Assembly: GCA_012841375.1 (NCBI GenBank)
Contig: DUUV01000121.1
Span: forward strand, 30,186 to 94,185
Length of the DNA stretch: 64,000 nt
Origin: Candidatus Fermentithermobacillaceae bacterium
Lineage (GTDB): Bacteria; Bacillota; Sulfobacillia; Fermentithermobacillales; Fermentithermobacillaceae
Reading direction: 5' to 3'
Part shown: piece after piece, positions 1 through 64,000 of the stretch
Layout: each line of letters starts with the position of its first letter
How positions within the stretch are numbered: the stretch's first letter is position 1
Notes under the pieces: model-generated
What the model was told of the DNA's origin: nothing
Databases searched by the model: none
What the model saw: the letters and a program-made list of their open reading frames with translations, nothing else
Made by a program: the position numbers and the translations under genes

Positions 1-197
1 CACCGGGCACGCGACGCACTGTCCGAGTTCGGCAAGGACGCACGGGCAATAAGGCGAACCTGCGTCGAAGCACGGGGCAATACTCAACACAACTCCCCCT
101 TTCATCTCAGGGTATGAGCGGCGCCTGCCCTTGGCTCGCATAGGTCTTCTCATTCAGGGGCAAAAGGATCTCGATTTCCGGGAACGCCGGCAAAAGA

Positions 198-1430
198 ATG
201 AAGGGCGGAGTGCGTATGACTTGGCGAGTTCTCATGTTGGCATGGGAGTATCCGCCTCATCACGTCGGAGGACTGGGGAGACACGTCGGACATCTTAGCA
301 GGACACTTCTCGAGCGAGAGGCCGAAGTCACGGTCCTCACTCGTTCGGTCTCCAGTGAGACCGAGCGGTGGGACGATGACGGTGTCAGGGTGGTATCGGT
401 CGCTCCTTTCCGGCTTAACCCACCCGATTTCATCACCTGGGCGGCCCAGTTCAATGTGGCGCTCATGGGAGTGGCGGCCAAAGAATTCTCCCCGGGGGAT
501 TTCGATGTCATCCACGCCCATGACTGGATCGTTGCCTATGCTGCGAAAGCCATCAAGGAGGCATGGAAGAAGCCTCTCATCGCCACCATCCACGCCACAG
601 AGTTCGGGCGGCAGCGAGGGCTGCACAATCCAATGCAGGCTCACATATCCGAGACCGAGTGGTGGCTCTCCTATGAGGCGTGCCGGGTGATCGTGTGTAG
701 CCGCTACATGGGGGCGGAAGTGGGAGTCGTGTTCGGAGTCCCCGGCGATAAAGTGAGGGTTATACCCAACGGTATCGACTCTTCCTGGTTCATGACGCGG
801 CGGCGGAAGGCCGAGCGCCCGTTGGTCATCTTCGTCGGGCGGCTGGTGATCGAAAAAGGTCCGCTTGTGTTGGTCGACGCCATGGCCGAGGTGGCGAAGA
901 GATTTCCAGACGCGGAGCTGGCATTCGCCGGCAGCGGTCCTTTGGAAGGGGAGCTCAGGTCGCGCATAGCGCGGAGCGGCCTCGAAGGTCGTGCGCACCT
1001 ATTGGGGCGACTCGATGACAGGCGGCTCCGGGACTTGTATTCGAAGGCGTGGGTGGCCGCGTTCCCCAGTTCGTACGAACCCTTCGGCATAGTTGCCCTC
1101 GAGGCGATGGCCACTGGAGTGCCCGTGGTGGTAGGGAACACCGGAGGTCTCAGGGAAATCGTAACTGCCGGAGAGACGGGACTTGCGGTCGAACCCAACA
1201 ACCCTTCGGCCCTGGCAGGCGCCATATCGGCCCTCTTCTCCAATCCGGACCGTGCCGAGGAAATGGCAGGACGGGCCAAGAGAGTTGCCCTCGCCGAGTA
1301 CTCATGGTCGGACATTGCCGGGAAGACCGTCGCCGTGTATGATGAGGTCCTGGGGGTACCGGGCCTCGGAGATGGAGATCTTCAGACTAAAGAAAAGAGG
1401 CACCGTATTACGACCGGGGCGAGAGTGTAG
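198..1430 (+). CDS. Glycosyltransferase family 4 (group 1, GT-B fold)
   Basis: 410-aa ORF; N-terminal WEYPPHHVGGLGRHV motif and C-terminal EAMATGVPVVVGNTGGLREIV sugar-nucleotide binding region typical of GT4 retaining glycosyltransferases. Start may be ATG 198 or ATG 216. Confidence 0.8.
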   Translation: MKGGVRMTWRVLMLAWEYPPHHVGGLGRHVGHLSRTLLEREAEVTVLTRSVSSETERWDDDGVRVVSVAPFRLNPPDFITWAAQFNVALMGVAAKEFSPGDFDVIHAHDWIVAYAAKAIKEAWKKPLIATIHATEFGRQRGLHNPMQAHISETEWWLSYEACRVIVCSRYMGAEVGVVFGVPGDKVRVIPNGIDSSWFMTRRRKAERPLVIFVGRLVIEKGPLVLVDAMAEVAKRFPDAELAFAGSGPLEGELRSRIARSGLEGRAHLLGRLDDRRLRDLYSKAWVAAFPSSYEPFGIVALEAMATGVPVVVGNTGGLREIVTAGETGLAVEPNNPSALAGAISALFSNPDRAEEMAGRAKRVALAEYSWSDIAGKTVAVYDEVLGVPGLGDGDLQTKEKRHRITTGARV

Positions 1431-1448
1431 CGATGCGGGGGAGAAACC

Positions 1449-2264
1449 GTGATTGAAGCCATAAACCTCACCAAGAGGTACGGTTCGCTTACGGCCGTGG
1501 ACAACCTGAGTCTCGTGGTCAAGCCGGGAGAAATCTTTGGGTTTCTGGGGCCAAACGGAGCCGGAAAGACGACCTCTATTAAGATGCTGGTGGGGCTCCT
1601 GAGTCCTACGAGCGGCAGGGCCGTAGTGGACGGCATTGATGTGGCCGAGGACCCGGTAGGGGCCAAGAGGGTTCTCGGATATGTGCCCGATACTCCGGAG
1701 GTCTACGAGAGGCTTACGGCCAGGGAACTCCTTCGATTCGTCGGTGACCTGAGGCGTCTTCCGCCGGTGGAGACCGAAAATCGGATCGAAGAACTGATGG
1801 CCCTCTTCGAACTCACCGACCGACAGGACGAGCTCTTGGGTGGCTATTCTCACGGCATGAGGCAGAAGGTCTGTATCGCCGCTGCCCTTCTCGCCAGGCC
1901 AAAAGTCCTGTTCTTGGACGAGCCCACGGTCGGGCTGGACCCTCGGAGCGCCAGACTGGTGAAAGACGTCCTCCGGACCATCGCGGATGACGGCGGAGCA
2001 GTTTTCGTCTCAACCCACGTGCTCGAGATAGCCGAGAGGATGTGCGACAGGGTAGGCATCATCCAAAACGGCGTTCTCATAGCCCAGGGGACTGTTGCGG
2101 AACTCAGGTCAAAGGCCCTGCCCGGCGTCGAAGGCGCAGACGCTTCGCTGGAAGACCTCTTCCTGAAACTGACCGGCGGCGAAGAGTATAGGGAGCTTAT
2201 CAGCCATCTGTCTTCAGACCGGCCTTCATCCGAAGGACCTTCCGGCGGCGCCCGGGCCGGATAG
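1449..2264 (+). CDS. ABC transporter ATP-binding protein (ABC-2 type)
   Basis: Walker A GPNGAGKTT, Q-loop, signature-like YSHGMRQKV, Walker B LFLDEPTVGLD, H-loop; GTG start; 11 nt upstream of permease gene. Confidence 0.9.
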   Translation: MIEAINLTKRYGSLTAVDNLSLVVKPGEIFGFLGPNGAGKTTSIKMLVGLLSPTSGRAVVDGIDVAEDPVGAKRVLGYVPDTPEVYERLTARELLRFVGDLRRLPPVETENRIEELMALFELTDRQDELLGGYSHGMRQKVCIAAALLARPKVLFLDEPTVGLDPRSARLVKDVLRTIADDGGAVFVSTHVLEIAERMCDRVGIIQNGVLIAQGTVAELRSKALPGVEGADASLEDLFLKLTGGEEYRELISHLSSDRPSSEGPSGGARAG

Positions 2265-2274
2265 GGGGAAGGTC

Positions 2275-3981
2275 ATGGAGTTCATCTGGATCATACTCAG
2301 GCGCGACCTCAAATCTCTCTTTACATTGAGAGGAAAGGGTTCGCTCAGAGAGAAACTGGGGCTCATGGCAGGCGCCGTTGTCTGGTTTGGATTGGGCGCC
2401 GTCCTAAACTACGGCGCGCTTAAGATGTTTCAGTTCCTGGCAGGGTCTCTCAGCGTGGTCCCCGAGCTCAGGAGGGCCGTGGAGATCAATGTGCTCAACG
2501 GGTCTTCATTGTTTGTCCTTGTCATGGTTCTCCTTATGGGTATCCAGACGACCTACAAGACGGTATACGAGTCGGCCGACGTAGGCTTCTTGCTCTCTCA
2601 GCCCGTACCGGTATGGACGGTGTTCGGAGCCAAGTTCGTGGTATCGTTCGCCACTACGCTCGTCCTTTCGATCTTGTACGGGTTGCCCGTTTGGATAGCC
2701 TTTGGTTCTGTCCGCGGTCTCGGATCCGGTTTCTATTTCCTGGCAGCGGCGGGATTCGTCACGCTTCTCCTGGCTGCCCATGCGGTACTGAATCTTCTTC
2801 TGATGGCGGCTATGAAGCACCTCCCGGGACGCAAGATGAAGCAGATGTTCATCGCCTTTTCGGCCGTCTTCGGTGTACTCATTGTCCTCATGAGCCAATT
2901 ACTGAGCTCCAGAATGAGTCGCGCAGGCGATCCCGTAGCCATGATCGAAGAACTGGGCAAAGGGCAGCTCTCCAGGATGTGGTACTTGCCCAGTACATGG
3001 ATGACCAACGGCATATTGGGGAGCGTCGCCGAGTTCGGCATCGACGGCACCAAGGGGTGGGTAGCGCTTCTGCTCCTGGCCGCCGGCGCTACTTATGCGG
3101 CTTTGACCCTTTCCACCAGATGGTACCTGAGCGGTTGGTCCGGGCGCGCAGAGGAACTGGTACCTGCCAAGAGGAAGCGACGGCGGGCTGCCCGCGTCAC
3201 GGGTAACCGGTTGCAGGGCGTGTACTGGTCTGTCCTCCGTAAAGACCTGAAGACCCTCTGGCGTGACCCGGTGGTATGGTACACGGTGGTTGTCGGTGTC
3301 ATCGGCCTGGCCTTCTTCGCCTACAACATGATGGGGGCAGTCTCTCAGGGGAGCGAGGGAACTCCGGGAGCGATGGACGGGGCCGGCGCGTTCTTACCTT
3401 CATCCATCATGATAGCCATGCCGGCCTTGATGGGCGCAGTCACCTCTTCGCAGACCGGAGGCGTTTCGCTCTCCCGAGAGGGAAAATCATTCTGGATCTT
3501 GAGGGCAGGGCCGGTGAACGCCCGGTCGCTTGTGTTGGCCAAATTCACCTACGCTATCTTGCCGCCACTTGCCTTCGTGTCCGCGTTCAGCGTGTTCCTG
3601 GAATTCACGGGCCTTCCTCACCTCTCCTTGTGGTTGGCCCTTCCCATTGGCTTCATATCCTCTGCGATCTTGGCATCCCTTCAGATACTGCTTGACGTGT
3701 ACTATCCTGACTTTGAACTGAAAATCGAGCTGGGGGCCGGAGTCGGCGGCAGAGGGACGGGCAAAGTGCTGATTACCATGTTCTCATCTATGGCCATGGT
3801 CTTCTTGATAGCCCTTGTCCTCCTGTCACCCGTGCTCCTTGAGTCCAGACTCGGGGAGGGAGCCGGTCCGGCCGTAACTTACGTCTCATACCTTGTGCTC
3901 ATCTTGTTGGCCTTCGGCATGATCTGCGCCCTCCTGGGACCGGGCACGAGGAGGCTCTCCAGGATGCTTGCTGATATGTGA
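2275..3981 (+). CDS. ABC transporter permease, large polytopic membrane protein
   Basis: 568-aa ORF made of many hydrophobic helices, immediately downstream of the ABC ATPase (operon partner); no specific family recognised. Confidence 0.55.
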   Translation: MEFIWIILRRDLKSLFTLRGKGSLREKLGLMAGAVVWFGLGAVLNYGALKMFQFLAGSLSVVPELRRAVEINVLNGSSLFVLVMVLLMGIQTTYKTVYESADVGFLLSQPVPVWTVFGAKFVVSFATTLVLSILYGLPVWIAFGSVRGLGSGFYFLAAAGFVTLLLAAHAVLNLLLMAAMKHLPGRKMKQMFIAFSAVFGVLIVLMSQLLSSRMSRAGDPVAMIEELGKGQLSRMWYLPSTWMTNGILGSVAEFGIDGTKGWVALLLLAAGATYAALTLSTRWYLSGWSGRAEELVPAKRKRRRAARVTGNRLQGVYWSVLRKDLKTLWRDPVVWYTVVVGVIGLAFFAYNMMGAVSQGSEGTPGAMDGAGAFLPSSIMIAMPALMGAVTSSQTGGVSLSREGKSFWILRAGPVNARSLVLAKFTYAILPPLAFVSAFSVFLEFTGLPHLSLWLALPIGFISSAILASLQILLDVYYPDFELKIELGAGVGGRGTGKVLITMFSSMAMVFLIALVLLSPVLLESRLGEGAGPAVTYVSYLVLILLAFGMICALLGPGTRRLSRMLADM

Positions 3982-4038
3982 TGGGGACCGTGTGGACTTG
4001 AACCGTGCATACGGTGTCACCAGGAGAGGAGACCGCGC

Positions 4039-4971
4039 ATGAATGCTCTACAGGCTGCTATTCTAGGACTCATCCAGGGTCTCACCGAGTTCCTTCCGGT
4101 GTCAAGTTCGGGACACCTTCTTCTCGGGTCCTTCATTCTTGGTCTTCCTGCGCCGGGGCTCTCTCTGAGCGTCCTCCTTCACCTGGGTACCGCTTTCGCC
4201 ACCGTGGTGATGCTGTGGGACGAGATCGTTTGGCTATTAAGGGGGCTTTTTTTACCCGCTTCAGGCCGCCAACGGGCACGAGCCCTGACTATAGTAGGGC
4301 TTCTCATAGTGGCGTCAATACCGGGCGCCATGGTCGGCCTCTTCTTCGGCGATTTTCTCGACGCGATTTTCAGTTCCGGAGGGGTGGCCGCCGTGGGTCT
4401 CATCCTGACCGGGTTCGTGTTGCGTTGGGCGGGAAGGTTGTCTGGAAGACATGAGAGAGCCTCCGCGGACTCTCGCATTGATGGGCACTCGACGCCTGAA
4501 GGACAGGAACTGAGGTCCGGCCCGAGCCGCAGGACCGGGAGGAGGAGCCGGCGAGGACATGGCCGCGGTTCTGATGAGCGGCTTCTCGATACGGTCAACT
4601 TGAGACGCGCCGTAATCGTCGGGCTCTCCCAGGCCGTAGCCGTCATTCCCGGCATATCCCGGTCCGGCGCGACCATGGCTTCGGGACTGGTCTCAGGTAT
4701 GGAAAGGGAGGATGCCGCCAGGTTCTCCTTCCTCCTCGCCCTCCCCGCCATTTTCGGAGGGGCTCTCCTAGACTTCAGGCAAGCCATCAGCGTAGGTGAG
4801 TCTGTCGTAAGCCCCCTTGGACTTCTGGGAGCGCTGGTGGCCTTCGCGGCAGGCATATTCGCCCTTTCCCTTGTGTTCCGCGTAGTCAGAAAAGGTGATC
4901 TCTCCAAGTTCGCGTACTACTGTTGGGCGGCCGGCGCGGCCTCGCTTATCTACTTGATGTTCAGGCCCTGA
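4039..4971 (+). CDS. uppP: Undecaprenyl-diphosphatase UppP (BacA)
   Basis: N-terminal LTEFLPVSSSGHL and central PGISRSGATM...ARFSFLLALP motifs diagnostic for UppP; RBS GGAGAGGAG upstream; carries an about 45-aa Arg/Gly/Ser-rich insertion (nt ~4444-4580). Confidence 0.85.
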   Translation: MNALQAAILGLIQGLTEFLPVSSSGHLLLGSFILGLPAPGLSLSVLLHLGTAFATVVMLWDEIVWLLRGLFLPASGRQRARALTIVGLLIVASIPGAMVGLFFGDFLDAIFSSGGVAAVGLILTGFVLRWAGRLSGRHERASADSRIDGHSTPEGQELRSGPSRRTGRRSRRGHGRGSDERLLDTVNLRRAVIVGLSQAVAVIPGISRSGATMASGLVSGMEREDAARFSFLLALPAIFGGALLDFRQAISVGESVVSPLGLLGALVAFAAGIFALSLVFRVVRKGDLSKFAYYCWAAGAASLIYLMFRP

Positions 4972-5008
4972 TACCACCTAGGCGTCTCCTTCAGACGCGG
5001 CGTTCAAG

Positions 5009-5527
5009 ATGCACCATTTCCTATGGCCGCTTCATACCATCTACCGGGGGATCAATTTGTACAGACCACAGTTCTGGTCCTACGCTGCCGACCTTGGCCA
5101 TATCTACATCGATGTTCCCACACGAACCCTGGTGTTCTATTACTCGGGTCGCCAATACGGACCCTATCCGGTCGGTCTAGGGAAGCCCTCCACTCCTACG
5201 CCCCAAGGCAATTGGAAAGTGGCTGAAAAAGACCCCAATCCTTGGTGGGAAGTCTTGGGCTCCAGATGGATCGGCCTCAACATACCCTACGGGTCATACG
5301 GTATCCACGGGACCAACGCCGACTGGAGCATCGGCGGCTATGTGTCCAACGGATGCATCAGGATGCACAACTGGGACGTGGAGACCATATATCCTTTGGT
5401 CGTCCTAGGCACACCTGTAACAATCTCAGGCGCTTATCCTGCACGGTACCAGGGCTCAGAGTGGTGGCATTCGGTCCGGGCGAAGAACGAGAAGAGGCGA
5501 CGCATAAGGAGCGTCCCCGTCATCTAG
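5009..5527 (+). CDS. L,D-transpeptidase catalytic domain protein (YkuD family)
   Basis: YPVGLGKPSTPTPQG...HGTNADWSIGGYVSNGCIRM matches the YkuD fold with catalytic His...Cys (SxGCIRM); no signal peptide visible. Confidence 0.75.
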   Translation: MHHFLWPLHTIYRGINLYRPQFWSYAADLGHIYIDVPTRTLVFYYSGRQYGPYPVGLGKPSTPTPQGNWKVAEKDPNPWWEVLGSRWIGLNIPYGSYGIHGTNADWSIGGYVSNGCIRMHNWDVETIYPLVVLGTPVTISGAYPARYQGSEWWHSVRAKNEKRRRIRSVPVI

Positions 5528-5582
5528 GACTCCAGCCGGCGCCCAGGTCCCACGGGAGCACTAAGGTTTTTGTGGCTCCGTA

Positions 5583-6053
5583 ATGGAGGGAGCGTGTTGC
5601 CGTTTGCCGAATCCCTCGTCAGACGAAACGCTGACGGGAGGCTTAGCCATGAGGTTATGCTCGTATTCGGACCGGTGCTCGGGGTGCAAGGTATGCGTCC
5701 TCACTTGCGCCCTGTCCAATCACGGTCTCAACAATCCGAAACTAGGCTCTGTCTCGATACTACCCCGGTTTCCCGAGCCGGGGCTCTTCGAGCTCGGAGT
5801 CTGCACCAAATGTGGGGCATGCAGGGACGCTTGCCCGGTGGGGGCCATACAAGAACAAGCCAACGGGTTCTACCGGGTCGACCCTTCGTTGTGCGTGGGG
5901 TGCGGCGTGTGTGTCGAGGAGTGCCCTCAGAAGGTCATACGCATGATCCCCGAATCAAATGTCGCCTTCACTTGCGTTGGGTGCGGTGAATGCGTGAAGT
6001 ACTGCCCGAAAGAGGCCATAGTCGACCTTGATGGCGAGGTGAAGAGAGTATGA
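5583..6053 (+). CDS. 4Fe-4S ferredoxin-domain protein (polyferredoxin, AOR partner)
   Basis: Four CxxCxxCxxxCP cluster motifs; stop overlaps AOR start (6050-6053); true start may be ATG 5649. Confidence 0.8.
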   Translation: MEGACCRLPNPSSDETLTGGLAMRLCSYSDRCSGCKVCVLTCALSNHGLNNPKLGSVSILPRFPEPGLFELGVCTKCGACRDACPVGAIQEQANGFYRVDPSLCVGCGVCVEECPQKVIRMIPESNVAFTCVGCGECVKYCPKEAIVDLDGEVKRV

Positions 6054-7909
6054 CGCTGGGCGGATACATGGGGAAGATCCTGCATGTGGATCTCACCACC
6101 GGAGAGTCTTTGACAGTACCTACGGGAGAAGACCTGATTCGTGATTATGTGGGTGGGCGCGGGTTTGTGGCCAAGCTCCTTTGGGACCTGGTTCCGCCGG
6201 GTACCGAACCGTTCTCAGAAGACAACATCGTGGTCATCGCTCCCGGACCCTTGACGGGAGTCTACATGCCGGGCTCGGGAAAGGTCCACATGGGGACCAA
6301 ATCACCCGCTACAGGTTGCTATGGAGACTCCAACATGGGCGGCCACTTCTCTCCGGAGATAAAATACGCCGGATATGATGCCATAGTCATCAAAGGCAAG
6401 GCTCCGGAGCCGTCGATACTGGTCATAGATGAGGATTCGGTGAGGCTCGAGGGCGCAGGCGATGTCTGGGGCGCAGGCGCGATCACCGCGGAAAAGAGAC
6501 TCAAGGAAAGACTGGGCGAAGACTTCCAGATCGCCGTCATAGGTCCCGCCGGCGAAAACCTGGTCAAGTACGCATGCATATCCCACGACTTCGGCAGACA
6601 GGCGGGGAGGACTGGCATAGGCGCAGTCTGGGGGTGGAAGAACCTGAAGGCCGTCTGCGTCCGTGGAAGCCGGTCGATCCCAATAGCCAAGCCCCGTGAG
6701 GCGTTTGACAAAGCCAAAGAGATGTACGCCACTTGCTATGGCAAACCGGGTTTCAAGGCGTGGACGCCCTACGGCACGGCCGAGGTAGTCAACTGGGTGA
6801 ACAAGGTCGGGGCGTTCCCAACCCGCAACTTTTCAGAGACCTACTTTGAGGGCCACGAGGGAATAAACGGGCAAGCCCTGGTGGACCGGGTGAAACTCAT
6901 AGACAAAGGGTGTTTCGGATGTCCGACGCCCTGCGGGAAGTACTCCAAAGCCAAGACCTCTCTAGGCGAGGTCAGAGTGGAGGGGCCCGAGTACGAGACC
7001 ATCGCGCTCCTGGGCGGAAACGTCGCTCTTTCACAAATCGAAGAAGTGGCCTATGCCAACGCCGTTGCGGATGAACTGGGGCTTGACACCATATCGGGCG
7101 GCAACGCCGCCGGTTTCGCCATAGAGTGCTTCAAGAAGGGACTCCTAACCGAGGAGCAGGTGGGTAGGGTTCTCGACTGGGGTGATCTCGCGTCAGTAGT
7201 CTACCTTCTCGAGAAGATCGCCAAGAGGGAAGGCATCGGCGACATCTTGGCCGACGGGGTGAAGGCAGCTTCAGAGCGCATCGGTGGAGATTCGGAGAGA
7301 TTTGCCATCCAGGTCAAGGGTCTCGAGTGGTCGGGGTATGAAGCAAGATGGGCACCCTCCATGATGATTTCTTACATGACGTGCGACGTCGGGGCCCACC
7401 ACAACCGGTCTTGGGCAATCACCCATGACGTGGCGACCGGGAGAGATAACCTTGAGGGCAAGTCCGAGAAGGCCATCGAACTGCAGCACATAAGGCCGCT
7501 CTTCGACGCGTTGGGACTCTGCAGGCTCCAGTGGGTCGAGATAGGCTTTGAACTCGAGAACTACGCCGAGGTATTCCCGCTGGTGACGGGAATCGAAGCC
7601 CGCTGGGAAGACCTCCTACGGGTGTCGGAGAGGATCTGGAACCTGACCAGAGCCTTCAGTGCCCGGGAGGTGGACGGATTCGGAAGGTTGTGGGACTACC
7701 CGCCCAGGAGGTTTATGGAGGAGCCGGTGCCGTCGGGCCCGGCTGAGGGGAAAGTCTTGACCAGAGAGCAGTGCGATCATCTGCTGGACGATTACTACGA
7801 CAGGCGAGGCTGGACCAGGGAGGGCATTCCGGGCGAAGACAAACTGGAGGAACTGGGACTCGGTTTTGTGATCCCCGAGCTTACCAGAAGAGGGTACATA
7901 CTGAAGTGA
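6050..7909 (+). CDS. aor: Aldehyde:ferredoxin oxidoreductase (tungsten-containing AOR family)
   Basis: 619 aa; N-terminal GKILHVDLTTGE...DYVGGRGF and overall length/composition characteristic of the AOR family; coupled to the ferredoxin and MoaD-like genes. Confidence 0.9.
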   Translation: MTLGGYMGKILHVDLTTGESLTVPTGEDLIRDYVGGRGFVAKLLWDLVPPGTEPFSEDNIVVIAPGPLTGVYMPGSGKVHMGTKSPATGCYGDSNMGGHFSPEIKYAGYDAIVIKGKAPEPSILVIDEDSVRLEGAGDVWGAGAITAEKRLKERLGEDFQIAVIGPAGENLVKYACISHDFGRQAGRTGIGAVWGWKNLKAVCVRGSRSIPIAKPREAFDKAKEMYATCYGKPGFKAWTPYGTAEVVNWVNKVGAFPTRNFSETYFEGHEGINGQALVDRVKLIDKGCFGCPTPCGKYSKAKTSLGEVRVEGPEYETIALLGGNVALSQIEEVAYANAVADELGLDTISGGNAAGFAIECFKKGLLTEEQVGRVLDWGDLASVVYLLEKIAKREGIGDILADGVKAASERIGGDSERFAIQVKGLEWSGYEARWAPSMMISYMTCDVGAHHNRSWAITHDVATGRDNLEGKSEKAIELQHIRPLFDALGLCRLQWVEIGFELENYAEVFPLVTGIEARWEDLLRVSERIWNLTRAFSAREVDGFGRLWDYPPRRFMEEPVPSGPAEGKVLTREQCDHLLDDYYDRRGWTREGIPGEDKLEELGLGFVIPELTRRGYILK

Positions 7910-8157
7910 GCCATCCGGAGCCGGTGAGGATCACGGTTACGTGTATGGGGCACTCGGGGTGTTACTTTCCCGGTGGCGGCGAAACTCAAGTGTTTGAGTG
8001 CGTTCCGGGGGAGACCATTGAGATGTTTCTGGAGAGGCTTGGCGTCAATACCGACCTCTTCATGTACGCCGTCGTGGGCGGTGAGAAGCGAGAACTCTCT
8101 CACGTCCTACGGGATGGGGATGACGTTCTGCTGGTGTCTCCTCTAATGGGCGGGTGA
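7906..8157 (+). CDS. MoaD/ThiS-family sulfur-carrier-like small protein
   Basis: About 83-aa protein ending in ...PLMGG (C-terminal Gly-Gly), GTG start overlapping AOR stop by 4 nt; the long N-terminal extension in the ORF track (7771-) overlaps AOR and is rejected. Confidence 0.55.
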   Translation: MSHPEPVRITVTCMGHSGCYFPGGGETQVFECVPGETIEMFLERLGVNTDLFMYAVVGGEKRELSHVLRDGDDVLLVSPLMGG

Positions 8158-8196
8158 CCTAGATATCAGGTAACCCGAGCCACAGGTCTTGAAGGT

Positions 8197-8239
8197 GGCG
8201 CTCCGCATGACCCGTTTGTGGGAAGCGGAGCGCCTTTCC
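8197..8239. terminator. Bidirectional terminator-like hairpin (10-bp perfect stem GGCGCTCCGC/GCGGAGCGCC, T-run)
   Basis: Perfect inverted repeat 8197-8206 / 8225-8234 followed by TTTCC; lies between the convergent moaD-like (+) and small membrane peptide (-) genes. Confidence 0.45.
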
Positions 8240-8404
8240 TTAGCGGAAGATCGCCCTGAAGATGGCCCCGATAGTGCCGAACACGGCCTGCAGGACCGCT
8301 CCAACTATGCCGAAGCCGATGCCCAGAAATGCGCCGACGATTCCTCCCAGTAGCAGAAACCCGCCGACTACCAGCAGGATTAGTCCCAAACAACCCGTTT
8401 TCAT
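8240..8404 (-). CDS. Small hydrophobic glycine-zipper membrane peptide (54 aa)
   Basis: MKTGCLGLILLVVGGFLLLGGIVGAFLGIGFGIVGAV...; GGAGG RBS 7 nt upstream of ATG; the longer ORF-track version (to 8491) lacks an RBS. Confidence 0.4.
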   Translation of the reverse strand: MKTGCLGLILLVVGGFLLLGGIVGAFLGIGFGIVGAVLQAVFGTIGAIFRAIFR

Positions 8405-8468
8405 GATCAAGACCTCCGGTTCCCACGACTCTCGCTTCTCGCTATTACGTCGCGGGGGGCTAGAGGTA

Positions 8469-8705
8469 TCAGTGGACCCCCGGCGGGCCACCTGGGATCG
8501 TAAAACCCACCTGCTTTCCCGGCTGCCACTCGGGGTTCAGGTAGTCGCTGGGATTGGTTGACACCAGTCTGACAATCCGCGCGCTACCGTTTACGAGCTC
8601 CATGACGAAGGTTTTTCCATCCATCTCAATGGTGAAGTAATGCGGCTCTTCTCGCTCGCCTTGCCCCATGACCTGGTCCGGCGGAAGCACCGTGTAGATC
8701 ACCAC
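8469..8705 (-). CDS. Small conserved protein, possibly YlzJ-like (partner of ClpP-like TepA)
   Basis: 78-aa ORF whose start overlaps the stop of the upstream ClpP-like gene (translational coupling); family assignment from memory of the tepA-ylzJ neighbourhood only. Confidence 0.4.
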
Positions 8706-9505
8706 TGGGGTTCACCTCGGTTGTCCGGCCTCGTGGGCTCGCCCTTCTGGGACCCTTGTGGGCCGTCCCCGGAGTCCATAGGCTCGGGTCCGTAAGGCTG
8801 GGGCGGTTCGGCATCGGGGGAGGGGCCGGACTCCTTCCCGTCAAGATCGGCCAGTTCTCTTAGTTTTCTCACTGCCTGACTTAGACCCCCGACGGCGTCT
8901 ATGAGTCCGGCTTTCACGGCTTCTTCGCCCACAAGTACCGTGCCGATATCGCGGGCGAGCTCACCGGTACGGAACATGAGGTCGCGAAACTTCTCTTCCG
9001 AACACTTTGAGTTGGCTACAACGAATCTGATGACGCGATCCTGCATTTTCTCCAGATACTCATAGGTCTGGGGCACCCCGAGGACGGTGCCTGCGAGCCT
9101 GATGGGATGTATGGTCATGGTCGCCGAATCGGTGATGAACGAATACCTCGACGCCACCGCCACCGGGACGCCGATGCTGTGTCCGCCCCCCAAGACAAGC
9201 GATACCGTCGGCTTCGACAAGCTCCTGATGAGCTCGGCGATGGCGAGCCCGGCCTCAACATCTCCGCCCACAGTATTCAAGAGGATGAGAAGCGCAGACA
9301 CGTCCGGGTTCTCTTCGACGGCTACCAGCTGAGGGAGGACGTGTTCGTACTTGGTGGTCTTGTTCTGGGACGGAAGCACTATATGGCCTTCGATCTGGCC
9401 GATAATGTTAAGGCAGAAGATGCTGCTCTTCTGCTCCGGCAGGGTCTGGACACCCAGTTCTTTGAGGTTCTGTGTCCGCTCCTGACTCGTTTCTCCTTGC
9501 GGCAC
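8699..9505 (-). CDS. ClpP-family serine protease paralog (TepA/YmfB-like)
   Basis: ClpP-like core [14 protein letters not shown]...[11 protein letters not shown]...MTIHPIRL (Ser/His positions conserved) plus a Pro/Gly/Glu-rich about 60-aa C-terminal tail. Confidence 0.75.
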
Positions 9506-9538
9506 TCGATCACATCCTGTTCACCAAGTAGGTTGCCC

Positions 9539-11173
9539 TCAAACGAGAGTCCCCTCTCCCGCAAGGGCAAGCTCCGGTTCCTCCTGAGGAGAGCGTGTAA
9601 AGGACCGGAAGTCCAGGAAGGGAAATATGTTGTCCTTCTCTTCCAGTTCGTGAAGATAAGTCTCATCGATTTGCCCCGAGTTCAGCTGTCCCATAAGGGC
9701 CTGAAAACGTCCAATGTGAAGGACCAGCCTCTTTCGAGCGTAGTCGGGGACGGTGCCAGACGTGATGATGAAGGGCCAATCGGATGACTGCGCAAGCAGA
9801 AGCTCCCTTAGGGCCTGGTTGAGCACCCGGGCGGATATCCCGCGGGCTCCTGCATGTTTCACGCTCGCTTCTGCCATCGCCTCCTGGCAGGCATGGAGAT
9901 GCCGATATATCCAGTCGTTTTGGTGCCCCAACCACACCTCGCTGTATCCCTTGTAGCCCCAGCTTGAGGCTGCAGGCGCGACCACCTGCGCCGGGGGATG
10001 CTTTCCCAGGTAGAGAGAGGGGGTTACCGACCTCACGCCCGCCGCCGGATCCGCCGTGAGACGCAGCACTTCCTCTATCCACAAAGGACCCTCGTACCAC
10101 CAATGGCCGAAAAGCTCGGCGTCATAGGGAGCGGTCATGACAGGAGGTTTCCCTAGGACCGACCCCCAGTACTCAGCCTCCTTATTTCTCCAGAACACGA
10201 AGTTCGCGGCGTGGATCTTGGCTCTGGCGGCGGCCGCGTCCGGGTCGTAGGGCTCCTTGTGCTCGCTCCGCCTGTCTGTGACTCTGTAGTACTTGAGGCC
10301 CGTCGGTGTCCTGACTCCGCCCGGAATCGCCTTGCCCAGGTATTCGACAGGCAGATCGTAGGCGATGTCACGGTGAAATTCCCGGTATGCCCCGTCGCCA
10401 GGATATCCCTCGTCGGCACTCCAGACCTGCTTGCCGCATTCTACGTCGCGCCCGAACGCGGCAAGCCCCAGAGGGGTCAGGACAGGCGCGTGAAAGCCAT
10501 AGTGCGGCCTGGGGTTGGCACACAGGACTCCGTGAGTCTCCAATATGAAGTACTGAACGCCGGAACCGGCCAAGTGGGGTTCGATTTCGGGGGAATAGGC
10601 GCACTCGGGCAGCCAGAACCCCTTGGGAGTGAAGCCGAACCGCCGCTCGAACGCCCTAATCCCCGTCCTTATTTGAGTCACGATTGATTCGTCCTGCATG
10701 AGGAGAGGAAGGTACGCGTGGGTGGCCGACGAAGTCATGAGTTCCACGCTGCCTGATTCGTAGAGGCGCATGAACGCGGCAGGAAGGTCCTCACCGAGTT
10801 CTCGGGTGTACAGTTCATAGGCGCGCTCAAAACGCTTCTTGTACATCTCGGCCGCTCTGGCTTCGGGCGATCCCCTTAGTCGTCTTACCTCCTTGCACGA
10901 AAGGTCGTGCAATATGTGGAGGTGTCTCTTGTAACGGCTCTTCATGAGGTCGTCGTCCAGCATCTCAAGGAGAGTGGGAGATAGAGAGACGGTCAACGCG
11001 AACTTGACGTTTTCGCCGGCAAGGCGGCGTAGACATTCCAAGAGCGGCAGGTAACACTCGGTCATGGCTTGAAACAGCCAGCGTTCCTCGAGGGAATCCT
11101 CATATTCCACATGCCTCACGAATGGCAGGTGCGCGTGGAGGACAAGGATCAAATATCCTGACGGGAGGGCCAA
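9539..11173 (-). CDS. Glycoside hydrolase family 57 protein (1,4-alpha-glucan branching enzyme type)
   Basis: N-terminal YLILVLHAHLPFVRH...ERWLFQAMTECYLPLLECL GH57 signature; probable TTG start at 11173 with GGAGGC RBS, 1 nt after the DUF4912 stop. Confidence 0.85.
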   Translation of the reverse strand: MALPSGYLILVLHAHLPFVRHVEYEDSLEERWLFQAMTECYLPLLECLRRLAGENVKFALTVSLSPTLLEMLDDDLMKSRYKRHLHILHDLSCKEVRRLRGSPEARAAEMYKKRFERAYELYTRELGEDLPAAFMRLYESGSVELMTSSATHAYLPLLMQDESIVTQIRTGIRAFERRFGFTPKGFWLPECAYSPEIEPHLAGSGVQYFILETHGVLCANPRPHYGFHAPVLTPLGLAAFGRDVECGKQVWSADEGYPGDGAYREFHRDIAYDLPVEYLGKAIPGGVRTPTGLKYYRVTDRRSEHKEPYDPDAAAARAKIHAANFVFWRNKEAEYWGSVLGKPPVMTAPYDAELFGHWWYEGPLWIEEVLRLTADPAAGVRSVTPSLYLGKHPPAQVVAPAASSWGYKGYSEVWLGHQNDWIYRHLHACQEAMAEASVKHAGARGISARVLNQALRELLLAQSSDWPFIITSGTVPDYARKRLVLHIGRFQALMGQLNSGQIDETYLHELEEKDNIFPFLDFRSFTRSPQEEPELALAGEGTLV

Positions 11174-11174
11174 G

Positions 11175-12110
11175 TCATTGCCTCCACGCCATCGGTGAAG
11201 AAACGTAGTACTCTTGTGTCCAGCGTCCGTAAAGCCTCGCCCAGTCCAGGTCCGACCACTCAAGCGCTATTTCCATGGAATAGTCCCTGGGTGGCATGGT
11301 CACGGGATTTGACCGGAGCATCGGCACGAACCCTCCCGGATAGAGGCGCCCCAACTCGGCGATCAATGTGTGACGGGGTCTGTTTACGTGGACATACCAG
11401 TCCTCGGCGTTTTCTCCTACGACCACGTCCAGGTGGGCATGGGGGATACCGGGCGTTACGTCGTAGAGCCTTAGGGCCGGTCTGGACAAACCCCACTCGG
11501 ATATGTGTCTCTCCATGGTCCGCCTGTAGTGCTCGTGAGTGATCTCCCAGTAGGCGTAGACCCACTGGGGGTCACGGGCCATGAGGACCAACCTGTCCGT
11601 GCCGTACCGTTGGGGGAGAAAATACTGCTCATCCCTGAAAGCTTTCGGGTCCTGAGGCCTCTTGTCCCTGTCATCTCCGCTGGACGGATGCCGCTCATCG
11701 ACGAAGTCTCTGGGCCAGGCATAGGCCCCCGGTTGAAACTCGATGGTCTCGGCGGCCTCCCAAGCCAGTTCCACTTCTTTTGAGAGATTGTCTTTTCGCA
11801 AGGAACGGTCCTTGAGCGCGCCCAGGGCTCTGGATCCTCCAACCCTGGGACGTTCCACCCCGGACAAACGGTCCCTATATAGGGCCTTGTCGGGGTCAAT
11901 CTCTTCGGGGGGCACGCCGATCTCTGACGAGGTTTCCATATGGCCCTGTCGGCGCCCCTCCGCCGGCATGCCGGTCTCACGGCGCCGGCGCGCGAACAAC
12001 ACCAGTAAAAGCCCTGCCGCTATTGCTATTATGAGCCCGAGAAACCAGTCCACGAATAGGATTCCTCCCGAAGAGCCAAAATTCCAAAGACACTCGCCCA
12101 CGGGGCGCAT
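11175..12110 (-). CDS. DUF4912-domain protein with N-terminal membrane anchor
   Basis: WVYAYWEITHEHY...WYVHV motifs of DUF4912; this family is recurrently found next to GH57 genes; N-terminal TM helix. Confidence 0.7.
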   Translation of the reverse strand: MRPVGECLWNFGSSGGILFVDWFLGLIIAIAAGLLLVLFARRRRETGMPAEGRRQGHMETSSEIGVPPEEIDPDKALYRDRLSGVERPRVGGSRALGALKDRSLRKDNLSKEVELAWEAAETIEFQPGAYAWPRDFVDERHPSSGDDRDKRPQDPKAFRDEQYFLPQRYGTDRLVLMARDPQWVYAYWEITHEHYRRTMERHISEWGLSRPALRLYDVTPGIPHAHLDVVVGENAEDWYVHVNRPRHTLIAELGRLYPGGFVPMLRSNPVTMPPRDYSMEIALEWSDLDWARLYGRWTQEYYVSSPMAWRQ

Positions 12111-12255
12111 TCTTGCTGCGACTTTAGTAAATATGAGGATTAAGGCACTGATTTATTCGCCCCAAACTCTCCCTGTGACGGGTGCGAAATCTGTCGAACA
12201 GGTCCTACTAGGCATTTGGCATTAAATCATGGGGTAAAAAGAGGAATTTTGCCAG

Positions 12256-12276
12256 TTGGGGCGAATATCGCCCCAA
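12256..12276. promoter_or_regulatory. 21-bp palindrome TTGGGGCGA-ATA-TCGCCCCAA (operator-like), extra half-site TCGCCCCAA at 12157-12166
   Basis: Perfect 9-bp arms around a 3-nt centre, 64 bp upstream of the mihF start; third copy of the half-site about 90 bp further upstream. Confidence 0.4.
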
Positions 12277-12339
12277 GTGGGCGTTAGACAGAGAAGAGGC
12301 TTCACGGGTTAGGCTAGATACTGTTGAGGAGGGAGATTC

Positions 12340-12654
12340 ATGGCGCTTCCGAGTTTGACTCCGGCGGAGAAGAAGAAAGCGCTGGAGAAGGCGCAGACAA
12401 TGCGCAGGGCAAGGGCGGAGCTTCGAGCCAAACTGAAGAAGGGTGAAATCAAGTTCGCCGATATCCTTTCTGGGAAAGACGATGCCGTCATCCAGAGGAT
12501 GAAGGTCTCTTACCTTCTGAAGTCCCTGCCCAGGGTCGGAAAAGTCAAGGCCGAGAAGATCATGGAAGAAGTCGGGATCGACGAGTCCCGCCGCGTCCAG
12601 GGCCTCGGCAAGAGGCAGAAAGAGGCGCTCTTGGCCCGTTTCCTGGAGAAGTAG
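12340..12654 (+). CDS. mihF: Actinobacterial-type integration host factor mIHF/sIHF homolog
   Basis: [18 protein letters not shown]...[27 protein letters not shown]...[13 protein letters not shown] is near-collinear with mycobacterial/streptomycete mIHF; sits upstream of gmk as in actinobacteria. Confidence 0.85.
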
Positions 12655-12667
12655 TCAGGAGGTTTCC

Positions 12668-12913
12668 ATGGGCATCCGAATGGTGAATATCGGTTTCGGC
12701 AACATCGTCTCCGCAGGTAGAATTGTGGCAATGGTGTCGCCGGAGAGTGCTCCGATTAGACGGATTATCGGAGAAGCCAGAGACCGGGGGATGCTTGTGG
12801 ACGCGACTCATGGCAGGCGCACTCGCGCGGTTATTGTGGCCGATTCCGGACATGTGGTGTTGAGTGCCGTGAATCCTGAAACGGTTGTATCCAGGCTTGA
12901 CGCCAATAGGTAA
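12668..12913 (+). CDS. remA: RemA/YlzA family (DUF370) regulator
   Basis: [30 protein letters not shown]...RTRAVIV...SAV family signature; position directly upstream of gmk as in B. subtilis. Confidence 0.85.
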
Positions 12914-12936
12914 CTAGAGATAGATAATAAGTACCT

Positions 12937-13527
12937 ATGTCAAGAGGAATACTTTTCGTCATAACTGCTCCATCCGGATGCGGCAAGGGGACGCTCAGGC
13001 GTAACCTCTTGGCGGCGGATGTGAGCCTCACCTTTTGTCCCTCCGTTACCACTCGCCCTCCTAGGCCGGGCGAGGCTAACGGAGTGGATTATTTCTTTCT
13101 ATCCAGGGAAGAATTTCTATCCATGAGGGACAGGCAGGAGCTTGTAGAGTGGGCTTCTGTCTACGGGAGATTCTACGGTACACCCAGGAAGCCGGTTGAA
13201 GACGCCCTTCGGAGCGGTACCGACGTTATCCTCGAAAAGGATGTACAGGGAGCCCGTACCTTGCGAGCCGTCTACCCGGAGGGAATCTTTGTGTTTGTCT
13301 TGCCCCCTTCCATGGACGAGCTAAGGCGGAGGATACTGGGGAGAGGCACCGAGACGGACTCGGAGCGGCAAGTCAGGCTGAATAGCGCTGAGATGGAAAT
13401 GTCTGATCTCAGTGGGTATGATTATGTTATCATCAATTCTGATATTGACCGGGCAACAGAGAGGCTGTCCGCTATCGTGGCGGGAGAGCGGGCCCGTTCC
13501 AAGAGGAGGACGGCTAATGATGACTGA
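12937..13527 (+). CDS. gmk: Guanylate kinase
   Basis: P-loop APSGCGKGTL, TTRPPRPGE..GVDYFF, ASVYGRFYGT motifs. Confidence 0.95.
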   Translation: MSRGILFVITAPSGCGKGTLRRNLLAADVSLTFCPSVTTRPPRPGEANGVDYFFLSREEFLSMRDRQELVEWASVYGRFYGTPRKPVEDALRSGTDVILEKDVQGARTLRAVYPEGIFVFVLPPSMDELRRRILGRGTETDSERQVRLNSAEMEMSDLSGYDYVIINSDIDRATERLSAIVAGERARSKRRTANDD

Positions 13528-13780
13528 AGCGGGTTCTGACCGCTCAGCGTTGAGCTCAAAGTACGCTCTGGTGATCGCTGTGGCAAAGAGAGCCAGAGAG
13601 ATAGTGGATGGAAGAGAGGAACCGTTGGGTTCGGGCCACAAACCGGTGACCATCGCGCTTGATGAGATTAACCGGGGAAAAGTGATAGTGACCCTCAAGA
13701 AACAAGACCCGGCCCACCTCGAAGAGGACGAAGAGACGCCGGAGGAACAAGTCCCCGGTGAGTCAGAGCCATTCATATGA
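13517..13780 (+). CDS. rpoZ: DNA-directed RNA polymerase subunit omega
   Basis: KYALVIAVAKRAREI motif; ATG 13517 with AGGAGGA RBS, overlapping gmk end by 11 nt; ORF-track N-terminal extension rejected. Confidence 0.85.
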   Translation: MMTEAGSDRSALSSKYALVIAVAKRAREIVDGREEPLGSGHKPVTIALDEINRGKVIVTLKKQDPAHLEEDEETPEEQVPGESEPFI

Positions 13781-15794
13781 GCCTCGGGGGACACCCTCTG
13801 TGTCCCGTGATCCCGTGGACGCCGTTTACCTAGACATTATCGTGGACGTGCCGGCCGTAGGCGACCGGCGGTTTACGTATTCCTGTCCATCTGAGATTTC
13901 CCTCCCGAGGGGAGCCAAGGTGAGGGTACCCTTCGGCAGGGCAAGAGCCGATGGCTTCGTCCTTGGCGAATGCGCCGAGAAACCGCCTTTCAGCATAAAA
14001 CCGGTTGAAGATATCTACGATCTATCTTTCTTGCCCCCGCAGGAGCTCCTGGGTTTGACGGAAGCGCTGGCACGACACTATTGCGCCTCAACCGCCTCTC
14101 TTTGGTCCAACTTGTACCCGCCGGTAGTGCCGCGGAAGAGCGTCGCCAGGGTGCTCAAGGAGGGCGGCCTTCCGCCTCATCCAGCCATTCCGGACCGTGA
14201 GCCGGCTCAGGAAGTAGAGAAGACCGACCTCTCAAAGGAAATGGAGACGGTTCCCGTTCTCTATGTCTGGGGCTCCCGGCGGTTCAGGTGGAATAAGTAC
14301 CTCGACCTCACAGACAGCGCGCTCAGACGTGGGCAAAGTGTCCTCATCTTGTGCCCTGAGACAAAGGTGTTAGAAGGTATCCTGGCCCTCCTGAGCGCAA
14401 GGTTCCCGGGTGAGGTATGCCCGGTCAACTCCGAGATGACAGGAGTCGTCCGGAGGACTTCGTGGCTCGCTCTTTCACGAGGAGAGGTGAAGATAGCGGC
14501 AGGTACAAGGTCCGCTGTTTTCGCGCCCCTCCGCGACCTGGGATTGGTGATCCTGGACGAGGAGCCTGGATCGGCATACAAGTCTCTGGACTGGCCGTTT
14601 ATTGACGCCAGGACCGCGGCCGTGGCCCGCGGAACCAGAGGGGCCAAGGTGGTGTTCGGAAGCGCTTATCCGAGCGTAGAGGCAGTAGAGAACATTGAGC
14701 GGCGCCGGTGGTCGTGCCTACGGGAGGGTCCGGCCGAACCGCCGGAGAACGGCGAGGGCCTCTTGGAGCCGGGACCGAGGGTAACGGTCGTTGACCTCAA
14801 GGAGACACGCCCCCGCAGAGAGATCATCTCAGCACCTCTCCAGGGGAAACTGGCGGCCGCGTTCTCCTCCGGACACCGAGCCGTCCTGTTTCTAAACCGG
14901 CGCGGCGATTCGTCTTACGTCTCTTGCAGGGACTGTGGCAGCGCGATATCGTGCCCCCGGTGCGGAGTGCCCATGTCTTATCACAGAAGAGAGGGCAAGA
15001 CGATCTGCCACACTTGCGGTTTCCGGGAAGAAGCCCCGGCGGTCTGTCCCGCTTGCGGGGGCCACAATTGGCGGTTCTCCGGTCTTGGTATTGAGAAGGC
15101 CGAGGCTGAGTTCCAGAGAAAATTCCCCGAAGTGCCGGTTTTCACGCTTGATCAGGACGTTGCCCGCAAGACTACCCCTAGTGAGATCCTGGGCGCTTTC
15201 GGCCGGGTTTCTCCCGGGTGTCTGATTGCCACCCAGCTGGTGTTGGGACAAAGCCTCTTGCCAAAGGTCGGCATGGTAGGCGTTTTGTCTGCCGATACGG
15301 CTCTCAGCGTGCCCGACTTCCGGGCGTCTGAAAGGGCTTACCGCCTGCTTGCAGGGCTCAAGGACTGTGTTGACCCCGAACTGGGCTCTCGCGGCGTCTA
15401 TGTTGTTCAGACCCAGAATCCGGACCACCACGCCATTCGGGGAGTTGCCGGCGGCGGTTCTTTTTACGAGGACGAGTTGCGAATGAGACGAATGCTGGGA
15501 TATCCTCCGTTTAAGAGGTTCTTCAGGGTGAAGTTCGAAGGCAGGAACCTGGAGAAGGTTTCAGAAGCCGCCTCCGCGTTTGTCTCAATGCTGCCCCCGG
15601 AGGGCGATATCAGAGTGCTTGGACCGGCTCCGGCTCCGAAGCCGAAGGTCCGGGGGGTCTACCGGTGGCACGTAGCGCTGAAGGGCGACGACCACGGGAC
15701 TATGGCGGCTGAGTGCCGCCGGGTCCTGGAGGGTATGTCCAAGTTCAGGGCGGTAAAGATCCTGGTGGACGTAGACCCCGTAGATACTGAGTGA
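13758..15794 (+). CDS. priA: Primosomal protein N' (PriA) with degenerate Walker A/B motifs
   Basis: N-terminal 3'-DNA-binding domain, GTRSAVFAPLRDLGLVILDEE helicase core, four CxxC zinc-ribbon pairs (CRDCG/CPRCG/CHTCG/CPACG), C-terminal domain; Walker A reads VWGSRRFRWNKY (no GKT) and Walker B DEEP instead of DEEH. Confidence 0.9.
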   Translation: MSQSHSYEPRGTPSVSRDPVDAVYLDIIVDVPAVGDRRFTYSCPSEISLPRGAKVRVPFGRARADGFVLGECAEKPPFSIKPVEDIYDLSFLPPQELLGLTEALARHYCASTASLWSNLYPPVVPRKSVARVLKEGGLPPHPAIPDREPAQEVEKTDLSKEMETVPVLYVWGSRRFRWNKYLDLTDSALRRGQSVLILCPETKVLEGILALLSARFPGEVCPVNSEMTGVVRRTSWLALSRGEVKIAAGTRSAVFAPLRDLGLVILDEEPGSAYKSLDWPFIDARTAAVARGTRGAKVVFGSAYPSVEAVENIERRRWSCLREGPAEPPENGEGLLEPGPRVTVVDLKETRPRREIISAPLQGKLAAAFSSGHRAVLFLNRRGDSSYVSCRDCGSAISCPRCGVPMSYHRREGKTICHTCGFREEAPAVCPACGGHNWRFSGLGIEKAEAEFQRKFPEVPVFTLDQDVARKTTPSEILGAFGRVSPGCLIATQLVLGQSLLPKVGMVGVLSADTALSVPDFRASERAYRLLAGLKDCVDPELGSRGVYVVQTQNPDHHAIRGVAGGGSFYEDELRMRRMLGYPPFKRFFRVKFEGRNLEKVSEAASAFVSMLPPEGDIRVLGPAPAPKPKVRGVYRWHVALKGDDHGTMAAECRRVLEGMSKFRAVKILVDVDPVDTE

Positions 15795-15897
15795 GAGACT
15801 GAGGAATGTCTCGTCGTGCGCTCATAGGATTTACAGGAACGACCGGCGTCTTCCGAAGTCACAGAAGATATGGATATCGTGAGTGAAGGTGGTTTCG

Positions 15898-17346
15898 TTG
15901 GCGATCCTTGAGATCAGGAAGTTTGGAGACCCGGTATTGCGGAAAGCCTCCAGGCCGGTGCCGCGGGTCAACAACGCGGTACGCAAGATACTAGATGACA
16001 TGCTGGAGACTATGCGGAATGCCTCGGGGGCCGGCCTGGCCGCGCCTCAAGTGGGAATCTCAAAGAGGATAGTGATAGTAGACATCGGGGAAGGACCCCT
16101 GTTCCTCGTAAATCCGGAGATCGTCTCGGTCTCAGAAGAGACCCAGATTGGTGTCGAGGGATGCCTCAGTTTTCCGGGTTACATAGGTGAGGTTGAGAGG
16201 CCTCTCAAGATCACTGTGAAAGCGCTGGACCGGGACGGGCATGACGTATGGGTGGATGCCGAGGGCTACCTAGCCAGGGCCTGCTGCCATGAAATTGATC
16301 ACCTGGACGGCGTTTTGTACACCGACCGGGCAACGACCATCTCAGAGGTCAAGAAGGAACCTGACGAACCCGAAGGGGAAGAGGCAAAGGAGAGAGAGAT
16401 CACGGCTGTTTTCATGGGGAGCCCGGAGTTTGCCGTACCTTCTCTGGATGAACTGGTGACCTCAGGCGTCAAGGTGGAGCTCGTCGTGACCCAGCCGGAC
16501 CGTCCCTTTGGGAGGAAGCAGGAGATACGCCCCACCCCCGTCAAAGCCAGAGCCATGGAGCTGGGCATTCCGGTTCTCACTTGCGAGCGGGTGGGAGATC
16601 CCGGCGTTGTACGCAAGATCCGCGAAATCGCCCCGGACTTTGTCATTGTCGCCGCCTTCGGACAGAAGCTCCCTGAGGAGGTCTTGTCGGCCCCGAAGAT
16701 CGCGTGCTTGAATGTGCACCCGTCGCTACTCCCCAAGTACAGAGGCGGTAACCCGGTCCAAAGAGCGATCATGAACGGCGACACGGCGACAGGCGTCTCC
16801 ATCATGTACATGAGCGAGAAAGTGGATGCGGGCGACATCGTCCTCAGGCGGGAGGTCCCCATCGGCCCCAATGAGACCTTTGGGACGCTGGAAAGGAGGT
16901 TGGCCTCGTTGGGAGCTCACGTCCTTGTCGAGGCCGTGCGCCTCTTGGCGTCCGGTTCGGTCGCCCGGATACCACAAGATGAACCGGAAGCCACTATCGC
17001 CCGGCACCTCTCCAAAGGCGAAGAGGTGATCGACTGGCGAAGGCCCGCTGTGGAGGTTCACAACCTGGTTAGAGGCCTTTCACCCAAGCCGGGAGCAGTT
17101 ACTTATTTGGACGGACAACGTATCAAGATATGGCGGACTCGCCTTCCTCTTGAACTCCATGAAGGATCCCACACTGCGGGTAGTATAATTGGGGTAGAAG
17201 GCGAATCGGCGCTCGTCCAGTGCGGCGATGTCCCCATCGCCGTTTTGGAGGTTCAGCCTGAAGGCCGGAGCAGCATGAGCGCTCAAGCGTTTCTCATGGG
17301 GCTCAGGTCGAGAAATCGTGTATTCGGTGGGAGGGTAGAGACATGA
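15898..17346 (+). CDS. def-fmt: Fused peptide deformylase / methionyl-tRNA formyltransferase (Def-Fmt single ORF)
   Basis: Def motifs GAGLAAPQVG, EGCLSFPG, HEIDHLDG (aa 1-~160), acidic linker KKEPDEPEGEEAKERE, then Fmt from ITAVFMGSPEFAVPSL with HPSLLPKYRGGNP motif; no stop between domains; start TTG 15898 (MAILEI) or GTG 15883. Confidence 0.8.
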   Translation: MAILEIRKFGDPVLRKASRPVPRVNNAVRKILDDMLETMRNASGAGLAAPQVGISKRIVIVDIGEGPLFLVNPEIVSVSEETQIGVEGCLSFPGYIGEVERPLKITVKALDRDGHDVWVDAEGYLARACCHEIDHLDGVLYTDRATTISEVKKEPDEPEGEEAKEREITAVFMGSPEFAVPSLDELVTSGVKVELVVTQPDRPFGRKQEIRPTPVKARAMELGIPVLTCERVGDPGVVRKIREIAPDFVIVAAFGQKLPEEVLSAPKIACLNVHPSLLPKYRGGNPVQRAIMNGDTATGVSIMYMSEKVDAGDIVLRREVPIGPNETFGTLERRLASLGAHVLVEAVRLLASGSVARIPQDEPEATIARHLSKGEEVIDWRRPAVEVHNLVRGLSPKPGAVTYLDGQRIKIWRTRLPLELHEGSHTAGSIIGVEGESALVQCGDVPIAVLEVQPEGRSSMSAQAFLMGLRSRNRVFGGRVET

Positions 17347-18032
17347 TGTGGTGGGACCAGGGATTTTATGTCTTCGTAATCCCGGCCATGATTTTCGCCA
17401 TGTGGGCACAGGCCAAGGTACGGTCTGCGTACAACACCTATTCCAGGCTCCGCTCTCAGAGCGGTCGTACGGCCGTGGAAGTGGCCGCAGCTCTCTTGCG
17501 CAACTCGGGCCTCGGCGATGTAAGGATAGAGAAGCAGAGAGGACAGCTTACCGACCATTACGACCCCCGGTCGAGGACTCTCCGCCTCTCAGACTCTACG
17601 TACGACAGCCCGTCGGTGGCGGCTATAGCCATCGCGGCTCACGAAGTAGGTCACGCGGTCCAACATTCGGTCGGCTATGCGCCTCTGGCTCTAAGGAACG
17701 GGTTGGTTCCGGTCGCCCAGTTCACGTCGCAGGCGGCGTTTCCCCTGTTCTTCATAGGACTCTTCATGAACTCGGGGTTCCTTATGGACTTGGGGCTTCT
17801 GTTTTTCCTCGGAGCCGTACTGTTTCAGGCCATTACTCTTCCGGTTGAGTTCAACGCCTCGAAGCGGGCATTGGATATGCTCCAGGTTTCGGGCTACGTG
17901 GCGCCTTCAGAGGTGGTGCCTGTGGGAAACATGCTGAACGCCGCCGCCCTAACCTATGTGGCGGGTATGGCGGTTGCCGTCGCCCAGCTCCTTAGGCTCT
18001 TAGTGCTTCGGGGCGGCAGGCGTAGAGACTGA
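17343..18032 (+). CDS. Membrane zinc metallopeptidase (YugP-like, HExxH)
   Basis: N-terminal TM helix, AIAIAAHEVGHAVQH zinc-binding motif, C-terminal TM helices; start overlaps def-fmt stop. Confidence 0.8.
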   Translation: MMWWDQGFYVFVIPAMIFAMWAQAKVRSAYNTYSRLRSQSGRTAVEVAAALLRNSGLGDVRIEKQRGQLTDHYDPRSRTLRLSDSTYDSPSVAAIAIAAHEVGHAVQHSVGYAPLALRNGLVPVAQFTSQAAFPLFFIGLFMNSGFLMDLGLLFFLGAVLFQAITLPVEFNASKRALDMLQVSGYVAPSEVVPVGNMLNAAALTYVAGMAVAVAQLLRLLVLRGGRRRD

Positions 18033-18034
18033 CG

Positions 18035-19363
18035 TTGACTCCCCGGGAAGTCGCGCTAGACGTTCTCATGGGGCGAAGAGGCGCCTCCCGGGGAGATGTT
18101 TTTGCTTCCATCGAGAGTGGAAGCGACAGGGCTCTCGCCGAGTCGCTTGTAGCCGGGACGACCAAATGGAAGGGGCTCATTGACCGGGTGCTCGCCTCCC
18201 ATTCAGACCGCCCCCTCTCGTCCCTTGCTCCCCGGGTCCTCTGGGCGCTGCGGCTCGGTGTCTGCCAATTCCTCATCATGGGGATCCCTGCCCACGCATC
18301 TGTATCCACGACAGTGGAGCTTCTGCGAAGGCGGGGCGAAAAGGGATTCGTCAACGGCGTCCTCCGCTCGGCGGCGCGTCACTCCGGCCACGTTGAGATT
18401 CCTTCCTTGGACGAGGACATCCTGGAATACGCGACTTCCCGCTTTTCCTACCCGGAATGGATCGCCCGCCTGTTTATCGAAAGGTTCGGCCAGGCAGACG
18501 GGCTCAGATTGTTGGAGTTTGGAAACGGGGTTCCGACAATCACACTGAGGGTGAACAGCCTTAGGACCTCTCGCGACTACCTCCTGGGCAGGCTCCGTGC
18601 CCAAGGTGTGATGGCGGAGCCGGGGCCGGTTCCCGGGAGCCTTACGCTACTTAGGGGAGCCCGGGTGACTTCGCTTCCGGGCTTTCTGGAAGGCGAGTTT
18701 GTGGTACAGGACCCGTCGGCTATCGTTGCATCTCTGGCTCTGGGCGCACGGCCGGGTGAGGCAGTGTGGGACGCTTGCGCGGCTCCGGGAGGCAAGACGA
18801 CTCATTTGGCGGAGATGATGGAGGGATCGGGGACGCTTGTGGCGACCGACATCGACGCCTCTCGAGCGGACATGGTGAGGGACACGCTCGGCCGGATGGG
18901 ACTTGATTTCGCCCGGGTCCTGGCGCGAGACGCGTCGGACCCTTCTCTGGGCGGCGAACCTTTCAGTCATGGCTTCGACCGTATCTTGCTTGATGCCCCT
19001 TGTTCCGGTCTGGGTGTCATCAGGAGAAACCCGGACCTCCGGTGGAACCGGAGAGAAAGCGACATACCGGCCATGGCTCTCAGGCAGACGAGGCTGCTAG
19101 AGTCGGTCAAACGCTACCTCAGGCCAGGAGGCGTGCTCGTGTACAGTACGTGTACCCTCACCAAAGAGGAGAACGAGGATACATGGCTCCGGTTCCTTTC
19201 CAGGTCGGCCGATTTGGTCCCTCTGGACCCGGCGGCCGCTTTGGACCCCGGATCCGCCGGAATGCTGTCCGACGAGCCCTTTGCAGGGCCCGGCTACCGT
19301 TACATCCTGTCCCATCGCTCAGGGAGCGACGGGTTTTTCATCGCGAGAGCCAGGAGGGTCTGA
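18035..19363 (+). CDS. rsmB: 16S rRNA (cytosine967-C5)-methyltransferase RsmB (NusB-like N-domain + MTase)
   Basis: TTG start; SAM motif VWDACAAPGGKT, catalytic ...LDAPCSGLGVIRRNPD and TC(T/S) cysteine motif YSTCTL. Confidence 0.9.
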   Translation: MTPREVALDVLMGRRGASRGDVFASIESGSDRALAESLVAGTTKWKGLIDRVLASHSDRPLSSLAPRVLWALRLGVCQFLIMGIPAHASVSTTVELLRRRGEKGFVNGVLRSAARHSGHVEIPSLDEDILEYATSRFSYPEWIARLFIERFGQADGLRLLEFGNGVPTITLRVNSLRTSRDYLLGRLRAQGVMAEPGPVPGSLTLLRGARVTSLPGFLEGEFVVQDPSAIVASLALGARPGEAVWDACAAPGGKTTHLAEMMEGSGTLVATDIDASRADMVRDTLGRMGLDFARVLARDASDPSLGGEPFSHGFDRILLDAPCSGLGVIRRNPDLRWNRRESDIPAMALRQTRLLESVKRYLRPGGVLVYSTCTLTKEENEDTWLRFLSRSADLVPLDPAAALDPGSAGMLSDEPFAGPGYRYILSHRSGSDGFFIARARRV

Positions 19364-19364
19364 C

Positions 19365-20420
19365 GTGAACATCGAAGACGGAGACTGCTCGAAACCAAGC
19401 CTGTTCGAGCTCTCTAAAGAGAATCTCTCTTCCATCCTCGAAGAGGCCGGACACAAACCCTACCGGGCCGGCCAGATACTGAACTGGGTATACAAGCGGT
19501 TCGCGGCCTCCTTCGACGAGATGACGGACCTGCCGGCAGGTCTACGGGACTATTTGACAACCAAGGTGAAAATTAGAAGCCTCACCCTCTTGCGCAAGCA
19601 GGAAGGAGGGGGAGACTGGGCGAAAAAGTACCTTTGGGGCACGAAAGGGAGACCGCTGGTCGAGTCGGTGCTCCTTAAATATAAGTACGGGTTGACGGGA
19701 TGCGTATCCACTCAGGTTGGCTGTCCGGTAGGGTGCGCGTTTTGCGCTTCCCGCCATTTGGAGTACGAACGGGGTCTTTCCAAGGCAGAGATAGTTGAGG
19801 AGTTCATAGCCATGTGCGCGGACGAAAAGGCCCGCATCGGTCGCATGGTGTTCATGGGGACAGGCGAGCCGTTCCTCAACTATGAGAACGTGATGGCTGC
19901 CATCGACACGCTCTGCGACCCGTCCGGCTACGATCTGTCTCGCCGGAGGATAACGGTGTCAACTGTGGGCATACCCGAGGCCATGAGAGCGTTCGCAGGC
20001 GACTCCAGAGGAGTCAGATTGGCCCTCTCTCTGCACGCGGCAACAGATGATGTTCGCGACAGCCTGATACCTCTCAACCGGATGTATCCGGTCGGTCAGG
20101 TTGTCGAGGCCCTCAGGGACTACGCCTTGGCGACCGGCCAACGGGTAACCGTTGAATATATGCTCCTTTCGGGGGTCAACGACCGCAGGGAGGATGCGAA
20201 AGCGCTGGCGGCCCTTGTGGACGGGATAGATTGTCTGGTAAATCTAATTCCATGGAACCCTGTGCCGGGCTTGCCCTGGAGCCGGCCCGGTGCTCTGGAA
20301 GTCAGGACGTTCAAAGAGATTCTCGAAAGGAACCGTATTAAGGTCACTTTACGTCGTAGTCTCGGTGGGACCATCGAAGCGGCGTGCGGACAGCTGCGAC
20401 GCGAGATGACAGAGAAATGA
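19365..20420 (+). CDS. rlmN: 23S rRNA/tRNA (adenine-C2)-methyltransferase RlmN (radical SAM)
   Basis: GCPVGCAFCAS radical-SAM cluster motif, MGTGEPFLNY; GTG start 1 nt after rsmB stop with CAGGAGGG RBS. Confidence 0.9.
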   Translation: MNIEDGDCSKPSLFELSKENLSSILEEAGHKPYRAGQILNWVYKRFAASFDEMTDLPAGLRDYLTTKVKIRSLTLLRKQEGGGDWAKKYLWGTKGRPLVESVLLKYKYGLTGCVSTQVGCPVGCAFCASRHLEYERGLSKAEIVEEFIAMCADEKARIGRMVFMGTGEPFLNYENVMAAIDTLCDPSGYDLSRRRITVSTVGIPEAMRAFAGDSRGVRLALSLHAATDDVRDSLIPLNRMYPVGQVVEALRDYALATGQRVTVEYMLLSGVNDRREDAKALAALVDGIDCLVNLIPWNPVPGLPWSRPGALEVRTFKEILERNRIKVTLRRSLGGTIEAACGQLRREMTEK

Positions 20421-20454
20421 GCTGACGCGCAGGGCTTGTTGGGAGGGACCGGAG

Positions 20455-21198
20455 TTGCAGTGGAGCGCTCGAACCTCGCGGGGGCTTGTCAGGCCCGACA
20501 ACGAGGACGCATGGATGGTTCAGGCTTTTTCCGAGCGCGTTTGGTTGGCGATGGTCGCCGACGGCATCGGAGGTTGTGAGGCCGGAGAGGTTGCGTCATC
20601 TCTTGCCATCAAACACTGCGGCGAGTTTATCCTCGCGAACTACGAGAAGCACATGCCGCAAGAGCTCCTGTTCAAGGCCATACGGTATGGGAACCGGAAG
20701 GTCCTGCATGCCGCAGCCGAGACCGGCAATGTCGGGATGGGGACAACCCTTACTGCCGCTTTGGTCCTTGAAGACGAAAGCAAGATTCACATCGGCCACG
20801 TTGGCGATAGCCGGGCATATCTCATCTCCAGAGGACAGATCCGTCAGATAACCGAAGATCATTCTCTGGCGGGAGAACTGGTGAGGAACGGCACCATAAC
20901 TGAGGAAGCGGCCATGAGGCATCCGGCCAGGAATGCGCTGACGGCCGCCTTGGGCACGGAGATGTCCGTGCCCATAGCCATCTACGAGGAGAACCTGAGC
21001 CCCGGTGACGTTGTGGTATTATGTACTGATGGATTGACAGGTCTTGTGAACTCGAAAGAGATAGGTGAAATGACTTCCATGGTCGGCAGAAAGGAAGTCG
21101 CTCAAAGGTTTGTTGATACGGCAAACCAGCGCGGCGGCTACGATAATGTTACGGTCGTATTGCTCTGGCCAGACATAGAGGGAGCCGCCTGCGGCTAG
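20455..21198 (+). CDS. prpC: PP2C-family Ser/Thr protein phosphatase (Stp/PrpC)
   Basis: RPDNEDAW, VADGIGG, GDSRAY, LCTDGL metal-binding motifs; TTG start; precedes PASTA kinase. Confidence 0.9.
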   Translation: MQWSARTSRGLVRPDNEDAWMVQAFSERVWLAMVADGIGGCEAGEVASSLAIKHCGEFILANYEKHMPQELLFKAIRYGNRKVLHAAAETGNVGMGTTLTAALVLEDESKIHIGHVGDSRAYLISRGQIRQITEDHSLAGELVRNGTITEEAAMRHPARNALTAALGTEMSVPIAIYEENLSPGDVVVLCTDGLTGLVNSKEIGEMTSMVGRKEVAQRFVDTANQRGGYDNVTVVLLWPDIEGAACG

Positions 21199-21203
21199 GA
21201 GAG

Positions 21204-23099
21204 GTGAATCCGTTGTCACCCGCTGACATCACAGGCAGGAAGGTACTAAACAGGTACAAGCTCACAGAGAAGCTCGGCGGCGGTGGGATGAGCGTCGTAT
21301 GGAAAGCTTACGACCTGGTCCTCGACCGGAACGTAGCCCTCAAAGTACTCCGGCCCGAGATGAGCGAGGACGAGGAGTTCATCCGTCGTTTCCGCAGAGA
21401 GGCGCAATCGGTCGCCTCTTTGTCTCACCCCAATATCGTGAACATCTACGATGTGGGCGAAGACCGGGGCCTCTACTTCATTGTAATGGAGCTCATTGAG
21501 GGCGAGACGCTTCGAGACAAGCTGAAGAGGGAAGGCGCCCTTGACACGACGGAAGCGTTGGAGATCGCGTCTCAGATCTGTGAAGCTTTGTCCCACGCTC
21601 ACAACCGGAGAATTATCCACAGGGACATCAAGCCTCAGAACATCCTTCTCACCAAGAACGGACACGTCAAAGTGGCCGATTTCGGCATAGCCCGGGCGTT
21701 GGGCGCGATCTCGACCACGTCTCGCGATCTGGTGGTAGGGTCCGCGCCATATCTCAGCCCCGAACAGGCTAAGAACGGTGTGGTCTCAAACCGTTCAGAT
21801 ATCTACTCTCTGGGAGTCGTCCTCTTTGAGATGCTCACCGGCAAGCAGCCTTTCGCCGGAGACAGCCCGGTGGCGGTCGCCCTCCAACATGTCCAGTCGG
21901 AACCGCCACCCATCCGCAAAGTGAAGCCGTCATTGCCTGAGAGGGTAGCCAACGTTGTAACCAAGGCCCTAAAAAAGAATCCTGAGGAGAGATTCTCCTC
22001 TGTTGACGAAATGCGGCGGGAGATGGGGTTCATCCTCGCCAAGGCAGGCTGGGACCCGGCCCCGGGCACCGCTCGAGAGGATGCTCCGGCGTCCGGAGGG
22101 CCGGAGGAGGATGATGACGTCGTGGCACGTCCACAGAAGAAGAGGCGGGGGCTTTCATTAGGCACCAAGGTTTTCCTTGTCGTCGCGGTGATCGCCGTCG
22201 CGATGGGCGGGTACGCGCTTAAGCTGTTCAGAGATTGGATGGATGTACCTCTGGTGACGGTGCCGGAATTGGCCGGGAAGCTTTTTGTGCAAGCCCAGGA
22301 AGAGAGCAAGCGACTGGGACTTGTGCTTATGGTCTCCGGTTGGCGAAATGATCCGGAGGTCCCTGCTAACGTGATTATCTCTCAGAGCCCGCTCCCCGGC
22401 GAACAGGTTAAGCAGGGGAGAGAGATTTGGTGCCTCGTTTCAAAGGGGCAAGACCTCGCGACCATCCCCGACGTGAGGAATATGACTGTCAAGGAAGCGT
22501 CCATCGAATTTCAGAATTCCGACGTCTCCATGGGCAACGTAACCCGTACATGGGATGAGAAAATTGAGAAAGACAGGGTGATCAGCCAGAACCCGAAACC
22601 CGGGCTGGAAGTGCCCAAGAACACTCCTGTGGACCTGGTGGTATCAGACGGTCCTGAGCCGCAGTCGGTCAAGATACCTGATGTGAGAGGCAAGATGCTT
22701 GAGGAGGCCAAGGAGACGCTGATAGAATCTCTGCTCGGCGTCGGCAATGTCTCGTACCAAGATTCCCCGCTGCCTGAGGGTACCGTGATAGCGCAGAACC
22801 CGCTACCGGGTACAGAGGTCCCGTACCAGTACCGGGTCTCTCTCACCGTCAGTGGGAGAACGACTACGGCGAAACACCGCTTCTCCAAGACTTTCAGGGT
22901 GCCGGAGGAATACGCGGGACAGACAGACTTGGTCCACGTGGTGATCACCGTGAGGGATGACCTGGGGGAAAGGGTCGTGTACGACCGCCTCGTTCAGCCT
23001 GAGGTCGAGCAGACGGTGCACTTCATGTGGGAAGGGACTCAAGCGACGGTAATCACCGATATGGGCGGAAGGCGATCATACGAAACGATAAGGCCCTAG
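21204..23099 (+). CDS. prkC: Ser/Thr protein kinase with three PASTA repeats (PrkC/PknB)
   Basis: Kinase subdomains (VALKVL, HRDIKPQNILL, DFGIA, SPEQ), TM segment, three PASTA-like repeats and extra C-terminal domain. Confidence 0.9.
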   Translation: MNPLSPADITGRKVLNRYKLTEKLGGGGMSVVWKAYDLVLDRNVALKVLRPEMSEDEEFIRRFRREAQSVASLSHPNIVNIYDVGEDRGLYFIVMELIEGETLRDKLKREGALDTTEALEIASQICEALSHAHNRRIIHRDIKPQNILLTKNGHVKVADFGIARALGAISTTSRDLVVGSAPYLSPEQAKNGVVSNRSDIYSLGVVLFEMLTGKQPFAGDSPVAVALQHVQSEPPPIRKVKPSLPERVANVVTKALKKNPEERFSSVDEMRREMGFILAKAGWDPAPGTAREDAPASGGPEEDDDVVARPQKKRRGLSLGTKVFLVVAVIAVAMGGYALKLFRDWMDVPLVTVPELAGKLFVQAQEESKRLGLVLMVSGWRNDPEVPANVIISQSPLPGEQVKQGREIWCLVSKGQDLATIPDVRNMTVKEASIEFQNSDVSMGNVTRTWDEKIEKDRVISQNPKPGLEVPKNTPVDLVVSDGPEPQSVKIPDVRGKMLEEAKETLIESLLGVGNVSYQDSPLPEGTVIAQNPLPGTEVPYQYRVSLTVSGRTTTAKHRFSKTFRVPEEYAGQTDLVHVVITVRDDLGERVVYDRLVQPEVEQTVHFMWEGTQATVITDMGGRRSYETIRP

Positions 23100-23995
23100 A
23101 GCGAGGTGTTGTCACGGAGTTGGAGGGCAGGGTAACTGCGGTTCATTCTTCCTACTGTCTGGTATGGGTCGGCGGCGAGACGGTCCGGTGCTCTTTGCGC
23201 GGGCGTCTCAGGCACGGCAGCGTGCAGGTTATTCCGGGCGACCTTGTGAGGATCAGCCGGAAGAAGGACCAAGGCCTTGTAGAGGAGGTTCTCCCACGCA
23301 AGAACTCCCTCATCCGCCCTCCCGTGGCCAACATCGACCGCGTCGTCGTCGTGACTGCGGTTACGCACCCGCCTATTGACCTCGTATACGTGGACCGGAT
23401 ACTGGTCCATTTGGAGAGCCAAGACATAGACGCAGTGGTGTGTTTCAATAAGGTGGATATCGAGGACCCGGACGAAGTCCGGAGGTTATCGGCCGTCTAC
23501 GAGAAGGCAGGCTACGAAGTCGCAAGAACCTCTGCGGTCACCGCAGAAGGTCTATCGGACCTCGTTCAGAGGATGCAGGGAAGAAACGTTGTGTTTGCGG
23601 GCGCCAGCGGGGTCGGGAAATCCAAAATACTCTCGTCGGTGACAGAGCGGGATATCTCGACGGGCCGCCTCTCCAAGATCAGGCGCGGCAGGCACACGAC
23701 CAAGGGCGTTACCCTGTATCCGGTTGAGGGCGGAGCGTTCGTCGCCGACACTCCGGGGTTCTCCAGGCTTGACATCGTCGACTGCGAGCCCTTTTCCCTC
23801 GGTTACTACTACCGGGAAATGATCGAACTGGCGCCCTTGTGTCACTTCCCCAGGTGTCTTCACAAGACCGAAGAACTTTGTGCCGTTCGAGAGGCTCTTG
23901 CGGAAGGCGCCATCGCTCCCGAAAGATATGAGACCTACCTGTCGCTCTTGGATGAATGTATAGAGAGGGAGAAACGGAAGTATGGGCAAGATTAG
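23027..23995 (+). CDS. rsgA: Ribosome small-subunit-dependent GTPase RsgA (YloQ/CpgA)
   Basis: OB-fold N-terminus, RPPVANIDRVVVV, circularly permuted GTPase motifs NKVD...GASGVGKS, C-terminal zinc motif CHFPRCLH; annotated start lies 73 nt inside prkC 3' end. Confidence 0.85.
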   Translation: MGRDSSDGNHRYGRKAIIRNDKALERGVVTELEGRVTAVHSSYCLVWVGGETVRCSLRGRLRHGSVQVIPGDLVRISRKKDQGLVEEVLPRKNSLIRPPVANIDRVVVVTAVTHPPIDLVYVDRILVHLESQDIDAVVCFNKVDIEDPDEVRRLSAVYEKAGYEVARTSAVTAEGLSDLVQRMQGRNVVFAGASGVGKSKILSSVTERDISTGRLSKIRRGRHTTKGVTLYPVEGGAFVADTPGFSRLDIVDCEPFSLGYYYREMIELAPLCHFPRCLHKTEELCAVREALAEGAIAPERYETYLSLLDECIEREKRKYGQD

Positions 23996-24644
23996 AGTTT
24001 CGCCGTCGCTGATTTCGGCAGATCCCGCCAATCTGGAGGCCGACGTGTTTTCGGTCAAGGAGGCAGGCGCGGATCTCCTTCACCTGGACGTCATGGACGG
24101 GCACTTCGTGCCGAACTTGACTTACGGACCACTCACGGCCGAGAGGCTTTGTCACTACGGCATCCCCCTGGACATTCACCTAATGGTGGACAATCCTGAC
24201 TCGGTCGTTCCGCTCTTTCTCCCACACGCTTCCTACCTGACCGTACACGTGGAAGCGGCCACTCACCTCCACCGGCTCCTCCAGCTCATCAAGGACCACG
24301 GCGTGAAAGCCGGTGTAGCCCTGAACCCGGCCACGCCTCCCGATACCATTTCCTATGTCTTGGACTTGGTCGATCTGGTCTTGGTCATGACCGTCAACCC
24401 AGGGTGGGGCGGGCAGAAGTGCTTGACGGGTATGGCGGAAAAGGTCAAGGCCGTGAAAAGCATGGTTGAATCGTCAGGTCGGTCCATCGACATCGCCGTC
24501 GACGGGGGGATCACGTCAATGAACGCTGGTCTCTTCGTCTCCAGTGGGGCGGACATCCTCGTCTCCGGGAGCCACGTCTTCAAGGCATCCGACAGGCGAA
24601 GCACCATACTTGCCCTCAAAGAGAGCACCCCGAAGCATCCCTGA
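23982..24644 (+). CDS. rpe: Ribulose-phosphate 3-epimerase
   Basis: SPSLISADPANL...HLDVMDGHFVPNLT... classic Rpe signature. Confidence 0.95.
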   Translation: MGKIRVSPSLISADPANLEADVFSVKEAGADLLHLDVMDGHFVPNLTYGPLTAERLCHYGIPLDIHLMVDNPDSVVPLFLPHASYLTVHVEAATHLHRLLQLIKDHGVKAGVALNPATPPDTISYVLDLVDLVLVMTVNPGWGGQKCLTGMAEKVKAVKSMVESSGRSIDIAVDGGITSMNAGLFVSSGADILVSGSHVFKASDRRSTILALKESTPKHP

Positions 24645-24679
24645 ATATACTTTACTGATTCCTGGATGAAAAAGCGGGG

Positions 24680-24853
24680 ATGCTATTGCGGCTGAGGTCG
24701 AGAGCTGCCAAACACAAAGTCTACTTTTGGGCGCTGATGGGGGCCTCCGGAGCCGTCATTCTTCTCCTGTCGCTACCCTCATGGGTCATCCTCGCCCTTG
24801 TGGGCGCCGGACTTATTGCCGGCGCTGTCTACGGCTTCCGGAGCGGACTGTGA
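24680..24853 (+). CDS. Putative 57-aa membrane peptide (not in ORF track)
   Basis: ATG 24680...TGA 24853 encodes MLLRLRSRAAKHKVYFWALMGASGAVILLLSLPSWVILALVGAGLIAGAVYGFRSGL with two hydrophobic helices; sits before a bidirectional terminator; unverified. Confidence 0.3.
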   Translation: MLLRLRSRAAKHKVYFWALMGASGAVILLLSLPSWVILALVGAGLIAGAVYGFRSGL

Positions 24854-24973
24854 AGGAGGTCTTTGCCAAGTGAAGGTACGCGTCATGAGAGTCCCAAAGC
24901 CTCTCTCGGGAATCGTCAGGGCGATCCTGGGACTCTTCGGCTACAAGTGAGGTAGGAGCGGTCCCACACGAAA

Positions 24974-25009
24974 AACACCTCTCCGGAAAGCGGACGAGGT
25001 GTTCCTTTT
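24974..25009. terminator. Bidirectional intrinsic terminator (12-bp stem with 1-nt bulge, GAAAG loop, A-run 5' and T-run 3')
   Basis: AAAAACACCTCTCCG-GAAAG-CGGACGAGGTGTTCCTTTTG between the rpe-side transcript (+) and rpmB (-, ends 25034). Confidence 0.65.
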
Positions 25010-25033
25010 GTCTCCTATTGTGTCTTGCCGCCT

Positions 25034-25270
25034 TTAGTCCTGAGAAACGGTCCTTGCCCTGATGGCCCTCTTGACTTTTCCGGAACGGAGGCAAGCCGTG
25101 CAGGCATGTACTCGCCTGGTGTGGCCGTCGATTATGGCACGGACCCTCTGGATATTGGGGGAATAGGTCCTCTTGGTCTTAATCTGAGAGTGACTTACGC
25201 GGTTGCCGACCGACTTGGTCTTGCCGCAGATCTCGCACCTGGGCACGAAAAAAACCTCCTTACGGGTCAT
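25034..25270 (-). CDS. rpmB: 50S ribosomal protein L28
   Basis: CEICGK..GN.VSHS..KTKR...PN.Q.VR...G...RVHACT.CLRSGKV pattern; short N-terminal extension, true start may be internal. Confidence 0.85.
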   Translation of the reverse strand: MTRKEVFFVPRCEICGKTKSVGNRVSHSQIKTKRTYSPNIQRVRAIIDGHTRRVHACTACLRSGKVKRAIRARTVSQD

Positions 25271-25360
25271 CCGTATGACCCTAGCATTGTAGCATAGGAG
25301 AATAGGGAGGAAAAGCGTAGAATCATCTAGAAGTGGGTTTGACCTCGCAAGCGAAGGAGG

Positions 25361-25747
25361 ATGGCAATGCCTCAGCTGACCGGCAAGGAGGTAGAGACGA
25401 ATCTGGGACGTCTCATCCTGTCCGAGGAAGCCATCGCTACCATCGCGGGGGCTGCGGCCACCGAGTGCTACGGCGTCGTCGGAATGGCGGGACGTAGAAT
25501 GGTTGACGGGATCGCCGAACTTCTCGGCAAAGAGAACCTATCCAAGGGCGTCTCGGTGTCAATTGAGGGCGATCTGGTCTACATCGACCTGGCGGTGGTT
25601 GTAGGTTACGGAGTCAAGATCTCCGAAGTTGCCCGGATGGTTGTGGACAAAGTCAGATACACGGTTGAGAATGTTACAGGACTCAAAGTTAAGAAAGTAA
25701 CGGTGAACGTGCAAGGAATCAGGCTGCAAGGAAGCTCGGGGAGTTGA
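25361..25747 (+). CDS. Asp23/Gls24 family alkaline-shock protein (YloU-like)
   Basis: Asp23 family pattern ...ATECYGVVGMAG...VSVSIEGDLVYIDLAVVVGYGVKI...; precedes DAK2 protein as in the B. subtilis yloU-yloV pair. Confidence 0.9.
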   Translation: MAMPQLTGKEVETNLGRLILSEEAIATIAGAAATECYGVVGMAGRRMVDGIAELLGKENLSKGVSVSIEGDLVYIDLAVVVGYGVKISEVARMVVDKVRYTVENVTGLKVKKVTVNVQGIRLQGSSGS

Positions 25748-27495
25748 CTATGGCCCATAGTATCCTGGATGGCGACGTTTTTAGGCGTCTGGTCTTGAGC
25801 GCGAGATCGTATCTGGGCGCTCGAAAGAAAGAAGTGGATTCCCTCAATGTTTTCCCGGTTCCCGACGGAGACACGGGGACCAACTTGTACCTCACGCTCT
25901 CATCGGCAGCCGACACGCTGTCAGAAAAGAGCGGGCTTACTCTGTCGGAGGCTTCCGAGATGGCGAGCCACGGAGCCCTCATGGGGGCCCGGGGCAACTC
26001 GGGAGTGATTCTCTCCCAAATACTGCGAGGTATCGCCAGGCACTTTCAGGGACGGGACAGCGTTACGGCACCTGAGTTGTGCGGGGCGTTGGACGAAGCG
26101 GTTACAACAGCGTATAAGGCCGTGATGAAACCGGTTGAAGGCACCATCCTCACGGTGCTTCGCGGGCTCCGCGACGGGGCGACCAAAGCGGCCTCCTCTC
26201 ACGACCTTTCGTCGATCTTGGGCTCCGGCCTCAAGGAAGCCAAGGCGGTGTTGGAGCACACCCCCGAAATGCTTCCCGTCCTCAAACAGGCGGGCGTAGT
26301 TGACGCCGGAGGCAAAGGTCTCGTTTTCATAGTGGAAGGATTTCTCGAGGGATTGTCCTACGAAGAAGTAAGGGAGATAGCGGTCGGCGAGAGTCCGGTG
26401 ACCTTTCCCGCGCCATCGAAAGGATCATTCCGTGTCGAAGAGCTTGAGACCGCCGATATCAGATACCCTTACGACACCCAGCTCCTGGTGACCCTTCATG
26501 ATTCGTCTCCGGATAGGCTGAGGGAGGACCTGACTCCTCTTGGAGACTCGCTCCTGGTCGTCGGGTCGGGAGGGCTCGCCAGAGTGCATATCCACACCGA
26601 CCGTCCGGGTGACGTGTTGACCGCCTGTCTCACCCACGGCACCCTTTCGGACGTTACCATCGACAACATGATCGAGCAGTCCCGGGACATGGCCAAATCG
26701 TCCTCTCCGGCAACGGCCGCAGGCGGCCCGGGAGGCCTGGCCTCACCTGAACAAACAGGCGGAGCCCCAGGGGCCACCGGCAGCGCTTCAGTGCTGCCGC
26801 CTTCACTTTCTGCCGCCGTCAACGAAAGAGAGGCCAGGGAAACCGGGATAGTGTCGGTCGCGACCGGCCAGGGACTCAAGGACATCATGAAGAGTCTTGG
26901 CTGTGACTTGGTCATCGACGGTGGCGTTACCATGAACCCGTCAACCGCCGAACTCGCGGCGGCCGTGAAGAGCGTGGCTGCCAAGAAGATCATCTTCCTA
27001 CCCAATAACGGCAACATTTTCTTGGCTGCCAAGCAAGCCAAGAAGCTTGTGGGACGGAATATGTACATAATCCCGTCCAAGACCATTCCGCAAGGCATAT
27101 CGGCGCTTCTATCCCTGAATCTCAACGAGGACATGGGGCACAACCTCAAGAGGGCCTCAAAAGCCCTGAAGCGAGTCAAGACGGGAGAAGTGACCTACGC
27201 TGCCCGGACCGGCAAGTTTGGACGGCATGTGATGAACCAAGGGGATATCCTGGGCCTCATCGACGGCAAAGTCGAACTGGTGGGAGATGACCCGGTGGTT
27301 GCGCTCAAGGAGATAGTGCGCCGGATGGTAAAACAAGGCGACGAGATCGTGACCGTATACTGGGGCCAGGATGTGGATGAAGAGACGGCCGCCAAGGCAA
27401 GCGAAGACCTGGAGGCTATGCTCGACGGTTCGGTTGAGCTGGAGTTCCACAGCGGAGGGCAGGCACTTTACTACTTCATCATCTCGGTGGAATGA
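25744..27495 (+). CDS. fakA: DAK2-domain fusion protein YloV (fatty acid kinase FakA family)
   Basis: N-terminal DAK2 domain (FPVPDGDTGTNL), central and C-terminal DegV-like/FakA domains; 583 aa. Confidence 0.85.
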   Translation: MTMAHSILDGDVFRRLVLSARSYLGARKKEVDSLNVFPVPDGDTGTNLYLTLSSAADTLSEKSGLTLSEASEMASHGALMGARGNSGVILSQILRGIARHFQGRDSVTAPELCGALDEAVTTAYKAVMKPVEGTILTVLRGLRDGATKAASSHDLSSILGSGLKEAKAVLEHTPEMLPVLKQAGVVDAGGKGLVFIVEGFLEGLSYEEVREIAVGESPVTFPAPSKGSFRVEELETADIRYPYDTQLLVTLHDSSPDRLREDLTPLGDSLLVVGSGGLARVHIHTDRPGDVLTACLTHGTLSDVTIDNMIEQSRDMAKSSSPATAAGGPGGLASPEQTGGAPGATGSASVLPPSLSAAVNEREARETGIVSVATGQGLKDIMKSLGCDLVIDGGVTMNPSTAELAAAVKSVAAKKIIFLPNNGNIFLAAKQAKKLVGRNMYIIPSKTIPQGISALLSLNLNEDMGHNLKRASKALKRVKTGEVTYAARTGKFGRHVMNQGDILGLIDGKVELVGDDPVVALKEIVRRMVKQGDEIVTVYWGQDVDEETAAKASEDLEAMLDGSVELEFHSGGQALYYFIISVE

Positions 27496-29555
27496 CTGGG
27501 AGCATGGGGCGGTCACTGGATGAACCCGTCAGGTACCTGAAGGGCGTCGGCCCCAAGAAGGCCTTGCTTCTTCGCGAGCTCGGAGTAGAAACCGTGCGGG
27601 ACCTCTTGGACCACTTTCCATTCCGCATCGACGACTTCTCCCGTGTGGTGCCGATGGGTGCTGTTACGGCAGGCGTTCCGGTGACGGTGCAGGGCAAGGT
27701 CATCTCGGCCCAGTTCATAGGGAGTAGCCGCGGTAGGGCCTTTCGAGTGGGCATAGCCGACGGTACGGGCATCCTCTATCTCGTCTGGTACAACATGCCC
27801 TATATCCACAAGAGGTTCGCCCCCGGCATGCCGGTATCGGCTTCGGGGAAAGTGGAGTGGAGGAGAGGAGCCTTCGAGATGGCCCACCCCCTCTGGCGTC
27901 AGAGTAGTTCCGGTGACGCCAAGGGACCTGTCATTCCGGTGTATCACGCGACTCAAGGACTCACGTCCCAAAGCATTCACTCGATAATCAAAGATGCCCT
28001 AAAAGTATATTCCCCCTACCTAGAGCCCTTGGTGCCTCAGACGATCTTGGACAAGCATGGCTGTTTGAGCGAACGAGAGGCCTACCAAGGCATTCACGAC
28101 CCAAAGTCCTGCGAAGTATGGGAAAAATCGCGCCGGACCTTGGCCTTTCGCGAGACACTCAGCCTTCAGATAGGGCTCCTCTCGATGAAAGCCGAAGCGC
28201 TGAAGTCTCCGGGCCCGCGGCCGTTCGAAACGTTTCGCGAGGCCGATGCCTTCTTGGCCGGTCTCCCGTTCAGGCTGACATCCGCCCAGAGGAGAGCCAT
28301 TGAGGATATCGGGCGTGACCTTAGGTCGGGGCACACCATGAACAGGCTGCTTCAGGGTGACGTGGGGAGCGGCAAAACCGTAGTGGCCATGTGGGGACTT
28401 ATCTCGGCTGTGGAAAACGGCTGGCAGGGAGCCCTCATGGCTCCGACGGAGATCCTTGCCACGCAGCACCTCAACACTTTCAGGCAACTTGTGGGAGATA
28501 GGGTGCGGACGGGCTTTCTCTCGGGCGCCGTTCGGAAGAGCGACAGGGAATCGACTCTCACGAAGCTCTCCTCCGGCGAAATCGACGTTCTGATCGGGAC
28601 CCATGCCCTCTTGAGCCCGGAGATAAGGTGGCGCAAGCTGGGGTTCGTCGTAACTGACGAGCAGCACCGTTTTGGCGTTAAGCAAAGGTTGACTCTGTCC
28701 CATAGCGACGAAGTCCTCCCACATATGCTTGTGATGAGCGCGACGCCCATTCCACGCTCACTGGCGCTCACGCTGTACGGCGACCTTGATGTGTCTGTCA
28801 TGGATTCCATGCCCGAAGGAAGAGTGGCAGTCACCACCAGGTGCGTCACCCGGAGACAGCGCCAGAACGCCTACCGGGTTGTAAGGGATGAAGTGGCAAG
28901 AGGCAGGCAGGCCTTCATCGTGTGCCCGCTCATCACGGAAGGGAAAACTGACAGACGAGCGGCTTCGATGGTGAAGGAAGAACTTGAGAAAGGTTACCTG
29001 AAGGGCCTCTCTATCGGGCTCCTTCACGGGAGTCTCAGCAAAAATGAGATTAACGAAACGATGACAAAATTCGCCAATGGTGAGATCCAAGTCCTTGTGG
29101 CCACCACCGTTGTGGAAGTAGGGATCGACGTACCGAACGCCACGGCGATGGTGATTGAAGATGCCGACTCCTTTGGATTGGCTACGCTGCACCAGCTGAG
29201 AGGCCGGGTAGGACGCGGGCGGCATCCTTCCGTATGCTTCCTTGTAGCCTCAAGCGAGTCAAGTCTTTCCCGACTCAGGGGATTGGAGAAGACAACTGAC
29301 GGGTTCGAAGTGGCGGAAATGGACCTCAGGGAAAGAGGACCCGGACAGTTCTTTGGCACAGCACAGCACGGAATGCCCGACATCAAGTTGGCCGAACTGG
29401 GGCTCTCGCTTGACGTAGTGGCCAGGGCAAGGCAAGAGGCCAAAGAGATGCTGGAAGCGGTGGAGCGAGGCTCAGCGTCTCCCGAGGTCTTTACTGTGGT
29501 GGAGCGCGTAAGAGAGAAGTTTGGAGACCTCCTCAAGCACGGCCGGTCACGCTGA
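27492..29555 (+). CDS. recG: ATP-dependent DNA helicase RecG
   Basis: Wedge domain, Walker A GDVGSGKT, DEQHRFG, TATPIPRS, arginine-finger QLRGRVGRG motifs; 687 aa. Confidence 0.95.
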   Translation: MTGSMGRSLDEPVRYLKGVGPKKALLLRELGVETVRDLLDHFPFRIDDFSRVVPMGAVTAGVPVTVQGKVISAQFIGSSRGRAFRVGIADGTGILYLVWYNMPYIHKRFAPGMPVSASGKVEWRRGAFEMAHPLWRQSSSGDAKGPVIPVYHATQGLTSQSIHSIIKDALKVYSPYLEPLVPQTILDKHGCLSEREAYQGIHDPKSCEVWEKSRRTLAFRETLSLQIGLLSMKAEALKSPGPRPFETFREADAFLAGLPFRLTSAQRRAIEDIGRDLRSGHTMNRLLQGDVGSGKTVVAMWGLISAVENGWQGALMAPTEILATQHLNTFRQLVGDRVRTGFLSGAVRKSDRESTLTKLSSGEIDVLIGTHALLSPEIRWRKLGFVVTDEQHRFGVKQRLTLSHSDEVLPHMLVMSATPIPRSLALTLYGDLDVSVMDSMPEGRVAVTTRCVTRRQRQNAYRVVRDEVARGRQAFIVCPLITEGKTDRRAASMVKEELEKGYLKGLSIGLLHGSLSKNEINETMTKFANGEIQVLVATTVVEVGIDVPNATAMVIEDADSFGLATLHQLRGRVGRGRHPSVCFLVASSESSLSRLRGLEKTTDGFEVAEMDLRERGPGQFFGTAQHGMPDIKLAELGLSLDVVARARQEAKEMLEAVERGSASPEVFTVVERVREKFGDLLKHGRSR

Positions 29556-29652
29556 GCCAGTTGCGGGGATACCAATCGCAGCCCTGATGTCGCCATCGTC
29601 AAGTTCGAACAATCGATTGTCAAACTTAACATAAAAAGCCCACAACATCCCA

Positions 29653-29681
29653 GCATGAAGCCTTCTGAAGTGAACATAATA
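29653..29681 (+). promoter_or_regulatory. Forespore sigmaG/sigmaF-type promoter candidate (-35 GCATG, 17-nt spacer, -10 CATAATA)
   Basis: GCATG 29653-29657 and CATAATA 29675-29681, 22 nt upstream of the SASP start with GGAGGTG RBS; matches the GhATr / CAtnnTA consensus of ssp gene promoters. Confidence 0.45.
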
Positions 29682-29703
29682 AGTTCGACAGGAGGTGACA
29701 TGA

Positions 29704-29961
29704 ATGGGAACCGGGCAGAAACGTAACATCGCAGTAGTGCCTCAGGCTCGCGCGGCTCTTGACGCCTTTAGGAACGAGATAGCCAACGAGCTGGGCATCC
29801 AGCCTCCGGGCGGCTACTGGGGCGACATCCCGTCGCGTACCTGTGGCGCCGTCGGCGGACACATGGTCAGGCGGATGATCGAACTTGCGGAGCAGAGCCT
29901 GAGCAGCGGTAGATTCCCCGCAGCGGGATCTGCCAACCAACAGCAGCAGAGGCAGTTCTAG
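29704..29961 (+). CDS. ssp: Alpha/beta-type small acid-soluble spore protein (SASP)
   Basis: NIAVVPQARAALDAFRNEIANELGI...TCGAVGGHMVRRMIELAEQSL is the conserved alpha/beta SASP DNA-binding core including the GPR cleavage region. Confidence 0.9.
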   Translation: MGTGQKRNIAVVPQARAALDAFRNEIANELGIQPPGGYWGDIPSRTCGAVGGHMVRRMIELAEQSLSSGRFPAAGSANQQQQRQF

Positions 29962-30021
29962 CCGGTAGAGCAATCGCGGTAGCTCCAAGAGTCAGCGATG
30001 ACACTCAAGCAGTTCAATGAG

Positions 30022-30045
30022 GAGGGGCAGAGGAATCTGCCCCTC
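30022..30045. terminator. Hairpin GAGGGGCAG-AGGAAT-CTGCCCCTC between convergent ssp and gpr
   Basis: 9-bp perfect GC-rich stem, 6-nt loop; no clear U-tract, so terminator function is tentative. Confidence 0.35.
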
Positions 30046-30076
30046 TCAAGATCTCAGTGGATCTCAGTGCCGGACT

Positions 30077-31015
30077 TTACTGTAGGTAGTCCAGCATTTC
30101 TTCTTCGCTGATGGCAGGTTGGGTGGCTTTGTTCAGCGCGCCTGCCAACAGCTTTGACATTTCCATGATCTCGACGTCGATGTCCTTGGTCGTGACCATG
30201 AGTTCTCTGACTTCCTGTCCCAGAAAGTCTGAAATGGAGTCGAGAGTCGCCCGGGCATGGGGGTTAAACCTCTGGAAGTATTCATCGAGCACTTGGGAGG
30301 CAATTGCTGCCCCGGAAACCACCGTCGGGACGCCCATAGCGATCACCGGTATCCCAAGGGTCTCCTGGTTTATGCCCGGCCTCTTGTTTCCGACACCAGA
30401 ACCTGGTTGGATGCCGGTGTCGGCGATCTGGACGGTCGTGAGAAGTCTCGAGGGCGCTCTCGCCGCCAAGGCGTCTACCGTGATGACCAGTTCGGGCCTC
30501 ACCTGCTCCACGATGCCCCTAACAATGTCAATGGTCTCCATACCCGTGATCCCCAGGACCCCCGGAGAGATGGCTGCCACGGGGTTTAGCCTGCCGCCCA
30601 GCTCTTGTGGGAGGTGTTCCCTGATGTGCCTGGTGATCATGAGCTGAGAGACAACCCGCGGCCCCAGGGCATCGGGAGTGGCCTGCCAGTTGCCCAAGCC
30701 GACTATGAGGACGTCATTAGCCCTGGGGAGCCCTGCCAGCCCGGCTAATTCAGATGCGATTATCCCCGCGACTTCCTTTAGAGTCACCCGGCTGCGGTAC
30801 CGGAGTGCCGGGCACTCAAGCGTGAAGTATCTTCCCGGCGGTTTGCCGATCTGGGCTGCGGCCTGAGGGGTCATTACTTCGACCCGCGTGATCTTGATGC
30901 CGTCCATTTCCTCCTCGCGCACGTTCATCCCGGGGATCTCACGCCCCGCCCGGGTCGTGGCAGTGGTGGCGCGCTCCAGCGCCAGGTCGGTCCTTTCGTT
31001 GTGGCTTAGGAACAA
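30077..31015 (-). CDS. gpr: Germination protease GPR (spore endopeptidase, peptidase A25)
   Basis: RTDLALE N-terminal motif, LIVGLGNWQATPDALGP, ISPGVLGITGMETIDI, SDTGIQPGSGVGNKR, GIPVIAMGVPTVV collinear with B. subtilis Gpr; TTG start. Confidence 0.9.
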   Translation of the reverse strand: MFLSHNERTDLALERATTATTRAGREIPGMNVREEEMDGIKITRVEVMTPQAAAQIGKPPGRYFTLECPALRYRSRVTLKEVAGIIASELAGLAGLPRANDVLIVGLGNWQATPDALGPRVVSQLMITRHIREHLPQELGGRLNPVAAISPGVLGITGMETIDIVRGIVEQVRPELVITVDALAARAPSRLLTTVQIADTGIQPGSGVGNKRPGINQETLGIPVIAMGVPTVVSGAAIASQVLDEYFQRFNPHARATLDSISDFLGQEVRELMVTTKDIDVEIMEMSKLLAGALNKATQPAISEEEMLDYLQ

Positions 31016-31119
31016 AATGTGTCCCCCCGAAGTTAGCGATTGGGAGTTCGTTCGACATCCCAGTGCTATACTACCCAGAGAACACCAGAGGATATGACGT
31101 AATCTCCGGAGGGACGCCC

Positions 31120-31563
31120 GTGAAGACTGTCGCGCTTCTCATAGCCGCCCTGTCAGGGGCTTCAATGGCGGTTCAGGGCGCCTTCAACGCCGTCTTGGGA
31201 AAGAAGGCCGGCTCGTTTGAGGCGTCGTTCATCGTGCACCTCATAGGGACTCTCCTGCTCGGAGGGCTCCTTGCCTTGGGACTGGGACAGGGAGGGTTGC
31301 GCAAGGCGGCTCTTGCGCCCTGGTGGAGTTTTCTTGGCGGGCCTCTCAGTGTATTGATCATATGGGGGGTCCTCAAGAGTGTTGGCGAAGTAGGCGTGTC
31401 CAACGCCAACACGGCCATTGTGGCGGCCCAAATAGTGACAGCGATTTTGCTTGACTGCATAGGAGTGACGGGCGAAAAGGTCAGCATCAGTTGGATGAAG
31501 GGGGTGGGCGCCATCCTGTTCATCTCGGGAGTGTATCTCCTCCTGAGGGACGGATCGTCATAA
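31120..31563 (+). CDS. DMT-superfamily small membrane protein (DUF606/YdcZ-like)
   Basis: Four to five TM helices; GTG 31120 with CCGGAGGG RBS; ORF-track start 31063 lacks an RBS. Confidence 0.55.
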   Translation: MKTVALLIAALSGASMAVQGAFNAVLGKKAGSFEASFIVHLIGTLLLGGLLALGLGQGGLRKAALAPWWSFLGGPLSVLIIWGVLKSVGEVGVSNANTAIVAAQIVTAILLDCIGVTGEKVSISWMKGVGAILFISGVYLLLRDGSS

Positions 31564-31569
31564 GTATTG

Positions 31570-31589
31570 GGTCTCTGTGCTCAGAGACC
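31570..31589 (+). terminator. Hairpin GGTCTCTG-TGCT-CAGAGACC downstream of DUF606 gene
   Basis: Perfect 8-bp stem and 4-nt loop 7 nt after the stop; weak T tract (TTCAGG). Confidence 0.4.
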
Positions 31590-31814
31590 TTCAGGCTAAA
31601 GAAGGTTTTCCAGGATTGCTCGTAGAAGCCGATTTCCTTGGCAGAAAAAAACGCCGCTTCTTTTGGAAGCGGCATTGGGAGAGGAGAAACCGGAGGAAGA
31701 GCCTGCTTCGGTCGATCTCACGATCGAGCCTCGACTCTCGGAAGTAAGTATGAACCCGTGTCGTCTCCTTTATTCAGGAGGCACGAAGATTTTCCGGCGA
31801 AGGAAGGATTTCCG

Positions 31815-32309
31815 TTGAAGGTTGTTTACCCGGGTAGTTTCGATCCGCTGACAAACGGGCACCTCGACATCATCAGGCGCGCCGCCAGGTCGTTTGACCA
31901 CGTTTTTGTCGTAGTATTCGACAATGCCGCGAAAAACGCCCTTTTCAGCGTCGAAGAACGCGTGGCCATGATAAATGAGTCTGTCGGGGATGTATCCAAT
32001 GTGACCGTCGATTCGTCTTCGGGCCTTCTGGTGAACTATGCCAAGAAGTGTGGCGCAGGAGGGATTGTCAAAGGCTTGAGGGCCGTTTCTGATTTCGATT
32101 ACGAGTTCAAGATGGCTCTCATGAACAAGAAACTCGTGCCCGAGATTGAGACGGTGTTCATGATGACCTCCCTCAAGTATCTGTACCTTAGTTCCAGTCT
32201 GGTGAAAGAAGTTGCCTCATATGGCGGGTGCATCAGGGATTTGGTGCCTCCGGCCGTTGAGGCTCGATTGTTCGATAAGCTCAAGAAGAAGCCGCAAGGC
32301 GATATCTAG
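31815..32309 (+). CDS. coaD: Phosphopantetheine adenylyltransferase
   Basis: VYPGSFDPLTNGHLDII motif; TTG start 31815 with AGGAAGGA RBS; 59-aa N-terminal extension in ORF track rejected. Confidence 0.9.
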   Translation: MKVVYPGSFDPLTNGHLDIIRRAARSFDHVFVVVFDNAAKNALFSVEERVAMINESVGDVSNVTVDSSSGLLVNYAKKCGAGGIVKGLRAVSDFDYEFKMALMNKKLVPEIETVFMMTSLKYLYLSSSLVKEVASYGGCIRDLVPPAVEARLFDKLKKKPQGDI

Positions 32310-32318
32310 CAAGGCGAG

Positions 32319-32903
32319 GTGCTAACCGTGGACGTTCTGGCTCTACTAGACAAACTGGACGCCTATCTGTCGGAATGCTCGAGGGTTCCCCTCATGGGGA
32401 AGCTCCTTGTAGACGAGGAGGAGGTATTCGCCATCATCGACGACCTCCGCGCTCAACTCCCCCAGGAGTTGGAACAGGCCAAGTGGCTTCTCAAGGAGCG
32501 GGAAAGGATTCTCCAGGAGGCCAGGAAAGAATCTGAGGAAATAGTAAAGGACGCCCAAGGGCAGATAGCGACTCTGGCCAGCGAATCAGTTATCGCCAAA
32601 GAAGCCAGGGTCCAGGCTGAGGAATTGATGGCCCGGGCAAAGGAAGTCGCCAAGGAGATAAACCTGGGGGCCAGGGAATATGCGGACGAGCTCATGAAGG
32701 CCGTGGAAGACGCCATTACCGAAACACTCGAGAGAGTCCGCCAGGGCCGGCGCGAGCTTGCCGTTGACCGGGAACCGGCATCGAGACCGGCGGACCCCTT
32801 TGATGATGAGGGGCCTTTCGACGAAGATGCGGACGACTCGTTCTTTATCGAGGCCGAAGACGACGAGGAACCCTCCCGCGAGGTGAAGCGCAGGAGGAAG
32901 TAG
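32319..32903 (+). CDS. Hypothetical coiled-coil protein with poly-acidic C-terminal tail
   Basis: GTG start; heptad-rich central region (ATP-synthase b/E-like coiled coil) and DPFDDEGPFDEDADDSFFIEAEDDEE tail; no family assigned. Confidence 0.4.
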   Translation: MLTVDVLALLDKLDAYLSECSRVPLMGKLLVDEEEVFAIIDDLRAQLPQELEQAKWLLKERERILQEARKESEEIVKDAQGQIATLASESVIAKEARVQAEELMARAKEVAKEINLGAREYADELMKAVEDAITETLERVRQGRRELAVDREPASRPADPFDDEGPFDEDADDSFFIEAEDDEEPSREVKRRRK

Positions 32904-32939
32904 GCTCCTTGAGACCGGGGCACAATCCGTCTCTCGTGA

Positions 32940-34214
32940 TCATGCCTTTTTTCGTCTGACAGTCTCATAGAGGGCCAAGCCGATGAGTGACACCACTGCC
33001 ACCGCCAAGACCGAGACCACACACGATTTGGCGGCAAGCCCCATGTTCTCAAGCCACACCAGCGAACCTTCGGCTGTATAGGGTTCGAAAGTGGGGAGTG
33101 ACCAGCGCACGGCGCCGGGCTTCATGATGAGGACCGTCAAAATCGCAGCCATGATGCCCTGGAAGAACCGGGCGAAGGCGTAGGGAAGGACGGAGAGCCC
33201 CGAGGGCTGTGTGACGGCTGCGACTTGAGCCAGGACGCTGAGCCCGCTCCAGGCGATGATGGCGCTGCAGGCGGCCACTCTTGCCACCAGAGGAGCTGCG
33301 GCCTGACTGGCCATGGACGTGCCGATGGTTATCTCAAAGAACCCGCTCACCAGGGGCTCGTGGAGCGCCTTTGGGATAAGAGAGTCGGGAATGACCCTGG
33401 TAATCGCCTGAGATATGACTTCTGTGGCGCCCGCGATGCGGAGGAGCTCGAAGATAACCGAGAAAAGGACCATAAACCCCAAGACGGCCATTAGCGTGTT
33501 GACCGACCGGTTGACGGCTTCTCCCATAAGCTTTCCAAAAGGCTGCGGTTTTTCTCTCTGGGCGTCTCTCATCGCGCGGTATGCTCTGAGGAGTATAAAG
33601 GAGCCGTCAGACTGAAGTAGAGGGCTGGGCTTCTCTCTCATCTTCCAGAACCGCATTGCGAGACCGACCAAGACCGCCGAGATATAGTGGGCGGTCACGA
33701 TAGCCGCGGCGACGTCGGCTCTCCTAAACATCCCGACAGCTACCGCTCCGGTCATGAAGAGGGGATCCGATGTATTGCAGAAGCACATGAGACGCTCGGC
33801 TTCCGTCTTTGTGGCAAGGCCTGTGTCCTTCAAGCGGGCCGAAAGGGCGGCACCCAACGGATAGCCCGAAGCTATCCCCATGGCCATGGTAAAGGACCCG
33901 GAGCCGGGCACATTGAAGACGGGCCTCATGATGGGTTGGCAGAGGACTGCCATGAAATGGACAACACCCATGCCCATGAGCAGTTCGGCAGCGATAAAGA
34001 AGGGGAGGAGCGCCGGCAGCACCACTTCCCACCATACCCCGAGTCCCCGTTCGGCCGCCTTAAATGAGGGCTCTGGGTAGAGGACCATAGATGTGGCGAT
34101 GAGTATTACTATGAGGGCGAGGCTCAAGGTGAAGAGCGTGTCTCTCCTGACCCTGCGGATGACGACGACCCCACCCAGAGCTGCCACCGCGAGAACCAGT
34201 GCGGTCACATTCAT
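32940..34214 (-). CDS. ylbJ: Sporulation integral membrane protein YlbJ (nucleoside-recognition Gate-domain family)
   Basis: 424-aa polytopic membrane protein with two Gate-like halves, divergent from coaD as in the B. subtilis ylbI-ylbJ arrangement. Confidence 0.8.
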   Translation of the reverse strand: MNVTALVLAVAALGGVVVIRRVRRDTLFTLSLALIVILIATSMVLYPEPSFKAAERGLGVWWEVVLPALLPFFIAAELLMGMGVVHFMAVLCQPIMRPVFNVPGSGSFTMAMGIASGYPLGAALSARLKDTGLATKTEAERLMCFCNTSDPLFMTGAVAVGMFRRADVAAAIVTAHYISAVLVGLAMRFWKMREKPSPLLQSDGSFILLRAYRAMRDAQREKPQPFGKLMGEAVNRSVNTLMAVLGFMVLFSVIFELLRIAGATEVISQAITRVIPDSLIPKALHEPLVSGFFEITIGTSMASQAAAPLVARVAACSAIIAWSGLSVLAQVAAVTQPSGLSVLPYAFARFFQGIMAAILTVLIMKPGAVRWSLPTFEPYTAEGSLVWLENMGLAAKSCVVSVLAVAVVSLIGLALYETVRRKKA

Positions 34215-34394
34215 GATTAAGCCCCCTTCGTCCGCTCTAATCTATATGCCGGAGAAGAGGGAATACGACCGGGTGAAACTTGTCCGGTGGGGGCGCAGAT
34301 CGATGGGGGAGACGGGCCGATGACGGGCCGGCTCCTTGACACCGCTTTTTTCGCCTGAGTATAATCCCTATTGTGCCTTGGATGGAGGGCCGAG

Positions 34395-34937
34395 ATGAAG
34401 ATTGACGTAACTGAAATCCTGAAGACTCCCGGTGCTGGAATGCCGTTCGAGGTGGAAGGGGAAATCGCGGGCGACGGTGTAGCCGATGAGTTGCAGGTCG
34501 CAGGCGGCTTCGCCGTCCGCGGAGTTGCCACTTCAATTGGCGACGGAGTATATGTTGATGCCCACGCCGAGGGCACGGTGAAACTCACCTGCTCTAGGTG
34601 TCTCGGTTCTTTCGCCAAGAAGATGGGTTTGGATTGCGAAGCGAAGTTTATGGAAAACCCTGAGGACCGGTCTCGGGAAGACCGGGACGAGATCGAGGTC
34701 TTCTCGCTGGAAAACGGCGTCTGTGACCTCAGTGAAATGGTGAGACATGAGATAGTACTGAATCTTCCTATGAAGCCGCTTTGCTCTCCCCGCTGCAAGG
34801 GACTCTGCCCCGTGTGCGGAGCCAACCTTAACGAGGGCGGTTGCGACTGTGAAAAGCCCGACCCTGGAGAGACGGTGTTCGGCAGGAAGCTTCTGGAGGC
34901 TCTTAACGAAAGGGGAAAGAAACATGGCCGTTCCTAA
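34395..34937 (+). CDS. ylbN: DUF177/YceD family protein (YlbN; 23S rRNA accumulation protein)
   Basis: C-terminal CxxC...CPVCGANLNEGGCDC zinc-ribbon-like motif and position immediately upstream of, and overlapping, rpmF. Confidence 0.85.
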   Translation: MKIDVTEILKTPGAGMPFEVEGEIAGDGVADELQVAGGFAVRGVATSIGDGVYVDAHAEGTVKLTCSRCLGSFAKKMGLDCEAKFMENPEDRSREDRDEIEVFSLENGVCDLSEMVRHEIVLNLPMKPLCSPRCKGLCPVCGANLNEGGCDCEKPDPGETVFGRKLLEALNERGKKHGRS

Positions 34938-35106
34938 GAAACGAAAGTCGGCTTCCCGCCGGGATATGCGCAAGGCCAACTGGAAGCTTGAAGCGCCAAC
35001 CATGGTTGAATGCCCGCATTGCCACGCCCTCCGTCTGCCTCACAGGGTGTGCCCCGACTGCGGTTGGTACCGCGGAAAGCAGGTCGTAAAGGTCGAGGAG
35101 AAATAG
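34924..35106 (+). CDS. rpmF: 50S ribosomal protein L32
   Basis: MAVPKKRKSASRRDMRKAN...CPHCHA...CPDCGWYRGK; overlaps ylbN end by 14 nt. Confidence 0.9.
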   Translation: MAVPKKRKSASRRDMRKANWKLEAPTMVECPHCHALRLPHRVCPDCGWYRGKQVVKVEEK

Positions 35107-35198
35107 CTTAACGTTTTCCGGACCGGCCTCCCCGGGAGATCCCTTATACGCGGGTGGAAGGCGTCCTGATGAGGCGAATTGTTCCATAGGCATGTAGA

Positions 35199-35226
35199 GG
35201 TCCCGGAGCAAATACCGGGGCCTTTT
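35199..35226 (+). terminator. Intrinsic terminator after rpmF (8-bp stem with one G-U pair, 8-nt loop, TTTT)
   Basis: GGTCCCGG-AGCAAATA-CCGGGGCC followed by TTTTGCCGTTT. Confidence 0.55.
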
Positions 35227-35276
35227 GCCGTTTGCGATAGCCCCCAACCACGTACATGTCCACTTAAATATCTCTG

Positions 35277-35305
35277 TTGTCAAGGGTGGACAAACATAGT
35301 ATACT
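35277..35305 (+). promoter_or_regulatory. SigmaA-type promoter of the fap operon (-35 TTGTCA, 17-nt spacer, -10 TATACT)
   Basis: TTGTCA 35277-35282, TATACT 35300-35305, about 60 nt upstream of fapR start. Confidence 0.55.
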
Positions 35306-35310
35306 TGCCA

Positions 35311-35335
35311 CTAATATCAAGGTATTAGTACCAGG
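35311..35335 (+). promoter_or_regulatory. Putative FapR operator (CTAATATCAAGGTATTAGTACCAGG)
   Basis: Contains TTAGTACCAGG, matching the conserved half of the B. subtilis FapR box, overlapped by an imperfect palindrome CTAATA-N6-TATTAG; positioned at or just downstream of the predicted +1. Confidence 0.5.
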
Positions 35336-35363
35336 CCACAATTTTCTTGGGAGATGAAGCTCC

Positions 35364-35915
35364 ATGCCTGCAAGCCCGAAGGACCGCAGAGAGCGTCTTC
35401 GTGCCGTCCTGGGCTCCAATCCGTTCCTCTCCGACGGTAGACTGGCCCGCCATTTCGGTGTGAGCGTCCAGACGATCAGGCTTGATCGAATGGCGCTGGG
35501 GATCCCGGACCAGAGAACCCGCACCAAGGAAGTGGCGGAGAGGGCCTACGGACGAGTGAAGTCCATGGGTCAGGGCGAGATAGTCGGAGAACTCATCGAT
35601 CTGGAACTCGGCAAATCGGCCATATCAGTCCTGGAGGTGACTCCGGAGATGGCGTTTCAGCGTACCGGCGTCACCAGAGGGCACTACATCTTCGCCCAGG
35701 CCGACTCCCTGGCAATAGCCGTGATCGACGCCAAGAACGTAGTGACCGGCATCGCCAACCTGAAGTTCAAGAGACGGGCTCGTGTGGGCGAAAAGCTGGT
35801 TGCCAAGGCGACGGTGATCAGGGAGAAGGGCAACAAGTCGGTAGTACTGGTTGAGACCCGTTCGGACGGCGAAGAAGTGTTCCGCGGCAAGTTCCTAGTG
35901 TTCGCTCTCGCATAG
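35364..35915 (+). CDS. fapR: Fatty acid and phospholipid biosynthesis regulator FapR
   Basis: N-terminal DeoR-type HTH plus C-terminal hot-dog domain (GHYIFAQADSLAIAV...) collinear with B. subtilis FapR. Confidence 0.9.
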   Translation: MPASPKDRRERLRAVLGSNPFLSDGRLARHFGVSVQTIRLDRMALGIPDQRTRTKEVAERAYGRVKSMGQGEIVGELIDLELGKSAISVLEVTPEMAFQRTGVTRGHYIFAQADSLAIAVIDAKNVVTGIANLKFKRRARVGEKLVAKATVIREKGNKSVVLVETRSDGEEVFRGKFLVFALA

Positions 35916-35931
35916 CAGGAGGGAATGGCTG

Positions 35932-36954
35932 ATGTCCCAATCTCCGCAAGCACACGACACGATCGGCGTGGACCTCATGGGAGGAGATGAAGCGCCGGAC
36001 TCGAACATCGAAGGCTGTCTCATAGCACTCAAAGAGGGATACCCACTCACTGCCTTCGGTACTCAGGAAGCGGTTGACGCCCTTAGGTTACACACAGACA
36101 GCCGGCAGCTAACCACGGTGGTGTGTAGCGAGAGGGTGCTCCCCGACGAACCTCCCCTTCAGGCCATACGCAGGAAGCCCGATTCATCCATAAGGCGCGG
36201 CATCACGGCAGTGAAGGAAGGCGCTACCGGCGCCTTTGTCTCGGCGGGCTCAACAGGAGCCCTGGTCGCCGGAGGCGCACTCATTCTCGGCAGGATCAAG
36301 GGCGTTGACAAGCCCTGCCTGGCCCAGGTGCTCCCCGACCGCTCGGAACGCGGTGTCCTGTTTCTGGACCTGGGAGCGTCAAGTGACGCGCGGCCGGAGA
36401 CTTTGGTTCAGTTCGGGGTCATGGGAAGTGCCTACGCCGAGGGTGTGTTGGGATGGAAAGAGCCCAAGGTGTTCCTTCTGAACAACGGAGTCGAGCCCGG
36501 GAAGGGCAACGCCGTAACTAAGAAGGCTTTCGACCTCCTAAAGCGCGCACCCGTGAATTTCACCGGCAATATCGAGGCGAGAGATGTGTTCTCGGGCCTT
36601 GCGGACGTAGTGGTGGCGGACGGCTTCAGCGGCAACGTTTTTCTAAAGACGTGCGAAGGTACATCGGAGTTCTTGATGTCGGTCCTCAAGCGCGAAATCA
36701 CAAGGGGCTTGACCCGGAAGGCGGCGGCACTTGCCCTCAGGCCTGCCTTTTCCAAGGTGAGGACTCTCCTGGACTATTCGAGCTACGGCGGCGCGCCCCT
36801 ATTGGGCCTCAGGGGCTGCGTAGTGAAGTGCCACGGTTCCTCTGGCGCCGTCGCCGTGGCAAACGGCATAAAGCAAGCCCACCGGTACATTGTGGGAAAA
36901 GTATCTGAAGTGATAGAAGTCACACTATCCGGGCTGAACTTGGAAGGTGAATGA
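35932..36954 (+). CDS. plsX: Phosphate acyltransferase PlsX
   Basis: IGVDLMGGDEAP N-terminus and overall PlsX collinearity. Confidence 0.95.
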   Translation: MSQSPQAHDTIGVDLMGGDEAPDSNIEGCLIALKEGYPLTAFGTQEAVDALRLHTDSRQLTTVVCSERVLPDEPPLQAIRRKPDSSIRRGITAVKEGATGAFVSAGSTGALVAGGALILGRIKGVDKPCLAQVLPDRSERGVLFLDLGASSDARPETLVQFGVMGSAYAEGVLGWKEPKVFLLNNGVEPGKGNAVTKKAFDLLKRAPVNFTGNIEARDVFSGLADVVVADGFSGNVFLKTCEGTSEFLMSVLKREITRGLTRKAAALALRPAFSKVRTLLDYSSYGGAPLLGLRGCVVKCHGSSGAVAVANGIKQAHRYIVGKVSEVIEVTLSGLNLEGE

Positions 36955-37945
36955 GTTGGGATCCACAAGGCCGGTGAAGATCGCTGGGATGGGATATTAC
37001 GTACCTCCACACGTACTCACTAACTTCGACCTGGAAAAGATGATTGACACTTCTGACTCCTGGATCGTGGAGAGGACGGGCATCAGGGAGCGCAGGCTGG
37101 CGAGCAGAGAGGTTTCCACGTCTGACCTGGCCAGAGAGGCTGCCCTGGCGTGCCTCAAAGACGCCGGGGTGTCGCCCGTAGACATCGACCTCATAATCGT
37201 TGCCTCCGCGAGCCCCGACCATTTGTTCCCCGCTACCGCCTGTCTTGTCCAGCACGCTATAGGAGCGCTCAACGCGGCGGCTTTCGACATGGAAATCGGC
37301 TGCACCGGGTTTATATATGCTCTTGCGACGGGTACCCAATACGTGGCTTCAGGCATGTATAAGAACGTACTTGTGGTGGGGGCGGAGTGCCTCTCCCGGT
37401 TGGTGGACTGGACCGACCGTACGACTTGCTGTCTGTTTGGCGACGGCGCCGGAGCGGCCCTCTTGGCGGAAGGTCAACCCGGAGAGGGGATCCTAGGCTT
37501 TCACCTGGGCGTCGACGGGTCGGGCGGCAACCTTCTCTCCCTTCCCGCCGGATGCGCCAGGATGCCGGCCTCCAAGGATACTCTGGAAAAGCGCCTTCAC
37601 CACATCCACATGGAAGGGAAGCCTGTCTTCAAGTTCGCCGTGAAGATCATTGATTCGGCCGTGACGAAGGTGTTGGAGAAGTGCGGAAGGAGTCCGGAAG
37701 ACATCGGAGTGCTCATACCGCATCAAGCAAATCTCCGGATAATCGAGTCGGCGTGCGCCAGGTTCGGGATACCCCGGGAGAGGGTTATGGTGAACATCGA
37801 CAAGTACGGCAACACTTCGTCGGCTTCGGTACCCATCGCCATGTGTGAGGCCTTGGCGGAAGGCCGCATCAGGAAAGGTGATCTGGTCGTCCTGGTAGCG
37901 TTCGGTGCCGGCCTATCTTACGGTTCGGCCGCAATTACCTGGTGA
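36947..37945 (+). CDS. fabH: 3-oxoacyl-ACP synthase III
   Basis: GTG start; catalytic Cys (GCTGFIYAL), His/Asn (HQANLRI, GNTSSASVP) motifs. Confidence 0.9.
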   Translation: MNELGSTRPVKIAGMGYYVPPHVLTNFDLEKMIDTSDSWIVERTGIRERRLASREVSTSDLAREAALACLKDAGVSPVDIDLIIVASASPDHLFPATACLVQHAIGALNAAAFDMEIGCTGFIYALATGTQYVASGMYKNVLVVGAECLSRLVDWTDRTTCCLFGDGAGAALLAEGQPGEGILGFHLGVDGSGGNLLSLPAGCARMPASKDTLEKRLHHIHMEGKPVFKFAVKIIDSAVTKVLEKCGRSPEDIGVLIPHQANLRIIESACARFGIPRERVMVNIDKYGNTSSASVPIAMCEALAEGRIRKGDLVVLVAFGAGLSYGSAAITW

Positions 37946-37961
37946 CAAGGGGGAAACATTT

Positions 37962-38810
37962 GTGCCTAAGGTCAAGATTCTGACTGATAGCGCTCAGGAT
38001 TTCCAGCCGGAATTCCTTGAGTCTAAGGGTATCTCGGTGGTCCCGCTAACCGTGTTTTTCGGTGAAGAAGCTTTTCTCGACGGTTACGAGATAGGCGGAA
38101 AGGCTTTCTACGACAAGCTCAGGACTTCGCCTCATCACCCCCACACGTCGCAGCCGTCGCCTGAGGCCTTCAGAGCCAGGTTCGATGAGCTCACGTCCGA
38201 CGGTTCACACGTAATCGCCATCCTGCTCTCCCAGGTGCTGAGCGGGACATACCAGTCTGCCGTCTTGGCAAAGGACATGCTCCCCGACCGGGCCATAACC
38301 GTGGTCAACTCCAGACTGGCCTCATGCGCCTACGGCGCCTTGGCCATCATGGCAGCGGAGATGGCGACAGAAGGCGCTTCGGCAGGGGAGATAACGGGAT
38401 TCGTAGAGTCGATGGCATCCAAATGCGTGACCGTGTTTTCAGTTGACACCCTCGACTACCTCGCCAAGAACGGACGGATAGGCAAGGCCCAGCACTTCCT
38501 GGGAGGGCTCCTGAACATGAAGCCCCTCCTCAGTCTGGACAAGGACGGCTACGTGACGGCCATTGAGCGCGTGAGGGGCAAGGGCAAAGTCCTGCCGAGG
38601 GTCATGGAGATTGTGGGGGAACGGGTGCCGTCGAGAAAGGCGTCGGTCGTGACCATTTCCCACTCGGACGCGCCGGAAGAAGCCCTCAAGATGAAAGAGA
38701 GCGTCCTTTCCCTGGTGGAAACCGACCGGGTTTATGAGTCTCAGATAGGCAGCGTCATCGGGACACACGTGGGCCCCGGCTGCATCTGCGTTCAAGTTTT
38801 TCCTGAGTAA
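37962..38810 (+). CDS. degV: DegV-family fatty-acid-binding protein (FakB-type), embedded in fab operon
   Basis: VKILTDSAQDF...GISVVPLTV N-terminus typical of DegV; GTG 37962 with AAGGGGGAAA RBS; the 19-aa extension in ORF track rejected. Confidence 0.8.
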   Translation: MPKVKILTDSAQDFQPEFLESKGISVVPLTVFFGEEAFLDGYEIGGKAFYDKLRTSPHHPHTSQPSPEAFRARFDELTSDGSHVIAILLSQVLSGTYQSAVLAKDMLPDRAITVVNSRLASCAYGALAIMAAEMATEGASAGEITGFVESMASKCVTVFSVDTLDYLAKNGRIGKAQHFLGGLLNMKPLLSLDKDGYVTAIERVRGKGKVLPRVMEIVGERVPSRKASVVTISHSDAPEEALKMKESVLSLVETDRVYESQIGSVIGTHVGPGCICVQVFPE

Positions 38811-38830
38811 CGGGTTTCGGAGGGTTACGC

Positions 38831-39775
38831 GTGTCCAAGACGGCATGGGTTTTTCCGGGCCAGGGTGCCCAGACTGTTGGCATGGGGAAGGAGATCTATG
38901 AAGCCTATCCCGCGGCGAGAAGAGTACTCGACATCGCCGATGCCGCAGTGGGCTTTCCGCTCTCACAAATTGCCTTTGAGGGGCCAGAGGAAAAGCTGAC
39001 GATGACAGAGAACGCCCAACCTGCTCTCCTGGCAGTGGGCGTAGCTTGCGCCACTGTACTCAAGGACCACGGCTTGGAGCCTGACATGGCGGCAGGACTG
39101 AGCCTGGGGGAGTACACGGCTTTGGTTATCGCAGGCTCCCTGAAGTTTGAGGATGCCGTTGTGCTCACACGAAACCGGGGCATTTACATGCAGGAGGCAT
39201 GTCCCAGAGGCGAAGGAGCCATGGCTGCGATCCTGGGCTTGACCAACGAGGATGTTGAGGAAGTGTGCAGGCAGGCAGGGTCGCCGGAAGAAGTGTCCGG
39301 CGCCAACTACAACTGCCCGGGACAAGTCGTGATTTCAGGCCGTAAGGCTTCCGTGGAAACGGCTTCGCGGCTGGCAAGGGAACGAGGGGCGAAGGTTATC
39401 CAGTTGAACGTAAGCGCGCCGTTCCACTCTCCCATAATGCGAAGCGCAGCGGAAAGGCTCAGGCGAGACCTGGAAAAGGTTGAGGTCAGGGCGCCCGCTA
39501 TACCCGTGTACTCCAACGTAAGCGGTAATGTGCTCCGGAGCGCTTCCGAGGTGGTAGACGCCCTGGTCGCTCAGGTGACCATGCCTGTACTGTGGCAGAA
39601 GGACATCGAGAGAATGGCCCGAGACGGAGCCCGCTTTTTCGTTGAGATTGGGGCGGGGAAGACGCTTGCGGGGTTTGGGAAGAGGACTCACCCGGATATC
39701 CCTTATGTCCGGTTTGAGGCCCCTTCAGATCTGAGCGGCGTCATTGCGCACTCAAAGGAGGCACTGCTAAGATGA
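38831..39775 (+). CDS. fabD: Malonyl CoA-ACP transacylase
   Basis: WVFPGQGAQ, GLSLGEYTAL (active-site Ser) motifs. Confidence 0.95.
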   Translation: MSKTAWVFPGQGAQTVGMGKEIYEAYPAARRVLDIADAAVGFPLSQIAFEGPEEKLTMTENAQPALLAVGVACATVLKDHGLEPDMAAGLSLGEYTALVIAGSLKFEDAVVLTRNRGIYMQEACPRGEGAMAAILGLTNEDVEEVCRQAGSPEEVSGANYNCPGQVVISGRKASVETASRLARERGAKVIQLNVSAPFHSPIMRSAAERLRRDLEKVEVRAPAIPVYSNVSGNVLRSASEVVDALVAQVTMPVLWQKDIERMARDGARFFVEIGAGKTLAGFGKRTHPDIPYVRFEAPSDLSGVIAHSKEALLR

Positions 39776-40527
39776 TGCAGAGCTGCGGGGTCGCCCTGGT
39801 GACGGGAGCGTCAAGGGGTATAGGCAGGGCCATCGCTTATGAGTTGGGGAAGAAGGGTTTCGGAGTAGCCGTGAATTTTGCCTCCGATGAACAGGGGGCG
39901 GCGGAAACCGTGGCGCGTCTCACGGCCGAAGGCTATAGGGCAGAGCCGTTTCGGGCGGACGTGTCGTCTCATGACGATGCGCGCGGGCTCGTCGAAGCCG
40001 TGGAGAAGACCATGGGGCCGCTGGAAGCCCTTGTGCTCAATGCAGGCATCACCCGGGACGGACTCTTGGCGCGCATGTCCGAGGAGGACTGGGACCGGGT
40101 GATGGATGTCAACCTCAAGGGGGTGTATAACGTCCTGAAATGGGGCTCGCGGTCGATGATGCGGAGGAAGTCCGGGAAGATAGTCGCGGTGTCCTCCGTG
40201 GTCGCGCTGACGGGCAATGTTGGCCAGGCGAACTACTGCGCCTCCAAAGCAGGCGTCATTGGTCTCATACGCGCTTCCGCACGCGAACTCTCAAGGTACG
40301 GTATAACAGCCAACGTCGTAGCCCCGGGATACATCGACACCGATATGACAAAGGCCCTACCGGAAGCCGGCAGGGAGCGGCTCATGGCCGCGATCCCCCT
40401 TAAACGGGCCGGAGTGCCAGAGGATGTGGCCAAGGCGGTCGCCTTCTTGGTGTCGCCGGACGCGTCGTACATAACGGGCGAGGTCCTCAAGGTGGACGGC
40501 GGTATGTCCATTGGGGCTCAAACATAG
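39772..40527 (+). CDS. fabG: 3-oxoacyl-ACP reductase
   Basis: [12 protein letters not shown] Rossmann motif, YCASKAG catalytic YxxxK, SDR length. Confidence 0.95.
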
Positions 40528-40552
40528 TGCTAGTGAAAGGGAGGTGACTCGT

Positions 40553-40798
40553 GTGGCTTCCGACCCGATTTTCGAGCGGGTGAAGAAAATCATCATCGAT
40601 CAGCTCAGTGTTGAGGAGTCTCTGGTGACCGTTGAGGCGTCTTTCATCGACGACCTTGGCGCAGACTCTCTTGAGATAGTCGACCTCATCATGGCTTTTG
40701 AAGGTGAGTTCGGCATCACCATACCTGACGAGGACGCGGAAAACCTGTCCACCGTCGGGGACGCGGTGGAGTACCTCCGCAAGAACGCGAAAGAGTAG
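40553..40798 (+). CDS. acpP: Acyl carrier protein
   Basis: [22 protein letters not shown] phosphopantetheine-attachment motif; GTG start with GGGAGGTG RBS; the 14-aa extension in ORF track rejected. Confidence 0.9.
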
Positions 40799-40807
40799 CC
40801 TAGACCC

Positions 40808-40837
40808 ACGGTCCCGCGGGAGCCACCGCGGGACCGT
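40808..40837 (+). terminator. Strong GC hairpin between acpP and fabF (12-bp perfect stem ACGGTCCCGCGG/CCGCGGGACCGT, loop GAGCCA)
   Basis: Likely a partial terminator / mRNA processing-stability element of the kind often found after acpP; weak U-tract. Confidence 0.45.
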
Positions 40838-40862
40838 AGACATTTGAGGAGGAAGTGGCCGT

Positions 40863-42098
40863 TTGACTATGAGGCGCGTAGTAGTCACAGGCATGGGCGT
40901 AATATCCCCTATCGGGATAGGCGTTCAGGATTTCTTGTTGAACCTTAGGAAAGGTAAATCGGGAATACGGAAGATAACACGGTTTCCGGTTCATGAATAT
41001 CCGTGTCGGATAGCGGCCGAGGTGGACTTTGAACCTACAGAGTACCTAGACAGGCGCGAAGCGAGGAAGATGGACCGCTTCTCCCAGTTCGCCGTTGTCG
41101 CGGCAAGGATGGCTATAGAAGACGCCGGGTTGCAGGGCGCCATCCCCGAGAGCTCGGGGGTGGTCATGGGTACGGGGATCGGTGGCATGGAGACCTTCGA
41201 GCGTGAGAGCCGGGTTCTGTCTGAGAGGGGTCCGGGCAGGGTCTCGCCGTTCTTCATCCCGATGATGATAGCCAATATGGCAGCCGGCCAGGTCTCTATC
41301 GACCTGGGGCTGAAAGGGCCCATCAACACCGTGGTGACGGCGTGCGCTTCGGGCACCAACGCCATCGGAGAGGCGTTCTGGATTGTGAAGAGAGGCGGAG
41401 CCGACGTCATGGTCACCGGCGGTACTGAAGCTCCGATTACTCCCACCTCGCTGGCCGGGTTTTGCGCCCTTAAGGCCCTGTCCACGCGAAATGACCGTGT
41501 GGGAAGGGCGAGCAGTCCGTTTGACAAGTTCAGAGACGGGTTCGTCATGGGAGAAGGGGCGGCAATTCTAGTGCTTGAGAACCTGGAGACCGCTCTGGCG
41601 AGAGGAGCCCGGATCTACGCCGAGATAGTGGGTTACGGCATGAGCTCTGACGCGTACCACATAACGGCGCCGAGCCCCGGCGGAGAAGGCGCCGCCAGAG
41701 CAATGCGGGCCGCCCTGGAATCGGCGGACATATCTCCGGAGCAAGTAGACTACGTGAACGCTCACGGCACGTCAACCCCTGCCAACGACGTACACGAGAC
41801 TCAAGCCATCAAAGCGGTACTGGGAGAGAGAGCACGGGAAGTGCCCGTGTCGTCGGTCAAGTCCATGCTCGGGCATCTCCTGGGCGCGGCCGGCGCCATT
41901 GAGACTCTGGCTACCGCACTGGCGCTCAAGAACCGGTTCATCCCGCCGACCATCAACTACGAGACTCCCGACCCCGACTGCGACCTGGATTACGTGCCCA
42001 ATGAAGCCAGGGAGGCAGAGATCGATGTGGCCCTGAAGAACTCCTTCGGGTTCGGCGGGCAGAACGCATGTCTGGTCCTCAAGAGGTATAACCGATGA
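40863..42098 (+). CDS. fabF: 3-oxoacyl-ACP synthase II
   Basis: [13 protein letters not shown], catalytic Cys ([10 protein letters not shown]), His-His ([14 protein letters not shown]) motifs. Confidence 0.95.
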
Positions 42099-42757
42099 AG
42101 GCGATCCTGGAAAGGGCGCTCCTCTCTCTTTCACCGGCCTGTAGGGAAGAAGCCCTGACACACGTTTCCTATGCCAACGAGAAAGGTTCTCCGATCAACA
42201 ACGAGCGCCTGGAGTTCCTGGGAGACGCAGTCTTGTACTTGGCCGTCGGGTCCATCCTCTACGGGCGGTACCCCTCGTCTTCGGAAGGTGATCTCACAAG
42301 GATGAGGGCTTCTCTGGTATCGGGAGCCAACTTGGCGAGGATTGCCCTTGAGGGAGGGCTGGGAGACCTTATCCGTCTGGGAAAAGGCGAACAGGCCTCT
42401 GGAGGGCACAGCCGTCCGAGGGTTCTGGGCAGCGCGTTGGAGGCCCTCATCGGCGGGGTGTTTGTTGAACACGGATGGCGAAGGGCGCTTTCCTTGGTCA
42501 AGGAGATCTACGCCGGGACGACCTTCGATTCGGTCCCGGTTGATCCGAAAACCAGAGTCCAGGAGTTGGTCCAGAGGACTCCCGGGGGCACGCTGGACTA
42601 CCGTGTCGTCAAAGTGGAGGGGCCCGACCACCGCCGTCTATTCACTGTTGCCTGCGTCGTGAACGGCGAGGAGGTCTCGACCGGTGAGGGTAGCTCAAAG
42701 AAGGAAGCGGAAGAACGGGCGGCCGCGGCTTACCTGCGGGTTGTCAGGGAGACTTGA
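42095..42757 (+). CDS. rnc: Ribonuclease III
   Basis: [11 protein letters not shown] RNase III signature plus C-terminal dsRBD. Confidence 0.9.
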
Positions 42758-43310
42758 CGATGAGCACCACTTTCCCGTCTATTGTGTCGGGCAAGAGCAA
42801 GATGCCGGGCCTCAAGGCGTCGACGAAGACGTCCGGATCGCCGGCTTTTCCATACCTGCGTACCAGATGCTTCGACCCCTTGACGCTTACCCAGATGAGG
42901 TCGCCCTGGAAACAGGGGGCCTGGGGGTCCACAACCAGCACGTCGCCTCTGGATACCAATGGCGGGAACTCGGACTTGGTGAGCACCACGCCGTAGCTGT
43001 GGGGTCCGGCCTGCTTGCGGATGTACTCCCAGAGGCCGGTGGGCAGCTCCCGGGCATTACCCTCCGAATACAGAGGGAAGGAGGACTCGCCTGAGTCCTT
43101 CACGTAGGTCCCCGTTGTCTCGGGGGCAGGCTGAGGGGAAGTACGTCGCAGCACGGCAAGCCTGAAGTCCTTGAGCCCGCGGAAGCCCGCTTTCGCCAGC
43201 CAGTAGTACACCGATTTCTCCTCAGCGTATCCGAGCTCGGCGGCGATGTCCTTGGCTGTGGCGTTGGGGTTCTGCATCACAATATGTACCATGTCGTCTA
43301 TAATGGACAA
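42744..43310 (-). CDS. HTH domain + peptidase S24 (LexA/CI-like) domain protein
   Basis: N-terminal HTH (AKDIAAELGYAEEKSVYYWL), C-terminal region (VLTKSEF..GDVLVVD...GDLIWVSVKGSKHLVRRYG) resembling the LexA S24 autopeptidase fold; convergent 14-nt overlap with rnc. Confidence 0.5.
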   Translation of the reverse strand: MSIIDDMVHIVMQNPNATAKDIAAELGYAEEKSVYYWLAKAGFRGLKDFRLAVLRRTSPQPAPETTGTYVKDSGESSFPLYSEGNARELPTGLWEYIRKQAGPHSYGVVLTKSEFPPLVSRGDVLVVDPQAPCFQGDLIWVSVKGSKHLVRRYGKAGDPDVFVDALRPGILLLPDTIDGKVVLIVKSP

Positions 43311-43432
43311 ACAGTGTTCACTCCTAGGGAATCTCAGAACGCGGGTAGAAACTTATACCTATTGTGGAAGATCCCTTTACAGGGACCGTATAAACTTGCA
43401 TACATGACTTATGTACAGGAGGCACCCGGCCG

Positions 43433-46400
43433 TTGCTGAAAAAGCTGACTCTACACGGCTTTAAATCTTTTTGCGACAGGACAGAGATAACTCTTGGCTC
43501 GGGGGCAACCGCTATCGTGGGGCCCAACGGCTGCGGGAAGTCCAATCTCGCAGACGCCTTGAGATGGGTGCTGGGCGAGCAGAACGCCCGTGTACTCAGG
43601 TCTTCGAAGCAGCAGGATTTCATCTTTTCCGGCACCGAGACCCGGAAAGCCATGGGCTCTTGCGAGGTAAGGCTCTTGTTCGACGGAGTCACGGAAGATG
43701 CCGAGACCGAAATCGTCCGCCGGCTCAGCCGGGACGGGACAAGCGAATACCGTCTGAACGGCAAGGTATGTCGTTGGAAGGACATTGTCGAGAGTCTGGC
43801 GGGCACCGGGCTTTCCCATACGGGTTACGTGGTCATCGGGCAGGGTACCATTCAAGAACTTGCATCGGGACGTCCGGAAGACAGGCGTCTTTGGATCGAG
43901 GAAGCATCGGGCGTAGCTCGCGTCAGGCTGGACAAGAGGGACATGGAGTCGCGTCTTGGACACGCCGCGGCCGAGCTCAAGCGGCTCGATGACCTTACGG
44001 TGGAACTGGTCTCCAGGAAAGAGCGGTTGGAGGCCGACCGTGACTCAGCGAGGAAGTACCGTGAGCTGGTCTCTAAGAAACGCGACGTGGAACTGGCTAT
44101 GTGGCTCACTCAGGCAGAAGAGGAACACCGACGGATCGGCAACCTCATGAGGAGGCTTGAGAAGCACCGGGCCGAACGCGACAGTATGGAGTTGGCTGCG
44201 CCGCGCCTGAAGGAACGCGAGGCATCGCTCCTGGAGAAGAGAACGCCTCTCGATGAAGCCATCTCCGAGTCTGCCCGCTTGAGGGAAGAGACTGCGGCGG
44301 CTCTCCTCGCGTTGGAGAAAGAACGTGACGCGGCCAGGGGGCAGTCCACGGCGCTTATCCGAGAGATTGAGAACCGGTCTGCTAGAAGAGAAGCGCTCAA
44401 GAAGGATTTGGAGAAGCTGGCCGGAGAGGAAACCTTTCTCTCTTCACGGAGGGAATCGCTGGCGTCACGGCTCCAAGAGGCGGCGGACTTGCTTCAGGGA
44501 GCCGAGTCGGAGCGAGCCAAGCACGAAGACTTGCGCAGGGAGTGCAGCGAGAAGGCCATTGCTCTCCGGACGGAGGTAGTCGAGCTTACAGGGGAGTTGG
44601 CCAGACTCCAGCGGTCCAGAGACGACCTCCGGAAAAGACTGGACGAATACCGGCGCCAGAGCAGGGAGCTTGCTTCCTGGCTCGTGGCCTCTAAGGCCAA
44701 GGTAGAGTCGGAGAGCGCCCTGGCGGGCGACATGTCCAGGCGACTTCAGGAGGAGTTGGCCAGGCGCTCGGAGCTTCAGGAAAAGATCACGGCCCTCGAG
44801 TCCCGGATTTCCGCGGCCAGGGCAGCGCTTGAGAAGGAGCTCGCCGCCGAGAAGAACCTTGGGGCGCGTCTCTCGGCCCAGAGAGCCAGGAAGAAGCTAT
44901 TGGAGGACCTGGAGAAGGCCTTTGAGGGGTACGGCAAGGGGCCCCGTTCGGTGCTTGAGGCAGGGTCTCAGGGCAGGCTCAGAGGCGTCGTGGGCTCGGT
45001 CAGCCAGCTCATATCATGCGAGGCCAAATACATACCGGCGCTGTCCGCCGCCATCGGAGGGGCGGCGGAACACATAGTTGTCGAGGACGAGGAAGCCGCC
45101 AAGGCTGCCATCGCGATGCTCAGGAACATAAAGGGTGGAAGAGCCACCTTCCTTCCCATAAACCTCCTGCGTCCTCGCGACATGCACCCTCGAGCCCGTG
45201 AGACCATGTCCCGGATGAAAGGAGTGCAGCCGCTTCTATCGGTAGTGTCCTGTCCCGAGAAACTTCAGGCGTGCGCCAGATACCTTTGCGGGCGCATAGC
45301 GCTGGCAGAGGATATGGATACGGCCCTACGCTTCATGAAGGCGTCGGGATGGGTTACCCGAGTTGTCACCTTGTCGGGAGAAAGCATTGAGCCGGGAGGG
45401 GCCATGACGGGCGGCGAAGCTCCCCGGAGCGAGGCGTTGTTCAGGAGAAAGCAGGACCTCCTTGAGCTGGCGGCGGGCGAGAAGAAGATGGCCGAAGAGC
45501 TGGACCGTGTGTTGGCCAATCGGAAGGCCGCAGAGAAGGAAGTTCAGGACCTCACGCGGGAGCGCGAACAAAGCCTCTCCGCCCTGGGACGGGTGGCTAC
45601 CCAAGTTTCCAGGCTGGAAGAACAGCTCGCAGGGGTCGAGGCCTCCCTCTCATCACTCCGGTCCGAGATCGAAAGGCGTGAACCGGAAACGGCTTCCCTC
45701 AAGAGAGAGGAAGAAGGAGTCCTTTCCGAGCTGCGCTCGGCAGGCGACCGCCTGAACGACTTATCTCAGGCCATGACGGCAAAGCAACGGGAACTGGAAA
45801 AACTGGACGCCGAGATAAGACTGGCGTCAGAGTCCGACCGGAAGTCATCGGATGAGATAAAAAGGCTGTCGGCCGAAAAAGAGGTCTTGGAGCGGGAACT
45901 CTCATCGGTCCTGAGAAGGCTCGACGGCATTGTAGGGGAGAAATCGTCCCACGAGAAGGCCCTCATGGACGAGGAGAGCGAGATCCAGAGACAGTCCCGA
46001 AACCTTGAGGAGCTAGGGAACCTCACCGAGTCACTTGGGGCGCGCATATCGGGGCTGGAGGAAGAGTCCAGGCGCCTTACGAGGCTCTTTGAGGAGAAGT
46101 CGTCCGAGAGAGAGGCGCTTCTATCGGCTATATCCGAGTGTCAAGCGGAGATGGCCCGCGTGGAGCGTGACTCGGCAACCCTGGCCTCCAGGATCGAAGA
46201 GACGACGGCCGAGCTTGAGGTTCAACGGCAGGCCCATGAGGACACGAAAGACCTGATAGCCTCTGAGTTCGGAGTGAACGATCTCTCTACGGTGCCCTTT
46301 GAGAGGCTGGCCAGGGCAGAGGGTCTGGCGAAGATCGAAGAACTGGACGGATCCCTGAGGGAGCTGGGCAGCGTCAACTTAAAAGCCGAGGAAGAGTTCA

Positions 46401-46975
46401 CCGAGGTAAGCGACAGGATCGAGCTCATCGCCCTTGAGAGGGCCGATGTTGAAGAAGCCATCGAGGAGATCCACCGGGCCAGAGAGGTAGTGGAAAAGGA
46501 GATCGAGAGGAGGTTCCTTGAGACTTTTTCGGCGGTCCGAGACAGTTTCCGCGAAGTGTTCAAGGACCTCTTCGGCGGAGGCCGCGGCGACCTGACTCTC
46601 ATTGAGGAGACACTGGGCGTTGAGGTTTCGGCCGAGCCGCCGGGCAGGCGGCAAAAACACCTTAACCTCTTGTCGGGTGGCGAAAGATCACTCTGTGGTA
46701 TTGCCCTGATCTTCGCTATACTGTCTGTTAAGCCGTCTCCACTCATCGTGTTGGACGAGGTGGACACGGCTTTGGACGAGGCCAACGTGGTTAGGTTCGG
46801 GCAGTTCTTGAGGAGATACTCCAGCGACACCCAGTTCCTCGTCATAACGCACCAGAAAGCCACCATGGAGGCGGCTGATCTACTTTACGGAGTTACTATG
46901 CAGGAACCGGGCGTGTCCAAGGTGTTCGGCATGAAATTGGACGACGGCCGGAAGGGGCAAGGAGAGGTCCAATGA
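43433..46975 (+). CDS. smc: Chromosome partition protein Smc
   Basis: TTG start; N-terminal Walker A GPNGCGKSN, long coiled coils, hinge, C-terminal LSGGERSL signature and Walker B VLDEVD. Confidence 0.95.
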   Translation: MLKKLTLHGFKSFCDRTEITLGSGATAIVGPNGCGKSNLADALRWVLGEQNARVLRSSKQQDFIFSGTETRKAMGSCEVRLLFDGVTEDAETEIVRRLSRDGTSEYRLNGKVCRWKDIVESLAGTGLSHTGYVVIGQGTIQELASGRPEDRRLWIEEASGVARVRLDKRDMESRLGHAAAELKRLDDLTVELVSRKERLEADRDSARKYRELVSKKRDVELAMWLTQAEEEHRRIGNLMRRLEKHRAERDSMELAAPRLKEREASLLEKRTPLDEAISESARLREETAAALLALEKERDAARGQSTALIREIENRSARREALKKDLEKLAGEETFLSSRRESLASRLQEAADLLQGAESERAKHEDLRRECSEKAIALRTEVVELTGELARLQRSRDDLRKRLDEYRRQSRELASWLVASKAKVESESALAGDMSRRLQEELARRSELQEKITALESRISAARAALEKELAAEKNLGARLSAQRARKKLLEDLEKAFEGYGKGPRSVLEAGSQGRLRGVVGSVSQLISCEAKYIPALSAAIGGAAEHIVVEDEEAAKAAIAMLRNIKGGRATFLPINLLRPRDMHPRARETMSRMKGVQPLLSVVSCPEKLQACARYLCGRIALAEDMDTALRFMKASGWVTRVVTLSGESIEPGGAMTGGEAPRSEALFRRKQDLLELAAGEKKMAEELDRVLANRKAAEKEVQDLTREREQSLSALGRVATQVSRLEEQLAGVEASLSSLRSEIERREPETASLKREEEGVLSELRSAGDRLNDLSQAMTAKQRELEKLDAEIRLASESDRKSSDEIKRLSAEKEVLERELSSVLRRLDGIVGEKSSHEKALMDEESEIQRQSRNLEELGNLTESLGARISGLEEESRRLTRLFEEKSSEREALLSAISECQAEMARVERDSATLASRIEETTAELEVQRQAHEDTKDLIASEFGVNDLSTVPFERLARAEGLAKIEELDGSLRELGSVNLKAEEEFTEVSDRIELIALERADVEEAIEEIHRAREVVEKEIERRFLETFSAVRDSFREVFKDLFGGGRGDLTLIEETLGVEVSAEPPGRRQKHLNLLSGGERSLCGIALIFAILSVKPSPLIVLDEVDTALDEANVVRFGQFLRRYSSDTQFLVITHQKATMEAADLLYGVTMQEPGVSKVFGMKLDDGRKGQGEVQ

Positions 46976-47889
46976 GTCTTTTTCAGAAACTCCGCCAGGG
47001 GCTAAAGAGGACATCGGCCAACCTTAGAGACGCCGTGTCAGGCATTTTCACCGGGGGTCGGGTGACAGGCGAATTCCTGGACGACCTGGAAGAGGTGCTC
47101 TTGATGTCCGATGTCGGCGTCAAAGCCGCCATGGCTCTCCGGGACAGGGTTCAGGAAGAGAACAAGAAGAGGAATCTGAAGAGCCCGGATGAGCTCTTCG
47201 GCGTGATGGAGGAGCTTGTTGCCGGCATCTTGAAGGGTGTCGCGGAGCCGCTCAAGACGGCGTCGTCAGGACCCACCGTGTACGTGCTTGTAGGAGTAAA
47301 TGGAGCCGGCAAGACCACGACCATCGCGAAACTGGCGGACCGCTGGCGCAGCCAAGGAAAGAGCGTGATCATGGCCGCCGCAGATACTTTCAGGGCGGCC
47401 GCCCAGGACCAGCTCGAAGTGTGGGCAAAGAGGACCGGCTCATCGATTATCGCCCACCAACCGGGTTCCGACCCGGGGGCCGTCGCCTATGACGCAGTGA
47501 GGTCGGCCGTTGCCAGAAATGTGGATTTCGTGCTCGTGGACACGGCCGGCAGGCTTCACACGAAACGAAACCTGATTGAGGAGCTGCGCAAGATCATCCG
47601 GGTTATCCGGCGGGAGTTGCCAGGCGCCCCTCACGAGGTCATCCTGGTGATCGACGGTACCACCGGCCAAAACGGTCTGAACCAGGCCAAGGTCTTCACC
47701 GAGGCGGCCGAAGTCACCGGTGTCTGCATAACCAAGCTGGACGGGTCATCCAAGGGCGGCGTTGCCGTCGCAATAGCCGACGAGCTGGGCTTGCCAATCA
47801 AACTGGTTGGTGTGGGAGAGTCTTCAGATGACCTCCGCGACTTCGATCCAGAAGCATTCGCCAAGGCTTTGTTCGCAAGGCCTGATTAA
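46972..47889 (+). CDS. ftsY: Signal recognition particle receptor FtsY
   Basis: NG domain with [20 protein letters not shown] motifs. Confidence 0.95.
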
Positions 47890-47903
47890 GGAGGCTGGAG
47901 AGA

Positions 47904-48818
47904 GTGGAGGGCCATCGCGGGGTTATCTTCAACATCCAGAGGTTCTCGCTTCACGATGGCCCGGGTATACGGACCACCGTATTTCTTAAGGGATGTCCGC
48001 TACGGTGTCCTTGGTGCCATAATCCCGAAAGCCAGAGCCGGCTTCCCGAGCTCATGTATTGGGAGTCAAGGTGTTCGGGGTGCGGCGCCTGTGTACCGGC
48101 TTGTTCAAGGGGCGCGCTCAGGCTTCAGGACGGGCGTCCCGTCCTGAGCTCCGGGCAGTGCGCGGCATGTGGAGACTGTGTGAAGAGCTGCCCGGCGGGC
48201 GCCCGGGGGATTTCCGGCCGGACAGTGACTCCCCATGAGGTGCTGGCGGAGGTCCTAGGCGACACCGTGTTCTACGACCAGTCCGGCGGCGGGGTGACCT
48301 TCTCGGGAGGCGAACCTCTCGCGCAGCCGGAGTTCCTGGAAGAAACACTAAGGCTCTGCAAGGATGCGGGGCTCTCTACGGTTGTGGACACCTGCGGATT
48401 TGCCCACTGGGACGTGCTGGAGAGGATCGCCCCTCTTGTCGATCTCTTCCTCTACGACGTGAAACTCATGGATGATGCTGCCCATATGGAGAGCGTAGGG
48501 GTCTCAAACAAGATCATCCTCGACAACCTCCGTCGCCTCGCTTCGGCCGGAAGCAAGGTGACGGCCCGATTGCCGGTCATCCCAGGAGTAAACGACGGCA
48601 TGGCCAACATACAGAAGACTGGGGAATACCTTTCGTCGGTAGGGGTCCGGCGGGTGACGCTCTTGCCCTATCATGACCTGGGGAAGGAGAAATACGTCCG
48701 CTTGGGTAGGGAATACCCGCTGGAGGACATGGCGTCATTGCCGGACGAAAGTATTGAGAGAATATACCATACTCTAAGGGGCTTCGGACTGCAGGTCGAT
48801 GTGAGCGGGCAGTCTTGA
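47904..48818 (+). CDS. Glycyl-radical enzyme activating protein (radical SAM activase with two extra ferredoxin-like clusters)
   Basis: GTG start; CPLRCPWCHN radical-SAM motif plus CSGCGACVPAC and CAACGDCVKSCP cluster motifs; 14 nt after ftsY. Confidence 0.85.
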   Translation: MEGHRGVIFNIQRFSLHDGPGIRTTVFLKGCPLRCPWCHNPESQSRLPELMYWESRCSGCGACVPACSRGALRLQDGRPVLSSGQCAACGDCVKSCPAGARGISGRTVTPHEVLAEVLGDTVFYDQSGGGVTFSGGEPLAQPEFLEETLRLCKDAGLSTVVDTCGFAHWDVLERIAPLVDLFLYDVKLMDDAAHMESVGVSNKIILDNLRRLASAGSKVTARLPVIPGVNDGMANIQKTGEYLSSVGVRRVTLLPYHDLGKEKYVRLGREYPLEDMASLPDESIERIYHTLRGFGLQVDVSGQS

Positions 48819-48876
48819 CCGGCTCACGCGAGAAGATTTGCGTCTCGCTCCTGAAGTAAATAGCGGGGGATGAGCC

Positions 48877-51237
48877 GTGAGAGAGAGAGTACAAAGACTT
48901 CGAGAGGAGAGTCTCCAGGCGGTGCCCGAGCTCTCCATTGAGCGCGCCCTCATCGTTACCGAGGTGTACAAGGAGTATCAGGGCAAGGTTTCGGTCCCGG
49001 TCCTCAGGGCCTTGACGTTCAAGGCGCTGATGGAGAAAAAGGCCGTCTACATAGGAGAAAGGGAACTCATTGTGGGGGAACGGGGCGAGCGACCCAAGAG
49101 AACCCCCACTTACCCAGAACTGTGCTGCCACACGCTTCAAGATTTCCAGGTCATAAACGATAGAGAGAAGACGTTTTTCCGGGTAAGCCCTGAGGCTAGG
49201 AAGGCTCAGGCGGAGACGGTCATTCCGTACTGGGAAGAGAGGTCTATGAGACACCGTCTTTTTTCCCAAATGACCCCCATATGGAAAGACTGTTACGAAG
49301 CCGGCATATTCACCGAGTTCATGGAGCAGCGGGCGCCCGGACATACCGTTCTCGACGGCAAGGTCTACGAAAAAGGCTTCCTTGACTTCAAGGACGACAT
49401 CCAAAGGGCCATTCGCTCGCTGGACTTCACAGGCGACCCTCGTGCTTACGAAAAGCGCGAGGAACTGAAGGCCATGGACATCTGCTGCGACGCCATCATC
49501 ACCTATGCGGAGCGCCACGCCTGTCTGGCCAGAAAGATGGCTTCAGAGTGCGATGACCCTGTGCGGAGACAGGAACTCCTCAAGATCGCCCAGGTGTCCT
49601 CTCACGTGCCCGCCCATCCTCCCAGGACTTTCTGGGAAGCGCTGCAGATGTACTGGTATGTCCACATAGGCGTCATCACCGAGCTGAACACCTGGGATTC
49701 CTTCAACCCGGGGAGGCTCGACCAGCACCTGTACCCCTTCTACAAGCGAGAGCTAGAGGAAGGAACCCTCACGCGTGAGGACGCCAAGGAACTCCTGGAG
49801 TGCTTCTGGGTGAAGTTCAACAACCAACCCGCGCCGCCCAAAGTGGGCATCACTCTCGCCGAGAGCGGCACCTATACCGATTTCGCGAACATCAATACGG
49901 GCGGGCTGAGGCCCGACGGCTCGTGCGGGGTGAACGATGTCTCTTACCTGGTGCTGGAGGTCATTGACGAGATGCGCCTTCTCCAGCCTTCGTCAAACAT
50001 CCAGTTGAGCGCCAAGAGCCCGGACTACTTTCTGCGGAAAGCCTGCGAGATCGTGAGGAAGGGGTGGGGTCAGCCTTCCATCTTCAACGCCGACGTGGTG
50101 GTCCAGGAGATGCTCTTGGCGGGCAAGTCGGTTGTTGACGCGCGGTCCGGCGGGACTTCCGGTTGCGTGGAGACGGGCGCTTTCGGGAAAGAGAGTTACA
50201 TCCTCACCGGATATCTGAACCTCCCCAAGATCCTTGAAATAACCCTTCACAATGGGGTGGACCCCCGTACAGGCAAGGAGATAGGCAAGAAGACAGGCCC
50301 ACCTTCGTCCTGGGTTTCCTTTGAGGATCTCATGAGAGCGTACGAGGAACAGCTCAGCCACTTCATAGACGTGAAGATAAGGGGCAACAACGTCATCGAG
50401 AAGCTGTACGCCGAGAACATGCCCTGCCCATTTCTATCCACGGTCGTGAGCGACTGCATTGAGAACGGCACAGACTACAACGCCGGCGGCGCCAGGTATC
50501 ACACGAGGTACATCCAGGGGGTAGGCATCGCGTCGGTGACCGACAGCCTCTCCGCTTTGAAGGAGCTCGTGTTCGAGAGGCGACTTCTCACGGCAGACAG
50601 TCTTGTGGAGGTTCTGGGCAGGAATTTCGAAGGCGCAGAAGCTCTCCGCCAGACTGCCGTATCAAGGTGCCCCAAGTACGGGAACGACGACGACGCGGCC
50701 GACGACATAATGAGAATGGTTTTTGACGCTTTCTACCGCCTTGTGGACGGACGGAAGAGCTCCACCGGAGGTACCTACCACATAGACATGCTGCCTACCA
50801 CATGCCACGTCTATTTCGGCTCGGTTACAGGTGCCACCCCCGACGGAAGACTCGCCGGCGAACCATTCTCGGAGGGCATTTCTCCGGTGCAGGGCCGCGA
50901 TAAGTTCGGGCCTACGGCGGTCCTCAAGTCAGCCTCAAAGATGGACCACGTGAGGACCGGCGGGACCCTCATGAACCAGAAGTTTTCGCCGAAGGTCCTT
51001 GAGGGAGAAGAAGGGCTCAGGGCTCTCATGAACTTGGTCAGGGGGTACTTCAAGCTTGGTGGTCACCACATCCAGTTCAATGTGGTCGACGCCGTCACGC
51101 TCCGTGACGCCCAGGAACATCCTGAGAAGTACAGGGACCTGATCGTCAGAGTCGCCGGCTACAGCGATTACTTCTGCGATCTCAGCCGTGCCCTACAGGA
51201 CGAGATAATAGCGAGGACGGAGCACAAGTCCATCTGA
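48877..51237 (+). CDS. Glycyl radical enzyme (PFL2/eliminase-type; substrate unknown)
   Basis: 786 aa; C-terminal glycyl radical motif RVAGYSDYF; thiyl loop GGTSGCVETG with single Cys and Glu two residues later (Cys-x-Glu as in dehydratase/lyase-type GREs rather than PFL CC). Confidence 0.85.
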   Translation: MRERVQRLREESLQAVPELSIERALIVTEVYKEYQGKVSVPVLRALTFKALMEKKAVYIGERELIVGERGERPKRTPTYPELCCHTLQDFQVINDREKTFFRVSPEARKAQAETVIPYWEERSMRHRLFSQMTPIWKDCYEAGIFTEFMEQRAPGHTVLDGKVYEKGFLDFKDDIQRAIRSLDFTGDPRAYEKREELKAMDICCDAIITYAERHACLARKMASECDDPVRRQELLKIAQVSSHVPAHPPRTFWEALQMYWYVHIGVITELNTWDSFNPGRLDQHLYPFYKRELEEGTLTREDAKELLECFWVKFNNQPAPPKVGITLAESGTYTDFANINTGGLRPDGSCGVNDVSYLVLEVIDEMRLLQPSSNIQLSAKSPDYFLRKACEIVRKGWGQPSIFNADVVVQEMLLAGKSVVDARSGGTSGCVETGAFGKESYILTGYLNLPKILEITLHNGVDPRTGKEIGKKTGPPSSWVSFEDLMRAYEEQLSHFIDVKIRGNNVIEKLYAENMPCPFLSTVVSDCIENGTDYNAGGARYHTRYIQGVGIASVTDSLSALKELVFERRLLTADSLVEVLGRNFEGAEALRQTAVSRCPKYGNDDDAADDIMRMVFDAFYRLVDGRKSSTGGTYHIDMLPTTCHVYFGSVTGATPDGRLAGEPFSEGISPVQGRDKFGPTAVLKSASKMDHVRTGGTLMNQKFSPKVLEGEEGLRALMNLVRGYFKLGGHHIQFNVVDAVTLRDAQEHPEKYRDLIVRVAGYSDYFCDLSRALQDEIIARTEHKSI

Positions 51238-51275
51238 CCGAGAGGCTCCTTGGCGTGGGTCAGAGGCCGAAGCCG

Positions 51276-52520
51276 TCAGAGAAGGCGGTTGTACACTTCG
51301 GCCACTCTATATGCCGTGGCTTCCGCGGAATGCTTGGAGCGGACCAGTTCCAGGCCGAAAGCCCGTATTTCGTCGAGGTTGGCGTCGGATAGGGCAGAGG
51401 CGATCTCCGAGGCCAAGGTGGCTGCTTCTACCGGTCTGGGCGCCCCGTTTGAGGTGAAGTTGCGTTCTTCCAGTTCGTCCACGTTATCGGGAGTGACCTG
51501 TCCGAAGTCGCCTTGGGGTCCGGCCACGATGCACGGCTTGCCGCATGCCATGGCCTCAAGGACGACACGGGACATGCCTATGACCAGATCGCTTGCCTGG
51601 TAGACCCGGGCCATGTCGCTGACGAATCCGAGACACTTTACCATCTCCCGGCCCGAGCGTCTGTTGACCTCTTGCGCCGCCCTTTCGACTCTAGAGAGCG
51701 ACTCGCCGTCGCCCGCGATGAGGAGGGATATGCCCGGAAAGGTCTGGGCCAGACGAGAGACGGCTTCTATGGTAAGGCAAGCCGTCGCGCTCAGTTCCGG
51801 GGTCATCCGCGAGGCATAGACCAAGACGGGACCCTGAACCGCCTCGGGCACTACGGCCATCCTTATGTCCCGGGACTCCTCCTCAGAGAGAGGCCGGAAC
51901 TCCCGGCAATCGATGCCGTTGGGAATGACCGTTATCTTCTCTCCGTCAAACCCGAACTCTCTCGTGATGTAATCCTTGATGACATCGCTGACGGCTATGG
52001 TCAAGTCGCCCTGACGCGACACAAGGTTCCATGGAAAACCGGATACGAAAGTCCAGTGATAGGTTGTCACCAGCGGGACGTGCAGTTGTCTTGAAACGTA
52101 GGTCCCGATCCAGGCGGGGATCCTGGCGTGAGCGTGGATCAAGTCCACGTTACGCGACTTCACAATATCTATGAGGCTCTTGTATGCCCGGAGCATCTTC
52201 AAAGGGTTTCGGGAGCCCAGCGGCACGTCGAAGTGCTCGATCCCCGAACCCGTAATGTCTTCTACTCGCCGGCCCCCACCGGACGCCACGAGTACATTCC
52301 AGCCCATCTCCCTCAAGGACCTGGACAGGCTGACTATATGAGTCTCGGCTCCCCCAATGTCCAGACCCATAGCCAGTTCCAGCACTACGCGACCCTGGCC
52401 GCTCAAGATATGCTTCTTGGTGTTGCTCACAGTGTTCTGCCTCCCGCCAACGAGCCCCGGATATCGCAGGATATTCCCTGTGGGAGACGGTTTTCCCTGC
52501 AAGGAGCAACTTGACCTCAT
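51276..52520 (-). CDS. Glycosyltransferase family 4
   Basis: GLDIGGAETHIV N-terminus, DLIHAHARIP, C-terminal LEAMACGKPCIV; BshA-like pattern but not specific; true start probably downstream of the ORF-track start. Confidence 0.7.
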   Translation of the reverse strand: MRSSCSLQGKPSPTGNILRYPGLVGGRQNTVSNTKKHILSGQGRVVLELAMGLDIGGAETHIVSLSRSLREMGWNVLVASGGGRRVEDITGSGIEHFDVPLGSRNPLKMLRAYKSLIDIVKSRNVDLIHAHARIPAWIGTYVSRQLHVPLVTTYHWTFVSGFPWNLVSRQGDLTIAVSDVIKDYITREFGFDGEKITVIPNGIDCREFRPLSEEESRDIRMAVVPEAVQGPVLVYASRMTPELSATACLTIEAVSRLAQTFPGISLLIAGDGESLSRVERAAQEVNRRSGREMVKCLGFVSDMARVYQASDLVIGMSRVVLEAMACGKPCIVAGPQGDFGQVTPDNVDELEERNFTSNGAPRPVEAATLASEIASALSDANLDEIRAFGLELVRSKHSAEATAYRVAEVYNRLL

Positions 52521-52568
52521 CCGGTCAAAGGTGTAGGATTCAAGGGTGTAAAGGTTTAAACCAGGACA

Positions 52569-52958
52569 GTGAGGTCTGAAACCGTGTCATACTCGCCCGA
52601 AAAGGTTCATGAGTTCTCGGTCCTTTTCGACCTGTATGGGGAGATGTTGGCTCCCAGGCAACAGGAAGTCCTGACCCTCAAACTGCACGAGGACCTGTCA
52701 CTCATGGAGATCTCGGAGCGGCTGGGGATCTCCAGGCAGGCTTGCGACGATGCCCTCAAGAGGGGCCAGAGGGCCCTGCGCCAACTTGAGGAGAGAATCG
52801 GGCTCCGGGAACGGATTTGCAGTGAAGAGGCCCTCGTCTCCGACATTGTCGCCAAGCTCAGATCCATGAACTCGGAGAACTGGAGAGAAGTCAGAGATAT
52901 GTGCCTCAGGGTACTCTGTCCTATCTTGAGCGGTGGTGATGGCGAAGATGGAGTTTGA
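52569..52958 (+). CDS. ylxM: YlxM/p13-family putative DNA-binding protein (UPF0122)
   Basis: FSVLFDLYGEMLAPRQQEVLTLKLHEDLSLMEISERLGISRQA sigma-70 region-4-like HTH; precedes and overlaps ffh as in the conserved ylxM-ffh operon. Confidence 0.8.
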   Translation: MRSETVSYSPEKVHEFSVLFDLYGEMLAPRQQEVLTLKLHEDLSLMEISERLGISRQACDDALKRGQRALRQLEERIGLRERICSEEALVSDIVAKLRSMNSENWREVRDMCLRVLCPILSGGDGEDGV

Positions 52959-54264
52959 GAATCTTTCAGCGCGCCTCGCAGGCGTTTTCAAGAGACTCCG
53001 CGGAAAAGGGAAGCTGTCGGAGAAGGATGTTGAGGAAGCCCTGCGCGAAGTCCGCCTATCGCTCCTTGAGGCAGACGTCAACTTCAAGGTTGTCAGGGAG
53101 TTTATCGCGGCGGTCAAGGAGAAAAGCCTGTCTCAGGAAGTGCTGGACAGCCTCACCCCTGCCCAGCAGGTCATAAAGATAGTAAATGACGAACTGGTCC
53201 ATCTCTTGGGAACCCGGGCAAAACCTTTGGACCTTTCCGGAAACCCGCCTGCCGTGCTGGCTTTGTTCGGGCTCCAAGGCTCAGGCAAGACTTCGGCTGC
53301 CGGAAAGCTGGCCCTCAACCTCAAGAAGAGCGGTCGCCGGGTCATGCTTGTGTCATGCGATGTGTATCGTCCGGCTGCCCAGCGACAACTTGAGATCCTG
53401 GCGGAAAAAGCCGGAGCGGGCTTCTTCACAATGGATACCGGTACCGATCCTGCCGTTATCGCCAAGCAGGGCTACGAAAAGGCGCGCACCTCCGCCTACG
53501 ACGTCGTGATTTTCGACACGGCCGGGCGTACCCAGTTGGATGACGCGATGATGGACGAGGCGAAGCGCATCAAAGAGGCTGTCAGCCCCCGGGAGAGCAT
53601 CCTTGTGGTCGATGCGATGACCGGGCAGGAAGCCTGCAGGGTGGCCGAGGCTTTCGACGAGACCGTCGGACTTACCGGAATCATCCTCACGAAGATCGAC
53701 TCTGATGCCCGTGGCGGCGCTGCGCTTTCCATCGCCAAGGTTACGGGAAAGCCCATCAAGTTCGCCTCAACCGGAGAGAAACTCGAGGACTTCCAGGTAT
53801 TCCATCCCGACCGCATGGCTTCAAGGATACTGGGTATGGGAGATGTCCTCACGCTTATCGAGAAGGCCCAGGCTTCTTTCGATGAGAAGAAGGCCCAGGA
53901 AATGGAGCGCAAGCTCCGCAGGAAAGAGTTCACCCTTGAGGACTTTGTGGACCAAATGAAAGAGGTCAAGAAGATGGGGTCTTTCGGCGACCTCCTCAGG
54001 ATGATCCCCGGTTTCAACAAGATGAAGATAGACGTGGATATAGACCCCAAGGAATGGAGCCGGCTGGAGGCTATAATCAGTTCGATGACGCCTCATGAGA
54101 GGCGGAAGCCCGAGATCATCGACGGGTCCAGAAAGCGAAGGATAGCAAGAGGCAGTGGCACCCAGGTGCAAGATGTAAACCGGCTGCTCAAACAGTTTTT
54201 CCAGGCGAGGAAGATGATGTTCCAGATGTCGCCTGAGAAGATGGGTAGGTTTCGCCTGCCCTGA
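52948..54264 (+). CDS. ffh: Signal recognition particle protein Ffh
   Basis: MEFENLSARL start, GLQGSGKTS, DTAGR, TKIDSDARGG, M-domain; ATG 52948. Confidence 0.95.
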   Translation: MEFENLSARLAGVFKRLRGKGKLSEKDVEEALREVRLSLLEADVNFKVVREFIAAVKEKSLSQEVLDSLTPAQQVIKIVNDELVHLLGTRAKPLDLSGNPPAVLALFGLQGSGKTSAAGKLALNLKKSGRRVMLVSCDVYRPAAQRQLEILAEKAGAGFFTMDTGTDPAVIAKQGYEKARTSAYDVVIFDTAGRTQLDDAMMDEAKRIKEAVSPRESILVVDAMTGQEACRVAEAFDETVGLTGIILTKIDSDARGGAALSIAKVTGKPIKFASTGEKLEDFQVFHPDRMASRILGMGDVLTLIEKAQASFDEKKAQEMERKLRRKEFTLEDFVDQMKEVKKMGSFGDLLRMIPGFNKMKIDVDIDPKEWSRLEAIISSMTPHERRKPEIIDGSRKRRIARGSGTQVQDVNRLLKQFFQARKMMFQMSPEKMGRFRLP

Positions 54265-54306
54265 TACTAGAAGAGAGAGAAGGTACGAGAAAGGAGATGC
54301 GGCAAG

Positions 54307-54576
54307 TTGGCGGTAAAGATCCGGCTTAAGCGAATAGGCGCGAAGAAGGCCCCTGCGTATCGCATTGTAGTGGCCGATTCCCGGATCCAGAGGGACGGCA
54401 GGCCCATTGAGGAGTTGGGCTACTACGACCCGACAAAGGACCCTGCGGTATACAAGGTACAGGAGGACAAAGCGCTTCTCTGGTTGGAGCGCGGCGCCGT
54501 GCCTACACCTACGGCCAAGACGATCCTGGCCAGGGCCGGGGTTATCGAGAAGTGGGCGGCCAAGAAGCAGAAGTAA
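54307..54576 (+). CDS. rpsP: 30S ribosomal protein S16
   Basis: [25 protein letters not shown]...YYDP; TTG start with AGGAGA RBS. Confidence 0.9.
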
Positions 54577-54622
54577 CGCTTGTGTCACACATGGAAGCAT
54601 GTCAGGCACGAGGAGGGCTAAT

Positions 54623-54856
54623 ATGCTACGTGACCTGGTAACATTCATCGCACAGGCTATCGTTGACGAGCCCGACAAAGTCGAGGTAAACGAAGTTGAG
54701 GGCGAGAGGGCAGTCGTATTCGAACTCAGAGTCTCGCCCGACGACATGGGGAAGATAATCGGTCGCAAGGGCAGGGTCATTCACGCCGTCAGGGCGCTTG
54801 TGCAGGCTGCCGCGGCCAAAGAGGGCAAGAGGGCGACTGTCGAGATTCTTGAGTAG
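54623..54856 (+). CDS. khpA: KH-domain RNA-binding protein KhpA (YlqC)
   Basis: [18 protein letters not shown] (GxxG) motif; ATG 54623 with AGGAGGG RBS; ORF-track extension rejected. Confidence 0.85.
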
Positions 54857-54862
54857 AGGGCG

Positions 54863-55309
54863 GTGTCTTTGGTGCTTATCTCCAGGGCGGTGACCGTGAA
54901 ATCGAGAGTCACACCCGCGCTCCGGGCCCGGCTCGGAGCAGAGACCCAGAAGGCCATAAGGGATGTTGACGAGGAGATCGAGCGTGCCGCCGCCGAGATC
55001 GAAAGGTGCCGGGCTTCGGGAAGGAACGACGAGGCCGCAGCGCTGGAGCGTAAAGCTCAAGAACTTTCGGCGCGGAAAGACGCCCTTGTGGCCAAGCTCA
55101 AGGAGATCGCCAGGCTTCGCGAGGGCCAGGAAGTTGTGCGGGGCCAGATTCAGGGTTTTTGTGAAGTGAAGGTTGGAGACAACTGGCCGGAGGTCCTGTC
55201 GGCCGAGATCGTCCTGGAGGACGGAAGGGTCGTGGCGTTTCGTGAGGGCGGGTCGGTAACGGTGAAAATGGCTTCAGACAATCAGCTCACCGGAACGCCT
55301 GAGCAATGA
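54863..55309 (+). CDS. ylqD: YlqD-family protein
   Basis: Coiled-coil centre and C-terminal EVKVGDNW motif, location between khpA and trmD as B. subtilis ylqD. Confidence 0.55.
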
Positions 55310-56061
55310 GAATCTACATCCTCACCCTTTTTCCCGAGGTTTTTGGGCCGGTCCTGGACTCGAGCATAGTGGGAAGAGCCAGGGAAGCCGGGATCCTTCA
55401 AGTGACAACGGTCAACATCAGGGATTTCGCCCACGATGCCCACGGCACCGTTGACGATTACCCCTACGGCGGGGGGCCGGGGATGGTCATGAAGCCGGAG
55501 CCCCTTTACGAGGCCCTGGCTTGGGTCCGGCGGGACTCGGAAAGCGAGCCTTACGTGGCGCTGATGACGCCCCAGGGGCGTAGGTTCGCCGCGGGAGTGG
55601 CAAAGGAACTTGCCTGTCGCGATCCGCTGGTCCTGGTGGCCGGTCATTACGAGGGGTTTGACGAGAGGATCCGGTCTTTCGCCCACGATGAGATCTCCAT
55701 AGGAGATTTCGTCCTGACTCGAGGGGAGATCGCGGCCATGGCAGTCTTGGACGCGACATCAAGGTTCCTTCCCGGTGTCCTGGGTGATGAGAACTCGGCC
55801 GAAGCGGACTCGTTTTCAGACGGCCTGCTCGAGGGACCGCAGTACACGAGGCCTCAGGAATTCCTGGGGATGGAGGTTCCCGCCGTGCTTCGAGGAGGGG
55901 ACAGGGCGGCTATCGCGAGGTGGCGGAGAAAGGAATCCCTCCGGCGCACCCTTGAAAGGCGCAAAGACCTCCTGCGTGACGCAGTCTTGACCTACGAGGA
56001 CAGACGCATTTTAGCCGAAGTCTTGAAGGAAGAGAGAAGAGACGGCAACGATTTGTGGTAA
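55306..56061 (+). CDS. trmD: tRNA (guanine37-N1)-methyltransferase
   Basis: [11 protein letters not shown]...[15 protein letters not shown]...[10 protein letters not shown] TrmD signatures. Confidence 0.95.
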
Positions 56062-56064
56062 GGA

Positions 56065-56418
56065 GTGACAAGCGTGGACGTTCTGAAACTCATTGAAGAG
56101 TCGCAGATGAAGAAAGACATACCGGCTTTTGCTCCGGGAGACCGGGTAAGAGTCCATTACAGAGTCGTTGAGGGCGGGCGCGAAAGGATCCAGGTTTTCG
56201 ACGGCGTCGTCATCGCCAGGCAGCGCGGCGGCGTCAGAGAGACCTTCCTCGTGAGGAGAGTCAGCTACGGGATAGGGGTAGAGCGCACCTTTCCTGTTCA
56301 CTCGCCGAGGATAGCCAAGATCGAAGTAGTGCGAAGAGGTAGGGTCCGACGAGCGAAACTGTTCTACCTGAGAGGCCTGTCAGGCAAGTCAGCCAGGATA
56401 GCCGAGCAGAGAAGATAG
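56065..56418 (+). CDS. rplS: 50S ribosomal protein L19
   Basis: [36 protein letters not shown]; GTG start (56065 or 56074). Confidence 0.9.
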
Positions 56419-56420
56419 TC

Positions 56421-56924
56421 ATGAACACGGTGCGGGATATCCTGGAGACCGTGCTCATAGCCCTACTCATAGCGGTCCTGGTGCGGGCTTTCGTGATCGA
56501 GAGGTTCTTGGTGGATGGGCCTTCTATGGAGCCGACCTTGTGGGACTCCCAGTCGCTCCTTGTAAACAAGCTGGCCTACCGGTTTTCCCAGCCGAAAAGA
56601 GGCGACGTGGTCGTTTTCCGCTACCCGCTTGATCCCGAAAGAGACTACGTCAAGAGGTGCGTGGCGGTCGGCGGCGATACCGTTGAGATGAGATTGGGCA
56701 GGTTATACGTAAACGGTCAGCTCAAGGAAGAACCGTACGTCAGGTTTCCGGGGCTCTTTGAAATGAAGAGCGTTACGGTGCCTCAGGACTCCATATTCGT
56801 CATGGGAGACCACAGGACCAACAGCGAGGACTCTCGCATGTTCGGTCCTGTCAAACTAAGCCTGGTCAAGGGAAAGGCCGTGTTCGTGATATGGCCCCTC
56901 AAAGACATGGGCGCAATAAGGTAA
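56421..56924 (+). CDS. lepB: Signal peptidase I
   Basis: N-terminal TM anchor, catalytic DGPSMEPTL (Ser) and box D/E GDHRTNSEDSR. Confidence 0.9.
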   Translation: MNTVRDILETVLIALLIAVLVRAFVIERFLVDGPSMEPTLWDSQSLLVNKLAYRFSQPKRGDVVVFRYPLDPERDYVKRCVAVGGDTVEMRLGRLYVNGQLKEEPYVRFPGLFEMKSVTVPQDSIFVMGDHRTNSEDSRMFGPVKLSLVKGKAVFVIWPLKDMGAIR

Positions 56925-57805
56925 CCGCGCGCTCGAAGAAGGCGTCGGTAAAGAAGACACATCCCGGTCTACCGGCCGAAAAGGCCCTAGGCTTGGTGGA
57001 TGTGTTTCTCTTTCTCGCAGATGCCCGGATCCCTTTGACTTCGGTGAAGCTGGCCGAGCCTTATCTCCGCAAGCGGCGCCGTATATACGTACTAACCAAA
57101 CCGGATCTGGCCGACCCTAAGATGACCGCCGGTTGGGTCGAGTTTTTTGCCTCCCGGGGTAACCCTAGTTTCGCCGTGGACTGCAAGAGGGGCGGCGGCG
57201 TGGCCCGGCTCCTCCGTCACCTTCGATCGATGAAGGCGGAGATTGACGCCAAGAAGCCGGCCGTTCTTCTCCACAGGCCGCTCCGGATCATGCTGTTCGG
57301 CCCGCCCAACGTGGGCAAGTCCTCGCTGGCCAACCGCCTCCTGGGCACAACCAAGGCACCCTTCGGAGCGAAGCCGGGACTCACGCGTTCCAGCAACTGG
57401 CTGAAGGGCAGGGGCTTTTTGGAGATACTGGACACTCCGGGAGTAGTAGACACATCGCTGGTCAAAGGCGAGGCGCAGATGAAACTGGCCGCGGCCTGGG
57501 CCATCCCCGACAATAGGTATGATGCCGCGGATGTTGCGTACTATTTGGCCGCGAAGATCGCTCCTCAAGGACACGAGCCGGAAGAGTACCTGGAGGAGTG
57601 GGGGGCCGCGAAGGGACTTCTGAGTGAGGGAGGGCTGGTGGATCTCAAGCGAACATACAGGACGTTCATCCATGAGTTTCGCGAAGGTCTCCTCGGCCGA
57701 CTTACCCTTGAGTCGCCGGACGAGGGCCAAATAGGCGAAGGGCCGGGAGACACGGGCAAAGAATCGGTAATCGAGACAAACAACACTAAGAGGAGAGGGG
57801 AGTGA
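56891..57805 (+). CDS. rbgA: Ribosome biogenesis GTPase A (RbgA/YlqF), divergent N-terminus
   Basis: Circularly permuted GTPase: DARIPLTS, VLTKPDL (G4), GPPNVGKSSL (G1), LDTPGV (G3); 34-nt overlap with lepB; C-terminal low-complexity tail. Confidence 0.8.
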   Translation: MAPQRHGRNKVTARSKKASVKKTHPGLPAEKALGLVDVFLFLADARIPLTSVKLAEPYLRKRRRIYVLTKPDLADPKMTAGWVEFFASRGNPSFAVDCKRGGGVARLLRHLRSMKAEIDAKKPAVLLHRPLRIMLFGPPNVGKSSLANRLLGTTKAPFGAKPGLTRSSNWLKGRGFLEILDTPGVVDTSLVKGEAQMKLAAAWAIPDNRYDAADVAYYLAAKIAPQGHEPEEYLEEWGAAKGLLSEGGLVDLKRTYRTFIHEFREGLLGRLTLESPDEGQIGEGPGDTGKESVIETNNTKRRGE

Positions 57806-57830
57806 GGCGTCCCCGGGGGACGCCGGCGAG

Positions 57831-59036
57831 ATGGCGACATATTTGAAAGAACTGTACTGCCCGAAATGTGACAAGACCTATGAAGCGTCGCGCCCGCAGA
57901 ATCTTTGCGAGTGTGGCACCCCGCTGCTGGTCAGGTATGACTTGGGGAGACTCGCCAAAGAGGTCAACCCAGACGTCTGGAAAGGGCGACCCGAGGGGCT
58001 CTGGCGTTACCGTGAGCTGCTTCCCGTATCCCAGGAAGAAAACATGTTGTCTTTGGGCGAGGGAGGCACTCCTGTCTATTCATTGGACAAGATCGCCTCG
58101 GAGTACGGGCTCAAGAAGTTATTCCTCAAAGACGAAGGAATGAACCCAACCGGGTCGTTCAAAGCGAGGGGCGCCGCGGTCGGGGTTGGTCGGGCCAAAG
58201 AACTGGGGCTCAAGGCCTTGGCAATGCCCACCGCCGGCAACGCGGGAGCCGCATGGTCCGCGTATACGTCGAGAGCGGGCATCAAGATGGTCGTAGTCAT
58301 GCCCGAGGACGCTCCATTGACCACCCAAGCCGAATGCGTCGCTTACGGAGCCGAGACCTACCTGGTGAGGGGTCTTATCTCCGATGCGGGGAAAGCCGTG
58401 AAAGAGGCTTGTGCCAAGTACGGGTGGTTTGAGGTGGCTACCCTCAAAGAGCCTTACCGTATCGAGGGCAAGAAGACCATGGGGTTGGAGATTTGGGAAC
58501 AGTTTGAGGAAGACCTGCCCAGTGCCATCATTTACCCAACCGGGGGCGGCGTCGGGATAATCGGCATGTGGAAGGCTTTCAACGAGCTTAAGGAAATGGG
58601 CTGGCTGAGAGGGCCTCTCCCGAAGATGGTGGCCGTGCAGGCCGAAGGTTGTGCCCCGATTGTCAAGGCTTACAGAGAGGGCAAAGACAAGGCGGACTTC
58701 TTCCAGGGAGCCCATACGGTAGCGGCGGGAATTCGGGTTCCCTCGGCGCTGGGCGATTTCCTTGTCCTTGAAGCGGTTAGGAAGTCGGGCGGAACGGCGC
58801 TCACCGTTACTGACGATGAGATACTGGCGGCTTGGAGCCACCTAGCCAAGACCGAGGGGGCCCTCATATGCCCTGAAGGCGCCGCAGCGGTAGTGGCCGC
58901 CAAGAAGATCAAGGAAATGGCCGTAGTCGGTGCCGACGACTCGGTCCTCATCCTCAACACGGGCGCCGGCATGAAGTACATCGAACTCCTCAAGGAAAAG
59001 GCGAAGCTCCTGGAGACGGGCAGTCTGGTCAATTGA
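57831..59036 (+). CDS. thrC: Threonine synthase (PLP-dependent, N-terminal zinc-ribbon type)
   Basis: CPKCDK...CECG ribbon, PLP-lysine motif PTGSFKARG, glycine-rich GNAGAAWS loop. Confidence 0.8.
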   Translation: MATYLKELYCPKCDKTYEASRPQNLCECGTPLLVRYDLGRLAKEVNPDVWKGRPEGLWRYRELLPVSQEENMLSLGEGGTPVYSLDKIASEYGLKKLFLKDEGMNPTGSFKARGAAVGVGRAKELGLKALAMPTAGNAGAAWSAYTSRAGIKMVVVMPEDAPLTTQAECVAYGAETYLVRGLISDAGKAVKEACAKYGWFEVATLKEPYRIEGKKTMGLEIWEQFEEDLPSAIIYPTGGGVGIIGMWKAFNELKEMGWLRGPLPKMVAVQAEGCAPIVKAYREGKDKADFFQGAHTVAAGIRVPSALGDFLVLEAVRKSGGTALTVTDDEILAAWSHLAKTEGALICPEGAAAVVAAKKIKEMAVVGADDSVLILNTGAGMKYIELLKEKAKLLETGSLVN

Positions 59037-59134
59037 CGAATTAGCGACGGAAAGAGAAGCCGAAAAGCCGGCTCACCTCAAAGAGGCGGGCCGGCTTCCC
59101 TTCTTGGGCACAATATAGCACAGGAGGGTATGCG

Positions 59135-60007
59135 TTGATCCAGGAACCAAAACGTTTCTCGAGCCGGCACTGGTGGAACTATGTCACCATCCTTTTCGTT
59201 GCGCTGGGAATAGGCCTTTGGGCCGGAGGCCTGGTGGACGGGAGAGTGGTTTTCGGCGCCCTGCTCCTCTGGGTGTTCTCCGGCCTCCTGGTCGCGCCCG
59301 AGATCATCTACGAGCACCTCGGCTTCGCGGATAGATGGGTGTTTCATGACTACCAAAAGGCACACCAACGCTACCGTAAGGCCGTGGCCACGAATCGGGC
59401 CACTCCCCAAGCATATTGCGCCCTGGGCAGCCTTGCCTACGCCGAAGGTGACCTGGTCGAGGCAGCCAAGCTCCTGGAAGAAGCCGTGACCAAGCTTCCC
59501 GAAGACCCATACCTCCATTTCCTGCTCTCTGCCGTTTTGACCAGGCAGGGTAGGTATGAGGAGGCGCTCAGCGAAGCCGTCCTGGCCGGCAAGTTGTCGG
59601 GCGACAGCGTCCTCGGCGACATGGCGCTGGGAACGGTTCTTAGCGCCAAAGGCGATGTCACGGCGGCCGCTTCGGCGTATCAATCGGCGTCGAGGAAAGA
59701 CCCACGCCTTGTCCCGGCCAGGTTGGGCCTGGCGCAGTGCTACCTGTCCCTGGGTATGCCGGACGCGGCGAGAGCCGAGAGTGAAGAAGCGCTCAGACTC
59801 GATCCCAGGAATCCCGACGTCCTTTTCTGGGCGGGTCAGGTCGCCCGAGCCGAAGACAGGCGCCGCGACGCCGGCAAGCTGCTCCAGGAAGCCCTGGACG
59901 CCCGTCCCATCGAGGACCGGGCCTTTCTCGTACCTTACCGGGACATAGTCGCGTCATTGAGCGAGGCGCGGTCGGACCTTAGCCCGCCTCACTTGGATAA
60001 GACATAG
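59135..60007 (+). CDS. Membrane-anchored TPR-repeat protein
   Basis: Two N-terminal TM helices followed by about five TPR-like repeats (AYCALGSLAYAEGDLVEAAKLLEEA...). Confidence 0.6.
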   Translation: MIQEPKRFSSRHWWNYVTILFVALGIGLWAGGLVDGRVVFGALLLWVFSGLLVAPEIIYEHLGFADRWVFHDYQKAHQRYRKAVATNRATPQAYCALGSLAYAEGDLVEAAKLLEEAVTKLPEDPYLHFLLSAVLTRQGRYEEALSEAVLAGKLSGDSVLGDMALGTVLSAKGDVTAAASAYQSASRKDPRLVPARLGLAQCYLSLGMPDAARAESEEALRLDPRNPDVLFWAGQVARAEDRRRDAGKLLQEALDARPIEDRAFLVPYRDIVASLSEARSDLSPPHLDKT

Positions 60008-61692
60008 ACTATCTCTTCTGAGCTCGGGTCTCTCACCTCCACCCAAACGGTTGCGGAGACAGCTCCGTGTTCGGTCGTACCCGTGAACACCGCTGGATAG
60101 AATCCTGCTGCCAATCCATGGGGCACCGTCTGAGTGCCCTCCCAGGCACAGGGTGACCTCTCGGAGAGGCGGGTGATCTCACCAAACAGAGAGACCGACA
60201 CCTCCAGAATAGAGGGCGCCGAGAGCGCTTCCAGTCGCAGAGTCTGCCCCCAGGAAGCCGGGTTCGGTTCAACGGAGGCGAGGATCCAGGCGTCTTGGAC
60301 GCGCTCAAGAAACAGCGTCTCGGTTCGAACAGCGCCGGGAAACTCGGCCCGGACCGTGACCGGTTGGCGTCCAAGGGGAAGCGGAGGACCCACCGTCACT
60401 TCCAGGATCCAAGTCCATCCTCCGTCAGGGGAGGAGAGGTTCCTGACGGGCCCGGCCGCGAACTCCGCTGTTACCATGGATGCCTGAGGCACTGTCTCGG
60501 CGATGACCGTGAGGGCCTGGCCGTCGACGCACTCCTGCGGGTTGAGGCGCGCATCCAGTGAGTGGATCTCAAGATACAGGGGCTTTGTGATGGATAGGAA
60601 TACCCTCCCTCTCACGTCCTCAACTCGTGCCTGGTAGAGGTAAAGACCGCGTGGGAGCGGATTTCCGGAGTTGTCACGGCCATCCCAAGTGACAGAAGGC
60701 GGCGGCTCCCCGGGGGCCTGGCTCTTGTTGAAGTGATAAACGGGTAACAAAGATTCGCCGGCTATTACCGCCTGCCACGTTTTCACGCTCTGGTTCTTGA
60801 GGTATACGAAGTCAAAGTCAACCGTCTCGTCGACGCCATCGCCGTCAGGGGAAAACCTGTCCTTTCTCGCCGAGAACCTGATAAGGCAAGACCGGTACAC
60901 GACGGTCGCGGCTTCTCCCCGGGTCATAGACCGTCCGGGCTTGACGGTACCGTCATCATATCCCTCGATGATCCCGAGCTGCACCGCGCAAGCCATGGCG
61001 TTTTTCCGGTCTGGCGAGACATTTTGCCAGTCCCTGAACCTCCTCAGGATGTTGTTCGCCTCGGTCTGGGAGAGGGAAGACGCGTAAGGCTCCAAGTCCA
61101 GGGACCTCACCAGAAAGGCTACGGCGTCCTCTCTGGTTGTGGAGCCATCAGGGTAAAAGCTGAGGCCGGGGGCTACGAGGGAAATCCCGCCGGACAGGGC
61201 TCCCTCGATAGACTGCCAGGCCGGCTTGCCGTACAGCATGTTGTAGGTCTTGGGTACGTCAGGATAGGACGGGATCTCGGGCGAGGCCGGGGGAAGTCCA
61301 AAGACCTTGGTGAGCATTACGACGAACTGGGCCCTGGTGACATAACTGTCGGGATAAAACCAGGATATGCCGGGGTTTGATGGGGAAACCACTCCATCGG
61401 TGACACCCTCTTGCCAGAGGATCTTTATGTAGGTTCCCGACCAGTGGCTACCGGCGTCGATGTACCAGGGATCTCCTTGGGCCGAAGCAGAGGCGCCTAC
61501 GCCGAATGCCCCCAAAACCCCCAAGACCGCAAGCACTACGGCCACAAGGGCCCTGGTACAGCATATTCGCGATACGCGAGATACACCGGATATGCGAGAT
61601 ATGCCAGATGTAGATATGCCAATTGCACCGGATATCCGGGACACACAAGCTGCACACGAGATAAAGACAGCGTTCACAGTGGACTTTCTCAT
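59989..61692 (-). CDS. Cell-surface protein with three SLH (S-layer homology) repeats and large C-terminal beta-rich region
   Basis: Signal peptide ALVAVVLAVLGVLGAFGVGASASAQG, SLH repeats (FYPDSYVTRAQFVVMLTKVFGL / FYPDGSTTREDAVAFLVRSLDL / KPGRSMTRGEAATVVYR); ATG 61692 with GGAGG RBS; alternative GTG starts nearer the signal peptide. Confidence 0.7.
   Translation of the reverse strand: MRKSTVNAVFISCAACVSRISGAIGISTSGISRISGVSRVSRICCTRALVAVVLAVLGVLGAFGVGASASAQGDPWYIDAGSHWSGTYIKILWQEGVTDGVVSPSNPGISWFYPDSYVTRAQFVVMLTKVFGLPPASPEIPSYPDVPKTYNMLYGKPAWQSIEGALSGGISLVAPGLSFYPDGSTTREDAVAFLVRSLDLEPYASSLSQTEANNILRRFRDWQNVSPDRKNAMACAVQLGIIEGYDDGTVKPGRSMTRGEAATVVYRSCLIRFSARKDRFSPDGDGVDETVDFDFVYLKNQSVKTWQAVIAGESLLPVYHFNKSQAPGEPPPSVTWDGRDNSGNPLPRGLYLYQARVEDVRGRVFLSITKPLYLEIHSLDARLNPQECVDGQALTVIAETVPQASMVTAEFAAGPVRNLSSPDGGWTWILEVTVGPPLPLGRQPVTVRAEFPGAVRTETLFLERVQDAWILASVEPNPASWGQTLRLEALSAPSILEVSVSLFGEITRLSERSPCAWEGTQTVPHGLAAGFYPAVFTGTTEHGAVSATVWVEVRDPSSEEIVYVLSK
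61553..61636. repeat. Imperfect 9-bp tandem repeats ((A/C)GATA(C/T)(G/A)C(G/C) x about 7) inside the 5' end of the SLH gene
   Basis: Encodes (G/R)(I/V)S tripeptide repeats (SRISGAIGISTSGISRISGVSRVSRI) in the unusually long N-region preceding the signal-peptide hydrophobic core. Confidence 0.5.
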
Positions 61693-61814
61693 ACTAGCTG
61701 AACCTCCGGTCCACCGTGCCCCCGACACATAGTAACAGATTCTGCCCGCTATATGTCAAGTCATGGAAAATTTGGGTGCGGATGTTGACAACTCCTGGGA
61801 CTTCCTGTAATCTG

Positions 61815-61843
61815 GCGTCGCTGGCAATAACTGCCAGCGACGC
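61815..61843. promoter_or_regulatory. 12-bp perfect GC-rich hairpin/palindrome GCGTCGCTGGCA-ATAAC-TGCCAGCGACGC in SLH/cpaB divergent intergenic region
   Basis: No adjoining U-tract on either strand, so more likely an operator or 5'-UTR structure than a terminator. Confidence 0.4.
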
Positions 61844-61990
61844 GCCCGGTCTTCAGGTCGTTGGACCGCAGTGTGAAAGGGGGTGGATCGCTGCGGCCAG
61901 TTCCCTGACGCTCAAACGCCACCGGTGCCCTTCGCAAGCCCTTCCCGGCCGGGCGCGGCCCAATTGTTCGAAGAGGAGCGATATGACGAC

Positions 61991-62668
61991 TTGAGAACGA
62001 TTCTTCGGAAGCACAGGCTTCTCATAATATCGGGCATCCTCGGCATTTCTGCCGCCGCCATCTCCCATGCGGCCATATCCCCATATGTGGTCACATCACC
62101 TGTGGTGGTAGCCGCCCGTGAAATCCATGAGCACGAGAGAATCGAGCCCAAAGACCTCAGGGTTGTCAACTACCCGCGGAAGGCCGTGCCCAAAGACCAC
62201 TTCGCCGAGCCCGGGCCCCTTCAGGGCGCCTATGCGCTCACGCGCATTCTGGCCGGACAAGTGGTTATGAGCGGTCACGTGGCTCGCGGGAAGGGCGAAA
62301 TCGGATTGTCGGTAGACCTGGAGCCGGACATGAGGTGCGTGTTTGTCCCGGCGGGAGAGGAGCGGGCAGTCGGCGGGTTCATCAAGCGCGGCGAGAAAGT
62401 GGACGTAGTTTTTACGCCCAGAGGTGTGACTTACGCTGCCACCTTGGGAGGAGGGCAGGCTTCCTTGATCGTGAGGTCCCTGTTGGTGGTCGAGGTCTGT
62501 CGTGAGCCGTCTTCAGGGGCCTTCGCGGGTGTTGTTGTGCTGGCCAAAAGGGCCGAGGCCGAGGCGATCGCCGGCGGCATAGAGACATGCGCCGTAAGCC
62601 TGCTTCTGTCACCCAAAGAATCTTTCCCGGTCGAGAGCGCGCCTAAGACGGAGGCCTGGCTGCCGTGA
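61991..62668 (+). CDS. cpaB: Flp pilus assembly protein CpaB (SAF/RcpC domains)
   Basis: N-terminal signal anchor LLIISGILGISAAAI, then SAF-like domain (VVVAAREIHEHERIEPKDL) and RcpC-like C-terminus; TTG 61991 after GAGGAG; ORF-track start 61883 possible. Confidence 0.6.
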   Translation: MRTILRKHRLLIISGILGISAAAISHAAISPYVVTSPVVVAAREIHEHERIEPKDLRVVNYPRKAVPKDHFAEPGPLQGAYALTRILAGQVVMSGHVARGKGEIGLSVDLEPDMRCVFVPAGEERAVGGFIKRGEKVDVVFTPRGVTYAATLGGGQASLIVRSLLVVEVCREPSSGAFAGVVVLAKRAEAEAIAGGIETCAVSLLLSPKESFPVESAPKTEAWLP

Positions 62669-63762
62669 TGAACGATAGCCCCCTTGTGCTGATAGCAGGA
62701 GACTCCCATACCGAGAAAGCCGTTTCGGCTCGGTGGCCGAAAGCCAGGATAGGAGGCTCTTTTCGAGACCTCTCCCTGCTGGAGTACGTGGCATCGGGAA
62801 TTCGTCCTGACTTAGTCGTGGTTGACGTGTCCCTCTCGCCCCGGGGGGAAAGCCTCGAGGCGTGGGCAGCACGGTTCAAGGCAGCCTATCCATCGTCAAC
62901 GGTTACCGTGTTGGACGGCTCCACCAACAGGATGAGGGAGGATGTGAGTGAGGTTCCCGGGTCGACCACGGTATTGGCATCCCAGACGGTGGTCATCTGG
63001 AGTCCCAAAGGCGGCGTGGGCAAGACCTTCCTTTCGGCGAACCTGGCGTGTGCCGCTTCAATGGCGACGGGGGGCAACGCAGTGCTTCTAGACATGGACT
63101 TGTGCTCGGGAGACGTGGCGGTCCACCTTGACCTCCTCGACGGGCCAACCATAACCGATCTTATCCCGGTCCTCTCGGATATCCGCCCCGAAGGTCTCGA
63201 GAAGTACGCCCGCCGGCACGGGCCTTCGGGCCTGAATGTGATATGCGGACCCAGGCAGCCCGAGCTTTCCGATCTGGTTACTCCGGAAGTCGTCAAGTCG
63301 GTCCTTGCCCTTTCGGCGAAGAGGTGGGGGTTGACCTACGTGGATACGGCACCGGATATGGCTTCCGACGTGGTTGGGGAGTGCGTCGACGCGGCCACTA
63401 AGATCGTCCTGGTCACCACTCAGGATGTAGCCTCCCTGAAGCAGTGTCGCTCGGCAATGGACATCTTCACAAAGCTGGGTATACCGGGGTCTGCCATGGC
63501 AGTGGTGGTAAACAGGGCCTCCAAGGACTCGCTCATGCCGCTGCCAAAGGTCGAGGAATTCCTTGGGGTAGAGCTTGCGGGGGCGATCCCCGAAGACCGC
63601 AAGGCGGCCGAACGATCCGTATTCGAGGGCCGTCCGCTGGCCCTCCTCTCCAAGAGCGAGATCTCCGAGGCGGTGTGGAGCATCCTAGACCACCTATCAC
63701 CCGGATTGGGCAGAACGACATCAATGAAGAAAACTCCGCGAAGGAGGGGGCTTTTCTGGTGA
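62665..63762 (+). CDS. cpaE: Flp pilus assembly protein CpaE/TadZ (receiver-like N-domain + ParA/MinD-type ATPase)
   Basis: Deviant Walker A VIWSPKGGVGKTFLSANLA, MinD/ParA-like core; start overlaps cpaB stop. Confidence 0.8.
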   Translation: MMNDSPLVLIAGDSHTEKAVSARWPKARIGGSFRDLSLLEYVASGIRPDLVVVDVSLSPRGESLEAWAARFKAAYPSSTVTVLDGSTNRMREDVSEVPGSTTVLASQTVVIWSPKGGVGKTFLSANLACAASMATGGNAVLLDMDLCSGDVAVHLDLLDGPTITDLIPVLSDIRPEGLEKYARRHGPSGLNVICGPRQPELSDLVTPEVVKSVLALSAKRWGLTYVDTAPDMASDVVGECVDAATKIVLVTTQDVASLKQCRSAMDIFTKLGIPGSAMAVVVNRASKDSLMPLPKVEEFLGVELAGAIPEDRKAAERSVFEGRPLALLSKSEISEAVWSILDHLSPGLGRTTSMKKTPRRRGLFW

Positions 63763-64000
63763 GCCTCATCAAGAAACTCGAATTGTCTCCCTACCGGACT
63801 CTGGGAAAAGCCCAAACGGCAAGGGAGCGGTCATTGGAAGACGTTATCGAGACCGTGAGAGAAAAGGTACTTGAGAGTCACGCAGGTTTGGTCATGGAAG
63901 CAAGGCTGTCACGGGCCAAGAGGAACGAAGTTGTGGCTCTGGTCTCGGAACTCATAGTGTCTGGGGAGCTATATGTGGGCCGCCTCACGCGAAAGGACCT
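63759..64000 (+). CDS. cpaF: Flp pilus assembly ATPase CpaF/TadA (5' partial, continues beyond window)
   Basis: GTG start overlapping cpaE stop (GTGA); N-terminal region typical of CpaF-family secretion ATPases; truncated by window end. Confidence 0.7.
   Translation, partial: MSLIKKLELSPYRTLGKAQTARERSLEDVIETVREKVLESHAGLVMEARLSRAKRNEVVALVSELIVSGELYVGRLTRKD

Follow-up and report, generated by a model that had tools for sequence, protein, structure and literature searches.

A review presents PriA as a helicase conserved nearly universally, its motor motifs being retained 'except in Deinococcus' (PMC5778457). In D. radiodurans the Walker A lysine of PriA is replaced by arginine, and the protein, which lacks both ATPase and helicase activity and binds forks and DnaB, has been published as a 'pseudohelicase' (Lopper, Boone and Morrow 2015; PMC4504706). 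In E. coli, the K230R substitution (priA300) abolishes ATPase and helicase activity and retains primosome assembly, and a further nucleotide site, weaker than the first, has been suggested in the E. coli protein (PMC5778457). As for B. subtilis PriA, a 2023 review considers that the need for its motor activity in restart is still unclear (PMC10804225). The canonical PriA proteins of Bacillota (B. subtilis, S. aureus and G. stearothermophilus; TIGR00595) have ∼800 amino acids, a winged-helix domain, the seven SF2 motifs and an active 3'->5' helicase, and their genes lie in the neighbourhood gmk-rpoZ-[coaBC]-priA-def-fmt-rsmB. Restart in E. coli involves PriB and DnaT, two proteins that to our knowledge are absent from Bacillota, where the replicative helicase is normally loaded through DnaD-DnaB-DnaI.

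The same neighbourhood is found in the 64 kb stretch of DNA that we have analysed (the window). The priA ORF (13758..15794, + strand) begins with a GTG, shares its first 23 nt with the end of rpoZ and encodes 678 amino acids; the JGI/NCBI gene call uses an alternative GTG at 13800, 14 codons downstream, giving 664 amino acids. Directly upstream are gmk and rpoZ (12937..13780, +) and directly downstream is a fused def-fmt gene (15883..17346, +), which serve as synteny anchors for the ancestral locus. The order remA-gmk-rpoZ-priA-def/fmt-...-rsmB-rlmN-PP2C-PASTA kinase is kept in the window and in three related genomes (L001-L003, compared over ±10 kb). Because priA occupies the ancestral Bacillota position in all four loci, we regard the gene as the ortholog and not as an extra copy. 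Within the conserved block priA shows the greatest divergence, with identities of 63%, 42% and 39% to L001, L002 and L003, respectively, while its neighbours show 47-94%. No second priA is present within the 64 kb, and RecG, which is encoded intact 12 kb downstream of priA, is the only helicase-type ORF there with a GxGKT. Canonical Walker A motifs are found in RecG and in five further P-loop proteins of the same window.

The 678-residue protein scored 351.7 bits against TIGR00595, above the curated equivalog cutoff of 230.35, fell under the cutoff in all of the narrower PriA sub-models (PRK05580 and PRK14873), and was matched by PriA chains in the PDB at E ~1e-68. It begins with a 3'-DNA-binding domain (13833..14117, +; residues 26-120; Pfam PF17764, 58.3 bits), in which R37, F39, T40, Y41, G52, K54, V55, V57 and F59 are invariant in a clade of 20 relatives that is described below. 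A short, poorly conserved linker follows (14118..14252, +; residues 121-165), whose residues 141-160 have low pLDDT in the AlphaFold model, at the place where long PriAs carry their winged-helix domain; this domain is absent from the protein, leaving a gap of ∼150 columns in the alignment with 800-aa PriAs. Three short canonical PriAs (P0021, P0023 and L005) likewise lack it, so the winged-helix domain is not strictly PriA-defining. The former helicase core comprises a first RecA-like lobe (14253..14732, +; residues 166-325), in which the fold is retained and the catalytic residues are gone, and a second one split in two parts (14775..14912, +, residues 340-385; and 15078..15437, +, residues 441-560), the first of which contains the conserved motif IV FLNRRG. 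Within lobe 2 lies the cysteine-rich region, a two-zinc ribbon (14913..15077, +; Pfam PF18319, 36.4 bits) with four CxxC pairs (C390/393, C399/402, C417/420 and C430/433) whose eight cysteines are all invariant over 119 aligned PriAs. The protein ends with the PriA C-terminal domain (15507..15785, +; residues 584-676; Pfam PF18074, 64.7 bits over residues 584-674).

The AlphaFold (AF2) model has a pLDDT of 91.6 and a pTM of 0.90 and can be superposed on E. coli PriA. In Foldseek its best match was E. coli PriA itself (8fak_H, E 2.3e-48, TM 0.77/0.81); the nine top matches were all PriA and the first non-PriA match was Mfd (E 2e-11). The model thus indicates that the overall PriA fold with its two RecA-like lobes is retained. 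The product is a PriA by descent and architecture, and its motifs, described next, indicate that it is not a PriA helicase.

The motifs were placed by aligning the protein with the E. coli PriA structure 8fak_H (native numbering) and with 118 homologues. Motif I, or Walker A (14265..14300, +; residues 170-181), reads VWGSRRFRWNKY against a consensus GxTGSGKTEVY and is shorter by one residue; WG-SRRFRW stands where GxTGSGKT is expected, with the P-loop glycines replaced by bulky residues (Arg, Phe). The Walker Lys-Thr position, K230-T231 in E. coli, is occupied by Arg177-Trp178 (14286..14291, +), a pair that all 20 clade proteins share; the extended clade keeps the Arg without exception, followed by Trp or Phe. 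Motif II (14556..14567, +; residues 267-270) reads DEEP against DEEH, with P270 aligned to E. coli H323 and A, S, E or W at this position in other members of the clade; D267, E268 and E269 are each at least 90% conserved among the 119 aligned PriAs. Motif III is GSAYPS against GSATPS (14658..14675, +), having lost the Thr; a remnant of motif V, ATQLVLGQ against GTQMxAKG (15228..15251, +), keeps the Thr-Gln and lacks the Lys-Gly; and at the motif VI site AGLKDCVDPELG is found against QVxGRAGRxxxxG (15351..15386, +), where both arginines (the arginine fingers) are missing. All five NTP-binding motifs (I, II, III, V and VI) are degenerate. The motifs that contact DNA (Ia, Ib and IV) are retained. 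Motif Ia, LCPETKVL (14349..14372, +), keeps the Pro-Glu of the PE(I) core, P200 being invariant and E201 at least 90% conserved in the clade and both at least 90% across the 119 PriAs. In the motif Ib region AAGTRSAVFAPL (14496..14531, +; residues 247-258), G249, R251 and A253 are invariant in 119/119 PriAs and F255 is invariant in the clade and at least 90% conserved overall. Pfam Helicase_C gave no match on the 678-aa protein and Pfam DEAD a weak one (E=0.045), while an equally short canonical PriA used as positive control, P0021, scored 60 bits for DEAD and 43 bits for Helicase_C.

A previous sequence-only reading of this DNA had described a PriA with a 3'-DNA-binding domain, a helicase-core framework, four CxxC pairs and a C-terminal domain, and every string that it quoted is present. 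Its non-canonical P-loop and its DEEP in place of the DEAH box hold at the aligned positions given above, and a canonical GxGKT elsewhere, which it had named as refuting evidence, does not occur in any other reading frame. The claim of a degenerate Walker B was overstated: the His of DEEH is lost, and the acidic D267-E268 are kept. Beyond what was seen then, the motif III Thr, the motif V KG, the GRAGR arginine fingers of motif VI and the winged-helix domain are also missing. We consider the losses in motifs III, V and VI to be the more decisive evidence, and the case is stronger than that reading had put it.

The degenerate pattern is common to ∼27 homologues, namely the 20 clade proteins and seven deeper representatives, encoded in Ca. 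Fermentithermobacillia (DTU015) and in metagenome-assembled genomes (MAGs) of related Bacillota. Identities are 40-100% for the 20 clade proteins (word-index search) and go down to 35% in the whole set (homologues 35–68%); a scan of genome contigs with the clade alignment gives a lower bound on the number of its members in GTDB. Outside the clade, a strict regular expression found all five motifs in 74 of 98 matches and one or two missing in 22, and the remaining two (P0089 and P0102), which lack all five, form a separate group. Judged by these alignments, the occurrence of the pattern in the clade is far beyond chance. The lobes and the terminal domains are conserved to the same degree, with within-clade identities of 49-54% for the lobes compared to 53% for the 3'-DNA-binding domain and 48% for the C-terminal domain; identity per domain was used instead of dN/dS because protein identity to the closest DNA relative, L001, is only 63% and synonymous sites are saturated. 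In the 90%-identity cluster that includes the 678-aa protein, full-length members were recovered from at least 13 contigs (JGI, NCBI and Logan), and the ORF is uninterrupted in every member. The pattern of conservation indicates that the degenerate PriA is maintained under purifying selection. Motif-less PriA groups that are separate from this clade were also observed in Nitrospirota, Ca. Stahlbacteria and other uncultured lineages.

We propose, with a probability of about 0.75, that the priA product is a pseudohelicase, a passive fork-binding platform for restart that would have no motor activity. The residues that bind and hydrolyse ATP have been lost (the P-loop glycines and Lys-Thr, the His of motif II, the Thr of III, the Lys-Gly of V and the arginine fingers of VI), and their loss predicts that ATPase and helicase activity are lost as well. 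The scaffold has been kept, comprising the domain that binds 3' ends, the two RecA-like lobes, motifs Ia, Ib and IV, the two-zinc region and the C-terminal domain, and the conservation of the DNA-binding and C-terminal parts suggests indirectly that fork binding and the interaction with the loader may persist. Such a protein would recognise abandoned forks and D-loops by their structure and nucleate the loading of the replicative helicase, presumably through DnaD-DnaB-DnaI, with neither translocation along DNA nor unwinding, and other motors, for instance the intact RecG, may clear the lagging strand when needed. The ATPase-dead fork-recognition and loading scaffold suggested in the sequence-only reading is favoured by these data, as the NTP-binding motifs are lost and the DNA-binding parts, the zinc-binding region and the fold are conserved clade-wide. 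The Deinococcus precedent that it invoked is real (PMC4504706), and its remark that such a protein is unexpected in Firmicutes agrees with the review that restricts the exception to Deinococcus (PMC5778457).

The retained Asp-Glu-Glu of Walker B and the conserved Arg at the Lys position raise the question of whether the protein could still be an NTPase or a helicase through a non-canonical site, for example with Arg177 taking the role of the Walker Lys together with the motif II Asp-Glu. D267, E268 and E269 are each conserved in 90% or more of the 119 PriAs and R177 is invariant in the clade, which shows continuing constraint on what was the active site, and on these grounds residual or altered nucleotide binding may persist. 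However, a P-loop that is one residue shorter and has Arg and Phe for its glycines, the loss of the arginine fingers, of the motif III Thr and of the motif V Lys-Gly, and helicase domains that Pfam fails to detect here (DEAD E=0.045) and scores in P0021 all make catalysis at such a site quite improbable. Somewhat less improbable, although still unlikely, is that the gene is a neofunctionalised copy with another DNA-binding role and that a separate canonical PriA encoded elsewhere carries out restart. The position of priA as the most diverged gene of its block would fit a relaxed or shifted function, but in 4/4 loci it occupies the place of the ancestral Bacillota priA, the PriA-specific domains are all conserved, the window has no second priA and, among the best 120 database matches, none of those labelled Fermentithermobacillaceae is a canonical PriA.

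An error of sequencing or assembly, or a pseudogene in decay, could be suspected from the +1 frame over the P-loop, which reads GAPGGSGGI and superficially resembles GxxGSGKT. We translated the three forward frames to look for a frameshift hiding Walker A and rejected it, since GAPGGSGGI is non-canonical and is not conserved in the relatives (it is missing in L001-L003), whereas the in-frame sequence is conserved; we treat it as a chance product of GC-rich codons. Furthermore, ∼27 proteins with identities as low as 35% show the same degenerate motifs, none of the members has an interrupted ORF, the sequence was recovered independently by several sources, the lobes are conserved like the other domains and the model folds confidently. 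On this evidence we consider the artefact or pseudogene reading effectively refuted, its remaining likelihood being very small.

The pseudohelicase that we propose resembles D. radiodurans PriA in the change of the Walker A Lys to Arg and in motifs I and II being off consensus (PMC4504706). In contrast to the Deinococcus protein, for which binding of forks and ssDNA and a part in helicase loading without a motor have been shown, this role is only expected from sequence for the clade PriA. The clade protein is also degenerate in motifs III, V and VI and has a P-loop one residue shorter, whereas the Deinococcus paper describes motifs I and II only (PMC4504706), and it has no winged-helix domain, unlike D. 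radiodurans PriA. The hosts belong to different phyla, Bacillota (Ca. Fermentithermobacillia/DTU015) and Deinococcus-Thermus, respectively. Given the Bacillota synteny and the fact that canonical PriAs are its nearest relatives in sequence, the loss of the motor in the clade is probably independent of that in Deinococcus. The clade PriA shares with E. coli K230R (priA300) an Arg at the Walker Lys position, and the separation of primosome assembly (kept) from ATPase, helicase and translocase functions (lost) in the K230R and K230A/D mutants (PMC5778457) is the mechanism that we propose here. However, those are engineered single changes in an otherwise intact helicase, whereas the clade loss is natural, ancient, multi-motif and fixed in a whole lineage. 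With the canonical Bacillota PriA the clade protein shares the 3'-DNA-binding domain, the cysteine-rich region, the C-terminal domain and presumably the DnaD-DnaB-DnaI route, and it differs from it in its length of 678 amino acids and in having neither the winged-helix domain nor the NTP-binding motifs.

Experiments have so far demonstrated a motor-dead PriA in Deinococcus alone; here the predicted motor-dead state is conserved across an uncultured class of Bacillota, in which the public label 'replication restart helicase PriA' would overstate the activity of the clade proteins. These proteins would also provide a thermostable, naturally motor-dead PriA for structural and biochemical study of loader recruitment. 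We lean, if only by a little, to the broader view that motor loss in PriA is recurrent and not confined to Deinococcus, the sole PriA of DTU015 having been motor-dead since the origin of the clade, with an ATP pocket rebuilt around an invariant Arg-Trp/Phe, and separate motif-less groups existing in Nitrospirota and the further lineages named above; these groups suggest the value of a systematic survey. A class of Bacillota with a PriA at the ancestral locus that lacks the ATP-binding motifs would represent a natural experiment, implying that the scaffold function is enough in a background presumed to be of the DnaD/DnaB/DnaI type. If recurrent loss is true, it would bear on whether the PriA motor matters for restart in Gram-positive bacteria. 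Moreover, the universal, selectable function of PriA would then be the structure-specific recognition of forks together with the recruitment of the helicase loader, and its helicase activity would be an accessory that lineages can discard.

The product of the ORF at 13758..15794 (+ strand, 678 codons) is PriA according to several independent lines of evidence. As the sequence-only reading had recognized, it carries the PriA 3'-DNA-binding domain (3'BD), the cysteine-rich zinc ribbon and the C-terminal domain (CTD), which were matched in Pfam with 58, 36, and 65 bits, respectively, and it scores 351.7 bits against the NCBIfam equivalog TIGR00595 (cutoff 230). The solved chains of Klebsiella pneumoniae and Escherichia coli PriA align from residue 179 to the end of the protein with E ~1e-68. 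Furthermore, when an AlphaFold2 model based on a 119-sequence alignment (mean pLDDT 91.6, pTM 0.90) was compared to the PDB with Foldseek, the nine best matches were all PriA, the best one being 8fak_H (E 2.3e-48, TM 0.77/0.81), and the first non-PriA family was Mfd (E ~1e-11). Public databases label the protein "replication restart helicase PriA". The start codon is ambiguous: GTG 13758, with GGAGGA 11 nt upstream, shares 23 nt with the end of rpoZ (rpoZ stop 13778-13780), whereas public gene calls (JGI/NCBI) start 14 codons further in, at GTG 13800 (664 aa; GGGGGA ~8 nt upstream). As the N-termini of homologues are variable and conservation extends only from about residue 26 onward, this choice is immaterial to the motif and domain results.

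PriA helicases carry five NTP-binding motifs (I GxGKT, II DEEH, III GSATP, V TQMxAKG, and VI QxxGRAGR), and the proposal that both Walker motifs, A and B, of the window PriA are degenerate was examined by aligning the protein with HMMER to the entire E. coli PriA chain 8fak_H in its native numbering. This alignment begins directly after the P-loop, where N179 corresponds to E232, and sets E. coli numbering at the window residue plus 53; MAFFT alignments agree with this register. Walker A K230-T231 is therefore R177-W178, and D320-E321-E322-H323 is D267-E268-E269-P270. All strings quoted in the sequence-only reading were found where it had placed them, and its description of motif I holds, as bulky residues replace the P-loop glycines and the MAFFT alignments show a loop that lacks one residue relative to GxTGSGKT. 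For Walker B it goes too far, because the acidic residues are intact and the His of DEEH is the sole replacement. The degeneration nevertheless reaches well beyond the first two motifs: motif III reads GSAYPS (canonical GSATPS), motif V reads ATQLVLGQ (canonical GTQMxAKG), the arginine fingers of motif VI are missing from a site that reads AGLKDCVDPELG, and no winged-helix domain was found in the protein. In line with this, Pfam gave no Helicase_C match and a DEAD match of only E=0.045, and the same search with P0021, a canonical PriA that is similarly short (656 aa), gave 60, 45, and 43 bits for DEAD, ResIII, and Helicase_C. Several other elements show full or at least 90% conservation across all 119 PriAs, namely motif Ia (P200, E201), motif Ib (G249, R251, S252, A253, F255), motif IV (F378, L379, N380, R381, R382, G383), the Ser-Tyr-Lys loop following motif II, and T492 and Q493; by established SF2 knowledge, these elements make nucleic-acid contacts. 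The whole PriA architecture is kept, together with its fold and DNA-contact elements, and all NTP-contact elements are missing.

This state is neither an artefact nor a sign of a pseudogene. Full-length members of the 90%-identity cluster of this protein are present on at least 13 contigs from JGI, NCBI, and Logan (HHX29135.1 and MGI6666359.1 in NCBI), and the cluster also holds a 326-aa ENA fragment. Canonical Walker A motifs occur in six other ORFs of the window, including that of RecG (27492..29555, + strand; 12 kb downstream of priA in the same conserved block), which serves as an internal control of sequence quality since it is canonical throughout (wedge domain, full DEAD and Helicase_C, GDVGSGKT). 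No hidden GxGKT was found in alternative frames across the P-loop. The +1 frame over this region (14259-14300) reads SGAPGGSGGIS, resembling GxxGSGKT, so a Walker A relic displaced by a double frameshift was considered; this was rejected because nothing similar is read in three related loci (L001-L003), and the resemblance is best taken as a chance product of GC-rich sequence.

Searching 5.8 billion proteins yielded 20 clusters with identities of 40-100%, none of which carries PF00270 or PF00271, and all five motifs are missing in 20/20 of these clade proteins. Among the other 100 matches listed (≤38% identity), 98 have helicase domains; by strict regular expressions, 74 of the non-clade matches listed contain all five motifs, 22 lack only one or two, and two exceptions, P0089 and P0102, lack all five. 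When the clade profile was searched against 1.84 billion cluster representatives, nine stood on top (1037-572 bits) above a plateau of mostly canonical PriA representatives at ≤544 bits. Seven of the nine were new (35-44% identity) and all seven share the degeneration; across this extended clade the Walker Lys position is invariantly Arg, followed by Trp or Phe. The clade is one monophyletic group on a long stem in a neighbour-joining tree. Within it, the two RecA-like lobes (49-54% identity) are as conserved as the 3'BD (53%) and CTD (48%), with the cysteine-rich region at 61%, whereas in canonical PriAs the lobes (57-58%) are the best-conserved portion, above the 3'BD (36%) and CTD (28%), indicating that the clade lobes remain under purifying selection and have lost the extra catalytic constraint.

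Clade members are named "Candidatus Fermentithermobacillaceae bacterium" or are unclassified Firmicutes/Bacillota MAGs, and their lineage is class-level DTU015 / Ca. Fermentithermobacillia, whose members, thermophilic fermenting anaerobes, are represented solely by MAGs; one genome is closed (PMC10215811). The gene order in the window is H2TH protein, remA, gmk, rpoZ, priA, def/fmt, Zn-peptidase, rsmB, rlmN, and PP2C phosphatase, followed by PASTA kinase, rsgA, rpe, more genes, an Asp23-family gene, a DAK2/FakA-like gene, and recG. This neighbourhood, from H2TH to recG, is a classic Bacillota block. Its order recurs in L001-L003, three GTDB genomes whose PriAs are 63% (L001, Ca. Fermentithermobacillaceae), ~43% (L002), and 39% (L003) identical to that of the window, and in each of these comparisons no other gene of the block has diverged as far as priA. 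L002 has coaBC (Flavoprotein and DFP domains; 8777-9985) between rpoZ and priA, as in Bacillus subtilis, and the corresponding gap in L003 is of equal size. Because coaBC is missing there in the window and L001, the Fermentithermobacillaceae branch must have lost or relocated it. The shared synteny and the position of coaBC indicate that priA sits here at its ancestral locus rather than as an additional copy, which argues that the window gene is the ortholog; no second intact priA was found within the 64-kb window. In the same block, def (peptide deformylase) and fmt (methionyl-tRNA formyltransferase) are fused in one 487-aa ORF (15883-17346, + strand; Pep_deformylase 9-152, Formyl_trans_N 176-352, Formyl_trans_C 376-474), also recovered as a single tblastn segment in L001 (12067-13527), L002 (11991-13376), and L003 (11954-13348). 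In most bacteria they are neighbouring yet separate genes.

PriA pseudohelicases are already known as a kind, only from Deinococcus-Thermus, and a full-text literature search for PriA and pseudohelicase found no other case. Deinococcus radiodurans PriA, also K to R, neither hydrolyses ATP nor unwinds duplexes to a measurable extent but binds ssDNA, forks, and DnaB (PMC4504706), and E. coli PriA with the single substitution K230R loses ATPase, helicase, and translocase activities but keeps primosome assembly and near-wild-type growth (PMC5778457). The window PriA shares the Arg with both, but it goes beyond this replacement in its bulky P-loop residues, shortened loop, and absent arginine fingers. 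It would be a new, probably independently evolved PriA pseudohelicase, belonging to a different phylum than the Deinococcus-Thermus proteins, with fuller erosion conserved over a deep uncultured lineage.

A separate monophyletic group without the five motifs includes L004 (10001-11977, Nitrospiria MAG) and L033 (1010-3031, Nitrospirales MAG), both Nitrospirota, and the metagenome proteins P0089 (35-member cluster) and P0102. Its replacements are unlike those of the Bacillota clade (LPAATYE..., DQED, ASAHPS, TQLVVTRS, no GRAGR), it retains an intact 3'BD, cysteine-rich region, and CTD (by Pfam, on L004), and it looks like another unreported pseudohelicase lineage. Moreover, a Ca. Stahlbacteria PriA (L043, 10001-11908) has a P-loop deletion (GMN---RRGIYL), and a deleted or degenerate Walker A and/or no motif VI is found in scattered P0159 (G---EKRW), P0243 (GSGKM), P0170, P0203, P0253, P0239, and P0182. 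Taken together, these sequences suggest that uncultured lineages have lost the PriA motor repeatedly.

The loss of the NTP motifs, the retained fold and DNA-contact elements, and the E. coli and Deinococcus precedents all support the earlier proposal of an ATPase-dead scaffold for fork recognition and loading. The window PriA would not bind or hydrolyse ATP productively and hence would neither translocate 3'→5' nor unwind the nascent lagging strand. The conserved Arg-Trp beside the conserved Asp-Glu-Glu suggests that the former ATP pocket is now a structural element, in which, speculatively, the nucleotide site might be occupied by the Trp, with the Arg possibly paired to the acidic residues. 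Forks and D-loops would still be recognized through the 3'BD, helicase-core surface, cysteine-rich region, and CTD, and the protein would nucleate loading of the replicative helicase, for which the Bacillota route is DnaD, DnaB, and DnaI (PMC5778457, PMC10804225). Fork remodelling, which would be beyond the reach of this PriA, has a candidate motor in RecG.

Follow-up and report, generated by a model that had tools for sequence, protein, structure and literature searches.

A fused def-fmt gene encoding a predicted peptide deformylase–methionyl-tRNA formyltransferase protein in Candidatus Fermentithermobacillia

Known def-fmt arrangements and the locus under study

The genes def and fmt, which lie together in 58% of bacterial species, were described as a single fused gene in the four Exiguobacterium reference genomes out of 5,042 screened, an arrangement that was called unusual (PMC12690207; Mol Biol Evol 2025). 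In that study, a codon-optimised Exiguobacterium fusion gave E. coli delta-def-fmt normal growth again, and a second PDF was recorded in the Exiguobacterium genomes with the fusion (PMC12690207). The Exiguobacterium fusion is the only Def-Fmt fusion that has been tested experimentally, and a full-text literature search for other published Def-Fmt fusions found this paper only. The UniProt entries of the Exiguobacterium protein and of a protein from Thermaerobacter marianensis DSM 12885 carry the label 'Multifunctional fusion protein', and NCBI and JGI annotate fused proteins as methionyl-tRNA formyltransferase only. Fused Def-Fmt is already documented (UniProt, PMC12690207), and the protein analysed here extends a known phenomenon.

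The window, that is, the whole 64-kb stretch of DNA that was analysed, contains such a fusion. ORF listing revealed one uninterrupted frame of 487 aa on the forward strand (15883..17346) with a GTG start, and sequence inspection revealed no stop codon between the Def and Fmt halves. A sequence-only reading of the window had described this single frame with complete Def and Fmt domains, which matches the ORF, Pfam and NCBIfam results. The motifs it quoted and the 16-residue acidic stretch KKEPDEPEGEEAKERE (residues 157–172) are present where it placed them, and the sequence also bears out its statements that no stop separates the domains and that the Fmt initiator Met is replaced, I173 standing at the aligned position. 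Its start at 15883, a GTG, was revised. Translation probably starts at TTG 15898, giving 482 aa, because a Shine-Dalgarno-like GAAGGTGG lies 5 nt upstream, the same arrangement occurs in the related locus L001 (Table 1), and most fusion homologues begin with MAILEIR or LAIHEIR. The reading had further looked to related 'high-GC Clostridia', a placement that has to be corrected: the host belongs to Candidatus Fermentithermobacillia within Bacillota and not to the Clostridia in the strict sense.

The gene stands in a conserved neighbourhood behind priA and is followed by a Zn_peptidase_2 gene, an order that was also found at other loci (Table 1). Because the start codon of the downstream gene overlaps the def-fmt stop codon, the two genes are assigned to one operon, and their translation is probably coupled. 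Neither a second def or fmt (tblastn) nor any Rfam family or tRNA (Rfam and tRNA scans) was found within the 64-kb window. Scanning for promoters and terminators found no promoter-like site inside the def-fmt ORF and one terminator-like match within the Def domain; shuffled sequence gives at least as many.

Table 1. Positions of the def-fmt fusion, its parts and its neighbours in the window
Feature	Position	Strand	Basis or remark
priA, upstream; conserved priA-def-fmt neighbourhood	13758..15794	+	Pfam; same order at L081
Shine-Dalgarno-like GAAGGTGG for the TTG start	15885..15892	+	5 nt upstream of TTG; AGGTGG-5 nt-TTG also in L001
def-fmt fusion CDS, most likely extent	15898..17346	+	TTG start, 482 aa; mechanical ORF from GTG 15883
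Peptide deformylase domain, residues 9–152	15907..16338	+	Pfam PF01327 Pep_deformylase, E 3.5e-50
GAGLAAPQ, Def motif, residues 49–56	16027–16050	+	Sequence
EGCLS, Def motif, residues 92–96	16156–16170	+	Sequence
HEIDH, Def motif, residues 136–140	16288–16302	+	Sequence
Acidic inter-domain linker, residues 156–173 (18 aa)	16348..16401	+	Predicted disordered (AF2)
SD-like AAGGAG + ATC (I173)	16387..16401	+	AAGGAG at 16387–16392, 6 nt before ATC 16399
Fmt N-terminal catalytic domain, residues 176–352	16408..16938	+	Pfam PF00551 Formyl_trans_N, E 1.4e-42
N277-V-H279-PSLLP in Fmt domain	16711–16734	+	Sequence
D315 in Fmt domain	16825–16827	+	Sequence
Fmt C-terminal (tRNA-binding) domain, residues 376–474	17008..17304	+	Pfam PF02911 Formyl_trans_C, E 2.7e-26
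Zn_peptidase_2 gene, downstream	17343..18032	+	ATG overlaps def-fmt TGA (ATGA); same order at L081 and L082

Domains, linker and modelled structure

Profile searches could assign both halves of the protein. The Def half is a peptide deformylase by profile score and by the presence of all three motifs, with deformylase activity predicted; it reached 170.1 bits against PF01327 (cut-off 22.8) and passed the NCBIfam equivalog TIGR00079 (144.3 against a cut-off of 103.95) as well as NF001159 (160 against 125). The Fmt half, which passed the NCBIfam equivalog TIGR00460 with 280.7 bits (cut-off 201.5), is a methionyl-tRNA formyltransferase by profile score, by both of its domains and by the catalytic Asn/His/Asp and SLLP, its activity being likewise predicted. 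The Fmt motif FMGSPEFAVPSL covers residues 177–188 and the motif HPSLLPKYRGGNP starts at residue 279. Residues N277, H279 and D315 correspond to the catalytic N108, H110 and D146 of E. coli.

An AlphaFold2 model built with a 119-sequence alignment of fused homologues averaged 94.6 in pLDDT, and its pTM of 0.73 fits two domains in no fixed mutual orientation. Both enzyme halves were modelled at pLDDT above 90, including, with confidence, the Fmt C-terminal domain. Residues 152–155 form a short strand that closes the Def fold, and residues 156–173 have no regular structure in the model, with pLDDT averaging 51 over residues 161–170 and falling below 50 at residues 160–165. The Def domain ends in this strand and is modelled without the basic C-terminal helix of proteobacterial Def/PDF, the helix by which E. 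coli PDF is reportedly anchored to the ribosome. In the fused chain, a ribosome-docked Def would carry an Fmt passenger of 34 kDa. The best PDB matches were the Fmt structures 4iqf (E 7e-78) and 1fmt (E 8.8e-60, residues 173–475) and the Def structure 1lme (E 5e-40). In the PDB search, each matching chain covered one half only and none spanned both.

Distribution, origin and authenticity of the fusion

Fused homologues were collected from a search of 5.8 billion proteins, which returned at least 119 protein clusters of 462–550 residues with 43–100% identity and all three Pfam domains. Across these 119 fused proteins, Def residues G49, L52–Q56, E92, C94–S96, H136, E137, D139 and H140 and Fmt residues N277, H279, S281, L283, P284 and D315 are invariant, and because the catalytic residues are invariant, both halves are under purifying selection wherever they are fused. 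The identical 487-aa protein is also encoded on independently assembled contigs from two separate JGI metagenome samples, with the same neighbours in both (remA, gmk, rpoZ, priA, def-fmt, the Zn_peptidase_2 gene, rsmB and rlmN). A scan of GTDB species representatives returned 80 loci with def and fmt matches. Their fusion as a set was only apparent, the matched query residues spanning two adjacent genes: a frame check revealed an in-frame stop between def and fmt at 78 loci, leaving only L001 and L002 as truly fused. These two loci, from Ca. Fermentithermobacillaceae, belong to the two closest GTDB species representatives (75–76% identity) and come from different MAG projects, and their linkers differ from that of the window in length and sequence.

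Searches with full-length proteins carry a long-protein bias, which was avoided in estimating frequency by using only the Fmt domain as the query against 1.84 billion representatives at 50% identity; the best 150 Fmt clusters were classed by HMMs of each half. Def-Fmt fusions accounted for 5 of these 150 nearest clusters, namely P0031 (the representative of the window's own clade), P0136, P0192, P0223 and P0231 (the Exiguobacterium protein), and nearly all the other representatives were standalone Fmt proteins of about 310 residues. The description of the fusion as rare is supported by this count, although such proteins are recorded in UniProt and have been tested in Exiguobacterium (PMC12690207).

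In a neighbour-joining tree of 268 Fmt domains with 100 bootstraps, which is indicative only, the window protein fell in an all-fused clade of 62 clusters (bootstrap 98/100), which L001, L002 and MBP8613512.1 place in Ca. Fermentithermobacillaceae. A 70-member all-fused grouping in the first tree had a bootstrap of 1/100 and was dropped, the claim being limited to the 62-member clade. Within one lineage the fusion has been kept over deep divergence, down to about 54% identity. In no bootstrap did fewer than 12 changes between fused and unfused states suffice, which speaks against a single ancient origin of all Def-Fmt fusions, and an all-fused clade uniting the window and Exiguobacterium proteins occurred in 0/100 bootstraps. 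A shared fusion event with Exiguobacterium was rejected on these two results and on the unrelated linker sequences; the two fusions probably have the same architecture by independent origin. The Def-Fmt architecture is, as far as sequence comparison can tell, uncommon yet recurrent, and neither the large clade centred on Fermentithermobacillia nor the repeated origin seems to have been published so far.

Over all 119 fused homologues the linker is 12–74 residues long and in frame in every case, and it falls into classes unrelated in sequence. The window's clade has acidic linkers of 17–74 residues; other classes include ERVWDVPPETTLRI and LEVREVxPAPRV. For the core clade, 15 different lengths (9–66 residues) were counted in the variable part of the linker, in frame every time; this part contains 38% Asp+Glu and has a net charge of −2 to −17, negative without exception. 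Given the all-fused clade of 62 clusters and this in-frame variation in linker length, the def-fmt fusion is judged to be maintained by selection in the relatives.

Unfused relatives indicate how the fusion may have formed. At unfused loci, many Clostridia-type Def proteins have an acidic tail and stop a few codons short of an fmt that shares their frame. For P0129, which at 53% identity is the nearest unfused Fmt, the arrangement is priA-def-fmt with def and fmt overlapping by 4 nt (L083). The ancestral def and fmt would have been closely packed or overlapping, as at L083; most likely the def stop codon was then lost and, wherever the frames differed, a 1-nt correction joined them. Def's acidic C-terminal tail would thereby have turned into the linker and the fmt initiator codon into the internal hydrophobic residue I173.

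Taken as a genuine, evolutionarily maintained fusion, def-fmt very probably encodes one bifunctional protein of about 53 kDa. The alternative that a base error near 16340–16410 erased a def stop and merged two ordinary genes has some initial appeal, since def and fmt share a frame with a single stop between them at the 78 unfused loci of the GTDB scan, where one wrong base could mimic a fusion. It is nevertheless effectively refuted and its probability is negligible: the ORF is identical in two independent samples, a fusion is also present in L001 and L002, which stem from different MAG projects and have linkers unlike in length and sequence, and the clade of 62 clusters is fused throughout. 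GC3 is moreover steady over the junction (0.68 and 0.66), and each of the other two frames there is closed by a stop or continues neither domain; these frame translations, the flat GC3 and the independent assemblies rule out a hidden frameshift or stop. The claim of the sequence-only reading that the fusion is real and no error is upheld by the two samples and by the at least 119 clusters with invariant catalytic residues. Two of the checks that it had named or implied, a search of sister genomes for a split gene and a search of protein databases for Def-Fmt architectures, gave the fused L001 and L002 and these fused clusters, respectively.

It is improbable that the fused ORF gives two products, with Fmt made also or mainly by internal initiation in the linker (AAGGAG with ATC 16399, or ATG 16414) or released by post-translational cleavage of the linker. 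A gap of 6 nt separates the AAGGAG from the downstream codon that aligns with the Fmt initiator, a GGAG-rich sequence occupies the same place in L001, and the disordered, exposed linker of the AlphaFold2 model would be accessible to proteases. That codon (ATC, I173), however, is a very poor initiation codon, and the sole nearby in-frame canonical start after the AAGGAG is the ATG of M178 in the conserved FMG motif, 21 nt away. The statement that no RBS lies between the domains thus fails for the motif itself and stands in so far as the junction sequence has no ATG, GTG or TTG at a workable distance behind it. Among 57 core-clade clusters the initiator-aligned residue is L in 19, V in 15, I in 11, P in 8 and F, A, Q or K in 1 each, and Met in none. 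A conserved internal Fmt start was ruled out because Met never occupies this position, which is often Pro; with P, F, A, Q or K in 12 of the 57 clusters, no start is conserved. A linker rich in Glu, Lys, Gly and Arg can be expected to contain purine-rich, SD-like strings by chance, and the AAGGAG could be either a remnant of a former fmt RBS or a chance outcome of Glu/Lys/Arg codons. The Exiguobacterium fusion works as cloned, though processing would be compatible with that. Still less probable is a degenerate half carried as a passenger: the Def domain might, for instance, be inactive and the true deformylase be encoded at another place, in the manner of accessory PDFs. A second, intact PDF does occur in all Exiguobacterium genomes having the fusion (PMC12690207), and the lack of a second def or fmt here refers to 64 kb of the genome. 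Against this, Def Q56, C94, H136, E137 and H140 and Fmt N277, H279 and D315 are among the residues invariant in the 119 fused homologues, and both domains exceed the cut-offs of the curated equivalogs and have pLDDT values over 90 in the model. By analogy, we infer both activities for the intact fusion protein of the window.

Predicted consequences and comparison with known systems

In the preferred reading of one bifunctional chain, the N-terminal domain, a metal-dependent peptide deformylase, would strip the N-formyl group from nascent chains, and the C-terminal two-domain module would formylate Met-tRNAfMet using 10-formyl-tetrahydrofolate. The halves are predicted to fold independently, joined by the flexible acidic tether. 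Strict 1:1 production, co-regulation and joint inheritance and loss of both enzymes would follow from the fusion, and formyltransferase activity could never be expressed without the deformylase that makes formylation tolerable. The coupling of the two activities that had been proposed for the fusion would hold as co-expression only; substrate channelling is not expected between substrates that belong to different macromolecules and that initiation and elongation keep apart. Def is reportedly essential only if Fmt is active (Mazel et al. 1994, cited in PMC12690207), so that an inseparable Def and Fmt, with fixed stoichiometry and no Fmt without Def, is a plausible selective advantage.

A wider reading would make the fusion the sole Def and the sole Fmt of a class-level thermophilic Bacillota lineage (Ca. 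Fermentithermobacillia and relatives), with an origin independent of the Exiguobacterium and Thermaerobacter fusions; it is put forward tentatively and regarded as rather unlikely. If it were true, the fusion would have been selected for more than co-expression. One option is that Fmt is made genetically inseparable from Def, which precludes a def-only loss that would be lethal while fmt is active; another is that Fmt is brought to the ribosome via the Def domain, here without the usual anchoring helix.

In bacterial translation, Fmt and Def together run a cycle of formylation and deformylation, and Def is a target for antibiotics. Their natural occurrence in a single chain would indicate that the two enzymes tolerate lasting tethering. 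The fusion appears to have arisen repeatedly, an easy step where a single stop codon separates in-frame genes, as in many genomes. Linkers of 12–74 residues offer a natural set for asking whether neutral 'operon compaction' or selection is at work. The annotation as methionyl-tRNA formyltransferase hides the deformylase, and genomes can seem to be def-less in automated surveys. Knowledge of the Def or Fmt enzyme itself is unchanged by the fusion.

Compared with the standard def-fmt operon (E. coli; L083), the window has the same enzymes in the same order and neighbourhood, with priA upstream and rsmB downstream, whereas the standard operon produces two polypeptides; at L083 these are a def of 163 aa and an fmt of 317 aa, which overlap by 4 nt in different frames. 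The window's Def also differs from proteobacterial Def in the helix described above. ArnA is likewise a natural fusion with an Fmt-like formyltransferase domain, which matches residues 186–461 (E ~1e-38). In ArnA, however, the formyltransferase is N-terminal, fused to a decarboxylase and active on UDP-Ara4N, and the two activities follow one another in a single pathway, whereas the Def and Fmt reactions are not consecutive. The T. marianensis fusion (ADU51032.1 / WP_013495337.1 / UniRef100_E6SJA4, 550 aa), from a cultured, completely sequenced thermophilic Bacillota species, has the same architecture and shares 50% identity across 407 aligned residues (query 11–417). It falls outside the window's 62-cluster clade, its annotation is automatic only, its linker of 14 residues belongs to another sequence class (RKVVELPPESDLRV), and its C-terminal region is longer. 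The Exiguobacterium fusion (WP_021067074.1 / UniRef100_U1LGH2, P0231; 461 aa) is 41% identical to the window protein over its full length. Like the window's gene, it is one ORF with Def, Fmt_N and Fmt_C, the same catalytic motifs and a lost Fmt initiator Met; its host differs in lineage, being a member of the Bacilli, and its linker LAVPDKGTDQR is shorter and not acidic, whereas that of the window is an 18-residue acidic tether.

The def-fmt operon and the PriA encoded upstream of it

The def-fmt ORF, which encodes a fused peptide deformylase and methionyl-tRNA formyltransferase, the adjoining putative metallopeptidase gene and rsmB form a tightly coupled operon. The metallopeptidase gene was also found next to the fusion in the contigs of two separate JGI metagenome samples (L081 and L082).

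Features at the def-fmt locus and its surroundings (window coordinates unless stated)
Feature	Position	Strand	Remark
priA	13758-15794	+	Just 5' of def-fmt; counterpart at 3926-5917 in L001
def-fmt	15883-17346	+	Stop TGA at 17344-17346
Long antisense ORF	16299-16871	-	Within fmt
Zn_peptidase_2 (PF04298) gene, putative metallopeptidase	ATG at 17343		Start overlaps the def-fmt stop
rsmB	18032-18035 (junction)		Start 2 nt past the Zn_peptidase_2 gene stop

In a sequence comparison with the PriA of an unfused relative with priA-def-fmt (L083), the ATPase/helicase motifs of the PriA encoded in the window appear to have been lost. The Walker A motif HGVTASGKTEVYL of the L083 protein was replaced by YVWGSRRFRWNKYL, DEEH by DEEP, and motif VI, QVAGRAGRG, by GLKDCVDPELG. 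The Pfam search of the window PriA returned no Helicase_C match and a DEAD match at an E-value of only 0.045. Its 3'-DNA-binding and C-terminal domains are intact, as is the Cys-rich zinc ribbon. The possibility that priA is a pseudogene could be ruled out, because the PriA of the related, also fused locus L001, with 65% identity, has the same motif losses, which have thus been kept in the lineage.

Whole-window features and odd members among related proteins

The overall G+C content of the window was 58.8%. The long antisense ORFs, such as the one within fmt, are of the kind that high G+C usually gives rise to. Across the 64-kb window (1-64000), the tRNA scan revealed no tRNA genes and no Rfam family exceeded its gathering score.

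Among the Exiguobacterium fusions of 461 aa clustered at 90% identity (P0280), WP_353047970.1 of E. mexicanum is annotated as only 304 aa. Either the start was called at another position, which masks the Def half, or the fusion is truly split in this strain. In two metagenomic Fmt representatives (P0128 and P0134), a portion of the catalytic domain is duplicated internally in tandem, with the segment NVHASLLP...TGVTIMQMDAG occurring twice; these duplications are probably assembly artefacts.

Junctions between unfused def and fmt

The def and fmt genes shared one frame, with one or a few stops between them, in 78 loci of other bacteria (L003-L080), a set skewed towards such same-frame pairs by the hit ranking of the search. 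Their hosts were very diverse, including Methylocystis, Afifella, Christensenella and Oscillospiraceae. The last stop often lay only 1-10 codons before the conserved VFMG, as in '...GEE*SLKVVFMG' (L015) and '...RAS*TLRLVFMG' (L074). In several of these loci, Leu is encoded at the fmt start position, which suggests the use of TTG or CTG as the start codon.

What the first reader, a model, noticed from the sequence alone, without database searches (positions are those of the whole stretch)
47890..52520. Glycyl-radical enzyme and activase (plus GT4) inserted into the conserved smc-ftsY / ylxM-ffh core locus
In Firmicutes ftsY is normally followed directly by ylxM-ffh. Here a radical-SAM activase (14 nt after ftsY), a 786-aa glycyl radical enzyme with RVAGYSDYF Gly motif and a Cys-x-Glu thiyl loop (GCVETG, eliminase/dehydratase-type rather than PFL-type CC), and an antisense GT4 glycosyltransferase are wedged in between. 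The GRE substrate cannot be inferred from sequence alone; it may be a dehydratase, a lyase or a novel specificity. The tight coupling to ftsY suggests co-transcription with a housekeeping operon.
Basis: partly seen in the sequence, partly recalled or inferred. Interest (0 to 1): 0.6.

Follow-up and report, generated by a model that had tools for sequence, protein, structure and literature searches.

The report
Hydroxyproline dehydratase pair beside ftsY
The "mystery" glycyl-radical enzyme is an ordinary, already-annotated trans-4-hydroxy-L-proline dehydratase (HypD) with its activating enzyme, which in one small group of uncultured heat-loving fermenting bacteria has moved, along with an unrelated sugar-transferase gene, into the gap between two housekeeping genes.

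Summary
A radical-SAM activase (47904-48818), a 786-aa glycyl radical enzyme (48877-51237) and an antisense GT4 glycosyltransferase (51276-52430) lie between ftsY and ylxM-ffh.

The claim that the substrate cannot be inferred is wrong. The enzyme scores 1364 bits against the NCBIfam equivalog model for trans-4-hydroxy-L-proline dehydratase (cut-off 1100). It aligns without a gap over 781 residues (58.6% identity) to the C. difficile HypD crystal structure. It keeps all 15 published catalytic and substrate-binding residues. NCBI already gives this exact protein that name.

The insertion is real but restricted to one clade. Two other genomes show the full arrangement and a third, truncated contig shows its start (FtsY 86-90% or HypD 84-88% identical). 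The three next relatives have ftsY directly followed by ylxM. One of those relatives carries activase-HypD and the GT4 orthologue at other sites. Codon usage is native and there are no mobility scars, so native genes were relocated; this is not a foreign island.

Co-transcription with smc-ftsY is plausible: the spacer is 14 nt with a GGAGG ribosome-binding site, and no promoter- or terminator-like site was found. The ftsY|ylxM junction is interrupted in 16 of 29 sampled loci, so it is not inviolable. Interest is low.

The parts
43433..46975 (+). smc, first gene of the likely transcription unit; overlaps the ftsY start by 4 nt
   Evidence: 1180-aa ORF; SMC_N/SMC_hinge Pfam hits in the public gene table
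46972..47889 (+). ftsY (SRP receptor)
   Evidence: TIGR00064 ftsY equivalog, 343 bits against cut-off 260.7
47890..47903 (+). 14-nt ftsY-activase spacer consisting of a GGAGG Shine-Dalgarno plus 9 nt; left boundary of the insert
   Evidence: Sequence read directly. Equivalent 13-15-nt spacers in L002 and L003. No promoter- or terminator-like site here
47904..48818 (+). Glycyl-radical-enzyme activating enzyme (radical SAM), presumed HypD activase
   Evidence: TIGR02494 PFLE_PFLC 356 bits (cut-off 174). Best equivalog is T4HPD_activ_SAM at 375.8 bits, below its cut-off of 425. CPLRCPWC at residue 31, two CX2CX2CX3C ferredoxin motifs at 57 and 86, GGE at 135
48877..51237 (+). trans-4-hydroxy-L-proline dehydratase (HypD), a glycyl radical enzyme
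   Evidence: NF043068 glycl_HYPD 1364 bits against cut-off 1100. PDB 6vxc HypD 1113 bits; the next structure scores 544. Gap-free 58.6% identity and 15/15 functional residues. The exact protein is named HypD by NCBI
51238..51275 (.). 38-nt spacer between the convergent HypD and GT4 stop codons; no convincing terminator
   Evidence: No terminator-like site. The fold is not better than shuffles, z = -1.2
51276..52430 (-). GT4-family glycosyltransferase of unknown acceptor; not functionally tied to HypD
   Evidence: Glyco_transf_4 and Glycos_transf_1. Best NCBIfam hit is BshA at 66.9 bits, far below its cut-off of 273.7. Orthologues at 52-60% identity sit as stand-alone genes elsewhere in the empty-site genomes
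52511..52539 (+). Promoter-like element of ylxM-ffh (TTGACC-17-TAGGAT) followed by a conserved leader; right boundary of the insert lies just upstream
   Evidence: Consensus scan. The same element and leader are conserved in filled sites (L003, L091) and empty sites (L004-L006)
52584..52958 (+). ylxM (UPF0122 helix-turn-helix protein)
   Evidence: PF04297 61.8 bits. NF045758 YlxM scores 69 bits, below its cut-off of 80. The 124-aa public gene call starts at 52584
52933..54264 (+). ffh (SRP54 homologue)
   Evidence: TIGR00959 ffh 585.6 bits against cut-off 473.2

Best explanation
The GRE is trans-4-hydroxy-L-proline dehydratase (HypD) and the upstream gene is its radical-SAM activase.

Mechanism (inferred from the characterised C. 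difficile enzyme):
- The activase binds a [4Fe-4S] cluster through C31/C35/C38 and cleaves S-adenosylmethionine. The resulting 5'-deoxyadenosyl radical abstracts a hydrogen from Gly761 of HypD.
- The glycyl radical passes to Cys430. The thiyl radical abstracts the C5 hydrogen of hydroxyproline.
- Asp274, supported by His156, Asp335 and Glu432, handles the proton transfers that expel the 4-hydroxyl as water.
- The product is pyrroline-5-carboxylate (P5C), which can be reduced to proline or oxidised towards glutamate elsewhere in the cell.
- Ser330, Tyr446 and Thr641 hold the carboxylate and Phe336 stacks on the ring.

Origin and transcription (inferred):
- The host belongs to the uncultured thermophilic peptide- and amino-acid-fermenting class Ca. 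Fermentithermobacillia (DTU015).
- In this one clade the native two-gene activase-hypD cassette, and separately a native stand-alone GT4 gene, were relocated into the short intergenic gap between the ftsY stop codon and the ylxM promoter.
- Activase-hypD became a 3' extension of the smc-ftsY transcription unit, while ylxM-ffh kept its own promoter.

Shown: identity of the proteins, residue conservation, gene order, and the clade-restricted insertion. Inferred: enzyme activity, co-transcription, and relocation as opposed to transfer from a close relative.
For: Enzyme identity:
- Equivalog model NF043068, 1364 bits against cut-off 1100. The next equivalog, sulfopropanediol dehydratase, scores 557.
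- PDB 6vxc/6vxe HypD scores 1113 bits; the next structure, glycerol dehydratase, scores 544.
- The alignment to C. difficile HypD is gap-free over 781 residues at 58.6% identity. It conserves Phe152, Arg156, His160, Trp277, Asp278, Lys326, Ser334, Asp339, Phe340, Cys434, Val435, Glu436, Tyr450, Thr645 and Gly765. The roles of these residues come from Backman et al. 2020, PMC7077986.
- The exact sequence is named 'trans-4-hydroxy-L-proline dehydratase' by NCBI.
- The activase has the CX3CX2C motif, two ferredoxin motifs and GGE, and its best-scoring equivalog is the HypD activase.

Synteny:
- L003 and L091 share ftsY-AE-HypD-GT4(-)-ylxM. L002 shows ftsY-AE-HypD before its contig ends. L004, L005 and L006 have ftsY directly followed by ylxM.
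- The L006 genome carries AE-HypD at 73% identity elsewhere, next to a prolidase, a Pro_racemase-family gene, an OCD/mu-crystallin gene, an S9 peptidase and a PucR regulator. It also carries a GT4 orthologue elsewhere.

Native origin:
- GC3 and synonymous-codon scores of the three genes fall within the range of the window's other genes.
- No flanking repeats were found.

Transcription:
- The spacer is 14 nt with a Shine-Dalgarno. No promoter-like or terminator-like site was found in that stretch.
- The ylxM promoter and leader are conserved in filled and empty sites.

Lifestyle: the class is described as fermenting peptides and amino acids (PMC10215811).
Against: - No enzymology exists for this orthologue.
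- The activase scores below the equivalog cut-off for HypD activases (375.8 against 425).
- No P5C reductase, proline reductase, prolidase or Hyp transporter lies in the 64-kb window, so the fate of P5C is unknown here.
- Co-transcription rests on spacing and a simple consensus scan only. A non-consensus promoter inside the 3' end of ftsY cannot be excluded.
- Relocation within the genome cannot be strictly separated from gene transfer between close relatives.
Confidence: 0.88

Rival explanations
1. The GRE is a HypD-like enzyme with a different or novel substrate, such as another hydroxylated cyclic amino acid, a diol or a sulfonate. This is the open possibility the first reader raised.
For: GRE eliminases share one fold and the CXE loop, and specificity can change with few residues. 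Related structures (glycerol dehydratase, propanediol dehydratase, CutC, HplG, IslA) all match at 400-544 bits. No Hyp-pathway partner is nearby.
Against: All 15 residues that define Hyp binding and catalysis are kept in a gap-free alignment. These include Asp278 and Asp339, reported as strictly conserved in HypD and absent from other eliminases, and Ser334, which replaces the Phe found in other eliminases. The score is more than twice that of any other characterised family. Close homologues in relatives sit in proline/peptide catabolic neighbourhoods.
Confidence: 0.04
2. The three genes are a horizontally acquired genomic island from outside the lineage, inserted as one block.
For: They are present in one clade only and absent from the same site in the three next relatives. 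GC skew is lower over HypD and GT4 than over the flanking genes.
Against: GC, GC3 and synonymous codon use are native, and HypD has the best codon score in the window. There is no integrase, transposase, tRNA or flanking repeat. Both AE-HypD and the GT4 have orthologues at other sites in the empty-site genomes, with identities (HypD 73%, AE 54%, GT4 52-60%) in line with housekeeping genes of the same genome pairs (FtsY 68-72%, SMC 52-55%, Ffh 80-81%). The best non-clade HypD hits in a 5.8-billion-protein database include that relative's own copy.
Confidence: 0.08
3. The GT4 works together with HypD and the activase as one functional module.
For: The three genes stay adjacent in every complete copy of the arrangement seen (window, L003, L091).
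Against: The GT4 is on the opposite strand with its own Shine-Dalgarno. Its orthologues are stand-alone genes with no GRE nearby in L089 and L090. HypD loci in relatives have no GT4. No known HypD chemistry needs a glycosyltransferase.
Confidence: 0.03

Closest known systems
Clostridioides difficile HypD (trans-4-hydroxy-L-proline dehydratase; PDB 6VXC/6VXE) with its activase
   Same: Same length class (786 aa against 789 aa), gap-free alignment, 58.6% identity. Identical Gly loop (RVAGYSD) and Cys loop (GCVETG). All 15 catalytic and binding residues are kept. A dedicated radical-SAM activase with two extra ferredoxin-type clusters is adjacent.
   Different: No adjacent P5C reductase, a gene reported as colocalised with hypD in many clostridial genomes (PMC6219649). 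The host is an uncultured thermophilic DTU015-class bacterium. The genes are embedded between ftsY and ylxM, not in a catabolic cluster. The activase lies upstream of hypD here and in all relatives examined.
Activase-HypD cassettes of other Ca. Fermentithermobacillia-related MAGs (L082, L085, L086)
   Same: Same gene order (activase then HypD) and same protein lengths. HypD is 73-75% and the activase 52-56% identical.
   Different: Those copies lie downstream of leuS (L085, L086), or next to prolidase, Pro_racemase-family, OCD/mu-crystallin, S9 peptidase, DAO/Pyr_redox-type oxidoreductase genes and a PucR-type regulator (L082, L085). In the window the pair is detached from all such partners and from any nearby regulator.
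Other GRE eliminases (B12-independent glycerol dehydratase 1R8W, propanediol dehydratase 5I2A, choline TMA-lyase CutC, isethionate sulfite-lyase IslA, HplG 7VUA)
   Same: Same fold, glycyl-radical domain and CXE thiyl loop.
   Different: Scores are half or less of the HypD score (399-544 bits against 1113). NCBIfam equivalog scores are far below their cut-offs, for example CutC 501 against 1050. The HypD-specific Asp278, Asp339 and Ser334 are present here; the paper reports them as not conserved in these enzymes.

Membership tests
HypD (trans-4-hydroxy-L-proline dehydratase, NCBIfam NF043068) | Whole-protein score at or above the curated equivalog cut-off | tested here: met
   1364.1 bits against cut-off 1100, covering model positions 2-783 of 784
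HypD | C-terminal glycyl radical motif (RVxG[YF]) and Cys loop with the C-x-E motif | tested here: met
   VRVAGYSDY with Gly761 and GCVETG with Cys430/Glu432, aligned to Gly765 and Cys434/Glu436 of C. difficile HypD
HypD | HypD-specific acid/base network His160, Asp278, Asp339, Glu436 (each essential by mutagenesis, PMC7077986) | tested here: met
   His156, Asp274, Asp335 and Glu432 are all conserved in identical local contexts
HypD | Substrate-binding residues Ser334, Tyr450, Thr645 (carboxylate), Phe340 (ring stacking), Phe152, Trp277, Arg156, Lys326 | tested here: met
   Ser330, Tyr446, Thr641, Phe336, Phe148, Trp273, Arg152 and Lys322 are all conserved
HypD | Catalyses Hyp -> P5C + H2O after activation | not testable with these tools
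   Requires anaerobic enzymology
HypD | Neighbouring P5C reductase or other proline-pathway genes (typical in Clostridia, not defining) | tested here: not met
   No P5CR, prolidase, proline reductase or Pro_racemase gene among the ORFs and public gene calls scanned across the 64-kb window. Such partners are present near HypD in relatives
HypD-activating enzyme (NCBIfam NF043069 T4HPD_activ_SAM) | Whole-protein score at or above the equivalog cut-off | tested here: not met
   375.8 bits against cut-off 425. It is nevertheless the best-scoring activase family; the next are HpsH 316.8 and CutD 309.5
Glycyl-radical-enzyme activase subfamily (TIGR02494 PFLE_PFLC) | Score above cut-off; CX3CX2C radical-SAM motif; two auxiliary ferredoxin-like CX2CX2CX3C motifs; GGE SAM-binding motif; adjacency to a GRE | tested here: met
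   356.2 bits against cut-off 174.35. Motifs at residues 31, 57, 86 and 135. The gene ends 58 nt upstream of HypD
BshA (bacillithiol GT4, TIGR03999), considered for the GT4 | Score at or above the equivalog cut-off | tested here: not met
   66.9 bits against cut-off 273.7. Only generic GT4/GT1 Pfam domains were found
Mobile genomic island | Integrase or transposase, flanking direct repeats or tRNA target, atypical composition | tested here: not met
   The only ORFs of 80 aa or more in the interval, apart from frame-overlapping ones, are the three genes. Only short internal chance repeats were found. GC3 and codon use are native

The most novel reading that the evidence does not exclude
In this clade the activase-hypD pair has been captured by the smc-ftsY housekeeping operon and cut off from the regulator and peptidase genes that accompany it in relatives. 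Hydroxyproline dehydration would then be expressed constitutively with cell-division and secretion functions, for instance as a standing route to proline or P5C in a collagen- or peptide-rich thermophilic digester niche. That would be a small example of regulatory rewiring of an oxygen-sensitive radical enzyme by relocation.
Probability: 0.3. Interest if true: 0.25.

Novelty: already known. Interest (0 to 1): 0.12.

Why it matters
It matters little beyond correct annotation. HypD is a well-characterised, widespread glycyl radical enzyme, and this copy is already named as such in the public record. Three modest points remain.

- It adds a thermophilic, uncultured-class (DTU015 / Ca. Fermentithermobacillia) example of anaerobic hydroxyproline use. 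This fits the predicted peptide-fermenting lifestyle.
- It shows that the ftsY|ylxM junction, often treated as a fixed Firmicutes landmark, is a recurrent landing site for unrelated cargo.
- Appending an oxygen-sensitive catabolic enzyme pair to the smc-ftsY operon is a small, testable case of operon rewiring.

Tried and rejected
- Novel GRE specificity: rejected on equivalog score, gap-free alignment to the crystal structure and 15/15 functional residues.
- Foreign island: rejected on native codon usage, absence of repeats or mobility genes, and orthologues at other sites in relatives.
- GT4 as BshA or as a HypD partner: rejected.
- Terminator between the convergent HypD and GT4 genes: none predicted, and the fold is no better than shuffles.
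- Regulatory RNA in the window: Rfam found nothing at gathering thresholds.
- P5C reductase or other proline-pathway partners in the 64 kb: none found.
- One context look-up failed because the window protein 6050-7909 is not on record with that exact sequence.
- Structure prediction was judged redundant, given 58.6% gap-free identity to a solved structure, and was not run.
- I could not search the rest of the source genome (GCA_050952025.1) for proC, prd genes, leuS context or a second hypD copy.
Full report
**1. Observation**

The ORF map shows, on the plus strand:
- smc (43433-46975)
- ftsY (46972-47889)
- a 304-aa ORF (47904-48818)
- a 786-aa ORF (48877-51237)

On the minus strand there is a GT4-type ORF (51276-52520 at its longest). 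On the plus strand again come ylxM (about 52584-52958) and ffh (52933-54264).

Pfam and NCBIfam confirm every assignment at very low E-values: FtsY, Ffh and YlxM; Radical_SAM plus ferredoxin motifs; PFL-like plus Gly_radical; Glyco_transf_4 plus Glycos_transf_1.

The sequence shows the ftsY TAA stop at 47887-47889, immediately followed by GGAGG and, 9 nt later, the activase GTG.

The GT4 most likely starts at the GTG at 52430. That codon is preceded by GGGAGG and matches the 384-aa public gene call.

**2. What the GRE is**

It can be.
- The protein scores 1364 bits against NCBIfam NF043068 (trans-4-hydroxy-L-proline dehydratase, equivalog, cut-off 1100). The next equivalog reaches 557 bits, far below its own cut-off.
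- Against all PDB sequences the best match is C. difficile HypD (6vxc/6vxe) at 1113 bits. The runner-up, B12-independent glycerol dehydratase, scores 544.
- The HypD alignment has no gap over 781 residues and is 58.6% identical.

From the structural and mutational paper on HypD (PMC7077986) I took every residue assigned a role:
- radical chemistry: Gly765, Cys434
- CXE loop: Val435, Glu436
- acid/base network: His160, Asp278, Asp339
- carboxylate binding: Ser334, Tyr450, Thr645
- charge balance: Arg156, Lys326
- ring packing: Phe152, Trp277, Phe340

All 15 are conserved at the corresponding positions (native number minus 4), in near-identical local contexts. The paper describes Asp278 and Asp339 as strictly conserved in HypD but not in other eliminases, and Ser334 as replacing a Phe found in other eliminases. 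These are discriminating positions.

The exact sequence is in NCBI under the name "trans-4-hydroxy-L-proline dehydratase [Bacillota bacterium]".

**3. The activase**

The upstream ORF belongs to the GRE-activase subfamily (TIGR02494, 356 bits against cut-off 174). Its best equivalog is the HypD activase, at 375.8 bits, below that model's cut-off of 425.

It has the CX3CX2C radical-SAM motif (C31/C35/C38), two CX2CX2CX3C auxiliary-cluster motifs and a GGE motif.

Its assignment as the HypD activase rests on adjacency plus best-family ranking, not on passing the equivalog threshold.

**4. Source and lineage**

The window is part of a public MAG contig, GCA_050952025.1 JBMNKD010000001.1, 820 kb.

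The closest FtsY loci are labelled Ca. Fermentithermobacillaceae or unclassified Bacillota. That family belongs to class Ca. Fermentithermobacillia.

The class was formerly called DTU015. It is described as anaerobic, thermophilic, spore-forming fermenters of peptides and amino acids, found in thermophilic digesters (PMC10215811).

A hydroxyproline dehydratase fits that lifestyle. HypD has also been reported in many environmental Firmicutes (PMC6219649).

**5. Is it an insertion?**

I fetched 80 loci around FtsY relatives and mapped the window's proteins onto them.
- L003 (FtsY 86% identical) has the full order ftsY-activase-HypD-GT4(-)-ylxM-ffh.
- L002 (FtsY 90%) shows ftsY-activase-HypD before its contig ends.
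- L091 (HypD 84% identical) also has the full order.
- The next relatives, L004 (82%), L005 (72%) and L006 (68%), have ftsY followed by ylxM after only about 120 nt.

So the insertion is real and is shared by a small clade of at least four distinct genomes. It is absent from the rest of the family.

In the empty sites the intergenic region holds a promoter-like element (TTGACC-17-TAGGAT/TAATAT) and a conserved leader. The same element sits to the right of the insert in the window (52511-52539) and in L003 and L091. The insert therefore lies between the ftsY stop codon and the ylxM promoter.

**6. Where the genes came from**

The empty-site genome JAXGZG (L006) carries activase-HypD at 73% identity on another contig. 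There it lies downstream of leuS, followed by a prolidase (Creatinase_N/Peptidase_M24), a Pro_racemase-family gene, an OCD/mu-crystallin gene, an S9 peptidase and a PucR-type regulator.

Two further relatives show the same activase-then-HypD order:
- L086: downstream of leuS.
- L082: next to a DAO/Pyr_redox/ferredoxin oxidoreductase set, DUF885, a prolidase and a PucR-type regulator.

The GT4 has orthologues at 52-60% identity as stand-alone genes at unrelated positions in the JAXGZG and JBLNCN genomes.

Identities of the three genes to these relatives are HypD 73%, activase 54% and GT4 52-60%. Housekeeping proteins of the same genome pairs are in the same range: FtsY 68-72%, SMC 52-55%, Ffh 80-81%.

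GC3 and synonymous-codon scores of the three genes fall within the range of the window's other genes, and HypD scores best of all. There are no integrase or transposase ORFs and no flanking repeats.

The best reading is that two native units, activase-hypD and the GT4, were relocated. A foreign island is unlikely.

**7. How special is the site?**

Twenty-nine fetched loci have ftsY and ffh on one strand. Thirteen are direct and sixteen carry 1.3-7.9 kb of other genes in between. Examples:
- Lachnospiraceae: a PALP enzyme (threonine-dehydratase-like by my own reading of its motifs), with RACo-like, YitT or AI-2E transporter genes.
- A Lactobacillus: a C69 dipeptidase, an amidohydrolase and an amino-acid permease.
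- L079: addB/addA.

The premise that ftsY is normally followed directly by ylxM holds for this family's ancestor. It is not a general rule.

**8. Expression**

smc overlaps ftsY by 4 nt. ftsY and the activase are 14 nt apart with only a Shine-Dalgarno between them. The activase and HypD are 58 nt apart.

No sigma-70-like promoter was found on the plus strand between 46500 and 52500. No terminator-like site was found after ftsY, the activase or HypD.

The 38-nt convergent spacer after HypD does not fold better than shuffled sequence. Rfam finds no RNA element in the window.

Co-transcription of activase-hypD with smc-ftsY is thus the simplest model. It remains an inference from spacing and a crude scan.

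**9. Pathway context**

Among the ORFs and public gene calls scanned across the 64 kb, none is a P5C reductase, proline reductase, prolidase or Pro_racemase gene. The fate of P5C in this organism cannot be read from the window, and I could not search the rest of the genome.

**10. Verdict**

This is an ordinary, already-annotated HypD and activase pair.
- Incorrect: the suggestion of an uninferable or novel substrate.
- Overstated: the three-gene "island". The GT4 is an unrelated passenger.

What remains mildly interesting is the clade-specific relocation of an oxygen-sensitive catabolic enzyme pair onto the 3' end of the smc-ftsY operon, away from its usual regulator and peptidase neighbours.

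Interest is 0.12. Novelty: already known.

Noticed in passing
window 15883-17346 (+): A single 487-aa ORF combines a peptide deformylase domain (residues 9-152) with a complete methionyl-tRNA formyltransferase (Formyl_trans_N/C, residues 176-474). This looks like a def-fmt gene fusion where two adjacent genes would be usual. It could be real or an assembly or frameshift artefact.
   Followed up: no
window 42744-43310 (-): A 188-aa ORF with no Pfam or NCBIfam match lies antisense between rnc and smc. It is conserved at the same position in L003-L006 at 45-78% identity. It is a lineage-specific conserved gene of unknown function inside the same 'core' locus.
   Followed up: partly
window 52540-52583 (+); also L003, L091, L004-L006 upstream of ylxM: The leader between the ylxM -10 element and the start codon (GGTGT.AAGG..ACC..ACAG.G.GG) is almost invariant at the DNA level, even in relatives whose FtsY is only 68% identical. 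No Rfam family matches it. It may be a regulatory 5' UTR element of the ylxM-ffh operon.
   Followed up: partly
window 54863-56061 (+): ylqD (54863-55309) abuts trmD (55306-56061) with no rimM between them. From memory, rimM sits between ylqD and trmD in the Bacillus subtilis order rpsP-khpA-ylqD-rimM-trmD-rplS.
   Followed up: no
L014, L015, L042, L061, L062, L064 (gap between ftsY and ylxM/ffh): Many Lachnospiraceae carry a conserved PALP-family enzyme of about 403-412 aa immediately after ftsY, followed by variable cargo. L045 (Lactobacillus) has a C69 dipeptidase, an amidohydrolase and an amino-acid permease. L079 has addB/addA. The ftsY|ylxM junction is a recurrent insertion point.
   Followed up: partly
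L082 10646-14069 (+): In a related MAG, HypD is followed by a five-gene set (Fer2_4, Pyr_redox_2, 4Fe-4S ferredoxin, SO_alpha_A3/Fer2_BFD, DAO), then DUF885, a prolidase and a PucR-type regulator. It may be a downstream oxidoreductase system for proline or P5C-type substrates. It was not analysed.
   Followed up: no
window 198-1430 (+), 5583-7909 (+), 9539-12110 (-): Other metabolic genes in the window are a glycogen-synthase-like GT4/GT5 protein, a polyferredoxin plus an aldehyde:ferredoxin oxidoreductase, and a GH57 branching enzyme next to a DUF4912 protein. Sporulation genes (SASP, GPR protease) and a Tad pilus cluster are also present.
   Followed up: no
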